A stretch of DNA of 64,000 bases, taken from positions 1 through 64,000 of IMG/VR virus record IMGVR_UViG_3300037755_000850. One strand, given 5' to 3'. The notes beneath the pieces were generated by a model, which was not told the DNA's origin, ran no database searches, and was given only the letters and a program-made list of their open reading frames with translations. A program made the position numbers and the translations under genes. The DNA is from a virus. Shown piece by piece: positions 1 through 64,000 of the stretch; positions within the stretch are counted from its first letter, which is position 1; the number at the start of each line of letters is the position of its first letter.

Positions 1-2
1 AA

Positions 3-254
3 TGTGATCTCATCGGCCTGATAACCGAACGGGCGCTTACCCTTCCGTGGCCGCGACGCCCTGAGCGTCTCAGCCTCGAAATGGACATTACTGCCGCACA
101 CTGCAACGGGATGACGCTGAACTTGACAGCCCTGCTGAATGCCGACGACGCGAACTTTGCTCACGACATTGGCGGGATTGTCCAGCACATCAATCGGCAG
201 ACGGGCGAACTTGAAAACTGCTTCGTGCCTCGTTACGCAGCGGCTAACAACTGA
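3..254 (+). CDS. conserved phage protein (DUF6874-like), 5'-truncated by the window edge
   Basis: Own translation of frame 3: ...MDITAAHCNGMTLNLTALLNADDANFAHDIGGIVQHINRQTGELENCFVPRY*, a recognisable phage family motif. Confidence 0.7.
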   Translation, partial: CDLIGLITERALTLPWPRRPERLSLEMDITAAHCNGMTLNLTALLNADDANFAHDIGGIVQHINRQTGELENCFVPRYAAANN

Positions 255-347
255 TCACCTCTCGGGACGACCTTTACTGGTCGTTCCTTGAAGGCTTTCG
301 CAATCAGCTATGACGGGCGGCTTTTGCCCGGAATGAAGGAGAAAGAT

Positions 348-515
348 ATGAAACGATCTTCCGTTGAAAATAAAGATCTCGCTTATACAGTGCGTATCAA
401 CGGTCGCGTTGCCGCTGCGTTTCGGCGGCAGTCTTGGGCTGAAGATTTCGCCAATCAAGCCGTAGAGGATTACCCAGACGATACGATCGAGATTGAAAAC
501 TCCACGGCCCCATAG
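348..515 (+). CDS. hypothetical protein
   Basis: AAGGAG RBS upstream of ATG 348. Confidence 0.55.
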   Translation: MKRSSVENKDLAYTVRINGRVAAAFRRQSWAEDFANQAVEDYPDDTIEIENSTAP

Positions 516-546
516 CGGGCCGTCCTTCATAGCTGAAAGGAATGAA

Positions 547-708
547 ATGCCGCATAACGAAGCCAGAGACAGAAGTGAAAGCCGCGTCCGAACAATGGTC
601 GAGATACTCAAGAGTTTGAATGAAGAAGAAAGGATGCAGGTTTTTAATCGTTTTTGCAAGCACTGCGGATCTGATGATCCAAATTGCCAATGTTGGAATG
701 ATGAATGA
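547..708 (+). CDS. small Cys-rich hypothetical protein
   Basis: AAGG RBS; C-terminal CKHCGSDDPNCQC. Confidence 0.55.
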   Translation: MPHNEARDRSESRVRTMVEILKSLNEEERMQVFNRFCKHCGSDDPNCQCWNDE

Positions 709-850
709 TCACGGAAAATTGATCACCAATCGTAAATAACGGCACGTTTTCTATGCTATTATAAACTAACCCCATCCCGCAGTTGGCCGTCGGGATGGGG
801 TAGCCTGAGTGGCCTCAGAAATGCAACTCATCAGATAAGGAGAATCTGAT

Positions 851-1894
851 ATGAAACTATCTAGCACAATGCCCGCATGGGCACAATGGGTGCTGGGGAT
901 TTTTATTGCATTCCTCTGCCTGAGTGCGGGTATCGCATCGCTGGGCATGAACGTGATATTCGGCCTCCAGTTCTCGCCTATCATGGGAGCCATCTTCGGC
1001 CTGTCTGACGTGCTCAAGATCGCTCTCCCCGCTGTCGCCGTGGTTCTGGGCTGGCAGTGGAAAACCAAGCTGCTCTATGTCGGAGCAGCGCTGTTCTCGG
1101 TGTTCTGCGCCCTGAACTATCTGGCCGAAACCCAGGGCAATACGCTCCTGGAAGCTCAGCATCGCGCTGCGATGATCAGCACGGCCAAGCAGGATGCCGA
1201 AACTGCAAAAGCACAACTCGCCAAGATCGACGAGCTGCTTGGCTCATCTGAGCTGAAAGATCTGCATACGCAGAAAACTGACGCTGTTTCACGTGAAACA
1301 GAACGCGGTGGCTGTGGACCGAAATGCGAAAGCATCCAGAAGGAAGCCGACGCCCTGCTGGTTCGTCTTGGCAAGGCCAAGCGCCGCGAAGACCTTGAAG
1401 CCAAGGTGGCAGAGGCAACCAAATTGCTCAAGGCCACCCCAGAAAAGACAGTCGGATCGGTCGGCATCATCGCCAGTTTGACCGGGATCGGCAAGGAACA
1501 GATCGGCACCAGCTTTACCATCGGGTCGTCCCTGTTCGCTCTGTTTCTGCTTGAGCTGACCGCAATGCTGTCAAGCTATGGCATGGCCATGCTGCGCAGC
1601 GCCTATACGGTCAGCAACAAGACGGTGAAAACCCGTGTTCGTCAGGCGGCACCGCTTGATGACATCGGTGAGCCGGTTAGAATGACCAAGGAGATCGCGC
1701 TGCATAAAGTCCAGATGCGGATCTTCCATTCGCCGGGCAAGATGCTTGTGTCTTCCCGCCGTGCGCTGGCTGAAGAGCTAGGCGTTGCCAAGTCAACCTT
1801 CAATGACTGGTGCAATGAATGGCAGGACGCCGGACTGGTCATCACCACCAAGCGCGGCAATGAAACTGTCTTTGCCGCACAGGAAGCAGCATAA
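851..1894 (+). CDS. membrane protein with coiled coil and C-terminal winged HTH
   Basis: AAGGAG RBS; 3 N-terminal hydrophobic helices, a coiled coil, a further TM, then SRRALAEELGVAKSTFNDWCNEWQDAG. Confidence 0.8.
   Translation: MKLSSTMPAWAQWVLGIFIAFLCLSAGIASLGMNVIFGLQFSPIMGAIFGLSDVLKIALPAVAVVLGWQWKTKLLYVGAALFSVFCALNYLAETQGNTLLEAQHRAAMISTAKQDAETAKAQLAKIDELLGSSELKDLHTQKTDAVSRETERGGCGPKCESIQKEADALLVRLGKAKRREDLEAKVAEATKLLKATPEKTVGSVGIIASLTGIGKEQIGTSFTIGSSLFALFLLELTAMLSSYGMAMLRSAYTVSNKTVKTRVRQAAPLDDIGEPVRMTKEIALHKVQMRIFHSPGKMLVSSRRALAEELGVAKSTFNDWCNEWQDAGLVITTKRGNETVFAAQEAA
1285..1300. repeat. parS: parS site (perfect), intragenic
   Basis: TGTTTCACGTGAAACA. Confidence 0.85.
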
Positions 1895-1902
1895 TGTAAC
1901 TC

Positions 1903-1946
1903 AAGGGGCGCACGCTGACAATCGGTGATGCGCCCTTTTTGTTTTC
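1903..1946 (+). terminator. intrinsic terminator
   Basis: AAGGGGCGCA...TGCGCCCTTT followed by T-tract. Confidence 0.65.
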
Positions 1947-1961
1947 TGCCACGGAGCCCAT

Positions 1962-2144
1962 ATGAAAGACTGGATAAGAAAACGGATCAGCAACGTCCTG
2001 AATGCCTTTGCAGCATACGGCGCAACGGTGGTAATACTTGACTACACCGACACGCCAGCAGACTTGCGCATAGGTCTTGCCATCGTGCTGATCGCCCTTG
2101 GCATCGCCATTATCCTCGATGAGGTCTGGCCCGAAAAGGAGTAA
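1962..2144 (+). CDS. small membrane protein
   Basis: GGAG RBS, hydrophobic segments. Confidence 0.6.
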   Translation: MKDWIRKRISNVLNAFAAYGATVVILDYTDTPADLRIGLAIVLIALGIAIILDEVWPEKE

Positions 2145-2147
2145 CAA

Positions 2148-2369
2148 ATGCCCCATCAATTCACCATCTACGCCGGAGGCCGGACGGGCCGTCCACTCTC
2201 GCCGAACGAAGCCGCCGAAGACCGGACAGAAATTTTCACCCTTCCACAGCACGTGATCGACATGCTCGAAAAACAGTGCTCAGCAACGGGTGACCATCCT
2301 GACCGAGGCGAAAATCGGCAGGACGGTCGGAAACCAGACTTGACAAAGAGCAAAAAACCGGCTAGTTAG
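2148..2369 (+). CDS. hypothetical protein
   Basis: AAGGAG RBS, coupled to the upstream gene. Confidence 0.5.
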   Translation: MPHQFTIYAGGRTGRPLSPNEAAEDRTEIFTLPQHVIDMLEKQCSATGDHPDRGENRQDGRKPDLTKSKKPAS

Positions 2370-2433
2370 GCCGGGCAACTGACGATCGGCAATACGGCCC
2401 GGCCACTGGAAACAGCGGTCGGGCTTTTTTATG

Positions 2434-2748
2434 TCAGCCGCCAGGCAACGCGTCTACAAAGTATTCCTTCCCGATCACGATGATATCCTCATCTTCACCT
2501 ACACGGTGACCTAGCTCCGCCAAGACCTCTGCCGATGGCTTCTTGCCGATGATGACGAACTGATCGCCATGCTCATGAACCGATGGACAATCACCCATCG
2601 GGCACTTGGCAACATGCACAGCGGGGCATGACGCGGACACTTCGCAATCCTCTGGCGTCACATCCTCAAGTTCATAGACAGCGGGACAAGCCCCTATCGT
2701 ACACCGCAGATGCGCGGGTGTCAGATCCACAATCTTCACCATATCCAT
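2434..2748 (-). CDS. Cys-rich repeat protein
   Basis: three C-x4/5-CP(A/S)V repeats; AAGGAG RBS. Confidence 0.65.
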   Translation of the reverse strand: MDMVKIVDLTPAHLRCTIGACPAVYELEDVTPEDCEVSASCPAVHVAKCPMGDCPSVHEHGDQFVIIGKKPSAEVLAELGHRVGEDEDIIVIGKEYFVDALPGG

Positions 2749-3383
2749 CACTCCTTCTTACCGTCAGTTTTCTTATTTGCCCCCAGCTGCTTCCATAATT
2801 CAAGAAAAGCCTCATTGCTGGAGATCTCAATTTCCTCTTTTACACGCCATTTTTCGGGTTGGCGGACGGATAACCAGTGCTTGATTGCTCCGACATCGGG
2901 CGGAACATGCTCTTTATACGGAACAACAACCGGAACCCCTTTGTTTTGAAAGATTTTTACCGCGTCATAGGTGTAGCCCGCAGCCCGCTCAGCAAGCGTT
3001 CTTTCGATGCGCTGATCAAAAACATTGCCTAATTTTCCGAAGGCCGCATCGAAGTCAGGATATGTCTGCCGCCACTTCCACACCGTAGCGTTGTTTATTC
3101 CGAACAGATCGGCTATCTCAGAGATCAGAGCGCCCTTTTCCAGCGCCCTCTTCGCCACATGGGCGTATTGTGGATTATATTTGTATACGGGACGGCCCCG
3201 CTTGGATTTTGGGCGAGGAAGCTTGATGTCTCCAGGGAGTTCTTCTAGATCTTCCAGATCTTCAATGTCCTCTATGACGGGAGGATCGAGGGGACTGGCT
3301 TTCTTCCTTGTGCCTTTCTTTTTTTCGGCACGATCAGCAGCAGACTTGATGTCCTCCTTTGTTGGTTTCTTTCTGGGTGGCAT
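2748..3383 (-). CDS. terminase small subunit-like HTH protein
   Basis: GRP..KY, EIADLFGINNATVWKWRQTYPDF, LAERAAGY, HVPPDVGAIKHWL..RQPEKWR motifs typical of TerS. Confidence 0.75.
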   Translation of the reverse strand: MPPRKKPTKEDIKSAADRAEKKKGTRKKASPLDPPVIEDIEDLEDLEELPGDIKLPRPKSKRGRPVYKYNPQYAHVAKRALEKGALISEIADLFGINNATVWKWRQTYPDFDAAFGKLGNVFDQRIERTLAERAAGYTYDAVKIFQNKGVPVVVPYKEHVPPDVGAIKHWLSVRQPEKWRVKEEIEISSNEAFLELWKQLGANKKTDGKKE

Positions 3384-3569
3384 TGTGGTTACCGAACAAC
3401 TTTTAGATGTGAATTCATGATAATCCCGTTTGATGCACCCTTGACATCAAGATCGCTCTTTTCTTCTTCGGTTAGGGGGCGGTCAAGCTTTTCTGAGATA
3501 CGGTCATGGAATGACTTCTTGGCCCCTCGGATCTTCCTGCGTGGTAAATCTCGTGATAATGACATTATG

Positions 3570-3785
3570 CTATTCCTTGATATTTACTGTTATGACCAGT
3601 TCTTGGCCTCTACGAAACGCGGTGTATTCACTGAATAAGCCGACTGTTAGTTCTCCGAGGCGCTTTTTAACTCTGATGCGAGCCTGCTCTGCGGCTTCAT
3701 CGGCACAGCGGTTGATTTCTTCCTCAAGCTGTTCTGTGAAAGTCTTTTCCAGTAGAGTGAGAAATTCATTGGAAACGGTTGACAT
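3570..3785 (-). CDS. hypothetical protein
   Basis: coupled ORF in the minus-strand operon. Confidence 0.55.
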   Translation of the reverse strand: MSTVSNEFLTLLEKTFTEQLEEEINRCADEAAEQARIRVKKRLGELTVGLFSEYTAFRRGQELVITVNIKE

Positions 3786-3974
3786 TATGATCTGCCCATA
3801 GCGGGCGTGTTTCTTGTATATTCATCTTCCGCTTTAATGTGAACCTGTTCAACCAGATCCATGACCTCATTCATTGTGGCTGGGCCGGTAACTGTCATTC
3901 TGCGCAGTGGCTTGCCGGGTTCTTCGATTTCTAACGTGACGATTATTATATCAGCGTCTGTCATTATGACAATC

Positions 3975-4331
3975 CTACTGTTGATGTGTGCCTTCGACGC
4001 CGCGCGCCATGCGTTCACGGGTGCGTTCTAGCAATTGAAGCTGAGCAGCTTGAATATGGAATAGGGCAGCTGCATTGTAGTTGCTGGCAAACTGTCCAGC
4101 CTGAAAACCTTCGAGACGATCAATCAGAATGGCGAGCAACGCTTCATGAGTGATGCCATTGACGCCGGTTTCATTGATGGGGCCGTTCTGGAAGCTTAAC
4201 CTGACGCCACTGCCGTCCGGAAGCTTGATTTGGTAATCATGGCATGCGCCGCCAGCGCCAGGTTCATCACGAACGGTGATCTCAAGTTGATCATTGGCTG
4301 GGTTAACTTTGTGGGATTCTATGAAACGCAT
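3975..4331 (-). CDS. tad1: Tad1-like signalling-nucleotide sponge (Thoeris/CBASS anti-defence)
   Basis: GAGGACHDY..FQNGP...GIT.EALLAILIDRLEGFQAGQF..N..AL.HI..A...L..RT.ER..RGVEGT follows the Tad1 pattern over the full length. Confidence 0.8.
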   Translation of the reverse strand: MRFIESHKVNPANDQLEITVRDEPGAGGACHDYQIKLPDGSGVRLSFQNGPINETGVNGITHEALLAILIDRLEGFQAGQFASNYNAAALFHIQAAQLQLLERTRERMARGVEGTHQQ

Positions 4332-4552
4332 TATGATCGTCCCTCTTGCGCAATGGCAGACGCGATGTCCTCGTCGCCTTCCTCCTCGCCTGCCGGCTCC
4401 AGCGCCAGCTCGATCGCGAACTCGGTTAGTGCATCCGCGTGTTCCGGATATCTGCGCACGAAATCCTCAAGGGTTCTGGCATCTGGTACCGGCATCGCCA
4501 AAGCGAGCGCGTTTAGCACATCGTTCAGTGGCTTGTTACTCTGGGTCATCAT
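4331..4552 (-). CDS. hypothetical protein
   Basis: coupled ORF. Confidence 0.55.
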   Translation of the reverse strand: MMTQSNKPLNDVLNALALAMPVPDARTLEDFVRRYPEHADALTEFAIELALEPAGEEEGDEDIASAIAQEGRS

Positions 4553-4920
4553 GCTTGCCCTCTAAGATCTTGCGACCATTTCTTGATGTCGGGATCGATA
4601 TTATGATGTTGCTCTGTGAAAGGCGGTGCCGGGGCGACCTGCTTGAAGAATTCCTTGGCCTGACCTCCGGCATCAGCGCCAGCCTGGTAAGGCTCATCCA
4701 ATGGTGATGCCCAGTCATGATCGACATAGACACGGGTGATGGTGGCGAAGTGATTGACATGGTTGAAGCGGTGGAAGGATTCAAATTCCAGCACGCTGTC
4801 ATTCTTAATCTCGATTCTGCGCAGGCCGACAAAAGAAGATGCGTCTCCCAGTCCCTTGCGGAAGCCGAGGAAGGCTTTCTGTTTCTTGTCGGCGGTGATG
4901 GTCATGCGAAAATCATCCAT
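4549..4920 (-). CDS. hypothetical protein
   Basis: coupled ORF (ATGA overlap). Confidence 0.55.
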   Translation of the reverse strand: MDDFRMTITADKKQKAFLGFRKGLGDASSFVGLRRIEIKNDSVLEFESFHRFNHVNHFATITRVYVDHDWASPLDEPYQAGADAGGQAKEFFKQVAPAPPFTEQHHNIDPDIKKWSQDLRGQA

Positions 4921-4993
4921 CCCAATGCAAGGCCAATAGCCAGGATGACTATGATATAGAAGGTTATGATCTTTTCAAGACCGTCCAGCATCA

Positions 4994-5350
4994 TCATGCA
5001 TCCGAGTTCTCAAGGAACGAGATCCGCCACCCGGCTCCGAACTGGAACACCTGATCACCAGTCAGAGTTGGCGATGAGGCGACCGCTTCGACCAGCTCGG
5101 CATTTTCTGTGGTGATCTCGTAATTGACGGTCTTACCTTCCTGTACTTGAACCATCAGAAGCTTTGCATGGGCTGGTGCGGTGTCAGCCGATGAGTTGAC
5201 CGCCGTGCTTGTGTTGGCGGTAAGTTGTTCCTTGGCCAGATAAGGCTGCTTGAGCTGGGAGACGGAGTCAGTGGACAGTCTGCCACTGGCTGGGGATACT
5301 GGCGCGCTGATCAGGGCGGAATGGGTAAACAGGCGGACAATGGCGGTCAT
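4994..5350 (-). CDS. hypothetical protein (beta-rich)
   Basis: AAGGAG RBS, preceded by a parS site. Confidence 0.65.
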   Translation of the reverse strand: MTAIVRLFTHSALISAPVSPASGRLSTDSVSQLKQPYLAKEQLTANTSTAVNSSADTAPAHAKLLMVQVQEGKTVNYEITTENAELVEAVASSPTLTGDQVFQFGAGWRISFLENSDA

Positions 5351-5367
5351 TGGGTGTCTCCTTCACC

Positions 5368-5383
5368 TGTTTCACGTGAAACA
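5368..5383. repeat. parS: parS site (perfect)
   Basis: TGTTTCACGTGAAACA. Confidence 0.85.
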
Positions 5384-5433
5384 TTGGGGTCTGCAACGTC
5401 AGGGATTTGATCAGCGTCCAGTTTCACACCCCC

Positions 5434-5449
5434 TGTTTCACATGAAACA
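5434..5449. repeat. parS: parS-like site (1 mismatch)
   Basis: TGTTTCACATGAAACA. Confidence 0.65.
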
Positions 5450-5754
5450 CTCTTCTCGACCGGAGCAAAATAGGTTCTCAGCTCATGGGCTGATAGCGCT
5501 GTGGTCAGTTCATAGATGCGGGTGGCGCAATCGCGGATTTCCTGAACTCTGGCTTCAGTACTGAAGAGATGCTCAGCCTGGGCGAGATAACCACGGATCA
5601 GCATGCGGTATTCGGTGGCGATCCGATCCGGGGTGAAACAATGATCGGGTGGAAATCGGAAACTGTTATCAAGAATGGGTGGCTTCATGGGTGCGCCTGT
5701 GCAAGAGGTTTGCGGCCATAATGCAGTGATTCGCAATAGAAACAAAGCTTCAAA

Positions 5755-5789
5755 CAAAAATGCCCACAGACTCTGGCTAGTCTGTGGGC
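5755..5789 (-). terminator. intrinsic terminator
   Basis: GCCCACAGA...TCTGTGGGC hairpin with an A-tract on the plus strand, downstream of the vWA gene. Confidence 0.6.
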
Positions 5790-5841
5790 TGATCTGGCAA
5801 GATCGGGAAAAATCCCAACGTGGGATGCGTCCTTTATAATC

Positions 5842-6555
5842 TTAGAGTTTCACCTTGTCAACAAGGCTTTCGCCCTGTTTGATCTTGTCACCCTGTTTTT
5901 CTTTCTCGTCACTCCACTGTTTGGCGTAAGCATCACCTGCGGCCTGCTTGTCGATGTCGGAAAAACTCATGGCCTTGCCGGTTTCGAAAAATGCGCGGGT
6001 TGACTGGGCGGTGGCGGCATAGGCGGCTTGGGTCGAACCGCGATCCTTGGCGTTATAGCTCATGGTACTGGAGGCTTGAATTCCCATTTTCGCACCAGTT
6101 CCGTAATTGTCGATCGAGGCCCCAAGGAACACGAATTGCCAACCCCAGCCAGAGACTTCCTTGATCTTTTCGTGAAGATCTTTCATGGTGAAGGCTTGGC
6201 TGGCATTTTCCAGACCATCTGTCATGATGGTGATGACTACCTTGTCAGAGGGCTTGTAATCCGACTTTGCGCTTTCGATTGCGATGCAGGCGGCGTCGAT
6301 CAGCGGGGTGCCGCCACGCGGGGAATAGATTTCGCGGGTGAGATCGGGCACTTCGCGCAAGGGTTTGCGCCGGTGAATGACATCGGTGGATATCGTATCG
6401 AACTGCATCAGGGTAAACTCGATATCCTTGTCCGACTGGCGCAGGCTCTGCGTATAGGCGTTGAAGGATTCCAGGGTGGATTCCAGCTTGCCCTCCATTG
6501 ATCCGGAGCGATCGAGAACGAAAATGACAGTATGTTTGGTGAGATCGTTGGTCAT
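5842..6555 (-). CDS. von Willebrand factor A domain protein
   Basis: MIDAS DRSGS, GGTPLIDA, IMTDGLENAS; start revised to ATG 6555 (AAGG RBS). Confidence 0.85.
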   Translation of the reverse strand: MTNDLTKHTVIFVLDRSGSMEGKLESTLESFNAYTQSLRQSDKDIEFTLMQFDTISTDVIHRRKPLREVPDLTREIYSPRGGTPLIDAACIAIESAKSDYKPSDKVVITIMTDGLENASQAFTMKDLHEKIKEVSGWGWQFVFLGASIDNYGTGAKMGIQASSTMSYNAKDRGSTQAAYAATAQSTRAFFETGKAMSFSDIDKQAAGDAYAKQWSDEKEKQGDKIKQGESLVDKVKL

Positions 6556-6565
6556 TGGGGTTCCT

Positions 6566-6799
6566 TTAGTGTTCGTGATCGTAGATTTTATTTTCGACAT
6601 ATTGAATATCTTCTCTTGACGGGACATCCAACAACACGCGAAGGGCGCTACGCATCTCTTCCCGCCCTCTTGCCTCGGCTTCTCGAAGGCGACTCGCGAT
6701 AACATAGGCGAGATTCGCCTGCTGATTTAGAGGAACCCTGAATGCACGCTGCAAGGCTATGGCCTTAGCCTGTATATCATAGTAGTCTTCAATCTTCAT
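6566..6799 (-). CDS. hypothetical protein
   Basis: ORF in operon. Confidence 0.5.
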   Translation of the reverse strand: MKIEDYYDIQAKAIALQRAFRVPLNQQANLAYVIASRLREAEARGREEMRSALRVLLDVPSREDIQYVENKIYDHEH

Positions 6800-6810
6800 G
6801 GTCCTGCCGT

Positions 6811-7452
6811 TCAGCCTTTTCCTTCAGCTTGTCGCGCTTGTTCGCCACGATTTTTGGGCGGTATTTTTCGCTTCGAAGATCTTTTGCCACCGGATTTCGG
6901 CGCAGCCGACCAGCTTGTTGAGATTTTTTCATTTCGGCCCAGCAGCGCGTTGATCTTGGAGCGGTGATCGGAACACAACCATAGATTCCAGAACGCCAGC
7001 CCATGATCAAGACCGGCGAAAATTCTCTGTACCTTCATGTCTGATCCGCAAAATTCACAGCGGCTCGGGCGTTCCTCTTCCCTGATGCGGTAATAATCAT
7101 TCACCTGGGTCCGCATCCGGTGCTTGTCCACGAAGTCTTGTGACTGCCTCCTTAGTTCATAGCGCTTCTTCCCGGCCCTCGCCCCTTCCTTGGCGTAATT
7201 TTCCGCCCGGCACTGTCCGCATATGGCCTGCCCAGGCTGGCGCTCCCGAATATGACACTTGATGCAATAATTGGCGCAGCCGGGGCAGAAATGTCTTGGA
7301 TGGGGAACAGGATTGCGGTGACACCGCCTACACTTGTACTTCAAAGCAATCCTCCCATCAGACACAATCCCGCAATATATAAGACAGAACGCCGTAAAAA
7401 TCAACAGCGTAAATTTTATAAAAAAAACGCCATTTTTATATTGACTATCCAA
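6811..7452 (-). CDS. Cys-rich putative zinc-binding protein (start uncertain)
   Basis: five CxxC pairs. Confidence 0.5.
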   Translation of the reverse strand: MDSQYKNGVFFIKFTLLIFTAFCLIYCGIVSDGRIALKYKCRRCHRNPVPHPRHFCPGCANYCIKCHIRERQPGQAICGQCRAENYAKEGARAGKKRYELRRQSQDFVDKHRMRTQVNDYYRIREEERPSRCEFCGSDMKVQRIFAGLDHGLAFWNLWLCSDHRSKINALLGRNEKISTSWSAAPKSGGKRSSKRKIPPKNRGEQARQAEGKG

Positions 7453-7469
7453 ACGGAATTCTTTACATT
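7441..7469 (+). promoter_or_regulatory. sigma70-type promoter of the parS-punctuated operon
   Basis: TTGACT-N17-TACATT preceded by A/T tracts (UP-element-like). Confidence 0.65.
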
Positions 7470-7653
7470 CAAATCATCGGACGACGATAGAGCCGATACG
7501 GTAAAATGGTTCCGCCAAGCAAGAGAGAACCATACGTCTGGTGGTCGCAGTATCTACGGGTGCTGCATAACATGGCCGGTCTCCAGCGGGTCTTCTTTGA
7601 AGACTTACACAGAGTGGTAACAGCAAAGCCCTCTCTTTGTAAGTCTTTGTGGA

Positions 7654-7669
7654 TGTTCCACGTGAAACA
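7654..7669. repeat. parS: parS site
   Basis: TGTTCCACGTGAAACA. Confidence 0.85.
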
Positions 7670-7689
7670 CTCATGCAATGGAGAAAAGC

Positions 7690-7884
7690 ATGCGTTTTTT
7701 TCTTGTGTCATTTGCCTTCACTGGCGGCTTTGGTCGTCGCCTGTTCGGCACCGATGCCCAGATCGACGAAGAACAGATCCTGTTTTGGGAAGACGAGTGC
7801 AGCAAAAAAATCCGGGGCTCAGACAGACCTGTTTCCATCATCGCAATTTCGGAGATCGATGGTCCAGTTAAGCCTGTCGCTTGA
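7690..7884 (+). CDS. hypothetical protein
   Basis: GGAG RBS, ATG 7690, flanked by parS sites. Confidence 0.6.
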   Translation: MRFFLVSFAFTGGFGRRLFGTDAQIDEEQILFWEDECSKKIRGSDRPVSIIAISEIDGPVKPVA

Positions 7885-7885
7885 A

Positions 7886-7901
7886 CGTTTCACGTGAAAC
7901 G
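7886..7901. repeat. parS: parS site
   Basis: CGTTTCACGTGAAACG, 1 nt after the stop codon. Confidence 0.85.
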
Positions 7902-7923
7902 AGGTGCCATAAAGGAGGAAGAC

Positions 7924-8652
7924 ATGGCCGACAGAAAAGACCGCATTGTTCGTATTATCCAGGCCCTGAAGGCCAAGACCGCCGATCGCGGCGCGAGCGA
8001 GAATGAAGCCATGGAGGCGGCATCGAAGATCGCGGCCCTGATGGATCAATATGACATTTCCGAAGGCGATCTACGCGAGGCGGGCGAAGAGGCTCTCAAA
8101 ACCGAAGCCGTCAGCATCGACAAGCTTTGGCAAGAGCTGCTGATGAAATGCTGTGCGCCTGCAATCAGCAAACTCACCGGGACGCTCGCCGTGGGGAAAT
8201 TTGTGTCCGCCCGCCGCTGTGCCTATCAGTTCATCGGGGCTGACAATGATGTGTTCTTCGCCAAGTGGTTGGCTGAGACCATCGTCGATTTTGTCCTCAC
8301 CGGATTGAGAGAAGAAGAGGCGAGACGCTATTTCCCGACAGCCTCAGCGCGCTCGGCCTATCGCAATGGCTATCTGATCGGGGCTGGTCTCAGGATCAAC
8401 GCCCGGATCGAGGCCATGCTTGCCGATCGCAATCAGGTGCGGGCCTCGGCCAACCTTCCCGCTCTTGCCTCCAAGGCCGTGGTCATCAAGGACCGGCTGA
8501 TGTCGCAAGGTGAGAAGTTCGAGCCCAGCCAGAACAGATTTAACGGCAAGGCCAGTACGGCAGGCCGTGAAGCTGGCGCTGAGCGCGGCGAGGCTGTCCA
8601 GCTTGGCCGTCCGCTGTCGAGGGAAGATCAGCGCGCTCTCACGGCGCGCTGA
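7924..8652 (+). CDS. DUF2786-like domain protein
   Basis: N-terminal RIIQALKAKTADRGASENEAMEAASKIAALMDQY; AAGGAGG RBS. Confidence 0.75.
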   Translation: MADRKDRIVRIIQALKAKTADRGASENEAMEAASKIAALMDQYDISEGDLREAGEEALKTEAVSIDKLWQELLMKCCAPAISKLTGTLAVGKFVSARRCAYQFIGADNDVFFAKWLAETIVDFVLTGLREEEARRYFPTASARSAYRNGYLIGAGLRINARIEAMLADRNQVRASANLPALASKAVVIKDRLMSQGEKFEPSQNRFNGKASTAGREAGAERGEAVQLGRPLSREDQRALTAR

Positions 8653-8653
8653 T

Positions 8654-8669
8654 TGTTCCACGTGAAACA
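8654..8669. repeat. parS: parS site
   Basis: TGTTCCACGTGAAACA, 1 nt after the stop codon. Confidence 0.85.
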
Positions 8670-8680
8670 GCATCGGAGGA

Positions 8681-8893
8681 ATGATGGCTCTTACATATGG
8701 TCAATCTGAAATGCTTCGCTTGGTCAAGCGCAGTCTGGACAAGGCGGACGGGGAATGGGCTGATGTCAGCGACCAGCTTTGGCCGTTCGCGCAAGAGATC
8801 AAACGCCATCTGCCTGAACTGGTAGAACTGCATCCCGACAAGCAAGCCATCCGGCTCACGCATGAAGGGGTTACGGTTCTGAAATACATCTGA
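8681..8893 (+). CDS. hypothetical protein
   Basis: GGAGG RBS. Confidence 0.65.
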   Translation: MMALTYGQSEMLRLVKRSLDKADGEWADVSDQLWPFAQEIKRHLPELVELHPDKQAIRLTHEGVTVLKYI

Positions 8894-8894
8894 A

Positions 8895-8910
8895 CGTTTC
8901 ACGTGAAACA
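8895..8910. repeat. parS: parS site
   Basis: CGTTTCACGTGAAACA, 1 nt after the stop codon. Confidence 0.85.
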
Positions 8911-8923
8911 AAGGAGCTTTGCC

Positions 8924-9184
8924 ATGAGCAAGGAAGATATCTACGACGCTGAGATTGCACCCCTGATGAATGAGATTCTCAAGATCTGCCAGGCGCACAA
9001 GATTGCGATGGTCGCCAGCTTCGCCACGCCATCAGACACGTCTGACGATCTGTATGTTTCGTCTGCTCTGATGGATGAAAATGGTGAGTTTCCAGGGTTC
9101 ATGGAGTGGATGGCCAAGATCCAGAGTCGGTCGATCGGAACCATTGAAGAGGAAAATGTCGGCGCGAGGTTTAACCAGCCGTAA
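8924..9184 (+). CDS. hypothetical phage protein
   Basis: AAGGAG RBS; KEDIYDAEIAPLMNEILKICQAHKI motif common in phage proteins. Confidence 0.7.
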   Translation: MSKEDIYDAEIAPLMNEILKICQAHKIAMVASFATPSDTSDDLYVSSALMDENGEFPGFMEWMAKIQSRSIGTIEEENVGARFNQP

Positions 9185-9189
9185 GTCCG

Positions 9190-9205
9190 TGTTTCACGTG
9201 AAACA
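9190..9205. repeat. parS: parS site (perfect)
   Basis: TGTTTCACGTGAAACA, 5 nt after the stop codon. Confidence 0.85.
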
Positions 9206-9224
9206 TAACATGAGGAATAAACCG

Positions 9225-9734
9225 ATGGGCTATACGACTCGCTTTAAGGGCACTCTCAACTTCGTCAATGACATGAAGGTGTCGGAACTAGCGTTCCTGA
9301 ATGAATCGCTGGAGATGAACCCTAGTGATCCAGATGGCCCGCCTGAATATATTGGGCTGAAAATCAATCCCCAATTGACCGGTCTTGTCGATAGTGGTGA
9401 CGAAAAAATCTACAACATGGCCAAGACCATCAACTGGCTCACTGAGCGCATGCGCAGGGTAAATCCGGCATTCCAGCTCCATGGCCAGTTCATCTGCACT
9501 GGTGAAGATGGCGAGGTCTGGAAAATCGCGCTCAACAATGCGGGAGTCGCCAACGAGTTGGATATCGATCTCGATGCTGACGCCAAGGACGCGGCGAAAA
9601 CCAAGCGCTGGGAAGCGCTGTGGTCCGAACTCTCCAAAACCGAACTGGAAGCCAGGTCGGGATCGACATCGGTCAGTTACGAAACCCGCATGATGAAGGC
9701 ATTCGACGCCGCGCGCAAAGCGCTGGTTGAATAG
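9225..9734 (+). CDS. conserved phage protein (MGYTT-type)
   Basis: GAGG RBS; MGYTTRFKG...GDEKIYN...GED motifs. Confidence 0.7.
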   Translation: MGYTTRFKGTLNFVNDMKVSELAFLNESLEMNPSDPDGPPEYIGLKINPQLTGLVDSGDEKIYNMAKTINWLTERMRRVNPAFQLHGQFICTGEDGEVWKIALNNAGVANELDIDLDADAKDAAKTKRWEALWSELSKTELEARSGSTSVSYETRMMKAFDAARKALVE

Positions 9735-9750
9735 TGTTTCACGTGAAACA
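9735..9750. repeat. parS: parS site (perfect)
   Basis: TGTTTCACGTGAAACA abutting the stop codon; palindrome extends to 20 bp. Confidence 0.85.
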
Positions 9751-9770
9751 CTGATATTGGAGCAAATAAA

Positions 9771-10142
9771 ATGAGCAATCAGACTGAGTATGATTTCACC
9801 CCCAAGGGCCTGAAGATTGAAGGCGCTTACGAGAATGACCGCAACATTCAGAGTTCGGATCTGTTCAAGGCCATCATCCGCGAGGCTTGCGGGGCCAAGG
9901 ACGTGATCATCGCCCATCACCTGACCTATGTGGTTGAGGAAGAGTGGGACGATGGTTTCAAATACCAGATCATCGAAGAAATCCCCTCAGCAGACGCTCT
10001 GATCTTTGATCATGATATCGCGAGGAAAATCTGGGGTCTGGATTGGCGCGATGTGCTGGCAAGGCTGGCGCTGACTCCAATCAGTGAGCGCGATGCTGAA
10101 CTTGCGCATCTCTATTACAGGCGCAAGAACAAACCCGCCTGA
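9771..10142 (+). CDS. hypothetical protein
   Basis: GGAG RBS. Confidence 0.7.
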   Translation: MSNQTEYDFTPKGLKIEGAYENDRNIQSSDLFKAIIREACGAKDVIIAHHLTYVVEEEWDDGFKYQIIEEIPSADALIFDHDIARKIWGLDWRDVLARLALTPISERDAELAHLYYRRKNKPA

Positions 10143-10158
10143 CGTTTCACGTGAAACA
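10143..10158. repeat. parS: parS site
   Basis: CGTTTCACGTGAAACA abutting the stop codon. Confidence 0.85.
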
Positions 10159-10180
10159 CTCAATCCAATGGAGCTTAACC

Positions 10181-10342
10181 ATGACCTTCCTGACTTTCGG
10201 CATTTTCCTGATCATCCTCGCCATTACCGGCTTCGCCGCCTATTGCGTCGGCTACTGGCACGGTGAAATGCGAGCGGGTCGCAATTATCGCACCATGGCC
10301 GCTGTCGTGAATGGCACCCACCAATCCCAGCGCACGGTGTAA
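10181..10342 (+). CDS. small membrane protein
   Basis: GGAG RBS, one TM. Confidence 0.6.
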   Translation: MTFLTFGIFLIILAITGFAAYCVGYWHGEMRAGRNYRTMAAVVNGTHQSQRTV

Positions 10343-10373
10343 ATCCAATTTCCTGTTCAATGGAGTTTTTGTT

Positions 10374-10847
10374 ATGCCTCAGTCTGATGCCGATCCCCAT
10401 GATCGGCTGAAAATCGGTATTTTCATTGTCGCTGTCACGGCCACCGTGCAAGGCGTCATTCTGTTTGGCAACTCGACCTATGCGCTGCATACGTTCGGTG
10501 CGCCATTCCTCATCATCTATCTGGCGGCAGCGTCCTGCTACATCGCTTGGCCGTGGATCGGCGATTTCGTCGATGACTTTGCCCATTCCGGCGCGATCCG
10601 GGTTGGGCTGTTTGCCTTCTGCCTGTGGATCACCTTTGAAGAGCATGTTCATGCGGCGCAGCATTTCAAAGCGCCGGAAGGGCTCACCGGGTTCTGGTCA
10701 TTCTTCTTCGAACATGATTCAGCCAAGCTGATCAGTCTTGGCATCATCGTCGCGGCGCTGCTCGGTGTCGTGGAATTGATGCACCACCTTCAGCATCACG
10801 GCGCAAGCCTGATCAAGGGTGCGCACAAGGACATCAAGTCGTCCTGA
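10374..10847 (+). CDS. multi-pass membrane protein
   Basis: GGAG RBS, about 4 TM segments. Confidence 0.7.
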   Translation: MPQSDADPHDRLKIGIFIVAVTATVQGVILFGNSTYALHTFGAPFLIIYLAAASCYIAWPWIGDFVDDFAHSGAIRVGLFAFCLWITFEEHVHAAQHFKAPEGLTGFWSFFFEHDSAKLISLGIIVAALLGVVELMHHLQHHGASLIKGAHKDIKSS

Positions 10848-10848
10848 T

Positions 10849-10892
10849 TGTTTCACGTGGAACATTGGATGTGCCGTGTTCCACGTGAAACA
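10849..10892. repeat. parS: pair of parS sites in inverted orientation
   Basis: TGTTTCACGTGGAACA (10849-10864) and TGTTCCACGTGAAACA (10877-10892). Confidence 0.85.
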
Positions 10893-10958
10893 TTTTCCCG
10901 AGCGGGATACGAAACCTCAATGTCAAATTCATTCCTACCAGAGACACGGAAACCCATC

Positions 10959-12281
10959 ATGGATGCCCAGACGAAAACAGCCCTCGACACGATGCAGGAA
11001 ACCTTGATCAAACAGAACGAGATCCTGCAACGCTTGAACCAGGACGCTCTCAGACAGGCGATCGTCGTCCATATTGACGGTGAGATCGTCGTGGTGGCCT
11101 CACCCAATGGTTTCATCGAGGTGCTGAGGCCAGAGTTCACAATCAAGCCAGGCGATGCCGTCACCCTGACGGACAAGGGACAGATCTTGCGGATGGCCGC
11201 AAAGACGCCCGCCTCCGGCCCCCTCTCCACCGTTACCCGAATTATCAATGAACGCGCCTGCGAGATTGGCGGCGAAGGCATGGCCCGTGTCGCCATGACA
11301 TGTGGTCATACCGTCAAGGTTGGCGATGCCGTTGCCACCGATCAAACCGGATGTCTGATCTTGGGGGTGATTCCACCTGATGACAAGCAGAAGGTTGTCT
11401 CGTCCACATTTGAACCGCTACTCTGGGATCAGATTGGTGGTCAGCTCGAAGCACAAGCCGCTTTGCAAGAGGCTGTGGTGATGCCGCAGCTTTATCCGGA
11501 TATCTTTGCCTTTTATGGCAAGAAGGTTCCGGCAGGAATTCTATTGTATGGTCCTCCGGGTAATGGTAAAACCTTACTTGGACGTGCCGTGGCGACGGCC
11601 TTGAATGGGGAGGCGGGCGGCTTCTTTCCTGTCAAGGGGCCGGAAATCCTTGATGCTTATGTCGGCGAGTCCGAACGCAAGCTGCGTTCGCTGTTCAAGG
11701 CAGCACGGCAGCACAAGGCCGAAACCGGTAAGCCGGGCGTCATCTTTATTGATGAGGCCGACAGCATTCTGGCCCGGCGCAATGATCGCTCGGTGTCGGG
11801 GATGGAGAAAACCATCGTGCCAACCTTTCTGGCTGAAACCGATGGTCTGGAAGCCTCTGCCGCGATTGTCATTTTGGCCACCAATCGACCTGAGGCGCTG
11901 GATGAGGCCGTGGTTCGTGAAGGCCGGATGGATCGCAAGATCGAGGTGACCCGGCCTGGCGTCGAGGACAGCGAAGCCATTCTGGCTGTGCATTTGAGCA
12001 AACTGCCTTTGGCCGAAGGCGTCAAGCTGGATGAGGTGGTGAAGACGGTTGCCTTTGAGATCTTTGCCGGGAACCGCACCATTGCCAAGTCGCACAAGAC
12101 GCTGGCGGATATTGTTTCAGGGGCCATGCTGGCCGGGCTGGTCGAACAGGCCAAGTCAGCGGCATTGCACCGGGATCTGACATCGGAAGCCAAGCAGCCA
12201 AGCGGGATTTCGATGCCAGACATGCTGGCGGCGCTGACGCGGGCGCAGCTGGAGAACCGCAATATCGCGCATATGTCATGA
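10959..12281 (+). CDS. AAA+ ATPase, ARC/Mpa (proteasomal unfoldase)-like
   Basis: N-terminal coiled coil and two beta-rich (OB-like) segments, Walker A GPPGNGKT, VKGPEIL..YVGESER pore loop, Walker B IFIDEAD, SRH ATNRP...DEAVVREGRMD, late SGAML..LV..AK. Confidence 0.85.
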   Translation: MDAQTKTALDTMQETLIKQNEILQRLNQDALRQAIVVHIDGEIVVVASPNGFIEVLRPEFTIKPGDAVTLTDKGQILRMAAKTPASGPLSTVTRIINERACEIGGEGMARVAMTCGHTVKVGDAVATDQTGCLILGVIPPDDKQKVVSSTFEPLLWDQIGGQLEAQAALQEAVVMPQLYPDIFAFYGKKVPAGILLYGPPGNGKTLLGRAVATALNGEAGGFFPVKGPEILDAYVGESERKLRSLFKAARQHKAETGKPGVIFIDEADSILARRNDRSVSGMEKTIVPTFLAETDGLEASAAIVILATNRPEALDEAVVREGRMDRKIEVTRPGVEDSEAILAVHLSKLPLAEGVKLDEVVKTVAFEIFAGNRTIAKSHKTLADIVSGAMLAGLVEQAKSAALHRDLTSEAKQPSGISMPDMLAALTRAQLENRNIAHMS

Positions 12282-12289
12282 CGAGAAAT

Positions 12290-12346
12290 GCACCTCCGGC
12301 GATGGCCCCGCATTCCTGCCCATGTTGCCGGAGGTGCTGGGTTTTT
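12290..12346 (+). terminator. long hairpin / terminator
   Basis: GCACCTCCGGCGA...TTGCCGGAGGTGC then GGGTTTTT. Confidence 0.5.
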
Positions 12347-12420
12347 ACTGAAGGTCGGAACAAGGGCCTGTGTCTCTATGGCGGTCCTTTTTCCGGTTAT
12401 GAGGGTGAAGACAAGGAGCG

Positions 12421-12436
12421 TGTTCCACGTGAAACA
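12421..12436. repeat. parS: parS site overlapping a GTG start codon
   Basis: TGTTCCACGTGAAACA directly after AAGGAG. Confidence 0.85.
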
Positions 12437-12629
12437 AAAGACAGCAAAGCCCGGTGATCCCATTGCCGATGCAAGTACCGAGATCGGTAGCGAAGATATC
12501 GAGATCCCGGATATTTCCGAGGCTTTGAAGGCGGCGCAGGATGCAAAGAATGTCCGCCGAGAATGGGTAATCTGTCGCGAGTGCGGTGAGCGGCACTGCC
12601 CGTATGGTTACTGGATCACCATAGGTTAA
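12429..12629 (+). CDS. small acidic/Cys-tailed peptide, paralog 1
   Basis: AAGGAG 12413-12418, GTG 12429; MKQKTAKPGD...DIEIPDISEAL...CRECGERHC. Confidence 0.6.
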   Translation: MKQKTAKPGDPIADASTEIGSEDIEIPDISEALKAAQDAKNVRREWVICRECGERHCPYGYWITIG

Positions 12630-12642
12630 AAAGGAGAAAGCG

Positions 12643-12861
12643 ATGCAGAAGCAACGATCTGTCACCCCTTTTGATGGGGTGGGAATTGGCGGTGATGGTG
12701 ACGCCGCTGATCTGGATGTGCCTGATATTTCCAAGGCCATCTTGATGGCCAGCGAAACCGACCGCCGAAGCGCCAGAAGTTTCAATGGCGTTTCGGGGCG
12801 CTGGCAAGCCTGCCCTTGTGGCCGGTATGACTGCCGAGCGGCCAGATTCGTGCCTGATTAA
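12643..12861 (+). CDS. small acidic/Cys-tailed peptide, paralog 2
   Basis: AAGGAG RBS; MQKQRSVTPFD...DLDVPDISKAI...CPCGRYDC. Confidence 0.65.
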   Translation: MQKQRSVTPFDGVGIGGDGDAADLDVPDISKAILMASETDRRSARSFNGVSGRWQACPCGRYDCRAARFVPD

Positions 12862-12897
12862 CCCCCAAGCCTGCCTCATAAACAAAAGGATTATTAC

Positions 12898-14481
12898 ATG
12901 TCTGACGAAAACAAGCTCGACATCATCGAGTTCATGCAGAAGGCTGTCAGTGACAGCATCGAACAGGCGCGCAATCCCAAGAAGGAAACTGATGTGCTCT
13001 GGGAAGGCACGCATGTCAAGCTGCCAGCAGAACCAAAGCCGATGTCGCTGCGCTCTGGCATTCAGGTGCTGCTCGACCGGGAAGCGCAGGACAACCAGCA
13101 GTTCGATCTCTTCGAGACCGTTCCCGGTATGCCGCTTGATGCCGCTGTCGCCTTTGTGCACGTTCTCAAGAAACGCTATGGCTGGGCAGCAGCCAAGACC
13201 AAGAAAACCTGGTTCGGTGATGTTCAGCCCGACATGAAGATGGTCAAGACCGGTCCCAATTCCGAGGATTATGTTGAGGTTCCCGTGGGTTTGTTCAAGC
13301 TCCACGATATCTCGACCGAGATCGAGACCGGGTTTACCCGTCCGCAGAACCGCCGCAAGTCGCAGTTCATGGATTTCTATATCCGTGGCACCGTGACCTA
13401 TGCTGACCGCAAGGTGATCATGGAGCTGATCTCTGCCACGCGCAAGCATCTGGAGAAAAACTCGATTTATCGTGGCAAGACGATGCGGCTCAGTGTCGAT
13501 GAAAGCGGCAGTCTTGACGCCCTGATCGAGCCGGAATTCATCGACCTCACCACGATCGACGAAAACTCGCTGGTGCTGAACGAAAACATTCAGGGCCTTG
13601 TTGACGTGAACATCAAGACCCCGATCGCCAAGACTGAAAATTGCCGTAAACATAATATTCCGCTCAAGCGGGGAATTCTGCTTTACGGACCTTACGGCAC
13701 AGGCAAATCGCTGACGGCGGCTGTCGTTGGCAAGCTGGCCTATCAGAATGGCTGGACTTATGTCACCGTTGACCGGGCTGAAGCCTTGGCGGAAACGCTG
13801 GAATTTGCCCGACAGTTCCAGCCCTGCGTGGTCTTTGCCGAAGACATTGATCGGGTCATCGACCATAAACGTTCGGACGATGCCAACGAGATCATCAACA
13901 CGATCGACTCGGTGCTCAACAAGCGGGATGAAGTGATCACGGTATTGACCACCAATCACATCGAAAAGCTCCCTCCGGTCATGCTCCGGAACGGGCGGCT
14001 TGATGCGCTGATCCCGATCGACAAGCCTGATGCGGTGGCCTCGATCAAGCTGGTTCGTTACTATGCCGGGGATCTGATCCGGCCTGATGATCCCCTCACA
14101 GGGCTCGGTGACATGCTGGCCGGGTTTATTCCGGCAACCATTCGCGAGGTTGTCGAACGGTCAAAGCTGGCGATGCTGATGAATGACCGCAAACATCTGA
14201 CGACCGATGATCTCAAGGCGTCAGCGACAGGGCTCAAGGCTCATGCTGATCTGCTTGTCGATAAGCGCAAGGAGATCAATGACGCCGAACTGCTTGCAGC
14301 TACGCTCAAGAGGGTCATTAATCCGCAGGCCGCTGACTATGGTGACAAGTTCGCCGATATGAGTGAATACGTCACAAATGTCGATGGTAATGTTGATGAA
14401 GCTCAGCGCAAGCTGGATGTCATCATCAAGATGGTCAAGACCACAGCCGACAGCCTGAACGGCAAGGCCGCGCGGCGCTGA
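12898..14481 (+). CDS. AAA+ ATPase with long N-terminal domain
   Basis: Walker A GPYGTGKS, Walker B VVFAEDID, TTNH...MLRNGRLD. Confidence 0.9.
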   Translation: MSDENKLDIIEFMQKAVSDSIEQARNPKKETDVLWEGTHVKLPAEPKPMSLRSGIQVLLDREAQDNQQFDLFETVPGMPLDAAVAFVHVLKKRYGWAAAKTKKTWFGDVQPDMKMVKTGPNSEDYVEVPVGLFKLHDISTEIETGFTRPQNRRKSQFMDFYIRGTVTYADRKVIMELISATRKHLEKNSIYRGKTMRLSVDESGSLDALIEPEFIDLTTIDENSLVLNENIQGLVDVNIKTPIAKTENCRKHNIPLKRGILLYGPYGTGKSLTAAVVGKLAYQNGWTYVTVDRAEALAETLEFARQFQPCVVFAEDIDRVIDHKRSDDANEIINTIDSVLNKRDEVITVLTTNHIEKLPPVMLRNGRLDALIPIDKPDAVASIKLVRYYAGDLIRPDDPLTGLGDMLAGFIPATIREVVERSKLAMLMNDRKHLTTDDLKASATGLKAHADLLVDKRKEINDAELLAATLKRVINPQAADYGDKFADMSEYVTNVDGNVDEAQRKLDVIIKMVKTTADSLNGKAARR

Positions 14482-14572
14482 TCCAATCCGACTTGTCAAA
14501 GAAGCATGTGAGTGGGGACAGGTTGTCCCCACTCATCACCAATGATTCAACCTGATTCGAAGGAGAAAAGCA

Positions 14573-14917
14573 ATGTGTGATAATCCAGACTGCGGAAGTT
14601 GCAACAGCCAGGCGCGCGAGCGCATCGTTGACACTGGTGTCGCGCTTGGTGATGAAGTCCTCGATCTTTTGCGCAAGGTCGCGAAAGACAACAACATCGA
14701 CGGCACCAATTCTGAGGATGCCTATTTCTTCCTTGAAACCAGTCAAATCGCATTGATCAAGGCGGCAACCACGATTATTGCTCTTGTATCTGACCTGCGG
14801 ACCCGCGAAAAGATTCTTGACCAGTTCGTCGCCAATCTGACAACGATGACACATGCCCTGTCTGCCAAGGGCAGCGGCGACCAAATGCCAGCGCCTGTCA
14901 GCTCAACGCTGCACTGA
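14573..14917 (+). CDS. hypothetical protein
   Basis: AAGGAG RBS; N-terminal CDNPDCGSC. Confidence 0.7.
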   Translation: MCDNPDCGSCNSQARERIVDTGVALGDEVLDLLRKVAKDNNIDGTNSEDAYFFLETSQIALIKAATTIIALVSDLRTREKILDQFVANLTTMTHALSAKGSGDQMPAPVSSTLH

Positions 14918-14970
14918 CGGCAATCTAACTGATTCCAATTTCAACCTCAATTTCAAAAGGTAAAACAACA

Positions 14971-15735
14971 ATGACAACCCGCCTCAATCAGATTCTCGCC
15001 ATCGAGAAAGGCATCAAGACGGAGTCTTATGCCGACCTGACCGCGCTCAAGAACGTCGCCGAAAAGCCGGCGCTATTCGATGGTTTCGACAAGGACTATG
15101 AACGCATCAATGATCAGGATGCCGAGCTTCCTGGCGAACAGAAAAAGGTTCAGCGTACCTTCGTACAGGTGCTGCGTTCGGCGCGCAAGGCGATGACCGA
15201 ACTGATGGACATCACTGCCCGCAAGGACTGGACCAATTGCGTGGCCAAGGCCGATGTCAAGATCGGCGAGACCGTGCTGATCCCGCAGGTTCCGGCAACA
15301 CATCTGCTGTTCCTGGAAAAACAGCTCACCGATCTGCGCAGCCTGACCTCGCAGATCCCGGTGCTGGACCCTTCCGAAGACTGGCAGGCCAATCCCAATG
15401 CCACCGGTATCCATAATTCCAAGGCCACCAAGACCCATCGGACCAAGAAAGTTCAGCGCCCGATTGTCAAATATGATGCCACCGACAAGCATCCGGCGCA
15501 AACCGAACTGATCACCGAATATGTTCTGGTTGGTTACTGGAACCTTGTGAGGCACTCTGGCGCGATCCCTGAGCCGGTTCGCGAGGTGATGATCGAGCGG
15601 ATCGATCGCGTGCTTCAGGCCGTCAAGCAGGCCCGTGAAGCCGCCAATGGCATTGAAGAAGTGTCCGCCCCCTCTGTTGGCGATCGCATCTTTGATTTTG
15701 TGATGGATGGAACGCTTCCAACACAAAGCACTTGA
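14971..15735 (+). CDS. conserved protein of unknown function (DUF7873-like)
   Basis: LNQILAIEKGIK...D.TA.KDW.NC.A.ADV...VP...LLFLEKQL.DL...ATDKHPAQ...SGA.P...AVK.ARE.AN; family recalled from actinobacteria and phages. Confidence 0.8.
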   Translation: MTTRLNQILAIEKGIKTESYADLTALKNVAEKPALFDGFDKDYERINDQDAELPGEQKKVQRTFVQVLRSARKAMTELMDITARKDWTNCVAKADVKIGETVLIPQVPATHLLFLEKQLTDLRSLTSQIPVLDPSEDWQANPNATGIHNSKATKTHRTKKVQRPIVKYDATDKHPAQTELITEYVLVGYWNLVRHSGAIPEPVREVMIERIDRVLQAVKQAREAANGIEEVSAPSVGDRIFDFVMDGTLPTQST

Positions 15736-15760
15736 CAGGTGAGCCATGACGGCTTATTTT
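15732..15760 (+). promoter_or_regulatory. sigma70-type promoter for the ncRNA
   Basis: TTGACA-N17-TATTTT; the -35 box overlaps the upstream stop codon. Confidence 0.7.
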
Positions 15761-15766
15761 ACTGAG

Positions 15767-16220
15767 GTAGGCAGAAACTCAAACTTGTCGTGAGACCTGA
15801 CGAAACGGAAAGATTGCAGGTTCGAATCCTGCCCCGCGCTCCAATTCTTATGTGCGGGTGGCGGAAATGGTAGACGCCCGGCTGATAAGGCATGAGCTTT
15901 CACGTTGAAATTCAGACTATTCGCCTCAAGCTGAGACAACTACGCACCGTTTTTCTCGACCGGTGCTGCAAGAATGCAAGAGACGCTGGTTCGACTCCAG
16001 CTGGGGCCTCCATACCTTCTTATGGCCCTGTGGTCTAGCGGAATGACGCTTGCACTGAGACTTGACGCAGCATCTTAAACGCCGTGGAACGGTAAGGCGT
16101 AAAAGTACTAGGATAGGTCGCCAGACTGATAATCTGGAAAGACACCAGTCTTGAAAACTGGGTTGCAAATCCAAACCAACGGCCCCGGTCAGCAGGATAC
16201 GCTGGCCGGGGTTTCTTTTT
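15767..16220 (+). ncRNA. large structured ncRNA with two circularly permuted tRNA-like domains and two isolated anticodon stem-loops
   Basis: T-arm, then closed acceptor stem, then D-arm at 15806-15880 and 15975-16054; anticodon hairpins at 16121-16137 and 16145-16161; bounded by promoter and terminator. Confidence 0.8.
16183..16220 (+). terminator. intrinsic terminator
   Basis: CCCCGGTCAGC-AGGATAC-GCTGGCCGGGG-TTTCTTTTT. Confidence 0.8.
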
Positions 16221-16232
16221 GAGGAACCCGAC

Positions 16233-16784
16233 ATGTGGATTTTGCGTTCTGTGATGGATCGGATCTGGAAGCTGGATGCCTGGATCTTGGATCGGTTTCA
16301 ATATCTGGCCAATCTGGCCTATACGCGGTTTGAAACCTCGCCCTATGCGATTGCGGCCAAATGTTTCCATGCGGCAGGCGGATCGGCGATTATGGGTGTT
16401 GGTCTGATCATGACGGGTCAGATCGGGGACGAAAGCGATCGGCATCCGCTGGTTTATGCCCTTCTGTTCATAGTCATGGTGGCGATGTTCTTTGAATCTT
16501 ACTGGGCGCACAAGAAACATCTACTCTGGAAAGCCAGTAAGCTTCCTGCTCATGAAAGCGATTTCAGGCTCCCTGTCTTGCGCGTATTCTGGGTGCTGAT
16601 GGTTGTTGACAGTATCGGTGCAACAGCGCTTGGAATTATATTGTCGGATCTGGAATTACGCAGCCTGTTCAGCCATCTGTTTGATATATCGATGATGTCG
16701 GCGTTTTATTTCCTGTCCTGTCAGCCCCCGACCCGGATCGAGAAGAAACAGGAATATCGAAATCTGGTGCCAAATCTTGGTTAA
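16233..16784 (+). CDS. membrane protein
   Basis: GAGG RBS; about 4 TM. Confidence 0.7.
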   Translation: MWILRSVMDRIWKLDAWILDRFQYLANLAYTRFETSPYAIAAKCFHAAGGSAIMGVGLIMTGQIGDESDRHPLVYALLFIVMVAMFFESYWAHKKHLLWKASKLPAHESDFRLPVLRVFWVLMVVDSIGATALGIILSDLELRSLFSHLFDISMMSAFYFLSCQPPTRIEKKQEYRNLVPNLG

Positions 16785-16872
16785 GCCGTCCAGATCCCGT
16801 GGACGGACAGGATGATCACCGCGATCCCGGTAAAGATGATGGTCCACAAGATCAGTTGGTCGATCTGGTCTT

Positions 16873-17205
16873 TCAATTGATCACGAGTTTTCCGACTTCG
16901 GCCCATGAAATGACCCCCGCCGCCGCCATTCCGACCCAGAAGAGCATCCGAATGATGATCACGGAGTCTAGGTTTTGGAATAGCGGTTGCCGGTCTTTGC
17001 GCCTGGCCTCCAAGCGCCCCAGGCGCGACAATGTGTTCCTGTGATAGTAATGGGTTTGCCAGCGATGGTGATCGAGGTCGGACTGGATATCGCTGAGCCT
17101 GCCGTTCAGGGACAGATTTAGGGTGGCGAGTTGTTCCGTTAGGCTGAGATTGAGGTCGGCGATGCGCTGGTCGATCTCCCGGAGATCTCTGTTTGTCGTG
17201 TCCAT
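16873..17205 (-). CDS. coiled-coil protein with C-terminal TM
   Basis: heptad-rich N-terminus, hydrophobic C-terminus. Confidence 0.55.
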   Translation of the reverse strand: MDTTNRDLREIDQRIADLNLSLTEQLATLNLSLNGRLSDIQSDLDHHRWQTHYYHRNTLSRLGRLEARRKDRQPLFQNLDSVIIIRMLFWVGMAAAGVISWAEVGKLVIN

Positions 17206-17232
17206 TGCTAAGCCCCGGAAAATCGCCCATGG

Positions 17233-17877
17233 TCAATCACCAAGGCCATGGGCTTTGCGAAATTCATCAATTTGCAGCGCAATTTCTTTCTCACGCTGCA
17301 AATGGGTAAGTGCTTCCTTCCCATTTGGTTCCCGCCCTTGCGCTTCACATGAGCGCACATACTCATACCAGCGGAAGAAATCCCGATACGCATCTTTCAG
17401 AACCAGCCCCAGATCCCGCAAGGAAACCTGCCCGCCCCCCAGCGCGACATGCTCATCATCTGAATTGGTGAGGAAATGACCCAGATCGACCAAGGTGGTC
17501 TTGGTGCGATCGGACATCATCCTGAGAAACATTTCCGCGCGCAATCCCCATTCCCGGCCCAGGCTGTAATGCCGTATCCATTTGAAAGCCTGCACCTCAA
17601 GCTTCTCATAGGTCTCAGGAGCCATGGAATCCGCATATATCTCATAACGCCCCATCGGCTCGCCATCGCCGTCTACGGCGTGTCTGAGCCCTTCTGAGAA
17701 CTCATAGGCTTCATAGAAGCGCCAGAGAAAATCCTGTTCATGTTTGCTGGCGCAGGATTCGATATAGACCATGGGCATGGCGATGCGGGTATGGCCGTTT
17801 TCGCGAATGACGGGACGGTTGCCATGCTCTCCTGGAATGACTTCAGCGCGCATTTCATTCTTATCCATGTTCACCAA
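17233..17877 (-). CDS. hypothetical protein
   Basis: 214-aa ORF in the minus-strand operon. Confidence 0.65.
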   Translation of the reverse strand: MVNMDKNEMRAEVIPGEHGNRPVIRENGHTRIAMPMVYIESCASKHEQDFLWRFYEAYEFSEGLRHAVDGDGEPMGRYEIYADSMAPETYEKLEVQAFKWIRHYSLGREWGLRAEMFLRMMSDRTKTTLVDLGHFLTNSDDEHVALGGGQVSLRDLGLVLKDAYRDFFRWYEYVRSCEAQGREPNGKEALTHLQREKEIALQIDEFRKAHGLGD

Positions 17878-17940
17878 AAACTGTACTCATGCTTATCTCG
17901 TCTGATTCGATGGTAATAATCAAATACTTTTGAATGGATT

Positions 17941-18666
17941 TTAATTTTTACACTTCTTAAATTTCCCAGAGACTTCACGATCGGCAGTTTTATGAATTAA
18001 TCTGTCAGCATGATTTTCAATTTTTGTTGCCCAACGAAGATTTATACAACAATTATTTGATGGGTTTCCGTCTCCGTGGGCAACCTCGTGACCGCTAGAC
18101 GGTGGCGGACCAATAAAAGCCGTGGCGACCATTTGATGAATTGAATATCTTTTAGCTCCCCCAATCCCTTGCAGGGAGACATGGCAATATCCATCTTCGT
18201 CAACCCACTGAGATAGTATCTTTCCTAATCTTCCTGGATGTAAGCTCATTACTCTCCCAATATTTGACACAGCATAGTTTGACACCCCACGAACAGTTCG
18301 CCACTGTTCTCGTTCATTGTTGAAAATACCCAAGTAAACAATACGCATTGGATTGCGTTTTATTTTTCTTTCTGTTATAAGTCTCTTTATTGCAATCTTG
18401 CTTCTACCTAGAAACTTCGCTATATCTGCATTTTGACAACCAACTGCATACATTTTTCTTGCTTGATCTAATTCATGGTCGCTCCACACTGCCCCACGAT
18501 GCAATTTGTCTTGGGGTCTGTGAATTTTATTCGCTTGCCGACAATTAGAGACAGATCCAACTGTCCTGTTCAATGCTGCCGCTATTGCGGATTCAGTTTC
18601 ACCATTCTCATACCGAGAGCGAAGCTCGTGAATCTCTTCTTGTGTCCATCGTTTTTTCAAGCTCAA
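17941..18666 (-). CDS. NUMOD4-HNH homing endonuclease with N-terminal HTH-like repeats
   Basis: EQWRTV.G..NYAVSNIGRV (NUMOD4), IHQMVATAFIGP...VAHGDGNPSNN...NLRWAT..EN; AT-rich relative to flanks. Confidence 0.85.
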   Translation of the reverse strand: MSLKKRWTQEEIHELRSRYENGETESAIAAALNRTVGSVSNCRQANKIHRPQDKLHRGAVWSDHELDQARKMYAVGCQNADIAKFLGRSKIAIKRLITERKIKRNPMRIVYLGIFNNEREQWRTVRGVSNYAVSNIGRVMSLHPGRLGKILSQWVDEDGYCHVSLQGIGGAKRYSIHQMVATAFIGPPPSSGHEVAHGDGNPSNNCCINLRWATKIENHADRLIHKTADREVSGKFKKCKN

Positions 18667-18733
18667 GCCTATAGTCTAAGGATCAGTGACAAGATAACCG
18701 ACCTTATGGTAAATTGCTGTAGCGAATATGCCG

Positions 18734-19033
18734 CTAATTTTCGTATCCACACTGACGGCGATAATCACGATTGTTGATTTTGGCGCGCGATCTTGCGATG
18801 TATCTTATCCATGAATGATCGCCAATATCAGAGTCTATGGATGGACGAATACGGAGCCAGCGTTCGTAGCGCTTGCCGCCGCGCTTCATTCGGTGCCACG
18901 CAAGCTTAGTCAGCTTGCTGTGTGGGGAGTGACGGATCTTGCTCAAACCGGATCGGTCCTCGCGCGTGATCTCGTACTGAAGTTCCTTGAGCAGTCGCTC
19001 GACGCGCTCGGTGCGATAGTTTGGTTCAGTCAT
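18734..19033 (-). CDS. hypothetical protein
   Basis: coupled ORF. Confidence 0.45.
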   Translation of the reverse strand: MTEPNYRTERVERLLKELQYEITREDRSGLSKIRHSPHSKLTKLAWHRMKRGGKRYERWLRIRPSIDSDIGDHSWIRYIARSRAKINNRDYRRQCGYEN

Positions 19034-19565
19034 CCTTCACCCAATCGATTTCCGTGTTCATCTTTAAAATCATCTGCAATACCCGGCCCATATCGTGGAA
19101 GACATTGTTCTTGTTTTTCCCGGATAGATAAAAACCAACTGGGCCGCGCATATGTATGATACCATCATCACCACGCCAGATGACCAATTCCATTCTGATG
19201 TCGGTGAATTGGCGAAGGACGGAGTCATATCCAACTTCAAATTGCGGGTCTTTTTTTCCGGATATGATATCTCTTGCTAGACTCAATCCCCCCTCCAGCG
19301 CATCGCGCGCGGCCTGTATTTTAGCATCATGATCTTCAAATGAAAACAGCCGGGTTCGCATGGCTTCCGGTTCGGTGCTGAGGGGGGATTGCGCGAAGGG
19401 CCGGATCGCGTCTTCGAGCTTCTTGATCCGCTGCTTGAGCGGATTTGAGCCCCAGCATGGATTGTGCCAATAGCCATGATCGTCATGTATCCATGCGCGG
19501 ACGGAATCGGTGTCGTTGGGCCAGTCTTCTTGAGGTTTTCCGCAGCCCGCGCAAAGGTTACTCAT
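19026..19565 (-). CDS. hypothetical protein
   Basis: coupled ORF. Confidence 0.6.
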   Translation of the reverse strand: MSNLCAGCGKPQEDWPNDTDSVRAWIHDDHGYWHNPCWGSNPLKQRIKKLEDAIRPFAQSPLSTEPEAMRTRLFSFEDHDAKIQAARDALEGGLSLARDIISGKKDPQFEVGYDSVLRQFTDIRMELVIWRGDDGIIHMRGPVGFYLSGKNKNNVFHDMGRVLQMILKMNTEIDWVKDD

Positions 19566-19836
19566 CTTTCCTCCATCTTGCCCATGTGTGTTGCTTCGCC
19601 GCCTCCAGCCATCCGAGTTCTTCCGGTCTGGTCATTCCGCATCGGTAAGTTTCAACGGCGATGCCGCCGTTGTCTTCGACCTCATCAATGATGATAATGA
19701 TGGCTCTGGATGGGTTCTTGTACGCATCGTCGTCGATGTCGGCAAGGGCAAGAGAAAGCAGATCGCGAACACTGACATTTGCATTGTCGGCTTCGCGGCG
19801 AAGACGTTCAATATGAAAATCAACTGTGGTGCTCAC
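19558..19836 (-). CDS. hypothetical protein
   Basis: coupled ORF, GGAGG RBS. Confidence 0.6.
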   Translation of the reverse strand: MSTTVDFHIERLRREADNANVSVRDLLSLALADIDDDAYKNPSRAIIIIIDEVEDNGGIAVETYRCGMTRPEELGWLEAAKQHTWARWRKDE

Positions 19837-20279
19837 AGGTTAGATCCTCCCGGTGTTTTAGGACGCCTGCGCAGCACATTGCCATATCCGATGCCAACGA
19901 CACTGCCCTTATCGATGGCGTCACAGCGGGATTTGCAATGGGTGATATAATCGATGTCGGCATAGTGATATTGCTGTGAGGCAAGGCCGCGAATGGTGGT
20001 GGAGGATTTTTCCGGGTGGATCTCGCCATCTTGCTTGATCGGGCAGTATCCAACCATCTGCCCGGCGACCGGATCATGTTGACCTGCGACAGGATCAAAC
20101 CACATATCGGTTATGATGATATATCGCGGGAGGCCGCGATGCCAGTGTTCTTTTGGTTTCTGCATCAGTTGATCGCCAACCTTCAAATTCTTGAAGCGTT
20201 TCGGCTGAGGTGGCTTGCGGCGTTGACGCGGAATGGATTCGACCCAGCGCGTGCCCTTGTTGTCGGTGATCCAGGTCAT
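19833..20279 (-). CDS. hypothetical phage protein
   Basis: coupled ORF. Confidence 0.6.
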   Translation of the reverse strand: MTWITDNKGTRWVESIPRQRRKPPQPKRFKNLKVGDQLMQKPKEHWHRGLPRYIIITDMWFDPVAGQHDPVAGQMVGYCPIKQDGEIHPEKSSTTIRGLASQQYHYADIDYITHCKSRCDAIDKGSVVGIGYGNVLRRRPKTPGGSNL

Positions 20280-20683
20280 TTTTTTCCGTCCAAAATCGCG
20301 TTGATTTCCTCTTCTTCAGCCCGTTCATAAGCATCCAGGAGTTCGTAATCCTTTCGAAGCGCAATGCCAAGACCCTGCCAGCCGACATATTCGTCAAAGC
20401 CGGTGAAGTGTCTGGAATAGGCGATGATGACGGTCTCGACATGCTTGGCGGCGGCGCGGTCCAATTCGCGAAAGCGCTCGGCGATCTCGACCAGACGGCG
20501 CAGATCGTCAGTATCCACCATGGTCTGACCGCTATCGGTGTCATGGCTGGCAAGCTTGTCCATGCGATCGATGAAAGCCTGGTCCCTCTCGCTTTTCGGC
20601 AGTTCGTAGGAGATTTTCCCTATTGCCTGGGTGGCGGCTTCGCCGACTGAGACCCAGGGGCGAATGGTGGTGTTGTCACTCAT
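20276..20683 (-). CDS. hypothetical protein
   Basis: coupled ORF, start revised to MSDNTT. Confidence 0.6.
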   Translation of the reverse strand: MSDNTTIRPWVSVGEAATQAIGKISYELPKSERDQAFIDRMDKLASHDTDSGQTMVDTDDLRRLVEIAERFRELDRAAAKHVETVIIAYSRHFTGFDEYVGWQGLGIALRKDYELLDAYERAEEEEINAILDGKK

Positions 20684-20906
20684 GATCTTGCTCCGTATCA
20701 TCGCGTCGGTTTTCAAATTCACCACACCAGTCATCTTCATAGGTCCAAGGCCAATCGGGGTCAGACGTTTTCCAGCTAGCCTCTATCACCACCATCCCCT
20801 TCGGGGCATAGCGGCGACACATACCCCCATCTTTGCCTTTATCTGATTTTGAAAATTCCAGCCACCATTTGCAGTACAAACAGATATTTTTCTGATCTTT
20901 GCTCAT
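20676..20906 (-). CDS. small Cys-rich phage protein
   Basis: CLYCKWW...CRRYAP...WP.T..DDWCGEF motif. Confidence 0.65.
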   Translation of the reverse strand: MSKDQKNICLYCKWWLEFSKSDKGKDGGMCRRYAPKGMVVIEASWKTSDPDWPWTYEDDWCGEFENRRDDTEQDHE

Positions 20907-21160
20907 CGATTTTGTTTCCATTCTCGGCGACGATTTTTTTCTTCTTCGAAAATCTCATCTCCGCATAATTGTCTATGGCTTTTCCATGCAAATTCTGAAA
21001 CATCGAATGTATGATAAGACCGCTTTTTCACAGGTCCGCTTGGTGTTATCTGCGATTTTGCCAGAAAAAACGGATCTTTCTCATCATCCTTGATGGAGCA
21101 CTTGATTGTCTTCCCGCTGGGATGCTCTTCAATAACAAATACGTCTACAATCTTTGTCAT
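20903..21160 (-). CDS. hypothetical protein
   Basis: coupled ORF. Confidence 0.6.
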   Translation of the reverse strand: MTKIVDVFVIEEHPSGKTIKCSIKDDEKDPFFLAKSQITPSGPVKKRSYHTFDVSEFAWKSHRQLCGDEIFEEEKNRRREWKQNR

Positions 21161-21945
21161 GACAGTATAACTCGTTTCTTGGCGCTCTCTATGGTTTTTG
21201 CAGCTTCGGCCTCTGGCAACCCGGCAGCATTGGCGGCGGTCAGAAGTTCTGCGCGCGTTGACGAATTCAGTAATCCAGCTTCCGCTGCACGGCAGGCCGC
21301 CCAGTAAAGAATTTTATTACGATTTCCTTCGCTGACGCCAGAGACAAATTTTGCCAGAGGTGCGATATCCTTGGGCGCATCCTTGCTGTCATAGGACGTT
21401 TTCGGCAAAGGCTTTGGCTTCAAGGCATGAACGGCCCAGACCGGCAACCGTGGGAACCGATCGCCAAGCGGTGAGTTGATCCATTCATAGCGCTTGCCGC
21501 CATGGAGTTGCGATGGCGGTGCAACGACATAGCCACCGGTTGTCTTGACATCAATTCCTGGCGCGAGAACGGATTTTGAATTTTTCAAGGAAGGCTCGAA
21601 CGCATAGTAGAGATGCGCACCGCCGTTTGCCGTCTTGACCGCTACGGTTGGCGGAAATGTCTGCTTTTTCAATGCCAGTTTTCTGATCGATTCATCAGAA
21701 CCATTGCGAGGATCAAGATCGATGACGATCACCCCTGATGGCAATCCACAAGCGATGCCGATATTGGCTTTGGGAAAACGTCTGGCCCAGGCTTCGATAA
21801 CGTATTCGTCATCGGTCGCATCGAGACATCCCTTCCCGCCTTCGCGGGCGGGGATGGCCGGAATTTTTTCGCCAGAGGCAAGGGGGAAAACCTTGAACCC
21901 GAACTGCGTCAATTCCAATGCGGCTTCCAGAAACATGATGATCAA
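21157..21945 (-). CDS. bifunctional DNA primase/polymerase (Prim-Pol)
   Basis: VFPL...K.P, ANIGIACG, VIDLD, T..GGAHLYY, GIDVK..GGYVVAPPS. Confidence 0.9.
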   Translation of the reverse strand: MIIMFLEAALELTQFGFKVFPLASGEKIPAIPAREGGKGCLDATDDEYVIEAWARRFPKANIGIACGLPSGVIVIDLDPRNGSDESIRKLALKKQTFPPTVAVKTANGGAHLYYAFEPSLKNSKSVLAPGIDVKTTGGYVVAPPSQLHGGKRYEWINSPLGDRFPRLPVWAVHALKPKPLPKTSYDSKDAPKDIAPLAKFVSGVSEGNRNKILYWAACRAAEAGLLNSSTRAELLTAANAAGLPEAEAAKTIESAKKRVILS

Positions 21946-23039
21946 TCCTTCCAGATATCCTGTGCTTCCTGCGTCGCATACCCATCATATTCCAAGCTGA
22001 AACGATCTGTGTCCAAACGTGCGGCAATCGTTCCCTTGCGACCCATCTTTCGTTCAATCTTGGATTTATCCAAACGGATAATCGCATGACCGGATTGACG
22101 ATCGTAAGCTTTGGTTCTGGCAATGCAAATACCGCGATCTGCCTTGTTGCCAAAATTGCTGCTGCCAAAGGCATGACCGATGCGGAAGGGCTCGACGCCG
22201 CCATCGCCCTTCAGGAACTTGCCGGGAATATGGGTGGCAATAATCAGGATGATCTGTTCTTCATCGACCAGATCCCGCATGGAGCGCATGATGTCCTTGA
22301 CGTAATCGGTCTCGGTCTGACGCGGATCGCGTTGGTGATCCATTTCATTCCATGGGTCAAGGAAGAAAAATCGCGTTCCATAACGTCGCTTGTGATATCG
22401 AACAAGATCCATATACCAGCTCACAAGCCGATCCTCCGAAGCGCGGCGGCGGACAAAATGGATTTTATCCATCATGTCTCTGGCATTGTTCGCTGTAGCG
22501 AAGGCAGAGATATTGCGTTTTACCTCAGAGCCCAGATCTTCCCATGAGCACAGCATTGCGCCAGTGCCAAGCTCTCTGCCCGCCTCTGGGGCATTGACAA
22601 AGTTGGCGGCCAGGATCTGACCTATTGTGGATTTGCCACAGCCATAGGGGCCGCACATAATCACAAGCTCTGGAAGCCGCCATCGCCAGCCGAGATTTTT
22701 TTCAAGGAAACCGATCCCGGTCGGATAGGTGATGAAATCCTCTTCGAAGATTTGCGATACCGGGATGACATCATCCCAGAAAATATGTTTAGGATTACCA
22801 ATGCGGGCATAGATATCATCGTTTTTTTTAAGATCGACATAGCTCAATCTTGCCGCATCAACACCGCGCTCCATGAGCCCGAGCGCCGCATCTTTTGGCG
22901 CACCGGCCTGACCAATCACGATTATTTCTTCCGCCGAAGGCACGACCTGTCCGGCATCCTGGATCAGGAAGGCGTCTTCGCCAACATCTTGCAAAGTTGC
23001 AATATCGCGCTCGTCCAGCACCAGCCATGTTCGTTTCAC
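21942..23039 (-). CDS. SF4 (DnaB/T7 gp4-like) replicative helicase
   Basis: Walker A GPYGCGKST, FFLDPWNE, IATHI, GSSNFGNKAD. Confidence 0.8.
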   Translation of the reverse strand: MKRTWLVLDERDIATLQDVGEDAFLIQDAGQVVPSAEEIIVIGQAGAPKDAALGLMERGVDAARLSYVDLKKNDDIYARIGNPKHIFWDDVIPVSQIFEEDFITYPTGIGFLEKNLGWRWRLPELVIMCGPYGCGKSTIGQILAANFVNAPEAGRELGTGAMLCSWEDLGSEVKRNISAFATANNARDMMDKIHFVRRRASEDRLVSWYMDLVRYHKRRYGTRFFFLDPWNEMDHQRDPRQTETDYVKDIMRSMRDLVDEEQIILIIATHIPGKFLKGDGGVEPFRIGHAFGSSNFGNKADRGICIARTKAYDRQSGHAIIRLDKSKIERKMGRKGTIAARLDTDRFSLEYDGYATQEAQDIWKD

Positions 23040-23926
23040 AGCAGCTTCCCTGTGTAATTACCGCTCAGGCTGTAACTGCTCTGCGTTCCGGATCGACCTT
23101 GAGTTTTTGGCCTTTCGTTTTTCCGCCGCTGGCAAATCGAGACCAACAGCGGAATCGGCTTGGCGACCACATCGCCATGCAGGATTTTGGCCTCAAGCTC
23201 AGCAAAGCTGTCGCGGACAACGACCCCGCCATACATGCTGATTGAGCTTTCGAGCCAGCCTTTGGCGGTGCGGTAATCTGGCATCAGCGGATTGATCCAC
23301 TCACCAAGCGTCTTGACGATGTGAGCCGTGGCTCCATTCAGACCCTGAATTTCCCCCTTGCCACCGCCCACCCCAGCCTCGCGCGCAGTTTCTATGCTGG
23401 GTTGGTTATTATATATATTAATATTTTCTTTTAGGGGGGTGTGGGGGGATTTTTCTTTAAAGCCGGTATCACCCTGACCCTTACTTTTTGAAAAGCCGGT
23501 ATCACACAGACCATTGCTTTGTGATACCGGGCGCTGTGAGACGGTCTCTTTGTGACCCTTAGTTTTCACAGAGTGGGTATCAGTGTGATCCTTACTTTTG
23601 TGCGGCATCTTCGCAATCGCGGCCTCGATTTCCTCAACCGTCACAGCCTCGCGAGGGGCATATTGCGTCGTTGACCCACGCCGGGGCGTCACTGTGAACC
23701 CAGCTTTCAGAACCCCGTAAGCTCGCTTGAATGTCGCCTCAGAGCACGAAGCATGATGCAGGACATCAGCGCGGCGCGGGCTCGCTGTGCCGCCAGCTTT
23801 CTGCGCCTGCCGGGCAAGAACCAGTTGGATCAGCTTGTGCTGGGCGGATGCCGAGGACGACACGATCGCATCGAAGAATGCGAAAAAGTCGAATGGCGGG
23901 TTATTATGTCCGATGCTGGCTGGCAT
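23036..23926 (-). CDS. replication initiator-like protein
   Basis: start revised to MPASIGHNNPP (AGGGAG RBS); N-terminal HTH-like region, internal iterons, KEKSPHTPLKE motif, upstream of the helicase. Confidence 0.7.
   Translation of the reverse strand: MPASIGHNNPPFDFFAFFDAIVSSSASAQHKLIQLVLARQAQKAGGTASPRRADVLHHASCSEATFKRAYGVLKAGFTVTPRRGSTTQYAPREAVTVEEIEAAIAKMPHKSKDHTDTHSVKTKGHKETVSQRPVSQSNGLCDTGFSKSKGQGDTGFKEKSPHTPLKENINIYNNQPSIETAREAGVGGGKGEIQGLNGATAHIVKTLGEWINPLMPDYRTAKGWLESSISMYGGVVVRDSFAELEAKILHGDVVAKPIPLLVSICQRRKNERPKTQGRSGTQSSYSLSGNYTGKLL
23406..23599. promoter_or_regulatory. putative replication origin (iterons plus AT-rich tract)
   Basis: four imperfect repeats like CCGGTATCACNCTGACCCTTACTTTT (23459-23599), one inverted half-copy, AT-rich 23406-23432. 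Confidence 0.7.
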
Positions 23927-24486
23927 GGCACATTCTCCCTTAAACAAAACGGCGGATTTTATTTTGGATAACTTTGGCGAACGGCAATACAGCGATACGT
24001 GAAACGCGCCGTGAAACATCCAATTGTGGAAAAGACCGCAAAATATACGGTTTTTGCACTTGCAATGCGGGATGGGAGGGTGTAAATATCGTCAATGACA
24101 TAGGGGCGTTCCTTTGTGTGAACGTAGCGGTGACATAGAGTTTATCCCCTTTGTTCGCATCAATGGCGTTGATGCGGGATTTTATGGAAGAAGCCTTCAC
24201 CTCTCGGTTGATTGCTTCTTGGCTCAATTACTCAGATCGGCTGGCGGGCTATTCCTGAGTAAAACGCATACAGATCAGATAACCTTTTATGGGCGGCTCT
24301 CATTATCTTGATGGGCCGCCCAAAACATTTACGCTTGACGCTACGGATGATGGACGCCATCATGCATCAGCGGTCCTTCCCTCGTCAATGCAAGAAATCG
24401 CCATCTGATGGACAAAATTGGAATTGCGTTGAGATTCAACGGCTTGAGATATGGAGTGAAATTTTCTACGTGGATAAGCTGTGGAT

Positions 24487-25005
24487 TTAATCAAATGACG
24501 CAAGAATAGATTTTGATAGTCTGTCTCTCGACTCTACCATATCTTGTTTTACATGCATCTGATTGATTCTCTGGGTGATGATCTCGTTCAGAGCAACTCC
24601 GAAATACACCGTTGACTGCCCGCGCGTGATTCGATACCCGCCGCGCCATTCCAGCACCGTGTTGAAGGCATCCAGAATCATCGGAACCTGACTTGACTGT
24701 CTCTGATAGAGATGCGACCAGGCTTCCAGAGCCAACGACAGATGCGCACCCTTGGTCTGGTGGCTGTCGGCGGGGCCGCATTCGAGACAATCGGCGAAGA
24801 ATTTTTCCGCGCGCTGAAGATTGACATACCAGGAGGTGCGATCATCGGTCGGGTGGGTGCGACGCCGGGCCTGACGAATGGTCTTCAGCGCCGTTTCGAC
24901 ATCGGCAATGTCAAACTGGTTTTGGTCCTGGATCAGATCCAGATCGCAAGGCAGCATTGCTGGAAGCGGCAGGCGCTTCAGGGCGGTGACGTTTCTGGAA
25001 ACCAT
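24487..25005 (-). CDS. hypothetical protein
   Basis: coupled to the HD gene (TAATG). Confidence 0.55.
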   Translation of the reverse strand: MVSRNVTALKRLPLPAMLPCDLDLIQDQNQFDIADVETALKTIRQARRRTHPTDDRTSWYVNLQRAEKFFADCLECGPADSHQTKGAHLSLALEAWSHLYQRQSSQVPMILDAFNTVLEWRGGYRITRGQSTVYFGVALNEIITQRINQMHVKQDMVESRDRLSKSILASFD

Positions 25006-25613
25006 TACGCGGACTCCACAGCCATTCTTTTTTCAAATTCGAGCGTCGATCTCAGCTCTTCATAGGCTTTGAGAAAAGCATGCCGGGCTTCATGTTCTTC
25101 CCAGCATGCATAAAATCCATCATAATATTTTGGTGGATCTAAGGCATCAACTTCGGGCCATGGATAAGGGCCGGGCATGAACAGGCGGCGTTCGACGGCG
25201 AGCGCGATCATGTCGGCTTTCTTCACCAGATCATAATCTTCGATCGAGATCTGTTCGACGCCGAGCAAGAGTTCGATCTGGGCCTGATAACCTGCCGAGA
25301 TCTTGGAAATATCGCAGGCATGGACATTGGCGAGAAAGGCTTTGACCGGGCGCGGGATATCGCCGAAAATGATCTTGTGGGCGTCATGGAGAAGCGCTGT
25401 CAATTGCTGGCGCTCATTGCCGCCCATGTCGCGAACAATATCAGCGACCGCGCAAGAATGTTCGGCCACCGAGATCGAGCCCTGCGAGCAAGCCCCGACG
25501 AACCGGGGGATGCGCGCCAGCGGCGCGGCTAGGTCATGGATCGACAGGGATGGGGTTTCCTGGTCGAGAAAAAACCGGTTACCGGTGTAGGTTTGAATCC
25601 AATAATGGGACAT
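25005..25613 (-). CDS. HD-domain hydrolase (YfbR/5'-deoxynucleotidase-like)
   Basis: WIQTYTG, RF.G, SVAEHS, ALLHDA...GDIPRPVK, VKKAD..AL..ERR. Confidence 0.85.
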   Translation of the reverse strand: MSHYWIQTYTGNRFFLDQETPSLSIHDLAAPLARIPRFVGACSQGSISVAEHSCAVADIVRDMGGNERQQLTALLHDAHKIIFGDIPRPVKAFLANVHACDISKISAGYQAQIELLLGVEQISIEDYDLVKKADMIALAVERRLFMPGPYPWPEVDALDPPKYYDGFYACWEEHEARHAFLKAYEELRSTLEFEKRMAVESA

Positions 25614-25621
25614 GGTAACTT

Positions 25622-26404
25622 TCAGATCTCAAAGGATGTTTGCACACTCTTTGGTGGCGGTGGAACGAAAAGATCACCCTGTGCATGGGCGTCTTCAATG
25701 CGTTTGACGGCGATGTCAAAATACTTCTTATCGCGTTCGATGCCGATGAATTTCCGGCCCAGCTTGAGGCAGGCAACGCCCGTGCTGGCAATCCCCATGA
25801 AAGGATCAAGAATTGTGTCACTTGGATCGGTAAACAGGCGAATGATTTCCCCCATCAGGGCCAGTGGCTTTTCGGTCGGGTGCAGCCCAGTGCGGTCTGG
25901 GGGCTGGCATGGGTGGGTAAAGACATTGCGTCTACCGCCACCATTCCAGCGACTATAGCCGGTTCCTGCCCAGGCGGTGACGAACATTTCTGCTCCCATT
26001 GCCGGACCTTGGCCGTTGAATTGTGGGGCGCTATCGGGTTTTATCCAGATGCAGGCGCGCTTGTAGCGTCCGCCATGCACTTCGATCATATCACGCCACA
26101 GGGCGACCCCTTCTGGAGTGCAGAAAAACATCACCCAGCCATGGGATAGCCGGATGCATTCGCGCGTCGCAACCGATCGAATATCATCGATACTGGCGAA
26201 ATCGATCGCTGGCGGGTTGGCGTGGCCATCCGTGCGGATGCGGCGCTGGGCACCTTTGACTTTTCGCCCGCGCTTTGCCGCATGCATATGCTCTTCATAG
26301 GGGGGATCGGCAATGACGTGATCGACGGGATCAAGAGCGGGGAAAATCTCCTGACAATCCCCATGAAACAGACGGCAATTGCCGATGGTTATTTCAGCCA
26401 TCAT
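25622..26404 (-). CDS. DNA methyltransferase (N4-C/N6-A, beta class)
   Basis: DPPY, HPTEKP, ILDPFMG..STG. Confidence 0.9.
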   Translation of the reverse strand: MMAEITIGNCRLFHGDCQEIFPALDPVDHVIADPPYEEHMHAAKRGRKVKGAQRRIRTDGHANPPAIDFASIDDIRSVATRECIRLSHGWVMFFCTPEGVALWRDMIEVHGGRYKRACIWIKPDSAPQFNGQGPAMGAEMFVTAWAGTGYSRWNGGGRRNVFTHPCQPPDRTGLHPTEKPLALMGEIIRLFTDPSDTILDPFMGIASTGVACLKLGRKFIGIERDKKYFDIAVKRIEDAHAQGDLFVPPPPKSVQTSFEI

Positions 26405-26561
26405 CTTGGGCCTTTTTTAACCCGGATTTTTTTTGACTTCTTGATGGCGATCTGTTTATTAAGGGGAAGTTTCGCGATCATGCCCTTGGCGTCTGACTCC
26501 AGCCTGCCGTCCTTGATCAGAACATCCTTGATTTTGATGCCGATGATGCGGTGCGCCATTT

Positions 26562-26843
26562 TTATTCAGCCGGGACGCATTCGACATTGAAGCGGACGCC
26601 AGCCGCTCTGGCTGTCGCCATATTGGCTTCGTATTCCTCCATATAACGGATAATCCTGTCGGCTTTATCCATCGAGATGCCGTGTTTGGCACTCTCGATC
26701 CGCCACAAGAGCTTGTCATCCCCTGCGGAATTCAATCCGAAGGGCGTCGGTTTCATTCCGGTGCGGTCCAGAAAATCACGGATCATCCGGGCCAGATGCT
26801 GGCGCGATGGTCCTGGGTACGGTCTGTTTACATCTGTCTTCAT
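26562..26843 (-). CDS. Cro-like HTH regulator
   Basis: FL.RTGM.PT.FG..S.GD..L..R pattern; first gene of the leftward operon at a divergent region. Confidence 0.65.
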   Translation of the reverse strand: MKTDVNRPYPGPSRQHLARMIRDFLDRTGMKPTPFGLNSAGDDKLLWRIESAKHGISMDKADRIIRYMEEYEANMATARAAGVRFNVECVPAE

Positions 26844-27115
26844 GGTTGTAAATATAGAACATTACCCGTTGGAAATCAAGAGCCCAACACTATCATGAAA
26901 AATATCCGCATTCGCTCTTGCGCTCACGGAAAATAAGCCGTATCTATACGTCACGGCCAGACGGCAAACGCGAGTTTATTCCTCCCAGCTCTGCGACCTC
27001 TGGCCTGCCCTGAGAGCCCCCTTTTCAGGGCCACTCAAGACAGGCGAGCGGTTCAGCTGTTCCCTCGCTGGATAGCTTGCCTGTCTCTTTATTGCTGTGT
27101 CAAGAGGGTCGTTTC

Positions 27116-27637
27116 ATGGTTGAGCAAGAGTATGACGCCTACCATCCCGAAGTGGTCGATGAGCTTGTCAAGAGGCTGATTGATGATGTGCTGATCTGGA
27201 ACAAGACCCAGACCCGACCGCTGCCTGCTGCATATCCCCATTATGCCCGTGATCTGCGTGAGGCTCTCGCCTATGCGGGGGTTGCCATGGATGGTTATGA
27301 GATGGCGCGTTATCTCGAAGAGCACCGCCGCTGGCCAGCCAACCAGGAACTGGTGTCAACGCTTGGAATATCTTTTAAGCTTATGCCGTATGTTGTTGAT
27401 GTTGTGAAGAATAAAAACCATAATGGCAGTGATGAATCCGAGTTAAAAATCGGAGACATGCTTGCGGATAGTCAAGGAAACGTTTACACAATTGCGGAAA
27501 TTTCCAGTGATGGTTCTTTGTATACTATGTCTTACACCACCCCAAAGGATAAAACTGGGGGGACATGTTTAGTATCCCGCAGCCGGGTGATTGAAGACAT
27601 TGGCAAAGGGTTTGCACACAAGGTGGTGCCATTTTGA
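27116..27637 (+). CDS. hypothetical protein
   Basis: first rightward gene; DGYEMARYLE motif. Confidence 0.6.
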   Translation: MVEQEYDAYHPEVVDELVKRLIDDVLIWNKTQTRPLPAAYPHYARDLREALAYAGVAMDGYEMARYLEEHRRWPANQELVSTLGISFKLMPYVVDVVKNKNHNGSDESELKIGDMLADSQGNVYTIAEISSDGSLYTMSYTTPKDKTGGTCLVSRSRVIEDIGKGFAHKVVPF

Positions 27638-27788
27638 CCTTGGCCGAAACCATTCGCGCTCTACCGGACGCTGATCTTGTCGAGCAACTCAAGGCCATGC
27701 GCCGGTTCAGCGCGCGCGGTCATTACGCCTATAGCATCAACATTCATATGGCTTGCAAGGATGAATGCAAGCGGCGCGAGATTGAGAT

Positions 27789-27989
27789 ATGACTGATAAT
27801 TCAGAGCTTGTGAAGGGGCTCCGCTTGGCGGGGGATATTGAACGCCGGGAATGGGGTGGTGAGAATGCGCAGACGCTATACGATCGAGCCGCTGATGAGA
27901 TTGAAAGACTTCAAGATCTTGTCGCCAAATTTGATCAAATGATGGACCTTATCATTGATAATATTCCACCCAAGGACCAGGCCAAATGA
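27789..27989 (+). CDS. hypothetical protein
   Basis: AADEIERL phage motif. Confidence 0.55.
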   Translation: MTDNSELVKGLRLAGDIERREWGGENAQTLYDRAADEIERLQDLVAKFDQMMDLIIDNIPPKDQAK

Positions 27990-28351
27990 TCACAGTTGCG
28001 TTCCAAGCCTATCCGATTTCCACCCGTACTCGCATCGGTGGATCGGTTCTTCTGGAGATGGCGGAATATCTACCGGTCGTGGAGAGAGACAACGTGCTGA
28101 TCCCGGTGCTGCGACCGCTGGAATGGCGAGTGGTGCGGACCGAATTCGACATTGATCCGATCCGGGTCGATCTGGTCAATGAGGATGATTTCGAGCGCTG
28201 GTTCAGAGGATTTTATCGCTATGCGGTGGAAAGCCTGCTTTATGCCAATATGGCGGGAGCGCATGATTTGACTGGACCGCTGGCGTATTTTGAAACTCTG
28301 GCCGCGCTACGGTTGCGGGAGGTAGGACAAAAACATGACCAAGCCAACTGA
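27986..28351 (+). CDS. hypothetical protein
   Basis: coupled ORF. Confidence 0.55.
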   Translation: MITVAFQAYPISTRTRIGGSVLLEMAEYLPVVERDNVLIPVLRPLEWRVVRTEFDIDPIRVDLVNEDDFERWFRGFYRYAVESLLYANMAGAHDLTGPLAYFETLAALRLREVGQKHDQAN

Positions 28352-28697
28352 GTATGACATCTCCAGAGAATATACTAAAAACGCTGACTGGTCAAAGATT
28401 CCAGACCACGGTCGCGCTAATTTGCAGCGGTATATTGAACATGGTGTTCCGCCTGGAAGTTTTCTCGAAGCCGTGATTTGCAATGACCTCAAGGAAGCCT
28501 GCATGCGGGCAGACGACATCAATCAGCGGCGGATTTTTGATTATGTCCAGTTCCTCTATCAATATGCACCATCAGTTGCGTGGGGATCGATCGAAAAATA
28601 TGGAGGCTGGCTGAAACGCGGTGGTTGGGGAGGTATTCTGGCCGAGGATGACCTAACCCAACTGGAAAAAAGCGAAAGTCAGAAAGAAGATGAATGA
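28335..28697 (+). CDS. conserved phage protein
   Basis: RYIEHG.PPGSFL.AV..NDL..A..RAD..N...AP..AWGS. Confidence 0.7.
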   Translation: MTKPTEYDISREYTKNADWSKIPDHGRANLQRYIEHGVPPGSFLEAVICNDLKEACMRADDINQRRIFDYVQFLYQYAPSVAWGSIEKYGGWLKRGGWGGILAEDDLTQLEKSESQKEDE

Positions 28698-28965
28698 AAA
28701 CATGACCCCATCAGAGCAAAAGGCCAGAGAGATCGTCAAGGAATTCCGTTCCACGTTGATTGATGAGGCGGTTCCGGAATATTTCCCGAAACTAGTATAC
28801 GCCATCTCCAAAGCGATAGACGATGAACGCGAGGCGTGTGCGAAGATCGCCGAGAATGATGACAGTTTCATGATGCTTCAGGATTTCGGCCTTCAAAGCG
28901 CCGTTACGCAGAAGGGTCAAAACATCGCCGCCGCTATTCGTAGCAGGGAGACAGACAATGGGTGA
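28690..28965 (+). CDS. hypothetical phage protein
   Basis: EREACAKIAE...IAAAIRSR. Confidence 0.65.
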   Translation: MNENMTPSEQKAREIVKEFRSTLIDEAVPEYFPKLVYAISKAIDDEREACAKIAENDDSFMMLQDFGLQSAVTQKGQNIAAAIRSRETDNG

Positions 28966-29320
28966 GAACGACGAACCGATCAAGAGCTTTCTGGACCGGA
29001 TTGGTTCGGTCATTGATGCCGGGATGATCCTGTCCGATGGCGATCAGAAACGCATCTACAGCCTCGCCGTCTGGGCCGATGAACAGGACACAGCGGAAAT
29101 TTACCGTCTCCGTTCTGAGCTTGAAGCCTCACGGGGTAGGGTCGCGGAGCTTGAAGCGGCGATAAAGCCTTTTGCGCGCCTTGCTGACATTGAGTCAGAC
29201 GGACGGCGGGATGACGAAATATTTTATTCTCGGCATGGCGGCCCTGACCGGACAGTTAAGTTAACCCATGGCGACCTCCGCCGTGCCCACTTCACTCTCG
29301 AAGGGAAACAGGATGCCTGA
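28958..29320 (+). CDS. hypothetical phage protein
   Basis: coupled ORF. Confidence 0.6.
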   Translation: MGENDEPIKSFLDRIGSVIDAGMILSDGDQKRIYSLAVWADEQDTAEIYRLRSELEASRGRVAELEAAIKPFARLADIESDGRRDDEIFYSRHGGPDRTVKLTHGDLRRAHFTLEGKQDA

Positions 29321-30116
29321 CGACACGCCGCCGATGCCGAACAGCCTCCAACGCATCGATCGCGACACCCATAGCGACGATCCGATGGTGAACATGATCG
29401 AGCGCATCGTGCTTGATCCTGCTGCCTCCATCGAAAAGCTGGAGCGGGTCATCGCGCTCAAGGTTCAGCTTGAGGACCGAGAGCAGGACCGGCAGGCGCG
29501 TGAGCAGAAGCAGGATTATTTTCGCGCCATGGCCGCGTGCCAGGCCGAATTGAAAGTCGTCGTAAAGAACCAGAAGAACACCCACACCAGCTCCACCTAT
29601 GCCGATCTGGCCGCGATCGCCAAGCAGGCCGATCCCATCATTCACAAATGGGGCTTTACCGTTTCCTTCCAGCCTGCCGGGCTCAGCGAGCGGGGCGATT
29701 TACGCATCAAATGGACCATCGCCCATCAAGGTGGCCACATTGAGTCTGACACCGCAGAAATCCCGATGGACACTGCCGGGTCCAAGGGCAACGTCAACAA
29801 AACCCCGACTCAAGCCTTCGGTTCCACCATGTCTTATGGGCGGCGCTATCTGAAACTATCCCTGTTCGATATCGCCACCGGTGATGACAATGATGGCAAC
29901 GCCATTCCAGAACACCAGCCTATCAGCGAAAAACAGGTAGAGAGAATCTTTGCCCTGATCGAGGAAACCAATACCAACGCGATTGATTTTTGTAGGCATT
30001 TCAACATCGATCATGTGGCCGGTCTTCCGCAAGCCCGCTTCGTTGACGCCATGAATATGTTCGCCAGAAAGAAAAAGCTGCAAGAAACACAAAGACCCCC
30101 TGATGCAGATCTTTGA
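29313..30116 (+). CDS. erf: ERF-family ssDNA annealing protein
   Basis: YADL..I, H..GH, QAFGSTMSYGRRYL...F.IATG.DNDG. Confidence 0.9.
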   Translation: MPDDTPPMPNSLQRIDRDTHSDDPMVNMIERIVLDPAASIEKLERVIALKVQLEDREQDRQAREQKQDYFRAMAACQAELKVVVKNQKNTHTSSTYADLAAIAKQADPIIHKWGFTVSFQPAGLSERGDLRIKWTIAHQGGHIESDTAEIPMDTAGSKGNVNKTPTQAFGSTMSYGRRYLKLSLFDIATGDDNDGNAIPEHQPISEKQVERIFALIEETNTNAIDFCRHFNIDHVAGLPQARFVDAMNMFARKKKLQETQRPPDADL

Positions 30117-30987
30117 CGATTTTGAGCAAAACAGTCCTCAGTGGTATCAGATCAGAGCTGGGTGTGTGACCGCATCGCAGATGAAGACCGTCTTGGCGCG
30201 TGGCAAGGGCGGCAAAGACAGCCTAACCCGGCAGAAATATCTTTACACCTTGGCCGGTGAAATCCTGACCGGCGAGCCCGCCGAGACCTACAGCAACCAC
30301 CACATGCAACGTGGCCATCTACTCGAAGAAGAAGCCCGCAGCTATTATAGCCTGATCACCAATGCCGAAACAAGACAAGTCGGCTTCATCCGCAATGGCA
30401 ATGTTGGCGCTTCACCGGATTCGCTGATCGGCGAGCGCGGCCTGTTGGAGATCAAAACCGCCCTGCCCAGCATCCTCTTGGGTTTGATCATCAAGAATGC
30501 GTTTCCACCCGAGCACAAGGCACAAACCCAGGGCCAGTTGATGGTCGCCGAGCGGGATTGGGTGGACATCTGCTGCTACTGGCCCAAGATCCCCCCCTTC
30601 ATCAAACGCGCCTATCGCGATGAACCCTATATCCGCATGCTTGCCGATGAGGTAGACCGGTTCAATGATGAGCTTGCGGCAATCGTTGCCAAGATCAGGG
30701 CCTATGGCGGGCTGGAGGCTGTGGACACGCCAGAGACGCCGCCTGTGCCACGCAAGCCGTCGCCATGGGCGGGATTGCGCCCAGCGGTGCGCCTGCGCCT
30801 GTCTGAGGCCGTGGAAAGGCTTCGCGAGACCGGTACGCTCAACCGCGCCGACATCCAACGCATTGGCGAGGTCAGCATGCCGCAGGCAAGTTCAGACATC
30901 GCAGAGATCAAGAAACGCTTCCCCGATCTGATGCGATATGACAGGTCTGCCAAATGTTATGTTCTGGTGGAAAAGGAGACGGCATGA
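30103..30987 (+). CDS. YqaJ/lambda exonuclease with C-terminal wHTH extension
   Basis: Q.S..W...R.G.VTAS, RG..LE..AR, GASPDSL, LEIK, Q.QGQL. Confidence 0.9.
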   Translation: MQIFDDFEQNSPQWYQIRAGCVTASQMKTVLARGKGGKDSLTRQKYLYTLAGEILTGEPAETYSNHHMQRGHLLEEEARSYYSLITNAETRQVGFIRNGNVGASPDSLIGERGLLEIKTALPSILLGLIIKNAFPPEHKAQTQGQLMVAERDWVDICCYWPKIPPFIKRAYRDEPYIRMLADEVDRFNDELAAIVAKIRAYGGLEAVDTPETPPVPRKPSPWAGLRPAVRLRLSEAVERLRETGTLNRADIQRIGEVSMPQASSDIAEIKKRFPDLMRYDRSAKCYVLVEKETA

Positions 30988-31544
30988 CCGATGGCATCAA
31001 ACGCAAGCGCGATCGCAGCGCGTTTTTCCGCTCCACCGGGCGCTCCCTCATTCCAGCCGAGGTCAAGGCGGAGGAGATGCTGTCCGCCATGGGCAGGGAT
31101 GCGCTTTTGCGGGTGTCCCTGACCAAGCCGAGACGGCACAAACATCACAGATTTTTCTTTGCGACTCTGGCTAACTACTTTGAAAACTGGCCGGAATCGG
31201 CATCCTTCCAACCTGACAACGAAGAACACCTCCGCGCTTGGGCTATTGTGCGTGCGGGCTACCGAGATCTGATCGGCGAACGGCTTGATCATGATGTCGG
31301 CGATGTTGCCGCGATGTCGAATTTTATCACACGATGTCTCGCCAAACAACGCGAACATGGTTATGGTTTCGTGACGATTCACAATGGCTCACTGGTTTTT
31401 GCAACGCCCCGTAGCATCGCCTGGGATGTCTTGGATCAAGCCGCATTTGCGCCGATCGCAGATGCTGTCTTCGCTGTTCTGGAGCGGGAGTCTGGACTCC
31501 CCTTGAGCACGATGTATGTGGACCCTAAGCAAGGTGAGACTTGA
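30984..31544 (+). CDS. DUF1367/NinB-like protein
   Basis: PR...HHRFFFA, RAGY, PRSIAW...DQ..F. Confidence 0.6.
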   Translation: MTDGIKRKRDRSAFFRSTGRSLIPAEVKAEEMLSAMGRDALLRVSLTKPRRHKHHRFFFATLANYFENWPESASFQPDNEEHLRAWAIVRAGYRDLIGERLDHDVGDVAAMSNFITRCLAKQREHGYGFVTIHNGSLVFATPRSIAWDVLDQAAFAPIADAVFAVLERESGLPLSTMYVDPKQGET

Positions 31545-32033
31545 ATGCCACCGCGCAAACAACCCAACCTGTCGGAACTATTGGCAGCGGCCCTGCTGCG
31601 GATCAAACAGGGTGACGAGTGGCTGATCGACGACGAGTATTTGCGCGAGAAAGGCACGGCGCAGGAAATCCGTGCCTATGTCGAGTTTGACCATGCCCGG
31701 CGTCACGCCGAGAATGGTGGAAATAATCCACAGAACCTCTACCCGATGCGGAAGCCGGATCACCGCGAGAAATCCAGAGCCGACACCACGGAAATCGCCA
31801 AGGGCAAAAGAATTGGTCGCAAACAGCAAGAATTCTTGCGAAAAATTCTAGCCAAGAGCGGACAAGACGTGCCAAGCTCCGGCACCGAACAAAACCGAGA
31901 GACATCATGCAGCCCGAAGACAAAGATCCCAACGCGGCCCTGGCCGAAGACCTCTCGGCCTCTTTGCGCCGGACGCAAAATTCCAGCCAGGCCGTTTACC
32001 AAACGTCTGCGTCCCAATCCGAAAACCGAATGA
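31545..32033 (+). CDS. HNH-like endonuclease
   Basis: EFDH.....GG.N...NL.P....H..K...D...IAK.KR. Confidence 0.65.
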   Translation: MPPRKQPNLSELLAAALLRIKQGDEWLIDDEYLREKGTAQEIRAYVEFDHARRHAENGGNNPQNLYPMRKPDHREKSRADTTEIAKGKRIGRKQQEFLRKILAKSGQDVPSSGTEQNRETSCSPKTKIPTRPWPKTSRPLCAGRKIPARPFTKRLRPNPKTE

Positions 32034-32323
32034 AACTGCCACCCGGCGTTGCTGAGGAAACTGCCCGGATCTTCTTTGATTTTTGGGAATCCAACGCCGC
32101 CAATGCCGAGCGCCGGGAGCGCCGCCCGTGGGAGACCGTCTCTCCGCAGCATCGGATGATGTGGGTGCAAATCACCCGTGTCGCGTTGGAGATGTACACC
32201 TCGATCCTCTTGACAGACATCCATAAGTTTTTAAATCAGTCCAATGGCGATCTTGGGGCCGCCTTTGCCCGAGCCCTGCGCCGCTATGCAAAAACCATAC
32301 TCAATACGATCATCAAGCCTTAA
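32030..32323 (+). CDS. hypothetical protein
   Basis: ATGA-coupled. Confidence 0.55.
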   Translation: MKLPPGVAEETARIFFDFWESNAANAERRERRPWETVSPQHRMMWVQITRVALEMYTSILLTDIHKFLNQSNGDLGAAFARALRRYAKTILNTIIKP

Positions 32324-32353
32324 AAATTCAGTTGCGTAAAAGGAGAAAGCCAA

Positions 32354-33265
32354 ATGGCAACCAAGACCAGAAGAAAACCCGTCAATATCGACGCCATGGC
32401 CAGAGATGTATCTTTCGACGATGAGGCCAAAGCACCGGCTCCACCGCCAAAAGACATCAAGCTGGACATCAAGACCGAGACCATTACTCCCGATATTGCA
32501 AGGCAGTATCTGGGGGTAAATTTCGGTCACAACCGCAAGGTTATCAGCTCCTATGTCCGCCGCTATGCTGATGACATGGCGGGTGGGCGCTGGCGCTTTG
32601 AAGCCTCAGACCCGATCCGGTTCAACATCAATGGCGAGTTGATTGACGGTCAACACCGCTTGCATGCGGTGGTTGCCACCGGCATCGCAACGCCTTTCAT
32701 CGTCATACGCGGCATTCCTGTTGAGGCTATCCATGTCATTGACACCGGCAAGGCGCGCTCACCGTCTGATGCCTTGAAGATCAGCGGGTTTCACAATACG
32801 GTCCTGCTGGCCTCAGCCCTGCGCCACCTGTTGATCATCAAGGATGGCCCGCTGCAACTCAAGACGCCACGCTGGCGGACTCACAGTGACATCATCGCCG
32901 CTGCCCAGCAGCACAAAGACATTATTCCGTGGGTAACACGCATTCGTCCTGTGCGCGGCGTAAGGCCGTCACAAGTGGTGACGATGAGCTATGTAGGCGA
33001 CCAATTGCTTGGTCTTCCGGACACCGCCCATCGCTTCATGACCGTGTTCAATACGGGTGTTCCCGATTATGAGGGATGCCCCGCACATCGTTTGCGTGAA
33101 CAACTGATTGCGTCAGCAGGGCACAAGGGCAATCGCGCGTCCAGTTCATGGTCCTTGATGATGATGGCGCATGTGTGGAACCTGTTTGCAAAGCGCAAAG
33201 CCATTCAGCAATTGAAGCCCCCTTTGCAAGTTTCCATTGACGGACTTGACAGCGATCTGATTTGA
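32354..33265 (+). CDS. ParB/Srx-like N-terminal domain protein
   Basis: ITP..A..YL..N..NR, YA.DM..G.W, LIDGQHRL.A, IDTG..RS..D. Confidence 0.75.
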   Translation: MATKTRRKPVNIDAMARDVSFDDEAKAPAPPPKDIKLDIKTETITPDIARQYLGVNFGHNRKVISSYVRRYADDMAGGRWRFEASDPIRFNINGELIDGQHRLHAVVATGIATPFIVIRGIPVEAIHVIDTGKARSPSDALKISGFHNTVLLASALRHLLIIKDGPLQLKTPRWRTHSDIIAAAQQHKDIIPWVTRIRPVRGVRPSQVVTMSYVGDQLLGLPDTAHRFMTVFNTGVPDYEGCPAHRLREQLIASAGHKGNRASSSWSLMMMAHVWNLFAKRKAIQQLKPPLQVSIDGLDSDLI

Positions 33266-33299
33266 TGTCAGAGACTTGGTAATATAAGGAGAGAGTTAC

Positions 33300-34217
33300 A
33301 TGGCAATAAACGAAACGCTTACGAAAAAAACACATAGCGATCAGGTCAAGCCGTCACAACTCCTGTCGGATCGCAAACGTGACATCCGCAAGGTTAAGCC
33401 CATCGATGACATGATGGGTATTCAGCCTAACAAGGTATCAACTTCCGAGCCGGAATTCATTCACGTCGATCCCAAGGAGGTCTATATTGACGGGACATAT
33501 CAGCGTGATGTGACCCGTCAGGGAATGAAGCTCATTCTCAATATCATCGAGAATTTTTCCTGGTCGAAATTCAAACCCCCTGTCCTGACGCGTGACGACA
33601 AGGATCGTCTGATTGCCATTGATGGCCAGCATACGCTGATTGGTGCGGCCAGCCATCCGGAAATCAAGAGAATCCCCGCAATCTTCATTCCCTTGAAGAG
33701 TGTGGAGGATCAGGCATCTTCTTTTGTCTCGCACAACACCGCCAAGGTGAATGTTCCGGTGATGGATTTGTTTTTTGCCCAATTGGCGCAAAAAGATCAA
33801 ACCACAATGGACATTTACAATGTTCTGGTAAAAAATGGCATTGAGTTGCTTCGCTTCATGTCCGGTGCGACTACTGGCTCTTATGAGCCGAACACCACCA
33901 TGGCGATCGGAGCCTTGAAGGAAATCTACCGGAAACACGGCAAGGCGAAACTGGATAATATTCTTGCCATGTGTGCGGAATGTGGCTTTACGCCGATCCG
34001 CCGCGATCATCTGATTGCCCTGAAAGAACTGCTTTACGGTCGCAAGGAAGAGCGCGGTGAGATTGATCAGGATCTTCTGATTGAAACCATCAAGAGCTTG
34101 AATGACACCACGTCACGCATGCGCGCGGCGAGCATTGCTAGCACCACGCAAGTCTCTCAGGCGATAGGTCTGGCGATATTCTGGCGTAACCAATATTACC
34201 GGCTTTACGCTCAGTAA
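33300..34217 (+). CDS. ParB-like N-terminal domain protein (DUF6551-like)
   Basis: ID.TYQR, F.W.KF, IDGQHT..A, A..FV..N. Confidence 0.7.
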   Translation: MAINETLTKKTHSDQVKPSQLLSDRKRDIRKVKPIDDMMGIQPNKVSTSEPEFIHVDPKEVYIDGTYQRDVTRQGMKLILNIIENFSWSKFKPPVLTRDDKDRLIAIDGQHTLIGAASHPEIKRIPAIFIPLKSVEDQASSFVSHNTAKVNVPVMDLFFAQLAQKDQTTMDIYNVLVKNGIELLRFMSGATTGSYEPNTTMAIGALKEIYRKHGKAKLDNILAMCAECGFTPIRRDHLIALKELLYGRKEERGEIDQDLLIETIKSLNDTTSRMRAASIASTTQVSQAIGLAIFWRNQYYRLYAQ

Positions 34218-34242
34218 TATATCGCCATCAATGTAATGTAAC

Positions 34243-34274
34243 AAAGCCGGGGATATTTCTCCGGCTTTTTCTTT
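34243..34274 (+). terminator. intrinsic terminator
   Basis: AAAGCCGGGGA...TCTCCGGCTTTTTCTTT. Confidence 0.65.
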
Positions 34275-34288
34275 AACTGGATTTGCAC

Positions 34289-35143
34289 ATGACGAAAATT
34301 TCTCTATGCTCAGATTTGCATCTGGAATTCTGCCAAGCACCCGAACTTCCTGGTGGCGATATTCTGATTCTGGCAGGTGACATTTTTCAAGTATCACTGC
34401 TGGCCCCTCACCGAACTGACAAGGAAGCCAGAAAGGCGCGGGACCGGGCGGTCAAATTTTGCACCGAGCAATTGCGCAAATACCATGCGGTGTTTTATGT
34501 GACCGGAAATCATGAATATTATAGCAGTCTGATAGAAACGGCTGACCAGTCGCTCCGGGAGTTTCTGAGGCAATACGCACCCAATGTCAGGTTCCTCGAT
34601 AACAGTATTGATCACATGGACGGTGTGACTTTCATTGGCTCCACGCTCTGGGCCAGAAGTTGCGCTGGAACAGCCGAGGAATGGCGGGCCGCGCGAGCCA
34701 TGAATGATTTTTCCCGAATCAAGACCAGCGCAGAACCACCAGAGGGTATGCGTCTGTATCACAAGCAGCGTGCCTTTCAGCCTGTTGACGCCAATCGCCT
34801 CTATCAGATCAACAGACAGTTCATCACCGACGCTGCCGCCGCTATCAATGGGCCAATCATCCTGATTACCCATCACGCACCCTGCTTTGCCAGTGGTCAC
34901 GGCGTGGACTTCAACGCAGCCTATCTGGATGATGTTTATTGCGGTGATCTTGTTGACATTCTCTTCGAACACCCGCATATAAAATATGCCGTACATGGTC
35001 ATACCCATTGTGCGGAGAACTACAAGGTGGGTGAAACCAGAGTTCTGTCCAATCCACGTGGGTATTTCCCCGATGAACGGATATCACGCCACTTTGACCC
35101 TGAGCAATTTTCATTTGAGCTAGAGGATCTGAAAAATGGATGA
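34289..35143 (+). CDS. calcineurin-like metallophosphoesterase
   Basis: SDLH, AGD, GNHE, THHAP, HGHTH, NPRGY. Confidence 0.9.
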   Translation: MTKISLCSDLHLEFCQAPELPGGDILILAGDIFQVSLLAPHRTDKEARKARDRAVKFCTEQLRKYHAVFYVTGNHEYYSSLIETADQSLREFLRQYAPNVRFLDNSIDHMDGVTFIGSTLWARSCAGTAEEWRAARAMNDFSRIKTSAEPPEGMRLYHKQRAFQPVDANRLYQINRQFITDAAAAINGPIILITHHAPCFASGHGVDFNAAYLDDVYCGDLVDILFEHPHIKYAVHGHTHCAENYKVGETRVLSNPRGYFPDERISRHFDPEQFSFELEDLKNG

Positions 35144-35546
35144 CACGATTTTAAGCAAAACGACACTCAGCGGCAGGGATGCGGAAAAGTTCTTTGAACT
35201 TCTTAGTGGCGGTGAAAAAAAGCGTGATGAAGACGGCCTGCCGCGCGATGTTCAGGTTCTGCGGCTTCAGGAAGCCTATCGCCAGTTTCAGGAAACTCAT
35301 GAGTTTGAGCCCGGCGATATCGTCCAGGTCAAGCCGTCGCTTTACGGCAATTTCTACTACCCGAAACCGGGCCAGCCAGCGTTGGTCATCAAGAAACATA
35401 ATCCACCCCTGATGTCTACGGAAGCCGACTCAGGCGATCCTGCTTTTGGCCGTGAATTTGATGTTTCGGTGCGCGTCTGCGTGGAGGACAGGATCGTCGA
35501 ATTCCCCTATAGCAGCGAGCTGCTGGAGCCTTATCAGGGCAAGTAA
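35136..35546 (+). CDS. hypothetical protein
   Basis: coupled ORF, GAGG RBS. Confidence 0.6.
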   Translation: MDDTILSKTTLSGRDAEKFFELLSGGEKKRDEDGLPRDVQVLRLQEAYRQFQETHEFEPGDIVQVKPSLYGNFYYPKPGQPALVIKKHNPPLMSTEADSGDPAFGREFDVSVRVCVEDRIVEFPYSSELLEPYQGK

Positions 35547-35557
35547 TGGGGTGAGGC

Positions 35558-35959
35558 ATGGGTCTCTACCAGCTTGAACTCATCCCGCAGCGTATCCGCT
35601 TCGCCGTCTTCGAGGCGCAGAACTGGCGGTGTTGCTATTGCGGCTTGCGCATGCATGCTGGCGAGCCTTGGGAATGCGAAATCCGTTATGCCAGATTTAA
35701 CGGATTTCGCTACCGGGCTGGCAATGAAAGAGTTCGGTGGTTCCTGCGAAATTCACGGGCAACGATCGAACATCTCACCCGCAGGGCGGATGGCGGCACG
35801 CATTATTACGACAATCTGACTGGGGCTTGCAATTGGTGCAACTCCAATCGTCAGGAACGCGGCGCGATGGAGTGGTTCGAAGAAATCCAGAAACTGGTTG
35901 CGAGCGGCGAACACCCGTTCGCCAGCCTGATCAATCGGGGCTTTGACAATGAATTCTGA
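35558..35959 (+). CDS. HNH endonuclease
   Basis: Q..RCCYCG, ATIEH.....GG....NL..AC..CN..R. Confidence 0.85.
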   Translation: MGLYQLELIPQRIRFAVFEAQNWRCCYCGLRMHAGEPWECEIRYARFNGFRYRAGNERVRWFLRNSRATIEHLTRRADGGTHYYDNLTGACNWCNSNRQERGAMEWFEEIQKLVASGEHPFASLINRGFDNEF

Positions 35960-36173
35960 TGAGATTTTGTTCATGTTGCTGATCCTGTTTCTCGGCTTTG
36001 TCTATTTGAGTGTCGGGGCTTTTTTTGCCTGGATCTTGGGGATTGCATCGGGGACGTTCGTCTGGATTGCGGTGGCGATATGCTGGCCGATCATCAGTGT
36101 CCTTACATTATTCCTGATGATCATTGTTGCCGGGCTGATCAGTAGCGTGCTTTCAGCGATAAGGGGGGGATAG
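35949..36173 (+). CDS. small membrane protein
   Basis: almost entirely hydrophobic. Confidence 0.55.
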   Translation: MNSDEILFMLLILFLGFVYLSVGAFFAWILGIASGTFVWIAVAICWPIISVLTLFLMIIVAGLISSVLSAIRGG

Positions 36174-36175
36174 AT

Positions 36176-36586
36176 ATGCGCTCGCGTACCGTTTTGTTTG
36201 CCGTCGATCTCGTCATCGTTCGTGGACAGAAGATATTATTCGTTGTGCGTAAATATCCGCCATTTGAGGGCATGCTGGCCTTGCCGGGCGGGTTTGTCGA
36301 GGTGGATGAGACCGCCGAAGCTGCCGCCATCCGCGAGCTGGAAGAAGAAACCGGCGTCGTGCTTCCGGAAAGCGAATTGGCCTTCGTGAAACTGTCCTCT
36401 GAGACAAAGCGTGATCCTCGGGGCCGGGTGATCAGCGCGGCCTACATGGCCAAGGTTCCATCCAGAACCAGGGCGGTTGCCGCCGATGATGCCCGCGAGG
36501 TGGTGTGGTTGACGCCGGAACAAGCTTTCCGGCGCGGCTTGGCCTTTGATCATGAAGATATTCTAACCGCAGCTCTGGAAGATTAA
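36176..36586 (+). CDS. NUDIX hydrolase
   Basis: Nudix box GGFVEVDETAEAAAIRELEEETG, RDPRGR. Confidence 0.92.
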   Translation: MRSRTVLFAVDLVIVRGQKILFVVRKYPPFEGMLALPGGFVEVDETAEAAAIRELEEETGVVLPESELAFVKLSSETKRDPRGRVISAAYMAKVPSRTRAVAADDAREVVWLTPEQAFRRGLAFDHEDILTAALED

Positions 36587-36587
36587 A

Positions 36588-36845
36588 ATGACAATGGCTG
36601 ATCCCACCATAAAGGAAATCGAAGCACTTGTGGACCGGCTTGAGGGCCGGTATCCGATCGGGCCACATCTTCCCAATGGCAACCCTGAATTCGGATGGCG
36701 TCAATTCGAGGCAACGCCAATTAATATTGAAGCCGCCGCTGCTCTGCGTTTCCTTCTCAAGGAACAAAGGGCGGCAGAGGCTGCTCTTCGCATCGGGGCT
36801 TCTGTAATAGAGAGACTCGCTACAAAGAAAGATTCCAATGGCTGA
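36588..36845 (+). CDS. hypothetical phage protein
   Basis: coupled ORF. Confidence 0.6.
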   Translation: MTMADPTIKEIEALVDRLEGRYPIGPHLPNGNPEFGWRQFEATPINIEAAAALRFLLKEQRAAEAALRIGASVIERLATKKDSNG

Positions 36846-37173
36846 AATTCCAGCGTGGCTAGCCGCCCGCCGCGCGCAGTCCTCTGATCTCAACAGCATG
36901 GAGTGGGACGCTCTGCGCACCGCTCAGGAACTGTTTGATCGCAATCAGGAAGGCTTGGTGAGCGGTGAAGCCTTCAATGCGGATGTGACGCCAGCGATTG
37001 AACTGGTGCGGCTGGTTCGGGATCGCGTCATTGATGAATGTGCCAAGGCCGTCAAGGATTGCATGCCATTCATGATCGAAAACGACGCCACTGGCGATGG
37101 CTATCGGGCTGCGTTGGCTGCTGCCGAACAGGCAATACTGGCACTGAAGGGAAATCCAGATGCCGAAAAGTAG
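36838..37173 (+). CDS. hypothetical protein
   Basis: coupled ORF. Confidence 0.55.
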   Translation: MAEIPAWLAARRAQSSDLNSMEWDALRTAQELFDRNQEGLVSGEAFNADVTPAIELVRLVRDRVIDECAKAVKDCMPFMIENDATGDGYRAALAAAEQAILALKGNPDAEK

Positions 37174-37531
37174 GAATCTCGGTAAGATCGCCTATGAAGG
37201 CTATCATGGAACCAGGCATCGAGACTATGAAAAAACCTGGCCTTGGACACCATTTGACGAAATAACTCAAGGTGAAAAAGAAAATTGGGACGATGCCGCT
37301 GATGCGGTTTGGGATTTGTGTCAGGCTGACGCCAGCGTAAAAGGCGAGACCGTATCGCGCGAAGGCGCTCTTCAAGCTAGCATCGGCGCGGAAGCCTTTG
37401 GAGAATGGCAAAAGCTCATGCGAAAGGCAATCAACGTCCAGAACGGTATCGCAACCGAAGAAGAACGGCAGATTGTTGCCGAAGCGCTGTTGCGGCGACT
37501 GGATCGTGAAGGATTGATCCGGAATTTATAG
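37160..37531 (+). CDS. hypothetical protein
   Basis: coupled ORF. Confidence 0.55.
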   Translation: MPKSRNLGKIAYEGYHGTRHRDYEKTWPWTPFDEITQGEKENWDDAADAVWDLCQADASVKGETVSREGALQASIGAEAFGEWQKLMRKAINVQNGIATEEERQIVAEALLRRLDREGLIRNL

Positions 37532-38182
37532 CTGAGAATCACAAGCGTTTTATTATCACAAATCTACAACAAATCAAGAAAGGGCGGCGCTTCCTCCCCT
37601 ACCTGAAGGGGTATCCGCGCCGCAAGATTGATGATGTTTCTCCCGACATCCACATTGGAAATCATTTTCACGTTGCTGGAAATAGCCTTTGGAATCTGGC
37701 TTTATAGTATCGGCTATTCTGGTGCAGCGGGGCTCCTGGTTGGTGGTGCCGTCGCCGCTTTCGTCACCAGACGGATGACCCCTTATCATATGGCGATGTA
37801 TGCAAGTCAGCTTCTAAAGGCGCAAAAAAATGCACAACCGGATGACCTGCCCCGTTGATGGCTGCATCAAGCGCGGCACCAAATCAGCTCTGGCCCAGCA
37901 CGCCAAGGCCGTCCATCCTGCCATCGCCCGCACCTTGTATGAGCGTGCGGTTCTGGCGGGTCTGCATCTGGATCAATCGGGACGCTTGCTGAACCGGCCC
38001 CGCCGCCGCACGCTCTGGCACAGGCCAAAACGCACCACCCGGTTGCTCACCCGCGCCAATTGGGCCAGCCGGATCTTTTATGGACTATCATTCGTGCTTA
38101 TCGGATTCCTCTATCTTGCCAAATACCATAATATATTCTAATTATGGTAGGAACGGAATATCTTATATGAGGGAATCACCTA

Positions 38183-38434
38183 ATGCGAGTTGTCCCCAGA
38201 AGCATCATCAAGGCGGGCCGCGCCCTGTTGTCGTGGACGCAAAGAGATCTGGCCATGGCGATCAAGTCCGATGTCGCAACGGTTGCCCGGTATGAATCCG
38301 GGGCCGGAATGCATGATGACACCATGTCACGGATTATCGACAAATTTGAGGAAAGCGGCATCGAGATCATCTTTCACGATGACGTTGCCGTGGGTGTGCG
38401 TTTCGTGAAAGCCGAAGATCATATCCCGAGATGA
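38183..38434 (+). CDS. XRE-family HTH regulator
   Basis: IKAGRALL.WTQ.DLA......TV.RYE.G. Confidence 0.85.
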   Translation: MRVVPRSIIKAGRALLSWTQRDLAMAIKSDVATVARYESGAGMHDDTMSRIIDKFEESGIEIIFHDDVAVGVRFVKAEDHIPR

Positions 38435-38440
38435 CCCACC

Positions 38441-38899
38441 ATGTTCATACCCTGCGATAATAACAAGCTCATCCATTCCGGCAACATCACCTATGTCTGG
38501 CTGAGCGATGACGGTGCGCTGCGAGCAATCAATCGCGACGGCGAGACCTTCCTGATTCCGGATTGCGATCTGGAGACCATCGAGACCATGGGATGCCCTA
38601 CAGTTCAAGCTGGCGACGGCTATGTCAAGCTGTTCTTCAGCTTTACCGATCGGGACAGTTTCGAAGAGCACCCGGTTCTGGCCTGGAGACTACGCACCCC
38701 TTATGCCCCGGAAGCCATCAGTCTGTTTGATGATCAGTTCGTCCCGCCCGGCCTCACCGCTGTTCGTTATCCGGATGGGCGCATCATGGTGATGGATGCC
38801 GATGAGAACACCCCGACCATAGCCGACACCAAGGCATGGAAAAATTACGCCAGCCAAGAACGGTTGAAATGGCTGCGCAATGGAGAAAATAATAAATGA
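38441..38899 (+). CDS. hypothetical protein
   Basis: ORF in operon. Confidence 0.6.
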   Translation: MFIPCDNNKLIHSGNITYVWLSDDGALRAINRDGETFLIPDCDLETIETMGCPTVQAGDGYVKLFFSFTDRDSFEEHPVLAWRLRTPYAPEAISLFDDQFVPPGLTAVRYPDGRIMVMDADENTPTIADTKAWKNYASQERLKWLRNGENNK

Positions 38900-39213
38900 A
38901 AGAATTTACAATCGCCATATTGGTGATTTTCGGCGTTATCGTTCTGACGGTGATTTCCTGCCTTCTGTCTGGGTGGGTATTGACCATTCTATGGGGCTGG
39001 TTCCTGGTGCCATTCGGTCTTGCGCAGATCAACCTTGCGCACGGGATTGGCATTTGCCTCGCTGGCAGGATCATCAGCGGGTCCGCCACTCGCGTCGAGC
39101 CTCACAATGCGAGTGAAGATCCTTTCGAGCGCATGGGCCGCGTGATGATCACCGTGATCGTCGCACCGCTGACGGCGCTGCTGATCGGCTGGATTGCACA
39201 GATGTTCATGTAA
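38896..39213 (+). CDS. membrane protein
   Basis: 3 TM, GWVLTILWGWF.VP. Confidence 0.65.
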   Translation: MKEFTIAILVIFGVIVLTVISCLLSGWVLTILWGWFLVPFGLAQINLAHGIGICLAGRIISGSATRVEPHNASEDPFERMGRVMITVIVAPLTALLIGWIAQMFM

Positions 39214-39521
39214 AAAATGAACGGCAGTTAAACGGGGGATCTAAGCCCGGATAACTGCCGCTCAAGTGCTCAGACAAAGGAGAAAGTCGAGTGGATTTTT
39301 TATGTCATAGCTCGTGATCGGGGGCAAGTGGACGATGCGGATTTTCCGAAAGTTTTTGTTATCCGGCCCCCAGTAAGCCGTTACCCAAACGCAACACAGA
39401 CAACAGGTCCACCCGGCATAACTCACTTTTCTCTTTTTCTTGCCACAAATGGCGGGCTAAACAGTCCCCACATCGGCGTCGAATCCCCACCGGGACCGAC
39501 ATCTTACAAAGGAGATTATCG

Positions 39522-40190
39522 ATGCGAATTCTATCAACTTCAGCAATTGCCCTGATTGCGGCGGCTAGCCTTAGTGGCTCGGCGCTGGCGGCGGATGTTC
39601 TGGATCGGCAGTATGAAGATAAGTATGCTGACCAGCCCGCAGGCGTCCATGTTGACTGGTCTGGCGTGTATGTCGGCGGCGCTATCGGATATGGTCTAGC
39701 CAATTATGAACTAGAAGGAAACGGTTTTCCATTCTCGTTTGACGGAATTTCCGGCAATGGTTTTCAAGGGTGTGGAATTGTTGGCGCTCAAAGGCAGATG
39801 GGGATCATGGTTGCCGGTCTGGAGGGGCGCGGCTGCGGTGCGAACATTTCGACCGGTCTGAAAATCGGCGCAAATGAAGCAAGTTTCGAGCTTGATTATT
39901 CTTATGCGGCCTATGCCAAGCTTGGTCTCGCGCAGGATGATTTCCTTGTTTCAGCTCTGGCTGGCTATAAATGGCAGCATGTCTCGCTGGATGCCTTCAA
40001 TTTTGACGATACCATCGAGGGTTTCTCTGGCGGGCTGCTTGTCGAAAACAAGCTTGACGAGGCTGGGCGCTGGAATCTCGGTTTCGAGATGCTGTTCACT
40101 CAGTTTGAGGAACAAGATGCCGTCATCCTGAATATCGACCCGACAGAATATGAGGGCAATATTCGCCTGACTTATACGCTCGGTCGGTAA
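39522..40190 (+). CDS. outer-membrane beta-barrel protein, Omp25/RopB-like
   Basis: signal peptide ending ALAAD, DWSGVYVGG.IGYG, alternating beta strands; AAGGAG RBS. Confidence 0.8.
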   Translation: MRILSTSAIALIAAASLSGSALAADVLDRQYEDKYADQPAGVHVDWSGVYVGGAIGYGLANYELEGNGFPFSFDGISGNGFQGCGIVGAQRQMGIMVAGLEGRGCGANISTGLKIGANEASFELDYSYAAYAKLGLAQDDFLVSALAGYKWQHVSLDAFNFDDTIEGFSGGLLVENKLDEAGRWNLGFEMLFTQFEEQDAVILNIDPTEYEGNIRLTYTLGR

Positions 40191-40222
40191 TTCGTCAAAA
40201 AGTGCCAACAATGGAGACTATC

Positions 40223-41182
40223 ATGAAAAAACTGTCAACTTTCCTGATTGCATCTGCCGCGCTCGTGTCGGTAGGCAGTCAGGCCCATGCTTTGGATTGC
40301 GTGACGAATACGCCCGTCGAAGCATCAGACGGCGCTGGACTTCTCGGCGCTGTTTTCGGTGGCCCGACCGTCAACATGGACGGCACCGCCACTTGCGACA
40401 CGCTCAGCACTGCCGACATCAACACGGCGCTGGACGGCAAGGCCGACAAGGCGGACACTTACACGAAAGGCGAGGTTGACGCTGACAACGCCAGCCAGGA
40501 TGCGGCGATTTCAGCGAACACCGCCACGAACGCCAGCCAGCAGACCGAGATTGACGCCAACACGGCATCAAACACGGCACAGGACGCCACGCTTGCAGAT
40601 CATGAAAACCGGATCACGGATAATGAAAGCGACATTGGCGATCTTCAGACCGAGAACGCCAGCCAGCAGACCGAAATCGACAGCAACACGGCGAAGAACG
40701 TCGATCAGGACGGCAGGCTTGATGGCCACGACGCGGATATTGCAGACCATGAAACGCGCATCACGGCGAACAAGGACAAGAACGATCAGCAGGACGCAAC
40801 GCTGATCGATCACGACAGCCGGATCACGACAAACACGAATAAGAACATTCAGCAGGATACCCGGCTTGACGGTCACGACACACAGCTCGCAAATCACAAT
40901 GCGCGGCTGAATGCTCATGACGACATTCTCGCCGGTCATGGCGAAACGCTGGAAGACCACGCCAAAGGCTTGGCCATCGCAATGGCTCTGCCGGACGCAT
41001 GGCTGAGCGACAGCAAGTCTTTCGGCATCTTCGGTTCTGTCGGTGGCTTTGATGATGAAACCGCGCTCGGCTTTGCCGCTATTGGCAGGCTTGATGAAAC
41101 CTGGTCCGTGAACGGCAAGCTCGGTGCTGACACCGATTTCGATCATTTTGGCTGGCAGGCTGGTTTCGGCGCACAGTGGTAA
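40223..41182 (+). CDS. trimeric autotransporter adhesin (YadA-like C-terminal anchor)
   Basis: signal peptide, N/H-rich heptad stalk repeats, GLAIAMALP followed by 4 beta strands ending in W. Confidence 0.85.
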   Translation: MKKLSTFLIASAALVSVGSQAHALDCVTNTPVEASDGAGLLGAVFGGPTVNMDGTATCDTLSTADINTALDGKADKADTYTKGEVDADNASQDAAISANTATNASQQTEIDANTASNTAQDATLADHENRITDNESDIGDLQTENASQQTEIDSNTAKNVDQDGRLDGHDADIADHETRITANKDKNDQQDATLIDHDSRITTNTNKNIQQDTRLDGHDTQLANHNARLNAHDDILAGHGETLEDHAKGLAIAMALPDAWLSDSKSFGIFGSVGGFDDETALGFAAIGRLDETWSVNGKLGADTDFDHFGWQAGFGAQW

Positions 41183-41238
41183 AATAAACTCGAAATCCCC
41201 TCTCTGCTGGCACAGCAGCAGAGTTGTGGTGCCCTGAA

Positions 41239-41277
41239 GCCGCCGAGCTAACACCCACCGCTCGGCGGTTTTTTTTA
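41239..41277 (+). terminator. intrinsic terminator
   Basis: GCCGCCGAGC...GCTCGGCGGT-TTTTTTT. Confidence 0.7.
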
Positions 41278-41289
41278 TCGGAGACCATC

Positions 41290-41562
41290 ATGAAGACATT
41301 TGACGAAAAACTGCTCAGTCTCATAATGGAAGAAACCAAGGGCAAGTTTGTCCCCACCGGCTTGCCGGAGGAAAAGTTTGCCGAGATCATCGAGGCGCTG
41401 GCGGCGCATCTGGGCAAGTTCATCGCCATTCAAACCAGCGGCGATGCCAAGACCATGGGCACCATACTTGACGGTTCCAGTTCCCATATGTACGAAGTCG
41501 CGGCGGAATTTCAGGCCCATGGTCAGTTGCTTGCCGGTCTGGCCAGTTTCAAGAAGAAATAA
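41290..41562 (+). CDS. hypothetical protein
   Basis: GGAG RBS. Confidence 0.6.
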   Translation: MKTFDEKLLSLIMEETKGKFVPTGLPEEKFAEIIEALAAHLGKFIAIQTSGDAKTMGTILDGSSSHMYEVAAEFQAHGQLLAGLASFKKK

Positions 41563-41628
41563 CAAGTCTTGATATTCCAGAGCATACGGCTTAAATTCTA
41601 TTGAGTTTTGTTCAATGGGAGTCTCATT

Positions 41629-41934
41629 ATGGAAATCGTATTTTTAATTCTCGGGGTTTTGATATTTTGGTCATTTTTAGTCGGAGTTCTGTCACCGCGA
41701 TCAACCGATCGATTCAGCAAAAGCTATTGGGATTACATGGACCGCTTTGAGGCTCGGGAGTGGGCCTACAAAATGGAGATGTATGAAGCGGACTGCGCGC
41801 GGCTCCGCAAAAGGCTTCGCCACAAGATCGGCGACGGCAAAGAACCGGGCGCTCCCGGAACCCCGATCGGAAAATCAGTAGAATGGTACGAAACAGACTA
41901 TCCGGCACTTGACACAGGCGAGTTGATAGAATAA
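41629..41934 (+). CDS. membrane-anchored hypothetical protein
   Basis: GGAG RBS, N-terminal TM; upstream TTGATA-N17-TAAATT. Confidence 0.55.
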   Translation: MEIVFLILGVLIFWSFLVGVLSPRSTDRFSKSYWDYMDRFEAREWAYKMEMYEADCARLRKRLRHKIGDGKEPGAPGTPIGKSVEWYETDYPALDTGELIE

Positions 41935-41937
41935 ATT
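41909..41937 (+). promoter_or_regulatory. sigma70-type promoter of the tRNA array
   Basis: TTGACA-N17-TAAATT. Confidence 0.7.
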
Positions 41938-41948
41938 CTATGGAAGTT

Positions 41949-42023
41949 GCCGGGGTAGCTCAGTGGTAGAGCACGCGACTGAAAATTGCGGTGTCGGACG
42001 TTCAAACCGTTCCCCCGGCACCA
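41949..42023 (+). tRNA. tRNA-Phe(GAA)
   Basis: full cloverleaf, loop CTGAAAA, encoded CCA. Confidence 0.9.
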
Positions 42024-42024
42024 C

Positions 42025-42035
42025 GCTCTTTGACA
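42025..42035 (+). promoter_or_regulatory. boxA-like antitermination element
   Basis: GCTCTTTGACA. Confidence 0.5.
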
Positions 42036-42045
42036 TTTTCATTTC

Positions 42046-42118
42046 TGCGGGTGGGCATAGTGCTCAGGGGGGTCTCATAAGCCTCCATTGCCGGGGGCAG
42101 TACCCGGACCCGCTACCA
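42046..42118 (+). tRNA. atypical tRNA-Met(CAT), initiator-like
   Basis: acceptor TGCGGGT/ACCCGCT with 1:72 mismatch, loop CTCATAA, T-loop GGCAGTA, reduced D-arm, CCA. Confidence 0.65.
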
Positions 42119-42120
42119 TC

Positions 42121-42525
42121 TTGCAGTTCCCCATGAAGGTTCTGCACTATGCGGGGGATCTGGTCCATCGCACGGGTTCCAGGTCAGATCATTAACCCTC
42201 ATGCTAATGATCACCCCGCGCCCATTCCAGCTCTGTTTTGCTCATTTTCAGAGCTGGTGTACAGACGGCCCGGTGTTTCCGTGGAAGGTCATGGCGGGCC
42301 GTCTGCTTACAAGGTTCGGGCAGGAGCCTTTCGCCGTGCACGGCGAAAGGCTAGCCGCTAGTGAGGACGACAGCGCACCCTCCCTGCCCATCTAAGACCT
42401 GCTTCGGCAGGCCAGCCGGGGATAAGCTCCCGGCTGTAAGGTTTCGAGTTCTGGCGGCGGCGCAAATGCGCACAAAACTAGATGCGAGGATGTCCCGGCG
42501 ATGCTAGGCCCTTCGCCGCCAGATG
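42121..42525 (+). ncRNA. highly structured non-coding tract within the tRNA array
   Basis: series of strong hairpins plus a CCA-ended tRNA-sized element at 42150-42224. Confidence 0.5.
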
Positions 42526-42527
42526 TC

Positions 42528-42602
42528 TTGGGTGTAGCTTAGTGGCTAAAGCAACGGTCTCCAAAACCGTGATCGCCGGTTCGATTCCGGTCACCCTTGC
42601 CA
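42528..42602 (+). tRNA. tRNA-Trp(CCA) with mismatched acceptor end
   Basis: loop CTCCAAA, canonical D and T arms; acceptor TTGGGTG/CACCCTT. Confidence 0.8.
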
Positions 42603-42619
42603 TTCTATTAGATGATTAT

Positions 42620-42705
42620 GCGGGGTCCGCAAGGATAAGATCTACAGACACCATGGATAGGTCTGTAGCGTAGAAGCGTCGGGGAGACCTGCCCGCCCCG
42701 CTCCA
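42620..42705 (+). ncRNA. tRNA-like RNA with non-canonical arms
   Basis: GCGGGGT/GCCCCGC + T + CCA enclosing TCC-GCAA-GGA, CTACAGAC/GTCTGTAG and CGGG/CCCG hairpins. Confidence 0.5.
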
Positions 42706-42710
42706 GTTTC

Positions 42711-42786
42711 GGATGGGTAGCTCAGTGGTCAGAGCAGCGGTCTTTTAAATCGCTGGTCGAGGGTTCGAATCCCTCCCCATCCTCCA
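42711..42786 (+). tRNA. tRNA-Lys(TTT)
   Basis: full cloverleaf, loop CTTTTAA, CCA. Confidence 0.92.
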
Positions 42787-42787
42787 A

Positions 42788-42863
42788 GGCTCTGTCGTTC
42801 AATGGTCAGGACGCCGGGTTGTCAACTCGGTAACGCTGGGTTCAATTCCCGCCAGAGCCGCCA
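42788..42863 (+). tRNA. tRNA-Asp(GTC)
   Basis: cloverleaf, loop TTGTCAA, bulged T-stem, CCA. Confidence 0.85.
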
Positions 42864-42874
42864 GAGCCGCCAGA

Positions 42875-42950
42875 GGGACCATCGTCTAAAGGTCAGGATA
42901 CGGCTCTTTCAAAGCTGTGATGGCGAGTTCAAGTCTCCCTGGTCCCGCCA
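42875..42950 (+). tRNA. tRNA-Glu(TTC)
   Basis: cloverleaf, loop CTTTCAA, bulged T-stem, CCA. Confidence 0.85.
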
Positions 42951-42974
42951 TTCCCCATAAAATGGAAAATCAAA

Positions 42975-43412
42975 ATGAAAGTTCTATTTCTCGACATTGA
43001 CGGCGTTTTGAACCATGACGCAACCCAAGAAAGAATAAAGGGGCGCGGCGGACTGGTTGATGGCTTTGTTGGCATTGATCAGGCCCTGCTCAAGCGCTTC
43101 CAGACCTGGCTCAAGGATAAGGATATCAAGATCGTCCTGTCATCGACATGGCGAACGGATGAAGGCACCATGGCCGAGCTGAGGGCCAACGGCATCGAGT
43201 GGATTGATGTCACGCCGCGTGCTCGTCTTCGGGGTGATGAAGTTGCGCAGTGGCTCGCAGAACACGATGTCGATCGATACGCCATTATCGACGATGTTGA
43301 TGAGTTCCTTTTCGATCAGATGGATTTTCTGGTTCTGACCAACCCCAGAATTGGTATCACCGATGATGATCTCAAACAGATTGACGCCATACTGGGCCTT
43401 GACGGTAAATAG
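42975..43412 (+). CDS. HAD phosphatase (Swiss-Army-Knife RNA-repair type)
   Basis: FLDIDGVLN, IVLSSTWR, RG.EV..WL, YAIIDD. Confidence 0.85.
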   Translation: MKVLFLDIDGVLNHDATQERIKGRGGLVDGFVGIDQALLKRFQTWLKDKDIKIVLSSTWRTDEGTMAELRANGIEWIDVTPRARLRGDEVAQWLAEHDVDRYAIIDDVDEFLFDQMDFLVLTNPRIGITDDDLKQIDAILGLDGK

Positions 43413-43501
43413 AATTTGCTCTATATCTCCTACATGAGAATTAGCAAACTGGAAAAATGGAGGTCTCCAATGCAATAGGACAACAAATTGGAGACCTGAT
43501 C

Positions 43502-43873
43502 ATGGCGCACTATAAGCGCGGTAAATGTCGTCGCAACTGCCCCAAGGCCATACGTGGCAGTCAAACCAGTTGGCGGGCGCGGTTTGGCATGAAGCCGATC
43601 CGCATTGCGTGGGGTGACATCCCGGATTTGCATCGCAGTGCTGAATGGGACGCGATGTGGCATCCCCGTGGTAGACATGGCAATCGAGGCCGGAAAATCA
43701 GCGGCCACTATTCGATGATGAGCAGCTATCCAGCCTGGTGGGATCGCACCTTTCACACCAGACCGAGACGGGCTAAAGAAAAGGCAATGGCGCGTCGGAT
43801 TCTGAAAGATGTTCTTGATCCCGACAATGCTGCATGGCCACTTCAGAAACGCCCTCATATTTACTATTGGTAA
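43502..43873 (+). CDS. conserved basic hypothetical protein
   Basis: GGAG RBS; P.WW...FHTRP.R, ends KRPHIYYW. Confidence 0.65.
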   Translation: MAHYKRGKCRRNCPKAIRGSQTSWRARFGMKPIRIAWGDIPDLHRSAEWDAMWHPRGRHGNRGRKISGHYSMMSSYPAWWDRTFHTRPRRAKEKAMARRILKDVLDPDNAAWPLQKRPHIYYW

Positions 43874-43877
43874 ACCC

Positions 43878-44363
43878 GTGGAAAAACAGCCTGAATCCTA
43901 TTCTCTGGAAATCAACAGCCAGCTGAAGATCCTTGACCGCCTGCACCGGGCCGAAGCGATCGCGTTCAAGCTGTTCTATCAGCCCAAATCTGATCTTTAT
44001 GATTATATCAGGAACAGCATTCAGGGGGAACTGGAAATCTCTTGGGATCAGCTTTTGAAGCTAGCTGATCCCAAGAAAAGAAAAACCTCAAATGCCGCCG
44101 CCGAGGCGATGGGCGAGATCTCCGAACGGATAAACTATGACCTCAACCAGTTGCTGATCCAGATGGCGATGCTGCAAGACGCCTTCAGAGCCATTGAGAA
44201 AATGGAGGTCAACCAGAAGGATGCCGCCCAGACCTGCTGGATCAGCATCCAGTCCCAGATCCTCGATTTACGCAAGAAAGTCCTCGAAAAAGTCCCCGAA
44301 GAACTTAAGCTGAAAGTACCCGATCATGAGTCCCAAGTCCCCCAAGATTCACTCCACGGATAA
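43878..44363 (+). CDS. hypothetical protein
   Basis: helical ORF in operon. Confidence 0.55.
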   Translation: MEKQPESYSLEINSQLKILDRLHRAEAIAFKLFYQPKSDLYDYIRNSIQGELEISWDQLLKLADPKKRKTSNAAAEAMGEISERINYDLNQLLIQMAMLQDAFRAIEKMEVNQKDAAQTCWISIQSQILDLRKKVLEKVPEELKLKVPDHESQVPQDSLHG

Positions 44364-44703
44364 AAGCCTGATTGATGCCGCCACCGGTAGTGGCGCAGTG
44401 GCGCTGACACCGGAATTGCTGGAACAAATGCGTCAGAACTATCAGGAAAACATGAAGGACATCGCCGAGCGTTACCCAAAACTGGTTGCGGCCTGCGATT
44501 ATGAAACCCGGCTGGCGATCACCGCCCAAGTTTTCAAGGCGATTGTTGATCACGCGCGAGAGAGCGGCACCTATAGGTATCTGATATACGAACGCCTTGG
44601 ATTCGGCCCGGATGCCTATGTACCCCTGTATGAAGCGGGAGGGATGGAAATTTCCAATGAATTCGAGCTGCCACCTCTTGATGGCAGCAAAGAATCACAC
44701 TAG
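44326..44703 (+). CDS. hypothetical phage protein
   Basis: GTYRYLIY.RLGF..DAY..L..AGGM.ISN. Confidence 0.6.
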   Translation: MSPKSPKIHSTDKSLIDAATGSGAVALTPELLEQMRQNYQENMKDIAERYPKLVAACDYETRLAITAQVFKAIVDHARESGTYRYLIYERLGFGPDAYVPLYEAGGMEISNEFELPPLDGSKESH

Positions 44704-44980
44704 ACAGAAAACGCTCACCGGGATGGCGATCTTGTCTCCTGCCGTTGGCCTGAGTCCCCGATGAGCGTTCCCATTATTTCTTCTTGCCGCCGCCCTTGCT
44801 TGGATAGCCGCCCCCAGATGGGCCTTTGCCACCTGATGGTGCACTCGGCTTGCAAGAACCGCCTTTACCTTTTCCAGCCATGATAAGCTCCTATTGTTAA
44901 TAGAAGTTCAACCGTTTTGGGATTCGGCTGAAAAGTCAAGTCTTGCATGTCCGCACGGAATATATTACATTGGCATAAAT

Positions 44981-45080
44981 GGAAGGGTAAGCCGAAAGAT
45001 TGCTGGTTAGCGGCGGCGGTCCTGAAAACCGATGGGCTCCGAAAGGTGTCGTGGGGGTTCGAATCCCTCCCCTTCCGCCA
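44981..45080 (+). tRNA. tRNA-Ser(TGA), atypical
   Basis: GGAAGGG/CCCTTCC-G-CCA, long variable arm, loop CCTGAAA (C33), enlarged D-loop; upstream TTGCAT-N17-TACATT. Confidence 0.8.
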
Positions 45081-45094
45081 TTTAAGGATAACAC

Positions 45095-45283
45095 ATGTGG
45101 TGGTGTATCGACCTCAGCATCGTACAGCCGGAGACACAACACTGGCGCTCCATCGAACGCTGGGTCAAGGCTGAGACTGGACCGGAAGCCGTAATCGAGT
45201 TTTTGAATACAATCGACTTCAAGGATGGTGAGCTGATTCATTTCATGCATATCAGCAGGCCAAGCAAGAATGCACCGCTATAA
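45095..45283 (+). CDS. hypothetical protein
   Basis: AAGGA RBS. Confidence 0.5.
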   Translation: MWWCIDLSIVQPETQHWRSIERWVKAETGPEAVIEFLNTIDFKDGELIHFMHISRPSKNAPL

Positions 45284-45288
45284 GGATA

Positions 45289-45981
45289 ATGGCTATGGCT
45301 GAATTCCATCCAGACCTTTCAGATAGACAACGTGCCGAGCGTGAACTGGCCATGAAACTGCATGAAATAAATGTTCGGGCAGCAATGCAACAGGCATGTG
45401 ACCTCTCTACAATGACAGATCAACAACTCGAAGACCACCAGGACAAACTGCTAATTGGATTAAAGGCCCAAGAGCTTGAATGGCTGAAGTCCATGAGCGA
45501 TGGAGACATTGACACATCCGATATTCCGGAAGTTCAGGACTGGTCCGGCGCTGAGCGTGGGAAATTCTATCGTCCGGTGGGGCAATGCGTCACTCTTGAT
45601 GGCGTCGTAACGAGTCTCAAGCCAAGTGACCTAAAAGAAGGCAACGCCGTTTATCTCGAAGACATCAGGAAATCAATTGCAGACGTAACCGGGATTCCAA
45701 AAGCGATGATGAGCAATGACACACTGGACGATCATGGACCTGTGACACTTCCATCAACCGAACAACTGGTGCAAACTCTGGTGGAAAAATACGGCATCGA
45801 TCCAGACAAGCTCCGCATCACTGTGGTTGATCAAGTTGCTGCCGCCACCCCGGATCTTGATATCAGCGTCGGTACTGTCGAGCCTGCCAATCCGGTTTTC
45901 GCCGCCATGAGTGCGATGCGAAACCAGTTCGAACATCCCAGTCTGCGTATGGTGAATAAGCAGGATCGGTCAAAACCATGA
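45289..45981 (+). CDS. hypothetical protein with embedded BrnA-antitoxin-like motif
   Basis: MSDGDIDTSDIPEVQDWSGAERGKFYRPV. Confidence 0.6.
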   Translation: MAMAEFHPDLSDRQRAERELAMKLHEINVRAAMQQACDLSTMTDQQLEDHQDKLLIGLKAQELEWLKSMSDGDIDTSDIPEVQDWSGAERGKFYRPVGQCVTLDGVVTSLKPSDLKEGNAVYLEDIRKSIADVTGIPKAMMSNDTLDDHGPVTLPSTEQLVQTLVEKYGIDPDKLRITVVDQVAAATPDLDISVGTVEPANPVFAAMSAMRNQFEHPSLRMVNKQDRSKP

Positions 45982-46271
45982 AAATCCTTTCCACTATTGC
46001 CTTTTTTGCCTTGATGGTTAATCCAATACAAGCTGAATATATCAGCTACAAGGACGACTGGAAAGCACCAGTGCCGATTGCCATCCCCGCACCATCCAAG
46101 GCAATCTATGTCGTGGTTGTCGATTGGCTGGGCAATGAAGAGTTCGAAATGCGCGTCGATAAAATGATTGTTGAGCGCTTCAATCTCAAGGCTGGTGATC
46201 GGGTTTCAGCCACTCAGGCGTTCAAGATCCGGGCGGCACAGAATGAGCTTGAGGCGATGAAGCTTCGATGA
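45978..46271 (+). CDS. exported hypothetical protein
   Basis: signal-peptide-like N-terminus. Confidence 0.55.
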   Translation: MKILSTIAFFALMVNPIQAEYISYKDDWKAPVPIAIPAPSKAIYVVVVDWLGNEEFEMRVDKMIVERFNLKAGDRVSATQAFKIRAAQNELEAMKLR

Positions 46272-46376
46272 CACCACCAGATCATAGTTGGCTGCAATGG
46301 ATCAAGATCAAGCTGGGATTGCGTGAAAACGAGTACGATACCCATAATCCCGGCCCGCCGCGCCCAATGACCAGCA

Positions 46377-46745
46377 TCACCCGGCAGCAGCAAGAAAAGC
46401 GAAATAAGCAGCGGAGCCAGACGCCACCCAGCTCACCAGAATGAGCATCCAGCCCCCGTAAACACCTGCAATCAACGCTGGTGTTGCAACCGCAAAGGCA
46501 ATCGTCAGCAGCAGCACGGCGGCTTCCATGCGATCGCCCCGTGCACGCTGTTCATTTCTGATAGATCGCATTCCCGTAATGGTGTTGGTCTGGCCCTTGA
46601 TCTCCATCACTGTCACCCTGAGATCGGCGCGATTTGCAGCTGATTTGAAATCATCTTCCTTCATCGATGCAACTGCCAAACAGCAGGCGATAAAAGCCAG
46701 ATAGATGGCGATGAGGGATCTGGCGCGTTCGCTCATTTGCGGCAA
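46377..46745 (-). CDS. membrane protein at the end of the lysis cassette (possible holin/antiholin)
   Basis: 3 TM, position after the spanins. Confidence 0.5.
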   Translation of the reverse strand: MPQMSERARSLIAIYLAFIACCLAVASMKEDDFKSAANRADLRVTVMEIKGQTNTITGMRSIRNEQRARGDRMEAAVLLLTIAFAVATPALIAGVYGGWMLILVSWVASGSAAYFAFLAAAG

Positions 46746-46993
46746 TCCTCATAAGCGGCTATTGTTCGCTTGAGAGCCCTGGCCTTGGTGTGGACCTGCG
46801 TCACCAACCGTCCCGCCACTTCAACCGCTGTATCGCCGCGTATGACCGGCTTGCGCCTGCTTTCCGCAACAATGTCGCTCGGGATCGGAGGACAGCGCAA
46901 ACTGGCGTCACTTATTGCCGGTGGCAAGGGTGAGCAGGCGCTGACGCTCCAGCTCAGTAAAGCGACAAGCGCCATTATCCTGATTGGCTTCAT
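46733..46993 (-). CDS. o-spanin (Rz1-like lipoprotein)
   Basis: MKPIRIMALVALLSWSVSA-C lipobox, Pro-rich, overlaps the i-spanin 3' end. Confidence 0.7.
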   Translation of the reverse strand: MKPIRIMALVALLSWSVSACSPLPPAISDASLRCPPIPSDIVAESRRKPVIRGDTAVEVAGRLVTQVHTKARALKRTIAAYEDCRK

Positions 46994-47228
46994 TGACGAT
47001 TTGCTCCAATTGGCCAGCAAGGCGGGCCGCTTCTTCTTCCGCAGCGCGGGCGCGGGCGGCGTCAGCCTGTTCGATGGCGATGCGGTGAGCAAGCCCCTCC
47101 CGCAAGGCGGCGGCTTCCGCCCGGTATGGCGCGGCGGCATCATGTCTGATCCACGCAAGGAGCCCGACAGCAACGATGCCGATCAGAAGATAGCGCCCGA
47201 TCGTGCCGGTGATGAATGACAGTATCAT
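46908..47228 (-). CDS. i-spanin (Rz-like)
   Basis: N-terminal TM plus coiled coil, directly after the endolysin. Confidence 0.7.
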   Translation of the reverse strand: MILSFITGTIGRYLLIGIVAVGLLAWIRHDAAAPYRAEAAALREGLAHRIAIEQADAARARAAEEEAARLAGQLEQIVNEANQDNGACRFTELERQRLLTLATGNK

Positions 47229-48433
47229 CTCGCGGTATTTGCCCCCGTCTGATGATCCTCAAGTCGGGCCTGCTGAATATCGCGGAACCAGCGATAGAGG
47301 AAATACGACCCGAGAATGATGGCCAGATACCATTTATCGGCAAAGAAGCTCAAGACATCGGTGAACCCCATGGTGAGCGTCTTCAGCGTGTTGATCTCTT
47401 TCAGGATCTCACTTGCACCGATCAGCGCGTCAGCAGCCGTGCCAACCGCATAGAGCGCTGATCCTGTACCGATTGTCGCCACAGCCTTGACACCCTGATC
47501 CGCCTTTCCGACGATGCGGGAGCCGCTTTCACGCAGGTCATCAAGCGTATCATCGGCGCGCTCGCCTAGCGGCATGGGCTGAACGGTCTCGGCATTGAGA
47601 GCCGTGCGGGTCTTGGGGCCAATGATCCCATCCGTGACAAGATCGTTCTCAGCCTGGAATGTGAGCACCGCTGAACGCGTGCGGGAGCCGAAAATGCCAT
47701 CAGAGCGGCCAACGGCATAGCCAAGCGCCTTCAGCCGATTCTGGAGCGCCCCGACAAGCTCACCGCGATCGCCGATCCTGAGCAGGTCGTCATCAACCTT
47801 GCCCGAGATCCCCAGCGCATCACAGGCGCGGGAATACCAGATTTGCCGATCGGCCCAGCCAATCGGATCATATTTCGACAAGGGATTGCCACGGTTGATG
47901 GCGTTGCAAACCGATTTCCATCCCCGCTCACCCATGTCACAATATTTGAGATGCTGGGAAAATTCCCAGCAGGCCGCCTTAAGTGAGATTTCAGCGTTTT
48001 CAATCAATTCCGGCTTGTTGCCAAGATCAACGCCGATTGCCTTTCCGGCCTGTTCGTAACTGTCGCGACCGGTCAGTTGAATCAGACCACCACCCCGGTA
48101 TCGGTAACCATCATCGTCCTGAAGACCATTGCGTTCATTGCCCATCCGTCCGCCATAGACAGAATTGGCAAGAGCCTTGGGATTACGGGCAAAGCGTGTT
48201 GCTTCAGGACGGGTGGGCCACACCGCGCGAATGCGCGGTGCTGAATAATTCATGTTTTCGCGGACAATCGTCAAGCCACCAGACTCGTGGCAGATCGTTG
48301 CTAGAAATGCTGCCAATCTCAATGGTGTATTAATGCCGTATTTATCGAGGTCATCTTTACCGTTGACTAACGCAGAAGCATAGTCCTCATTTGCCTTTGG
48401 CGACAAAGTTCTGATAATGTCTTTTGAAATCAT
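47225..48433 (-). CDS. endolysin: GH19 glycoside hydrolase + peptidoglycan-binding domain + C-terminal TM
   Basis: RLAAFLA...HESGG, YGGRMGN, DGYRYRG.G.IQLTGR, DGIFG..T..AV..FQ....L..DGIIG. Confidence 0.9.
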   Translation of the reverse strand: MISKDIIRTLSPKANEDYASALVNGKDDLDKYGINTPLRLAAFLATICHESGGLTIVRENMNYSAPRIRAVWPTRPEATRFARNPKALANSVYGGRMGNERNGLQDDDGYRYRGGGLIQLTGRDSYEQAGKAIGVDLGNKPELIENAEISLKAACWEFSQHLKYCDMGERGWKSVCNAINRGNPLSKYDPIGWADRQIWYSRACDALGISGKVDDDLLRIGDRGELVGALQNRLKALGYAVGRSDGIFGSRTRSAVLTFQAENDLVTDGIIGPKTRTALNAETVQPMPLGERADDTLDDLRESGSRIVGKADQGVKAVATIGTGSALYAVGTAADALIGASEILKEINTLKTLTMGFTDVLSFFADKWYLAIILGSYFLYRWFRDIQQARLEDHQTGANTAR

Positions 48434-48509
48434 GGCCAATATCACCGTTTGTTCTCTAAGAACTTAAAGTGATTCGCGTGTCAAGAATATACTTACTTTG
48501 GCGGGCATT

Positions 48510-48531
48510 AAAAAGCCCCTGAAAAGGGGCT
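48510..48531 (-). terminator. intrinsic terminator
   Basis: AAAAAGCCCCT-GAAA-AGGGGCT. Confidence 0.65.
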
Positions 48532-48556
48532 GGATTTGAGATTGCATGAGTGGGCG

Positions 48557-49150
48557 TCATTTGGCCCGCGCAACGCCGACGATGCGCCCGTTCTCAATTC
48601 GGCATGTATCGCCCGTCCGAAACCAGCCATCTGCATTAGCAAGACCTTGCACGACACCGCCGCATCGGACATGCAGAACATCGTCATGCATCTCGATTTC
48701 GACGCCATCGAGCGGCACTCCGTCGATAGCAATGCATCCGGTCTCAGTCGTTCCGTAGTAATTGCGGACGGGAACATTCAACATGTCTTCGATACGATCC
48801 GCATGCTTCTGTATAAAGATGTGAGCGAACCATATCTCTTTCAGGGTTTTCCATGTGTCTGGATAATCACGTAGCGCCTTCAGGATTGGGCTGTAATTGG
48901 TAACCAGAAGCGTTGTGGTTTCATCACCCGGCCATTCCTGCGCATTTCCGCCGCCATGCTTTACGGCTTCCGTCGCGGTAATCACCTTTATGGTCGTATC
49001 AGCGCTAAAGTTGCACGCAACAGCTTGACCAACACGCTCCATATGCAGCCTCAGCGCTTCGCAACGCGCCGAAATGGCAGCATCACCGATCTCGATCATC
49101 TTGCGAGGCCCTGACGTGCCGCTCGTTCTGGCTTTAATCAAGCTGCCCAT
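48557..49150 (-). CDS. miniature AMP-binding (ANL adenylate-forming) domain protein
   Basis: TSGTSGPRK (A3), YGTTETG (A5), GWFRTGD (A7) within 197 aa. Confidence 0.65.
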   Translation of the reverse strand: MGSLIKARTSGTSGPRKMIEIGDAAISARCEALRLHMERVGQAVACNFSADTTIKVITATEAVKHGGGNAQEWPGDETTTLLVTNYSPILKALRDYPDTWKTLKEIWFAHIFIQKHADRIEDMLNVPVRNYYGTTETGCIAIDGVPLDGVEIEMHDDVLHVRCGGVVQGLANADGWFRTGDTCRIENGRIVGVARAK

Positions 49151-49782
49151 AAGTATCCTCCTGCCAAGGTATTGCCAAATCCTTCGTCATCCATATCTAT
49201 AGATACATCAACAAGAGACGCATTTTGTAACTGATATTTTAAATAGTGGTAATTTATAGCACCGCCATTTAATTCTGCTGTTGCCGCTGGTGACATAGTG
49301 CGTGGATTAATAGTTCCACTATTATTTGCGTAAAAACCAAATGCGATAAGTGGTAAAGTACCATTCGTAGCAACAATATTCTGAGCCGAAGGATTTCCAT
49401 CGGTTATCTGAGTTGTTGGCGTTGAAGCCGTTATAGTTGTTATGGCTACATCAGGGCGAAAGACGGCAAGTATTTTATCATCAATAAAACCTTCACTCAT
49501 CCCTGTAAGTGTCGTTTCACTTCCAGTCGCAATTTTATAGCTTACGGCAACTCTCGTAAAGTCTCCAGCAACATTAATCCAATTTGTAAAACCGGACGGA
49601 GTAACTAAACTGGGCGCACCAACCTTATCACTACTAAAATCAGAAAGTATAATTAGATCACCAGCCTGAACTGTACCTGGAACGGTTATCTGATCCGTCG
49701 AGCTATAGGCATCATCGTGGAATGCGAGTGAAGTCACGGAGCCGCCAGCCGCAACATACGGCGCAGGAAACACAGCGAACAT
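49138..49782 (-). CDS. tail fibre-associated beta-rich protein
   Basis: coupled to the tail fibre gene; VQAGDLIIL, TPSGFT; AT-rich. Confidence 0.6.
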   Translation of the reverse strand: MFAVFPAPYVAAGGSVTSLAFHDDAYSSTDQITVPGTVQAGDLIILSDFSSDKVGAPSLVTPSGFTNWINVAGDFTRVAVSYKIATGSETTLTGMSEGFIDDKILAVFRPDVAITTITASTPTTQITDGNPSAQNIVATNGTLPLIAFGFYANNSGTINPRTMSPAATAELNGGAINYHYLKYQLQNASLVDVSIDMDDEGFGNTLAGGYLWAA

Positions 49783-51146
49783 CAGCTTACATCCTGCACG
49801 GTCAGCGATGAGAATCCGTTTATTTTTATGATGGTGCAAATAAAATCATCACCGTTCGTCGTAGTGAAAGCGTCTCCGAATACACCGGAAAATCCGGATG
49901 TAGTGATCGCACCGGCAGACGCGTTATTGGTGATCTGAACAATGATACAACAATTATTTGTCGGCGGGGCGAGCGTGAAGGCTCCGCCATTAACAATACG
50001 TTTCATGTTGCCAGTGGTCTCAACTGGCGTATAAGTGCCAGATGATTGCGTGCCATCATTGTCCGGCGTATGGGCAAAGCCTGCCGTCAGCACGTCCGCT
50101 ACATCTGCTTTCAGTGTGTCTGCGTCAAACGCCTGCGTGATCGAACCAAGGCCGCTGGCCAGGAGGATATTCGACCCTTCAATGGCAGCAACGCCAGCCG
50201 ATACACGGGTTAGTGTCGTATCGGAAGCGTGGCCAATATTGAGTGCTGTGAATTGTGGGCTATCCCCTGTTCCAAGACCAAGACTTGTTCGTGCTGTTGC
50301 ACCGCTCTCAGCTACCCATGCGGAACCGTTGCCAACAATGATATTGCTGTCTGTCGGGGTCAATGCGGCAATCGCCGTCAAGTCAGAGTCGAGCGGCTGA
50401 AAAGCGGCATCCGCCCCGGCAATCGAATAAAAATCCGTTCCAGCTTCCAGGTCGAGTGATGACCGCATTTGCGCAAATGTCTGTGGCACCAGCGTCTGGA
50501 AATTGGCGCTTGGCGTTAACCCGGCCCATGTGTCAAGATCAGCGTCATAGGCTTGAATCGTTGAGCCAATATCCGAGCTGGTCAGATAATCTGCCTCAAT
50601 GGCATCAATGGCGGTCCTATTTTCAGCCAGCGCTCCCTCGACATCCGTCGCAGTGATCAGCGTTCCGGCATCCTCTATGCCGATGAGAGACGCTCCAAGG
50701 GCATTGGCATTGGAGGCCAGATCTTCAAAATTGGCGAGACTGAAATCGGTTCCCGCATCATCGGTAAACATAGCCAGATTGGGCGTGGCGGTCTGCACCC
50801 AGAACTGGCCGCTGCCTGGAACATCGGCTTCGGCGGCAGCTTTCTCGGTCAGGAACAATCCGGCAAAATCTGGATTATCGGTTGTCCCGACACCAAGGGT
50901 GGTTCTGGCGGCTCCTTGCGTGGTGTCATCCAGAACACTCTGCATGAAGGCGGGTACGACCACTTCAGCAGATAGATTGGCATTTGCCGAGGTGACATAA
51001 TAGGTCGCATCCGATGGCGCGGAATCGGTGGAGACCTCTTCGATCGCCCGCTGCACATCGGTCGATTCAATATTGTCGGTTGGCGAAAAACGGGTATGAT
51101 GGGCCTGACGTTTATGAACGCCGATTTCAGTTTTGACAGTGGTCAT
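49782..51146 (-). CDS. tail fibre protein
   Basis: AART.LG.G, QAYDADL, QPLDSDLTAIAAL fibre repeats. Confidence 0.75.
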   Translation of the reverse strand: MTTVKTEIGVHKRQAHHTRFSPTDNIESTDVQRAIEEVSTDSAPSDATYYVTSANANLSAEVVVPAFMQSVLDDTTQGAARTTLGVGTTDNPDFAGLFLTEKAAAEADVPGSGQFWVQTATPNLAMFTDDAGTDFSLANFEDLASNANALGASLIGIEDAGTLITATDVEGALAENRTAIDAIEADYLTSSDIGSTIQAYDADLDTWAGLTPSANFQTLVPQTFAQMRSSLDLEAGTDFYSIAGADAAFQPLDSDLTAIAALTPTDSNIIVGNGSAWVAESGATARTSLGLGTGDSPQFTALNIGHASDTTLTRVSAGVAAIEGSNILLASGLGSITQAFDADTLKADVADVLTAGFAHTPDNDGTQSSGTYTPVETTGNMKRIVNGGAFTLAPPTNNCCIIVQITNNASAGAITTSGFSGVFGDAFTTTNGDDFICTIIKINGFSSLTVQDVS

Positions 51147-51222
51147 CGTTTTGCTCTATAATACCCAAGAATATGCGAATTTCCGCGCGTAGTGTGGAGA
51201 ATGTGAGAGCCACTAGCGTCGC

Positions 51223-52419
51223 CTACTCATAGAAGATGTTCACTTGGCCGCCGTCGAAGGTATCGCTACCAGTGCGGGTCAGTCGAACGCGATCAAGCTC
51301 CGCGCTCAGCGCCTTGCGTCCAGCGCCGTAGCCTGGTGCCTCGGAAAGGCGATCAATGACGTGGCTTGATACCCAAGTGTTTCCGGTAACGCGGGAAATA
51401 ACGAGTATGCCAGTAGCCGGGATAGAGGAATTGATGACAAAACCCGCCGTAGACGTTGTTTCTCCGCTCCTTAGCCCGCCTACAGACACATATCCGGATG
51501 ATTCTATGCCGCCGCTATCGCCTATCTGAACAAGCGGTAGATTCGTCCCGCTCAGCGAGACCTGATCCAGCATCACTGTTATTCGGTTCACCCCCGCCGG
51601 GATGCCGGTGAAATCAAACTCTGTTCCTGAGGTTGTCGCCTGCACTGTCTCAGAGACAAGCGTCTGCGCCGCTATCGCCTGAGCCACCCGCTGCGCCGTC
51701 CAGGCCCGTGTTGTCGTTCCCGTGCCTGCTTCTGCTTCGGATTGATCCACTGTAGCGAGCCCGAGATTGGTTCTGGCATCAGCAGCGCTTGACGCCCCAG
51801 TGCCGCCATCTGTCACGGGAACATCCGTACCGCCTACGCGGTAAAGCGCATTACCTTCGATCTCGATATCAGTATCGGAAACAGTTATGGTACGGGTGTT
51901 TCCGGTTGTGATATCAGAAACCTCGAAGGCCAGCTCCTTGGTGGCATCACCATTGTCCTGAACGCGAAACACATTATCGGCAAATTCTGTGGTTGTGGTA
52001 GAGTAGAAATTCCGAGCATACCAGCAATCATCGCCGCTATCATAGGTGAACTCATAGACACCGCCAGAATTCATCACCCCCGAGACAATGGCAGTTGAGG
52101 TATGCGAGCGGATAGCCTTTGCACCAAGACTGTCAACATTCAAGGTCGGGCTTGCACCATTGGCTGTGTGCATCCTGGCAACAATGACAATGCCATCGGC
52201 CAAAGATGTATAGGTCTGGTTCGAGGCGACAGTATAGGCTGTGGAAGAGCCCCCGGTATTGACTTGGCCGGAAATGTCATCACGGTATTTTGCCACCGCC
52301 GCCATCATCGCGCGTGCAGAATTGTTCACGGTTGAGGGCGCTTGGCCCTCTCTCCAGTTTACGGTTGCGTCTGCCGTATTATTACTGCTGGCGGTTGTAC
52401 TCCACGTGAACATTGTCAT
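51223..52419 (-). CDS. tail fibre/tail structural protein
   Basis: WSTTA..N, W.EG.APS.VN.SAR.MMA, GGTGASSAADARTNLG. Confidence 0.75.
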   Translation of the reverse strand: MTMFTWSTTASSNNTADATVNWREGQAPSTVNNSARAMMAAVAKYRDDISGQVNTGGSSTAYTVASNQTYTSLADGIVIVARMHTANGASPTLNVDSLGAKAIRSHTSTAIVSGVMNSGGVYEFTYDSGDDCWYARNFYSTTTTEFADNVFRVQDNGDATKELAFEVSDITTGNTRTITVSDTDIEIEGNALYRVGGTDVPVTDGGTGASSAADARTNLGLATVDQSEAEAGTGTTTRAWTAQRVAQAIAAQTLVSETVQATTSGTEFDFTGIPAGVNRITVMLDQVSLSGTNLPLVQIGDSGGIESSGYVSVGGLRSGETTSTAGFVINSSIPATGILVISRVTGNTWVSSHVIDRLSEAPGYGAGRKALSAELDRVRLTRTGSDTFDGGQVNIFYE

Positions 52420-52426
52420 AGCAGGA

Positions 52427-53329
52427 CTACCCCATCATCCGAGGGCGGAAGATCCCCAGTTTGCCGGTCTGCTGGAGCATCTGGCCGAGGCGCTGCATAT
52501 CGACGGGACGCTGCTGCATCTGCATGCCGCCTTCATCCCCGCCTTGCGCATTCTGCATGGCTTGGGCAGCAAGTGAACTGTCAGCCCCTGATTGCTGCCC
52601 ACTAGATTGTGCATCCTGACCGCCAGGGGCGAAATTGCTGAGCGAGCCGAACAGATTCTGCATGTCGGTGCCAGGATTGGCGGCGCTGGCCATTTTGGGG
52701 ACTGCGGACCCGGCAACACCGGGGCCTGCGGCAGCGGCTGGTCCGCCACCACCAAACAGCTTGGCAAGCATTGCGATATCGAACATGGGTTTGCCTTTTG
52801 CGTTCTGTGAAGGTTGGGATTGTGGTTTTGGGTTCTGGCCATCCGGGCGCAGGAAAGCATGGCTGTCATCGCGCATGACGACGCCTTGATACGATCCGGT
52901 TTCGGGATTATAATTGGTCCAGTTCGCGCCGCGTGGACCCCAATTCTTGTATTTGCTCGGCTCTTTGGCCTCCAAGGCCAACATGGTCTTTTCTGGAGCC
53001 AGAAAATGGGTTGCGCCTTGCACCCAATCGCCGATCTCGCCCTTGCCGCGCCGCTCGGCAATGCCGGTCAGATGCTGGAAGGCCGGGGAGTTGACGATCT
53101 GGGGCAGGCGGGCGCGCTGGGTGTCTTCGATGGTGGGCTGGTAGCGTTTTCCGGAAACCGAGGCCGTCAGATCATGGCCATCAGCCTCGGCGCGATTATA
53201 AATCGCCCCGAGTACATTCACCGCCCCTTGTGCGTCACCTGAATTGGCCTCCATCAGCGCCATTGCCGCAGCCTTCTGCGCTGGCGTGAGAGAGAGCCAC
53301 AGGCGATCGCGATCCGCCCAATAGGCCAT
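52427..53329 (-). CDS. virion-associated cell-wall hydrolase (SleB/Hydrolase_2-like)
   Basis: EA......NV...IYNR, YQP, GATHF, H.F. Confidence 0.6.
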   Translation of the reverse strand: MAYWADRDRLWLSLTPAQKAAAMALMEANSGDAQGAVNVLGAIYNRAEADGHDLTASVSGKRYQPTIEDTQRARLPQIVNSPAFQHLTGIAERRGKGEIGDWVQGATHFLAPEKTMLALEAKEPSKYKNWGPRGANWTNYNPETGSYQGVVMRDDSHAFLRPDGQNPKPQSQPSQNAKGKPMFDIAMLAKLFGGGGPAAAAGPGVAGSAVPKMASAANPGTDMQNLFGSLSNFAPGGQDAQSSGQQSGADSSLAAQAMQNAQGGDEGGMQMQQRPVDMQRLGQMLQQTGKLGIFRPRMMG

Positions 53330-53372
53330 CGGCCTTGCCCCGTCTAACCAAAATACCTCTTGACACTAGAAA

Positions 53373-56300
53373 CTATAAAGTGATTCGCGCGTCGTTCTTA
53401 GAGAATTCTTTGAACGATATTGGTTTTTTACCGGATTTCTGTGATCTTTTAAGATAATCCGTGTATAGTTCCGTCATCGGTTTTGAATTCGTATCTGTGA
53501 AACCTTCAACAGAAGAACCACCATCTGCTGACCCCAGCGCAAATTGCGGCATAATCTCTTCCAGACCTTCTTCCCGCAAGGCACGGTTGAGTTCTTGCCG
53601 CATGTCGGCTTCCATGAAGGGAACAGAGGCGTATAATCCCGGATTGCCATCGGCGCGCGGATCGAATGTATCAAAGGCAGAGCGCACCCGTGCGGCATCC
53701 CAGAGGAACAGGCTGTCATTGCCGACATCTTCATAATCGTTCTTGTAGATCAGACTGTCATAACCGTGGGATTCCAGGATATTGACAAGCGCCTGACGGA
53801 ATGTCTGCTGTTCATCGAAACCAGCGCCAACAAGGGCTTTTTCGGTCATGACGGCAACCATCATGTCATCGATGGCGCGGAACACAGGGTAGTTTTTCGG
53901 ACCAATATCCGGGATCTGACCTGCCATAATTTCCTGGATCGCTCCGCGCCACATCGGCATCGAGCCCCAGGCGTTGAGATCGGGAACGCGTAAGGGATTG
54001 CGGGCCTTGACCAGCAGGGGAAGATTGCGGATATTCTTGCGGTTATCCCAAAAAGCATTCGACAGGAATCTGGCGAGCTTGCCAATCATGCCCGGTTTTT
54101 CCAGCGTGAGCTGATTGTCCACATCGTGGAATGAGAACCCGGCTCGTTCATTGGCAGCATTAGGTGTATTGATGGCGACATGGAAACCGAAATCGCGGCC
54201 CTTGATATTCGGGTTCGGGACCAGAAAATCCGAAGGCGTTGCATGCCAGGCTGGAAGCGTGAAGCCTTGCAGTTTTGCCCGCTTTAATGGCGCGTCGGCT
54301 TTCCACCAGTTTCCGAGATAGGTCCGGATCGCCGATTGCCTGAGCCTGTCATCAATGGGGCCGCGTCCGAGCGATTCTCCGATGAGGGAAGATCGACCAA
54401 AGTCTTCGCGTGTTGGAGTAATTCGATCCGCTGGGCTGAGCCCTTGGGGTGCTCCAGCGCCCGCTTGAGCAGCGCCCGGCTGGCCAGGATCAGATCGTGC
54501 CGGTTGAGTCGCATTGGTGATTTCCCTTAGCCGTTTTACAATCGTGTCTGGTACATGGTAATCTGGTTCTGGAACAGAAAGCGTTCTGGCTTGGTTCGGC
54601 GTGCCGCGCGAGAAATCCCCCCGGAACATGGCATCGAGAATATGTTTGACCGGTGCGATTTCTTGCGGGGTAAAGACGCCATGTTCATAGAGTTCGACCA
54701 TGTGAGCGATCTGCTCCTGATCGATGAACTCTTGATAAAATCTTGTATTGGCTTTATATAGATCATGATAGGAATCGTAGATTGAGACCTCGTGATCTTT
54801 GGAATTTGTATCGGTTATTCCAGTGGCCTCAAGATACGAACCCAAAGAATGATCCATAACTCGGAGTTTTTCAGCATGGTCAAGAAGACGGAGCCAGATC
54901 GCCTCGGGGATACGATTTTTAGTCCTGAGAGCGTGGACAGCCTCATGCCGTATTACGCCCCGGAGATATTGCGAGCTGCCGCCATCCGGGGTAAGGTTGA
55001 CAAAGAAAATCCCCGACGTGGCAGGCCGATTTTGCATTTCCGGAAGGATCGCGTGGAACGCCGATGATCGTATGTAGTGCGGCGGAAGCCGCAAGGTGAA
55101 CCGCTTGCCGTCCTCGGTCTTGAAATCAAACAGGATCTTTTCCGGTTTCGCCTGATTGGGCTCGTCTTGATCAGGGTAAATTCCACTGATATTGGCGACG
55201 ATATACTCGCTTGGCACCATGTCTTGCGCCGGGCGGATGGCATCGAAGACCGGCTTGGCTGACTCGATTGGAACCGGAGCCGCCAATCCATTTCTGACGA
55301 GCAGAAGCATGTCCTGCGTCAGTCGCGAACGCGCCCCCTTCTTCTCGCCCCCGATCGCGGCGAGGATATTGGGATCGTCTGGATCAAAGCCACCGGCATT
55401 GAAGACGGATTTGATCTGTTCTGGCTTGAAGACGATATAATGGGTGGCCCCTTGAATACCCTGCATGGTCGGGAATTTTTCATCCACCGTATGATCGATG
55501 ATGCCATCATAGCCAATCATCTCATAGGCGCGGCGGATCGGCTCCATGGTGGACAGTTGGCCAGATTCCGGATCTTCGCCATAGATCAGGAAATCGCTGT
55601 TGGAGGCGACATTATAAATCTGCTCAGCCGTTAATCCTTCATTGATGAAGACATCATCCATCAGATCCGCGATGAAGGCTTCGACATCGATGTTGTTGTA
55701 ATCCGGCGCAACTTGGCGCAGGGCTTCGAAGAACTCATCAAGCTTGCCAGAGGGTTCGCCATACTCATAGTCATCAGTTTCCTCATCATAGATCTCGCCA
55801 GCCTGGTATGGGAGGAAAGTTGATTCAATTCCCGAATACGGATCGCTGATCACCACCGGATTTTGAATACTGAGGTAAACCGGCAGGTTCATGCCCTCAT
55901 GGACATAACCGAGTTGCTCTCTGGCCTTGTTAAAACCATGGGGATCATTATATTCGAGCCCGGCATCGCTGTTGAGGCGTTCGGCCAGATTTGTTATTCT
56001 TCCCTCGATATCAGGTCCAATGGCGCGGCCATAATTGGCGCTGCTATCATCCGGGCTGTCGGTGAAGTAAAAGCCTCTGCCAAGATTTGATTCAACCTGT
56101 GTGCGTCTTGGATCAAAGGCTGGAAAATCCGCCAGCGTCGCGTGATAGAGGATTTTCGGCTCACCCATCTCATCGACTGCGGCGCTTTGTTTGAAGAACG
56201 CCTTGAATCTGGGATCATTCTTGATCGGCTGGCCTTCCCGGTCTACCGGGCGAAGGGCATAGGACAGATCCTGACCGCCACCGCGCGGATCAGGGCTTGC

Positions 56301-59300
56301 CCCTGAATAGCGACCGGCAAAGATATCGTCAAGAATGTCCTTGACGGGGGCGATTTCTTCTTGTGTCCAGGCGTCGTGACTGTATAATTCACTTAAATGA
56401 GCGACGGCTTCTTGTTCAAATACCTCTTGAAAATCAGAACGTCCGCTATAAAATGATCTGTATTGGTCGCCGACAGAAACAGCATGCGCTCTGAAATCTT
56501 GCGTTGGGCGGCCAATTGCATCCAGATAATCAGCAAAGCTGATGTCCATAACTTGGAGTTTTCGAGCATGGCCGACAAGAGCAGACCAGACATGATCCGG
56601 AAGACGCCCGCTGCGCCGCAGGGCGTGGATGGCCTCATGCCGTATTTCGCCGACGACACCGCGCTGGAACTCGCCCTGCGTGGTCGTGCGCAGGAAAAAG
56701 ATGCCGGTCGGGAGCGCCCCATTCGGCGGCTGAAAAAACGCCCGCAGACCGAGTAAACCATCACGGTCATATTCCATGACGTGGCTTGAGCCATCTTCGG
56801 TGGTGAAATACGCATTGACGCGTTTTCTATTGCCCTTGACAGGCTCGATCCGGCTCAGATAGCCGACACTCAATCCGGATGGAACAATGACCCTGTGGGG
56901 CTCTATCGCGTTGAGAATGGCGTCCTTGACATTCTCACCAATGGTTACAGACCGGCCTGCGGCCAGTAATGTATCAATGCCGCGCAGGATCTGTTCTTGC
57001 CCAATCGCCAGTGGCTGTCCTGTTCCTTCCCCTGACAGATCCTTGCGCATCTGATCGGTAATGGGCCAGTATGGTTGCTCAATGCCGGTTTCAGCGACAT
57101 GGTAAGGGCTCGGCGCATCATCAGAAATTTTATCGCCTACGGCAACTCTGGCAATGGATAATTCTCCAGATGGCCTGCGCCAATAGGCTGGAATATTATC
57201 TGTGCGACGCGTAAATAGTCTAGCATGGCCGTTTAACACAGATGAGATGTCGCCATTGAAATCAGGCGAAGCAACAGTTTCTAACGCTAGATCTATGGAC
57301 CCACGGATCAAATGTCCATCATAAGCAGGATTGCCCTGATCCATGTAGTATGTTTGGTTTTTCAGCGCATTCAGCCATTTAACAAAATCATCAACGGTGT
57401 AATTCGGGCGAAGAACCTCAGCGTGACGCCGATCAGTGCCGCTGAGCATTTTCTTCTCAGGTTTCGATCCCCATTTCTTGACATATTTATTGATAAACTT
57501 GGGAACATTCTCACCATAGAATTTCTGTGCCACCTTCTCTGGCGTATAGGTGGCTTCACGGATCTGGGCTGGTGTTGTCAGGGCAACGCCGTCAAAACCC
57601 TTTTCGACCGCACGTTGAAGTGCAGCCTTGAACCCAAGTTCCCACCATGCTGTGCCGGTATAGGGGGCCTCAGGGGCTCCATCAAAGCGGGCGAAGGTGC
57701 TGATGTAGGTCGAGGCCGCCTCGCGATTGGCAATAATCCGTGCGTTGACCTCGCTCACCTTGGCTTCCGCCTCGCGCGCCTCATTGATAATCGTCTGCAC
57801 CAGTGGGTGGTCCTGTCTTTGCTCGCTCAACTGATGCAATTCCTCGCGAACCTTGTACAGTTGCTGCGCTGCCTGCTCCAGGGCTTGGCCTAATTCTGGC
57901 GTCACCCCACCATCTTCATGGACTTTCTTGGCCCGCTCCAGCCCTTGCTTGCCAAAGCCAAAGGCGCGTGCGCGCTGATGCAGATCCGATTGGATCTCAT
58001 GGATGAACAGAACTTTTTCGCCATTGAGGCCAGTTCTGACATCATAACGGATATGGACGACTTCCTGATCCTGATAGTGGTGCGATGAATATTTGCCCTC
58101 CAGCATCGGCAGGCGGACCAGCATTTCCTGATAGTGACGGCCACCCTTGATGCGGTATTGCTTGTAACGGGTCTGATCGGAGAAATAATCACCGCTGCGC
58201 CTTACACCATCGCCATATTCGTCTTCGAAGTCTCGCTCTGCCTGCTGATGAGCTTGGTCATATTCATAGGCGAAATCCTGCTCATAGATATCTTGCCTTG
58301 CAGCCTCTAACTCTTCATCATAAGCATCACGAATGGCTTCAAGTCTGGCGTTGGCGGCTTCCTGTGCGGCTTGGCGGGTCGGGAATACGTCACCATTCTC
58401 AAGCTCTTCATCCTCGCGATCATAAGGATGCTCCAGATTGACTACCCAGCCGAGATTGCCGTTGCGCCAGTCTTCAAGCGTATCTTCGGTCAGCACTCTT
58501 TCGGCTATTGTTTCAAAACGTGGTTCAACGGGTCTTGGTGATGCCAGGCCAGGAAGCGGAATTTGCCCAAAAACTTCGCCGCTCGCTGCCCACGCGTCCA
58601 AAGCGCGTCTGTACAAATCCATCGCATCGCTGTAACGACGCTCGACTTCTAACAGTTCTTGTTCAGCATCGCTGATTGTGCCGGTGAAATCTTCAAACTG
58701 AATTTCGACATCGTAATCAGAAGGATCGTTGCGCTGTTCCCACGTGCCGATTTGTTCTTGTATGGCTTCACTTTCTAGTTCATTCTGAATTTCCTGAGCA
58801 CGCTCAGAAATCCACTCATCCCGCTCTTCCTCGTCCATGACGTCAGCGGGTTCATCATCGTCATCGACCCGTTCGTCTTCCGGAATATCGTCAGGATCGC
58901 GTTCCGAGAGCAGGATGCGCTGTTCGATTTCATATTGATGGGCGCGCAGGAAATCGATAACATCGCTCTTGGCAATGGTCTTTTCGGATTTGGGCTGGTT
59001 GGAGCCGGGGCGATCAACCATCATCGAGGCTTGCTCATCAAGCCAGTCCATTACCCCAAGCCAGCGCACCTCTTCCTGTCTGACGCCGGGGCCGGTCAGA
59101 ACCTTTTTCCACTGTTCCGGGGTTGCCTTGTCCTGTTTGGCGGTCTCGACGGCACGGATCGCCGGGGAATAAAACCCACGCAGGGCAAAGACGAGATTGG
59201 CCAGATCATCATTGATTTTGTCAAGTTCGGCTTGGGCATCTGAATAGACAGCATCAGCCTCGCTCAGACGTTGCTGGGCAAGCTGTAATTGCCGCCTTGT

Positions 59301-62300
59301 CTGAAAATCGTTCGGATTGGCTTCAAGCTTTTGCTCAAGGTCAATCACCTGCTTTTCAAGATCAACCTTTTCATGGAAGGCTTGACGCGTTCGATCGCCT
59401 GCTTCTGAGCGTTTTTCAAACAGTCCCGATTGCACTCTGGCATCATGCTGTTTATCATAGAGATCGTTCAGTTCTCTTTCAACTTCGGGCAGGCGTTCAT
59501 TCAAGGCATCAATTTGAGATGCCAGATCATTATAGGCCGCCTCTTCTTCCGGGGTCAGATCATTGGCTTTGCCACCGATGAGATCCTTGATTTCACCTTG
59601 GAGCGTGTCGATCTGGTTGAAAATATCATTTTGCTGGCGTTGCAATACCGCCATCCGCCCGGCATTCCCCGTGATTGGAAACGCGGTAATGGCAAAGAGC
59701 GGATCAATGCCTTCCTTGGTCTCAGGGGCCATCAGGAAATTGGCGGCGAGCAAGCCTTGGGACAGGACCTCATCGGAAATGGGTTCTTTGAACCCGGCAT
59801 CAACCATGGCGCGGCGCAGAGCCTCCATGGTGCGCTGTCCTGATTGAGTGATGGCCGAGACCGCCGCTAATGCCGCATCCGGTCCCGGCCCTACCCCCTC
59901 TGGAGAGACTTGCGCAAAGTTCCCGAGCCAATCTTGCAGGATCTCGCCGCCGATTCGCAAGGCATCAATTGCAGCCTGTGGATTATTTTCCAGCGCATAG
60001 GTTGGGACGCTGGCAAGCGGACTATCCTGATCGGCAACCCGGCCTTCGGCCCAAGTCCATTCCGGCATCAACCCAGATTTCTGATCACCGAATACGGTGT
60101 CTTCAAGGCTGGCGGTGCGGTTGTTTTCGCCGTAAGGGCCAAAATTGAGCCAGCTATTCTGACCTCTGGTCTCCGAGGTCATTGCCCCTTGTGCCAGACC
60201 GGTATAGAGTCGGATATGGGCCTGCCAAGCGTTTTCTTCGCCTTGCGCGCGGAACCCTGCGCCCTCCATTGAGTGCCCGAACACATCATGCACGGCGCGG
60301 AACAGGTCATTGACCAGCACCCGCTTCATGGGACCATCAGGGGCTCCATAGGGCCACTGAATACCGCTATCGACCAGCAGCGGTGAGGTGCTGGTGTCAA
60401 CATCGGTTGCCCCTGAACCAAATCCGGCTTCGGTGGCAAACACCGCCATCGACTGATTTTGTCTCAGATCACGAATGGCATTCCAAGGATTGCCCGCATA
60501 CGGATCATTACCCTCATCATAGAACCAGAATTTGTAGCCATCGGCTTTAAGGGCTTTATACTGGTCAACGGTCTGTTCGATCATCGCCTGATAGGCCGCC
60601 GCAACTTTCGGGTCATTCGGCGCATGCGGCATCTGATCATAGGCGGTGGCGATCCGAGCGGCTAACTCTGGATTTATTTTCGCGTATTCGGCCTGACGCT
60701 TGAGCGGGATACCGTGGTCGCGGGCGTAGCGCTCGGCGACGGCGACAACCCTTGGGTCTGGGCCGGTTGCGTCCTCGACTGTCGGCGCACCCTTAAGCGG
60801 CGCAAGGCTTCCGCCCTGATCCCGTCCTGCTCGGTCTCTGGCGCGTTTGGATCGTCTTTCATCTTGACCTCCTGGTCCTAAAGCAAACAGCGGCTGGCCT
60901 TCTTCCTTGACCTTCTGGCGTACCTTGTCGGTGATCGGGAAGAAGATGAAATCCTGTTTGACAATCCGGGCATCATTGTCCGACAAAGCATTATAGGGAT
61001 AATCCTCAAATGTCTTGCCTTCGGCTTGCATTCTTTGTAGAATGTCAGTCTGCTGAGCAATCTTGTGTGGTAACAGTTTCACCCGTTCCGGCTTGACGCT
61101 CTTGTCATATTTCTGCAAGATTTTCGCCAGCGCACGGGGATAGATCTTGTCATAGGTGGCGCGCATGCCCTCGCCGCCGATTTCGAGATCTCCGACATCA
61201 AACACATCACTGTGCGGGGTTCCCATCGCCAGATCGGCAGGCTCCCGCCCAATCACCTCAGAAAGAGAATGTCCTACAAGTTCCGACGTGCTGGAATGAA
61301 CAATTGTTCCCTCAGAGTTGACACCGATCGTTGTCGTTGGCCTGCCTGTTTTTTTCAGCCTTATAAGTCTGTCGTCGGAAGAAAACTGCACTTCGACTTC
61401 CATCTCATCGGCAACAGCGATAAGACCGGGATAGCGCTTGTTCTGCACATCCCCCGGCGTAATCGTCACCCCATCAACACCGGCATCAACGGCGTCTTTT
61501 ACAAATTTACGTAATGTTGTCGCCAGCCATTGATCTGTGGTGCGGACAAGGGGATGGGCTGGGGTGGCGGCGTTGGCTGTGGCAAGTTCAGCCACAATCC
61601 GCATTCTCGTATTGAAGGCAGCGGCTATTTTGTCGGCATGCTTGTCCGCAAATTCGCCAAATTCTTCGTTGGCTGTTTCCTGCCCAGCTCTGAACAGCCA
61701 ATCCCCTGTTGCCTTCGGGCTAAGCCCGAATTCCCCTGCCTCAATGCGGTCAATATAGTTCGGCGATGGTCCTGGGAAGAAATTCAACAGTCGGTTATTA
61801 TCATCGACATCCCCGTTGGGGTCCATGATATGGTCGCGATATCGCCTGTCTCCCTCTATGGAAAGCTCACGAAGCTGTTTGTCGGTTTCCTCAAGTTGCT
61901 TTTTCAGCTCAGCAATCTTGGCCTCATCCCGTGCCCCGCCTTCACGGATCTTCTGACCCCAGTCAGACTGGAATTCATCACCATTCAGAACCGTGCGGCC
62001 ATCAACTGTCTGAAGCTGCTGGGTGCGGTAATGGGAGACGACATTGGGTTCCTCGAAATGGCCTTGGCGGAACGCAGGCTGCATGGGTTCAAGGCGATTG
62101 AACCTGTCGCCCTTTTCGAAGACGCGGCGCGCATAATCGATCCAGTAGGAATCTGGCTTCCCTGCGCTGTCTTCGGCACCATCAAGCAAGACCTTGCCAT
62201 CGTAGGAAATCGTGGCACTTCCTTGCGTGGTAGACTGGCGACGGCGTTCGATCTTGACCTTGGCGGGATCAAATTGTGGGGCCGATTCCGGAATCGGAAG

Positions 62301-64000
62301 ATGCACCACATTTTCCCGATAAGTCGGGTTGCCTGGATCGAGAGACCATTTTTCCCATTTGGCAGGACCGGTGACATCTTCGGGGTGATCAACCTGGTTT
62401 TCCAGCCAATCCTGGATCGCCAGCATCGCATGACGTTCACGCTGGCGATTCATCGGCGCATTGACAGGGATATATTCCCCGTCAGGCCCGCGAACCGTCA
62501 CATTGCCCGCATCATCATCGACATTGACGACAAAGATATTGCCGCTCTCGCGATCTTCAACTTCAACATCATAGCTGCCATCTTCATTGGGAACCCTGGC
62601 GTATTCTCGCAAGGACGGAAACGCAGCTTCCTTGCCCCCATACCGTGACTGTTGCAACCTGACTCTATTCTGGTCCAGATACCCCACCAGATCATCACGG
62701 GCGATCCGGCGCGGCAGGTTGGTGTTCTGCATGGCTTGGCGGAATTCATCTTCGCCAGTTGCCAGCAACGGCTGAATGCGCGCCAATTCGGCTTCGATCT
62801 CGGCGCGGCGCGCTGGCGTGATCTCTGGATCTTTCTGCCCCATCTCACTGCGCAGCGCATTGGCCTCGGTGCGCAGATCGACAAGCTGGCGGCGCTGCTG
62901 GGCAAGAGGCTCGCCAAACAGGAATTTATCCAGATCCGTGGCGCGGATTTCCGCTTCCTTGGTGCCGCCCTTTTCGATCTGTGCCAGCATCTGTTCCGGG
63001 GTGCCGGTCGCTTGCGGCAGCGTGCGGGCTGATTCCAGCGCTTGACTGTAAAAGCCGAGATCATCAATATCGCGGGACGGAACGCCGGGGCCGATCGCGG
63101 GCAGAATATCTTCTTCCGACAGCGGCGCCGATGGCAAGGTCAAGGGCTCGCGATCCAGTGTCTGGGTCTGGCCTGGTGTCTGTTCTTGGAATGGCGAGGT
63201 CTGCACCCGCCCTGCCGTGCCAGGCGCTGCAAATTGATCACGGACCTCCACGTCTGGTGTATCTTGCGGTTCCTGTGGCGTTTGCGGGGAAGGCATCTGC
63301 GCCATCGCCGGGCGCATGGTCTGGATCAACTCATTGGCGACCGCTGACAGTTTCCCGGTGTCGCGAACCTTTTGCAAGGCCGCCTGCACGACATTCTGGG
63401 TCGGGCCAGGCTCATCAACCGCGCTCAGGAACTGATCGGCCTGCGCAGCAAGAGGCGGGCTGGCGTTCAGCAGGCGGGACATTTCCGCCTTCAGCGCATT
63501 GCGCTCCGGTGCATTCAGATCAGGCAGCGCCAGCGGTGCGCTGGGATCTGGCTCACCGCCAATTGGCAGGTCTTCCAATGGCGTCAAGGGACCGCGATCT
63601 TCGACCCCATCATTCAGCCAGTCCCAATTGTCAGGCGGTGGCAATTGCGGGTAAGGACCAACCTGTCCCCCAGTTTGACCACCACCTTGATCAGGGCTAA
63701 ATCGGCCCGGCATCAGGAAGTTCATCAAGCCACCAAGCGTGCCACCTACTGCCGCACTCTCGCCAACCCCTGCCATTGCCGCACGCTCGGGATCGGTGGT
63801 ATGCTGACTGATGACATTTTGCGCCAGCTGTGCGCCCGATTCCTGCACCGCCTCTTCTGCGGCCCCTTCGGCCCCTTGAATGAGCCTCTGGCCCAACCGG
63901 GTCTGCGCATTAGGCACCGCGCGGGTCAGGGTTCTGGCAATCGGCGCGGCCTCGGTCAGACCAACTGCGCTATAGCCAAGGGTCTTGAGCAATCTATCAT
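53373..64000 (-). CDS. giant polyvalent internal virion protein (>3540 aa; frame open to the window edge)
   Basis: duplicated GFYS...E(F/I)QSD domain, two HEAxH zincin motifs, two (Y/W)HAT ADP-ribosyltransferase-like domains, one HDxxGH domain. Confidence 0.85.
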   Translation of the reverse strand, partial: DRLLKTLGYSAVGLTEAAPIARTLTRAVPNAQTRLGQRLIQGAEGAAEEAVQESGAQLAQNVISQHTTDPERAAMAGVGESAAVGGTLGGLMNFLMPGRFSPDQGGGQTGGQVGPYPQLPPPDNWDWLNDGVEDRGPLTPLEDLPIGGEPDPSAPLALPDLNAPERNALKAEMSRLLNASPPLAAQADQFLSAVDEPGPTQNVVQAALQKVRDTGKLSAVANELIQTMRPAMAQMPSPQTPQEPQDTPDVEVRDQFAAPGTAGRVQTSPFQEQTPGQTQTLDREPLTLPSAPLSEEDILPAIGPGVPSRDIDDLGFYSQALESARTLPQATGTPEQMLAQIEKGGTKEAEIRATDLDKFLFGEPLAQQRRQLVDLRTEANALRSEMGQKDPEITPARRAEIEAELARIQPLLATGEDEFRQAMQNTNLPRRIARDDLVGYLDQNRVRLQQSRYGGKEAAFPSLREYARVPNEDGSYDVEVEDRESGNIFVVNVDDDAGNVTVRGPDGEYIPVNAPMNRQRERHAMLAIQDWLENQVDHPEDVTGPAKWEKWSLDPGNPTYRENVVHLPIPESAPQFDPAKVKIERRRQSTTQGSATISYDGKVLLDGAEDSAGKPDSYWIDYARRVFEKGDRFNRLEPMQPAFRQGHFEEPNVVSHYRTQQLQTVDGRTVLNGDEFQSDWGQKIREGGARDEAKIAELKKQLEETDKQLRELSIEGDRRYRDHIMDPNGDVDDNNRLLNFFPGPSPNYIDRIEAGEFGLSPKATGDWLFRAGQETANEEFGEFADKHADKIAAAFNTRMRIVAELATANAATPAHPLVRTTDQWLATTLRKFVKDAVDAGVDGVTITPGDVQNKRYPGLIAVADEMEVEVQFSSDDRLIRLKKTGRPTTTIGVNSEGTIVHSSTSELVGHSLSEVIGREPADLAMGTPHSDVFDVGDLEIGGEGMRATYDKIYPRALAKILQKYDKSVKPERVKLLPHKIAQQTDILQRMQAEGKTFEDYPYNALSDNDARIVKQDFIFFPITDKVRQKVKEEGQPLFALGPGGQDERRSKRARDRAGRDQGGSLAPLKGAPTVEDATGPDPRVVAVAERYARDHGIPLKRQAEYAKINPELAARIATAYDQMPHAPNDPKVAAAYQAMIEQTVDQYKALKADGYKFWFYDEGNDPYAGNPWNAIRDLRQNQSMAVFATEAGFGSGATDVDTSTSPLLVDSGIQWPYGAPDGPMKRVLVNDLFRAVHDVFGHSMEGAGFRAQGEENAWQAHIRLYTGLAQGAMTSETRGQNSWLNFGPYGENNRTASLEDTVFGDQKSGLMPEWTWAEGRVADQDSPLASVPTYALENNPQAAIDALRIGGEILQDWLGNFAQVSPEGVGPGPDAALAAVSAITQSGQRTMEALRRAMVDAGFKEPISDEVLSQGLLAANFLMAPETKEGIDPLFAITAFPITGNAGRMAVLQRQQNDIFNQIDTLQGEIKDLIGGKANDLTPEEEAAYNDLASQIDALNERLPEVERELNDLYDKQHDARVQSGLFEKRSEAGDRTRQAFHEKVDLEKQVIDLEQKLEANPNDFQTRRQLQLAQQRLSEADAVYSDAQAELDKINDDLANLVFALRGFYSPAIRAVETAKQDKATPEQWKKVLTGPGVRQEEVRWLGVMDWLDEQASMMVDRPGSNQPKSEKTIAKSDVIDFLRAHQYEIEQRILLSERDPDDIPEDERVDDDDEPADVMDEEERDEWISERAQEIQNELESEAIQEQIGTWEQRNDPSDYDVEIQFEDFTGTISDAEQELLEVERRYSDAMDLYRRALDAWAASGEVFGQIPLPGLASPRPVEPRFETIAERVLTEDTLEDWRNGNLGWVVNLEHPYDREDEELENGDVFPTRQAAQEAANARLEAIRDAYDEELEAARQDIYEQDFAYEYDQAHQQAERDFEDEYGDGVRRSGDYFSDQTRYKQYRIKGGRHYQEMLVRLPMLEGKYSSHHYQDQEVVHIRYDVRTGLNGEKVLFIHEIQSDLHQRARAFGFGKQGLERAKKVHEDGGVTPELGQALEQAAQQLYKVREELHQLSEQRQDHPLVQTIINEAREAEAKVSEVNARIIANREAASTYISTFARFDGAPEAPYTGTAWWELGFKAALQRAVEKGFDGVALTTPAQIREATYTPEKVAQKFYGENVPKFINKYVKKWGSKPEKKMLSGTDRRHAEVLRPNYTVDDFVKWLNALKNQTYYMDQGNPAYDGHLIRGSIDLALETVASPDFNGDISSVLNGHARLFTRRTDNIPAYWRRPSGELSIARVAVGDKISDDAPSPYHVAETGIEQPYWPITDQMRKDLSGEGTGQPLAIGQEQILRGIDTLLAAGRSVTIGENVKDAILNAIEPHRVIVPSGLSVGYLSRIEPVKGNRKRVNAYFTTEDGSSHVMEYDRDGLLGLRAFFQPPNGALPTGIFFLRTTTQGEFQRGVVGEIRHEAIHALRRSGRLPDHVWSALVGHARKLQVMDISFADYLDAIGRPTQDFRAHAVSVGDQYRSFYSGRSDFQEVFEQEAVAHLSELYSHDAWTQEEIAPVKDILDDIFAGRYSGASPDPRGGGQDLSYALRPVDREGQPIKNDPRFKAFFKQSAAVDEMGEPKILYHATLADFPAFDPRRTQVESNLGRGFYFTDSPDDSSANYGRAIGPDIEGRITNLAERLNSDAGLEYNDPHGFNKAREQLGYVHEGMNLPVYLSIQNPVVISDPYSGIESTFLPYQAGEIYDEETDDYEYGEPSGKLDEFFEALRQVAPDYNNIDVEAFIADLMDDVFINEGLTAEQIYNVASNSDFLIYGEDPESGQLSTMEPIRRAYEMIGYDGIIDHTVDEKFPTMQGIQGATHYIVFKPEQIKSVFNAGGFDPDDPNILAAIGGEKKGARSRLTQDMLLLVRNGLAAPVPIESAKPVFDAIRPAQDMVPSEYIVANISGIYPDQDEPNQAKPEKILFDFKTEDGKRFTLRLPPHYIRSSAFHAILPEMQNRPATSGIFFVNLTPDGGSSQYLRGVIRHEAVHALRTKNRIPEAIWLRLLDHAEKLRVMDHSLGSYLEATGITDTNSKDHEVSIYDSYHDLYKANTRFYQEFIDQEQIAHMVELYEHGVFTPQEIAPVKHILDAMFRGDFSRGTPNQARTLSVPEPDYHVPDTIVKRLREITNATQPARSDPGQPGAAQAGAGAPQGLSPADRITPTREDFGRSSLIGESLGRGPIDDRLRQSAIRTYLGNWWKADAPLKRAKLQGFTLPAWHATPSDFLVPNPNIKGRDFGFHVAINTPNAANERAGFSFHDVDNQLTLEKPGMIGKLARFLSNAFWDNRKNIRNLPLLVKARNPLRVPDLNAWGSMPMWRGAIQEIMAGQIPDIGPKNYPVFRAIDDMMVAVMTEKALVGAGFDEQQTFRQALVNILESHGYDSLIYKNDYEDVGNDSLFLWDAARVRSAFDTFDPRADGNPGLYASVPFMEADMRQELNRALREEGLEEIMPQFALGSADGGSSVEGFTDTNSKPMTELYTDYLKRSQKSGKKPISFKEFSKNDARITL

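Follow-up and report, generated by a model that had tools for sequence, protein, structure and literature searches.

Why would a phage place copies of parS, the centromere site of bacterial chromosomes, between one gene and the next, and which protein would read them? The question is raised by an uncultured sediment phage whose virus record comprises 96,347 bp; the window analysed in this work is its first 64 kb.

Sequence and distribution of the parS sites

When the chromosomal parS consensus, the 16-bp palindrome TGTTNCACGTGAAACA, was searched for with at most two mismatches, 13 sites were found, starting at 1285, 5368, 5434, 7654, 7886, 8654, 8895, 9190, 9735, 10143, 10849, 10877, and 12421. 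Four match perfectly, eight carry one mismatch, and one carries two; 0.21 such sites are expected by chance, and none of 100 shuffles reached 13. All are located within the first 12.5 kb of the phage genome, with 13 in 11 kb and ten in 4.8 kb. The rescan returned exactly the 13 coordinates of the original prediction. Its statement that the remaining ~51 kb hold no full site was also borne out, and the absence reaches across 84 kb, because no parS beyond the 13 occurs anywhere in the record, even at four mismatches.

The repeat spans exactly 16 bp, and its flanks are unconserved. Eleven of the 16 positions (2-4, 6-8, 10, 11, and 13-15) are invariant in all 13 sites, and the position matrix restricts variation to positions 1, 5, 9, 12, and 16; T5 to C is the commonest variant (four sites), and A12 to G is found once. 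The bases G2 and A7, which separate parS from the Noc site in a specificity kept by ParB from 17 clades (PMC7383237), are fixed in both halves of every site. The hexamer CACGTG occurs 12 times inside parS and five times elsewhere in the genome, against approximately 19 copies expected genome-wide.

Three of the 13 sites are found within coding sequence, and two of these belong to a gene of the opposite strand. The perfect site at 1285..1300 occupies codons V-S-R-E-T of a conserved gene (851-1894), and these codons align without gaps to the parS-less homologue of a relative, G001. The two others lie in the C-terminal tail codons of the minus-strand gene 5347-5688: a perfect site at 5368..5383, 18 nt upstream of gene 4994-5350, and a site at 5434..5449 whose single mismatch is central (G9 to A). 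The perfect intragenic site at 1285, together with the depletion of CACGTG elsewhere, argues that selection acts on the DNA itself. Four relatives with the flanking AAA+ genes have neither parS nor a substitute palindrome, and comparison with them indicates that the array is a lineage-specific gain; since these relatives do without any parS, it is dispensable in this phage family. Ten other IMG/VR contigs carry several parS each, yet no ParB_N.

Operon layout and cassette exchange

Most of the sites punctuate a rightward operon of small plus-strand genes, which a sigma-70-type promoter-like site on the same strand (7441..7469, TTGACT-17-TACATT) would drive. The operon was compared with X2, a soil relative of roughly 85-93% identity; this cassette evidence consists of contigs from one other sample, among the matches listed. 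The promoter-like region (7417-7616) is conserved in X2. The operon leader contains a site (7654..7669) 20 nt ahead of cassette gene 1 (7690..7884; 64 aa, no known family); X2 homology stops exactly at 7669, a different first gene comes next, and no X2 contig among the matches listed covers gene 1. The site at 7886..7901, with a symmetric change (C1 and G16), is followed by gene 2 (7924..8652; 242 aa, DUF2786 and DUF7168), which a different gene precedes in X2. Behind the next site (8654..8669, C5), gene 3 (8681..8893; 70 aa) is bypassed by an X2 joint from 8652/8653 to 9735. The site at 8895..8910 (C1), covered by X2 record 9, leads to gene 4 (8924..9184; 86 aa), which in X2 is located upstream of gene 2, through a joint running from 9185 over a new parS to 7914. 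Next to the perfect site at 9190..9205, a contig from the source sample begins its match at 9188. Gene 5 (9225..9734; 169 aa) has a homologue 80% identical on another contig, and within it 9281-9622 has no X2 cover among the matches listed.

The perfect site at 9735..9750, which directly abuts the TAG stop of gene 5, is a joint partner in X2. Similarly, the site at 10143..10158 (C1) abuts the TGA stop of gene 6 (9771..10142; 123 aa); X2 homology begins at 10143/10144, and one X2 contig spans 10143-10840. A two-gene cassette (10181..10847) for predicted membrane proteins of 53 and 157 aa contains the sole junction without parS. It is followed by a double site (10849..10892), in which 12 nt separate two copies (G12 and C5), each the exact reverse complement of the other, and by the last gene of the operon, an AAA+ ATPase (10920..12281) that is also conserved in the parS-less relatives. 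A terminator-like plus-strand hairpin with a U-run (12290..12347; -31.2 kcal/mol, z -3.9) is bypassed in X2 by a joint from 12279 to 12413, and the unit of ribosome-binding site (RBS) and parS at 12421..12436 (C5) is kept there. This last site had been said to contain a GTG start codon. The GTG (12429-12431) is in frame with a 66-codon ORF and stands 10 nt after AAGGAG, but the start itself is only plausible.

As originally described, parS is present at seven of the eight junctions from 7885 to 10919, and at one of these it is doubled. A junction site begins 0-5 nt past the stop codon, and 11-22 nt lie between its end and the start of the following gene, or 27 nt where parS is doubled. They occupy the sole free DNA, from the stop codon to the next RBS, which is the simpler cause of the gene-by-gene layout. 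The original prediction also mentioned that the repeat might act as a recombination joint for single-gene cassettes, and the X2 joints (among the matches listed) support this directly: the cross-overs, at 7669, 8652/8653 to 9735, 9185 to 7914, 10143/10144, and 12413, fall at or inside parS, and X2 keeps the junction parS, with the genes between them permuted, replaced, or lost. The sites are points of single-gene cassette exchange between related phages; therefore, each cassette travels with one parS. The exchange is probably catalysed by an ERF-family single-strand annealing protein of the phage (29529..30116, plus strand; PF04404, E 3e-23), although 16 bp is short for efficient annealing of this type.

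In its one upstream promoter-like site, its promoterless cassettes ending in palindromes, and an order that varies with cross-overs at these palindromes (in X2), the operon resembles an integron, with its Pc promoter and an attC closing every cassette. However, no IntI or other site-specific recombinase was found (neither PF00589 nor PF00239), attC sites with R''/L''/L'/R' boxes are absent, and the unit is a perfect 16-bp palindrome with unconserved flanks, whereas attC sites are imperfect and 57-141 bp long; a true integron was thus rejected. It is conceivable, and we hold this only tentatively, that parS serves as a gene-capture system, in which host ParB bridging or the ERF annealase pairs the sites, cassettes are swapped, gained, and lost, and ParB is at the same time recruited or titrated by these sites. 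Such a system would be an integron-like array built on host centromere sequence and needing no integrase, possibly with exchange extending to whatever further replicons with parS the cell contains.

A further explanation, which we judge unlikely, is that the sites are chiefly recombination joints, an integron-like array without integrase to which the parS match is secondary. A shared 16-bp linker would allow promoterless single-gene cassettes to be captured, lost, and reordered behind one promoter, and parS identity might, for example, supply a linker common to other parS replicons in the host. The X2 cross-overs with their altered gene order (among the matches listed) agree with this, as do the encoded ERF annealase, the arrangement of one promoter-like site, an RBS per cassette, and one terminator-like hairpin, and the absence of homologues of the cassette genes from the parS-less relatives. 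Nevertheless, a linker need not equal universal parS at all 16 positions, nor need it share the variation at positions 5 and 12 with the Spo0J-type sites of phage phi29. Moreover, the three intragenic sites cannot delimit cassettes, a site-specific recombinase was not found in the phage, and any repeat at gene boundaries turns into a mosaic boundary as a by-product.

The reader of the sites

Six-frame searches of the whole 96 kb gave no match at E<=1 to PF02195, PF17762, or PF13614 (ParB_N, HTH_ParB, and ParA), while controls were detected. Nor did six-frame searches of the phage find a tyrosine recombinase/integrase (PF00589), a serine recombinase (PF00239), or a CI-type S24 repressor/protease. 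Because none of these was found in the phage, host ParB is the likely reader. Two other arrangements were rejected: a self-contained ParABS system, as parA and parB are not encoded on the phage replicon, and a lattice of operators for an element-encoded ParB/KorB, as no reader of this type was found in the phage. We consider it probable that this virulent-looking phage, which has no partition genes, bears true chromosomal-type parS in its 13 palindromes, and that they most likely act as loading sites for the host ParB-CTP clamp. The earlier proposal that the phage hijacks host ParB through non-coding DNA fits every test applied here (the consensus, the pattern of variation, the lack of an own ParB, and the phi29 precedent), with binding itself predicted from the sites. 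In principle it is not new, since a ParB-less phage with host-type parS is already known in phi29; the layout of the array is new.

In the virulent Bacillus phage phi29, host-type parS serves, together with host Spo0J/ParB, in entrapment by the spore (Meijer et al. 2005, summarised in PMC2731898), and five Spo0J sites are reported for phi29 (PMC2731898). Scanned in the same way as a positive control, phi29 yielded four near-consensus parS-type sites, all of the C5/G12 variant. Both phages are virulent-looking, lack ParB, and carry several host-consensus sites including the C5/G12 variant, and one phi29 site (17243) is also located directly behind a stop codon. The 4-5 sites of phi29 are, however, spread over 19 kb and mostly intragenic, whereas here 13 sites in 11 kb occupy nearly every operon junction and form cassette boundaries, no companion boxes for a host regulator were found (CtrA boxes were searched for), and the host is probably non-sporulating and Gram-negative. 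Chromosomal ParABS arrays, which are origin-proximal and bound by ParB-CTP, share with the phage array the identical 16-bp sequence and the clustering density of centromere regions, but the array described here is found on a phage replicon without parA or parB.

Arrays of one protein-binding site between genes are also known from the stoperators of mycobacteriophage L5 and the KorB OB operators of plasmid RK2, in both of which the element supplies its own binding protein; here, no cognate protein was found. A phage DNA-binding protein not recognisably ParB-like could still bind the sites, either as a stoperator-like block to elongation or as a competitor of host ParB on the chromosome, and we regard this as quite improbable. 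The junction-by-junction intergenic placement is stoperator-like, many small operon proteins belong to no known family, HTH proteins are encoded nearby (2748-3383), and a weak CI-type HTH is found at the end of gene 851-1894. Both HTH genes are, however, conserved in G001, which has no sites, and neither a ParB fold nor a ParB HTH was detected. L5 stoperators are asymmetric and oriented, in contrast to the palindromic sites of this phage, and it would be very unlikely for a private operator to agree with universal parS in all 16 positions.

It is very doubtful that the palindromes act at the level of the transcript, whether by directing its processing, by stabilising 3' ends as hairpins, or by attenuation between cistrons, although many stand between cistrons on the sense strand and the RNA of the double site would fold into a stem of 16 bp with UUUU behind it (-34.5 kcal/mol, z -4.45). 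The processing hairpin suggested originally is not borne out for single sites: their z-scores are weak (-0.3 to -1.6), no U-run follows them, and in four of nine contexts the hairpin is missing from the minimum-energy fold. In addition, the commonest change, T5 to C at four sites, leaves C opposite A in the sense transcript, whereas A12 to G, which wobble pairing would tolerate, is seen at a single site. Three sites also fall within genes, two of these on the opposite strand. As an intrinsic terminator or REP-like hairpin, the double site alone qualifies. Hardly credible is a reading modelled on phage N4, in which single-stranded DNA hairpins would be promoters for a virion-packaged RNA polymerase, here the 3872-aa protein: a giant ORF in the virion module (53373-64991) and palindromes in the early region recall N4, but sequence searches with this protein gave no RNA-polymerase family and no PDB entry (the PF00940 control matched nowhere), G001 has the giant protein (56% identity over the matched stretch) and no repeated palindrome, and the operon is preceded by a sigma-70-type promoter-like site.

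Possible benefits and biological meaning

If host ParB is the reader, its CTP-bound clamp would load at the 13 parS, making the 12.5-kb early/accessory region, on both sides of a divergent promoter zone, a dense copy of the chromosomal centromere. The likeliest benefit would be that the host ParABS machinery positions unintegrated phage DNA or passes it on. This remains a tentative proposal by analogy, in which phi29 with Spo0J and SGI1 with the ParB of IncC plasmids are the documented parallels. During replication, the many parS copies of the phage would also vie with the chromosome for ParB; that the array acts as such a ParB sponge is possible, though not what we would expect first. For SGI1, it was experimentally shown that its parS mimics hijack the IncC plasmid ParABS, stabilise the element, and, with increasing copy number, displace the replicon to which ParB belongs (PMC10954446). 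Like SGI1, the phage has the cis site but not the proteins of a partition system that belongs to another replicon, and the same dual effect may apply; SGI1, however, is an integrative element with two sites and a plasmid ParB as its target.

ParB-dependent dampening of the operon seems improbable. Gene silencing by chromosomal ParB is weak in most species, which counts against the explanation preferred here. In phi29, parS is accompanied by Spo0A boxes, which bind a host master regulator that suspends the lytic cycle; their alphaproteobacterial analogue would be CtrA boxes. The CtrA motif TTAA-N7-TTAA is absent from the window, and its one-mismatch matches are at chance level. With no repressor, integrase, or CtrA boxes found, nothing about the phage suggests dormancy or a carrier state, and a benefit of partition is therefore less obvious. 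The Caulobacter-type alphaproteobacteria mentioned originally are no more than candidate hosts: the only clues are a Pseudomonadota-type outer-membrane-protein gene, which points to a diderm Pseudomonadota host, and a portal with weak similarity to those of Rhizobium, Paracoccus, and Microcystis phages. Probably, the host is Gram-negative and does not form spores.

If host ParB does load on these sites, the phi29 strategy of using DNA sites alone would extend to a large phage of such a host, and at a far higher dose, with ten sites in 4.8 kb. It would then be asked whether phage DNA is carried by ParABS to the pole or to a daughter cell, and whether hundreds of replicating copies deplete chromosomal ParB and stall segregation and division. 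The binding site of a host protein would double as a seam for shuffling early phage genes, which typically serve host takeover or anti-defence. Such cassette seams offer a concrete, checkable mechanism for the mosaicism of phage early regions, and parS arrays could act as natural ParB sponges or as handles for labelling phage DNA.

Sequence and placement of the parS sites

A consensus search allowing up to three mismatches located 13 copies of parS, the 16-bp palindrome of chromosomal ParB, in the window, where shuffled sequence is expected to hold 0.21 matches and no shuffle reached 13. They lie at 1285, 5368, 5434, 7654, 7886, 8654, 8895, 9190, 9735, 10143, 10849, 10877 and 12421, exactly where the original prediction had placed them. 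Its statement that no full sites occur beyond the array extends to the other 84 kb of the 96,347-bp record, which hold no additional parS even at four mismatches. The repeat unit is exactly 16 bp, with unconserved adjoining bases. Positions 2-4, 6-8, 10, 11 and 13-15 are identical in all copies, and variation is found only at positions 1 (C in three copies), 5 (C in four), 9 (A in one), 12 (G in one) and 16 (G in one). Neither a longer repeat unit nor a second motif was found in the array region.

Most of this pattern is carried by a rightward operon of small genes. It is preceded by a sigma-70-type promoter-like site (TTGACT-17-TACATT, 7441-7469), followed by a leader with the parS at 7654, eight small genes and an AAA+ ATPase gene (10920-12281), and it ends in a strong terminator-like hairpin (12290-12347; -31 kcal/mol, z -3.9). 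The predicted gene-by-gene punctuation was borne out at seven of the eight junctions between 7885 and 10919, the sole junction without parS lying between two small predicted membrane protein genes. Each junction parS begins 0-5 nt past the stop codon and is followed by a leader of 11-22 nt that includes a ribosome-binding site (27 nt at the double site). This double site, located before the ATPase gene (10849-10892), consists of two parS, each the exact reverse complement of the other. The last parS (12421) overlaps a GTG that is a probable start codon. Three further sites lie within coding DNA, one in the middle of gene 851-1894 and two in the C-terminal tail of gene 5347-5688 (minus strand, leftward operon), and all three share the reading frame V-S-(R/C)-E-T. 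TGA occurs in one of the palindrome's three frames, so a coding site is confined to the other two. Since a 16-bp palindrome is cost-free only in intergenic spacers, the junction-by-junction pattern needs no special function to explain it.

Three cassette leaders (7670-7689, 10159-10180 and 10343-10373) have CAATGGAG, a ribosome-binding-site region, in common, which hints that leader-plus-site modules spread via duplication or recombination. Two strong sigma-70-type promoter-like sites, with match scores of 11/12 and 10/12, were also seen on the minus strand in the interior of the leftward operon (3945-3972 and 4951-4978, respectively). The predicted structure of the DUF2786/DUF7168 protein encoded by gene 7924-8652 has a mean pLDDT of 52, which is below what a search by fold requires.

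ParB proteins from 17 clades specifically recognise chromosomal parS (PMC7383237). The sequence described here matches all 16 positions of the universal site, and the bases that separate parS from Noc sites, two per half-site by the criterion of the same study (PMC7383237), are invariant. The commonest variant, C5 (or G12 on the other strand), is also the variant of the parS-type sites of phage phi29, in whose genome an identical scan returned four sites with one mismatch and one with three; five sites in phi29 are used through host Spo0J (PMC2731898, PMC9437464). The perfect site at 1285, inside a conserved gene, aligns without gaps to different residues in a relative's parS-less homologue. 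CACGTG occurs 17 times in the record, 12 times within parS and five times elsewhere in 96 kb, while about 19 copies are expected genome-wide. At the sequence level, this alignment and these counts demonstrate selection on the DNA word itself; the avoidance of CACGTG outside parS is perhaps due to a host restriction system. Together with the parS of other ParB-less viral contigs described below, these make four lines of evidence which agree that the 13 sites, parS by sequence, are probably bound by ParB.

Genome content, lifestyle and host

The phage record, which comes from a sediment metagenome, carries an 86-bp repeat at both ends. Its structural and packaging genes encode a portal, a major head protein, a large terminase and a 3872-aa virion-module protein, and its other genes include those for a Prim-Pol, an ERF annealing protein, a GH19 endolysin, an RtcB ligase and five tRNAs. 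Profile searches of the complete genome in all six frames, in which control genomes were matched in every family, returned no ParB N-terminal domain, ParB HTH or ParA, and no tyrosine integrase, serine recombinase or S24 (CI/LexA-type) protease. By gene content the phage looks virulent, and it appears to have no reader of its own for the parS sites.

The source of the sites' reader would be a Gram-negative host, to which two clues point. One is an outer-membrane beta-barrel gene (PF13505, 39522-40190), whose nearest clusters are Pseudomonadota porin/Omp25-like families and whose product is possibly surface-modifying; the other is the weak similarity of the portal to those of Rhizobium, Paracoccus and Microcystis phages. 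No close relative emerged when genomes were scanned with the outer-membrane protein, and the protein atlas places it no more finely than Pseudomonadota. The Caulobacter-type host suggested at first is not established.

Several other genes were recorded. The 3872-aa ORF lies on the minus strand within the virion module (53373-64000, continuing to 64991). It has no match to a functionally annotated PHROG family and no PDB sequence match, only two weak matches to PHROGs of unknown function, and it is partly conserved in the 102-kb relative G001 (56% identity over about 510 aa). The five tRNAs (Phe, Trp, Lys, Asp, Glu) form a cluster at 41949-42950; the variable early region of G001 contains tRNA-like repeats instead. 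At 835 aa, the large terminase (record positions 92547-95054; L126:8548-11055, minus strand) has additional matches to primase and DnaC-like P-loop PHROG families in its first half, and may therefore be a fusion protein or one into which an element has inserted. A 762-aa protein (record positions 82152-84440; L125:10153-12441) combines an HNH-endonuclease-like segment with the RtcB RNA ligase domain.

Cross-overs at the sites and competing explanations

Four relatives were found: G001, whose portal is 68% identical, two metagenome contigs and G012 (76 kb). The two AAA+ genes, the VWA gene and the structural module of the phage recur in these relatives. None contains parS at up to three mismatches, their syntenic region lacks any other repeated palindrome, and the small operon genes have no homologues in them. 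The array is therefore a gain of this lineage, and it occupies a hypervariable early/accessory region. No relatives came from a blastn search of 7000-13000 against cultured phages or from querying viral contigs with the AAA+ ATPase protein alone. Gene 9225-9734 has an 80% homologue on a short contig, and gene 7924-8652 has homologues of 74-98% on others; scans of viral and genome contigs found no relatives carrying these homologues.

A closer relative, roughly 85-93% identical where aligned, is present in a soil metagenome from a different study, and its contigs were compared over 7400-12500. Homology stops exactly at the end of the leader parS (7669), and the first gene beyond it is a different one. 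Three genes are missing where the stop codon of gene 7924-8652 runs straight into the site at 9735. Elsewhere, downstream of gene 8924-9184 come a new, intact parS and, after it, the leader of gene 7924-8652, so that gene order differs; the left flank of this new site matches one parent junction and its right flank the other, which places the cross-over inside the 16 bp. Homology resumes at 10143/10144, and the ATPase stop codon is joined, without the terminator, to the unit of ribosome-binding site and parS at 12413. Chimeric assembly cannot account for these joints, since the assembly word, at 31 letters, exceeds the 16-bp repeat in length. Among the differences listed for the double site, all fall between or after the two parS and none within them. 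In the source sediment sample, contigs also start or stop matching at 9188 and 9753, at the two sites flanking gene 9225-9734. Thus parS is kept while the intervening genes are permuted, replaced or lost. The comparison establishes the sites as mosaic seams, or cassette boundaries, with cross-overs inside them; the cassette-like variation to be looked for in relatives was thus found, and the idea of a recombination joint, raised at first as an alternative, gained direct support. Other contigs of the sediment sample aligned to 9733-10161, and some have two parS 20 or 34 nt apart with GC-rich sequence between; such contigs probably belong to bacterial chromosomes or to other elements whose sites lie in tandem.

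Explanations that do not involve host ParB were also weighed. As RNA, the double site (10849-10892) folds into a stem of 16 bp (-34.5 kcal/mol, z -4.45) with UUUU after it, just ahead of the ATPase gene, and it is the only site context among those folded with such a strong stem and UUUU. It may be an attenuator or a cruciform, and might attenuate transcription into the ATPase gene. For the array as a whole, the proposed RNA-processing hairpin fared poorly: single sites fold weakly (z -0.3 to -1.6), four of nine contexts have a best fold without the hairpin, a sense-strand hairpin would be disrupted by the frequent T5-to-C change, and three sites are within coding sequence. A phage-encoded reader in the stoperator or KorB style is unlikely: no ParB-like protein is present, and the nearby HTH genes are conserved in a site-less relative. 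The lack of ParA, ParB, integrase, resolvase and S24 repressor led to the rejection of a temperate lifestyle and of a plasmid-prophage that carries a partition system. Terminators (no U-runs after single parS), N4-type hairpin promoters (no polymerase signature was found in the giant protein, and the palindromes are absent from relatives that share it), an integron (no recombinase; sites not attC-like) and CtrA boxes as an analogue of the phi29 Spo0A boxes (none in the window) were likewise not supported.

parS on other viral contigs and the proposed role

In an exact-match scan, more than 119 IMG/VR viral contigs carry the 16-mer, several with 3-6 copies. The ParB N-domain was detected in none of the ten multi-site contigs tested, including small phi29-resembling ones with inverted terminal repeats. 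Two records, L068 and L074 (G008 and G009), are complete phi29-like phage contigs of 15-16 kb, 37% GC, with inverted terminal repeats; each has three perfect parS and no ParB, and they fit the published phi29 case. Three unrelated contigs (50-54% GC) with other short motifs in common pack 3-5 perfect parS into 700-900 bp of apparently non-coding DNA (L064:10535-11462, L025:2657-3444 and L076:240-961), and the ParB N-domain is absent from the L064 and L025 contigs. A crude and noisy ORF-spanning test on other viral contigs (56% versus 89% inside long ORFs) suggests a tendency towards intergenic parS, but no conclusion is drawn from it.

In the mechanism we propose, host ParB would load at parS and coat the early region of roughly 12 kb. 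Each cassette would come to carry one parS through exchange at the sites, for which the ERF annealase is a plausible catalyst. Chromosomal ParB silences weakly in most species, and for this reason the operon is less likely to be dampened through ParB. Following the examples of phi29 and SGI1, we favour a dual benefit: host ParABS would position or pass on the unintegrated phage DNA, and the chromosome would face competition for ParB from the phage copies as they replicate. In SGI1, parS mimics stabilise the element and displace the plasmid that owns the ParB (PMC10954446).

The principle of host parS on a lytic phage without ParB is already published for phi29. Literature phrase searches turned up neither an account of such arrays in phages that infect Gram-negative bacteria nor one of parS as cassette joints. 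Among the relatives compared, the array is confined to this lineage and the close relative from soil. Its interest lies in the density of the sites, the clear lineage-specific gain and the cross-overs observed inside the sites.
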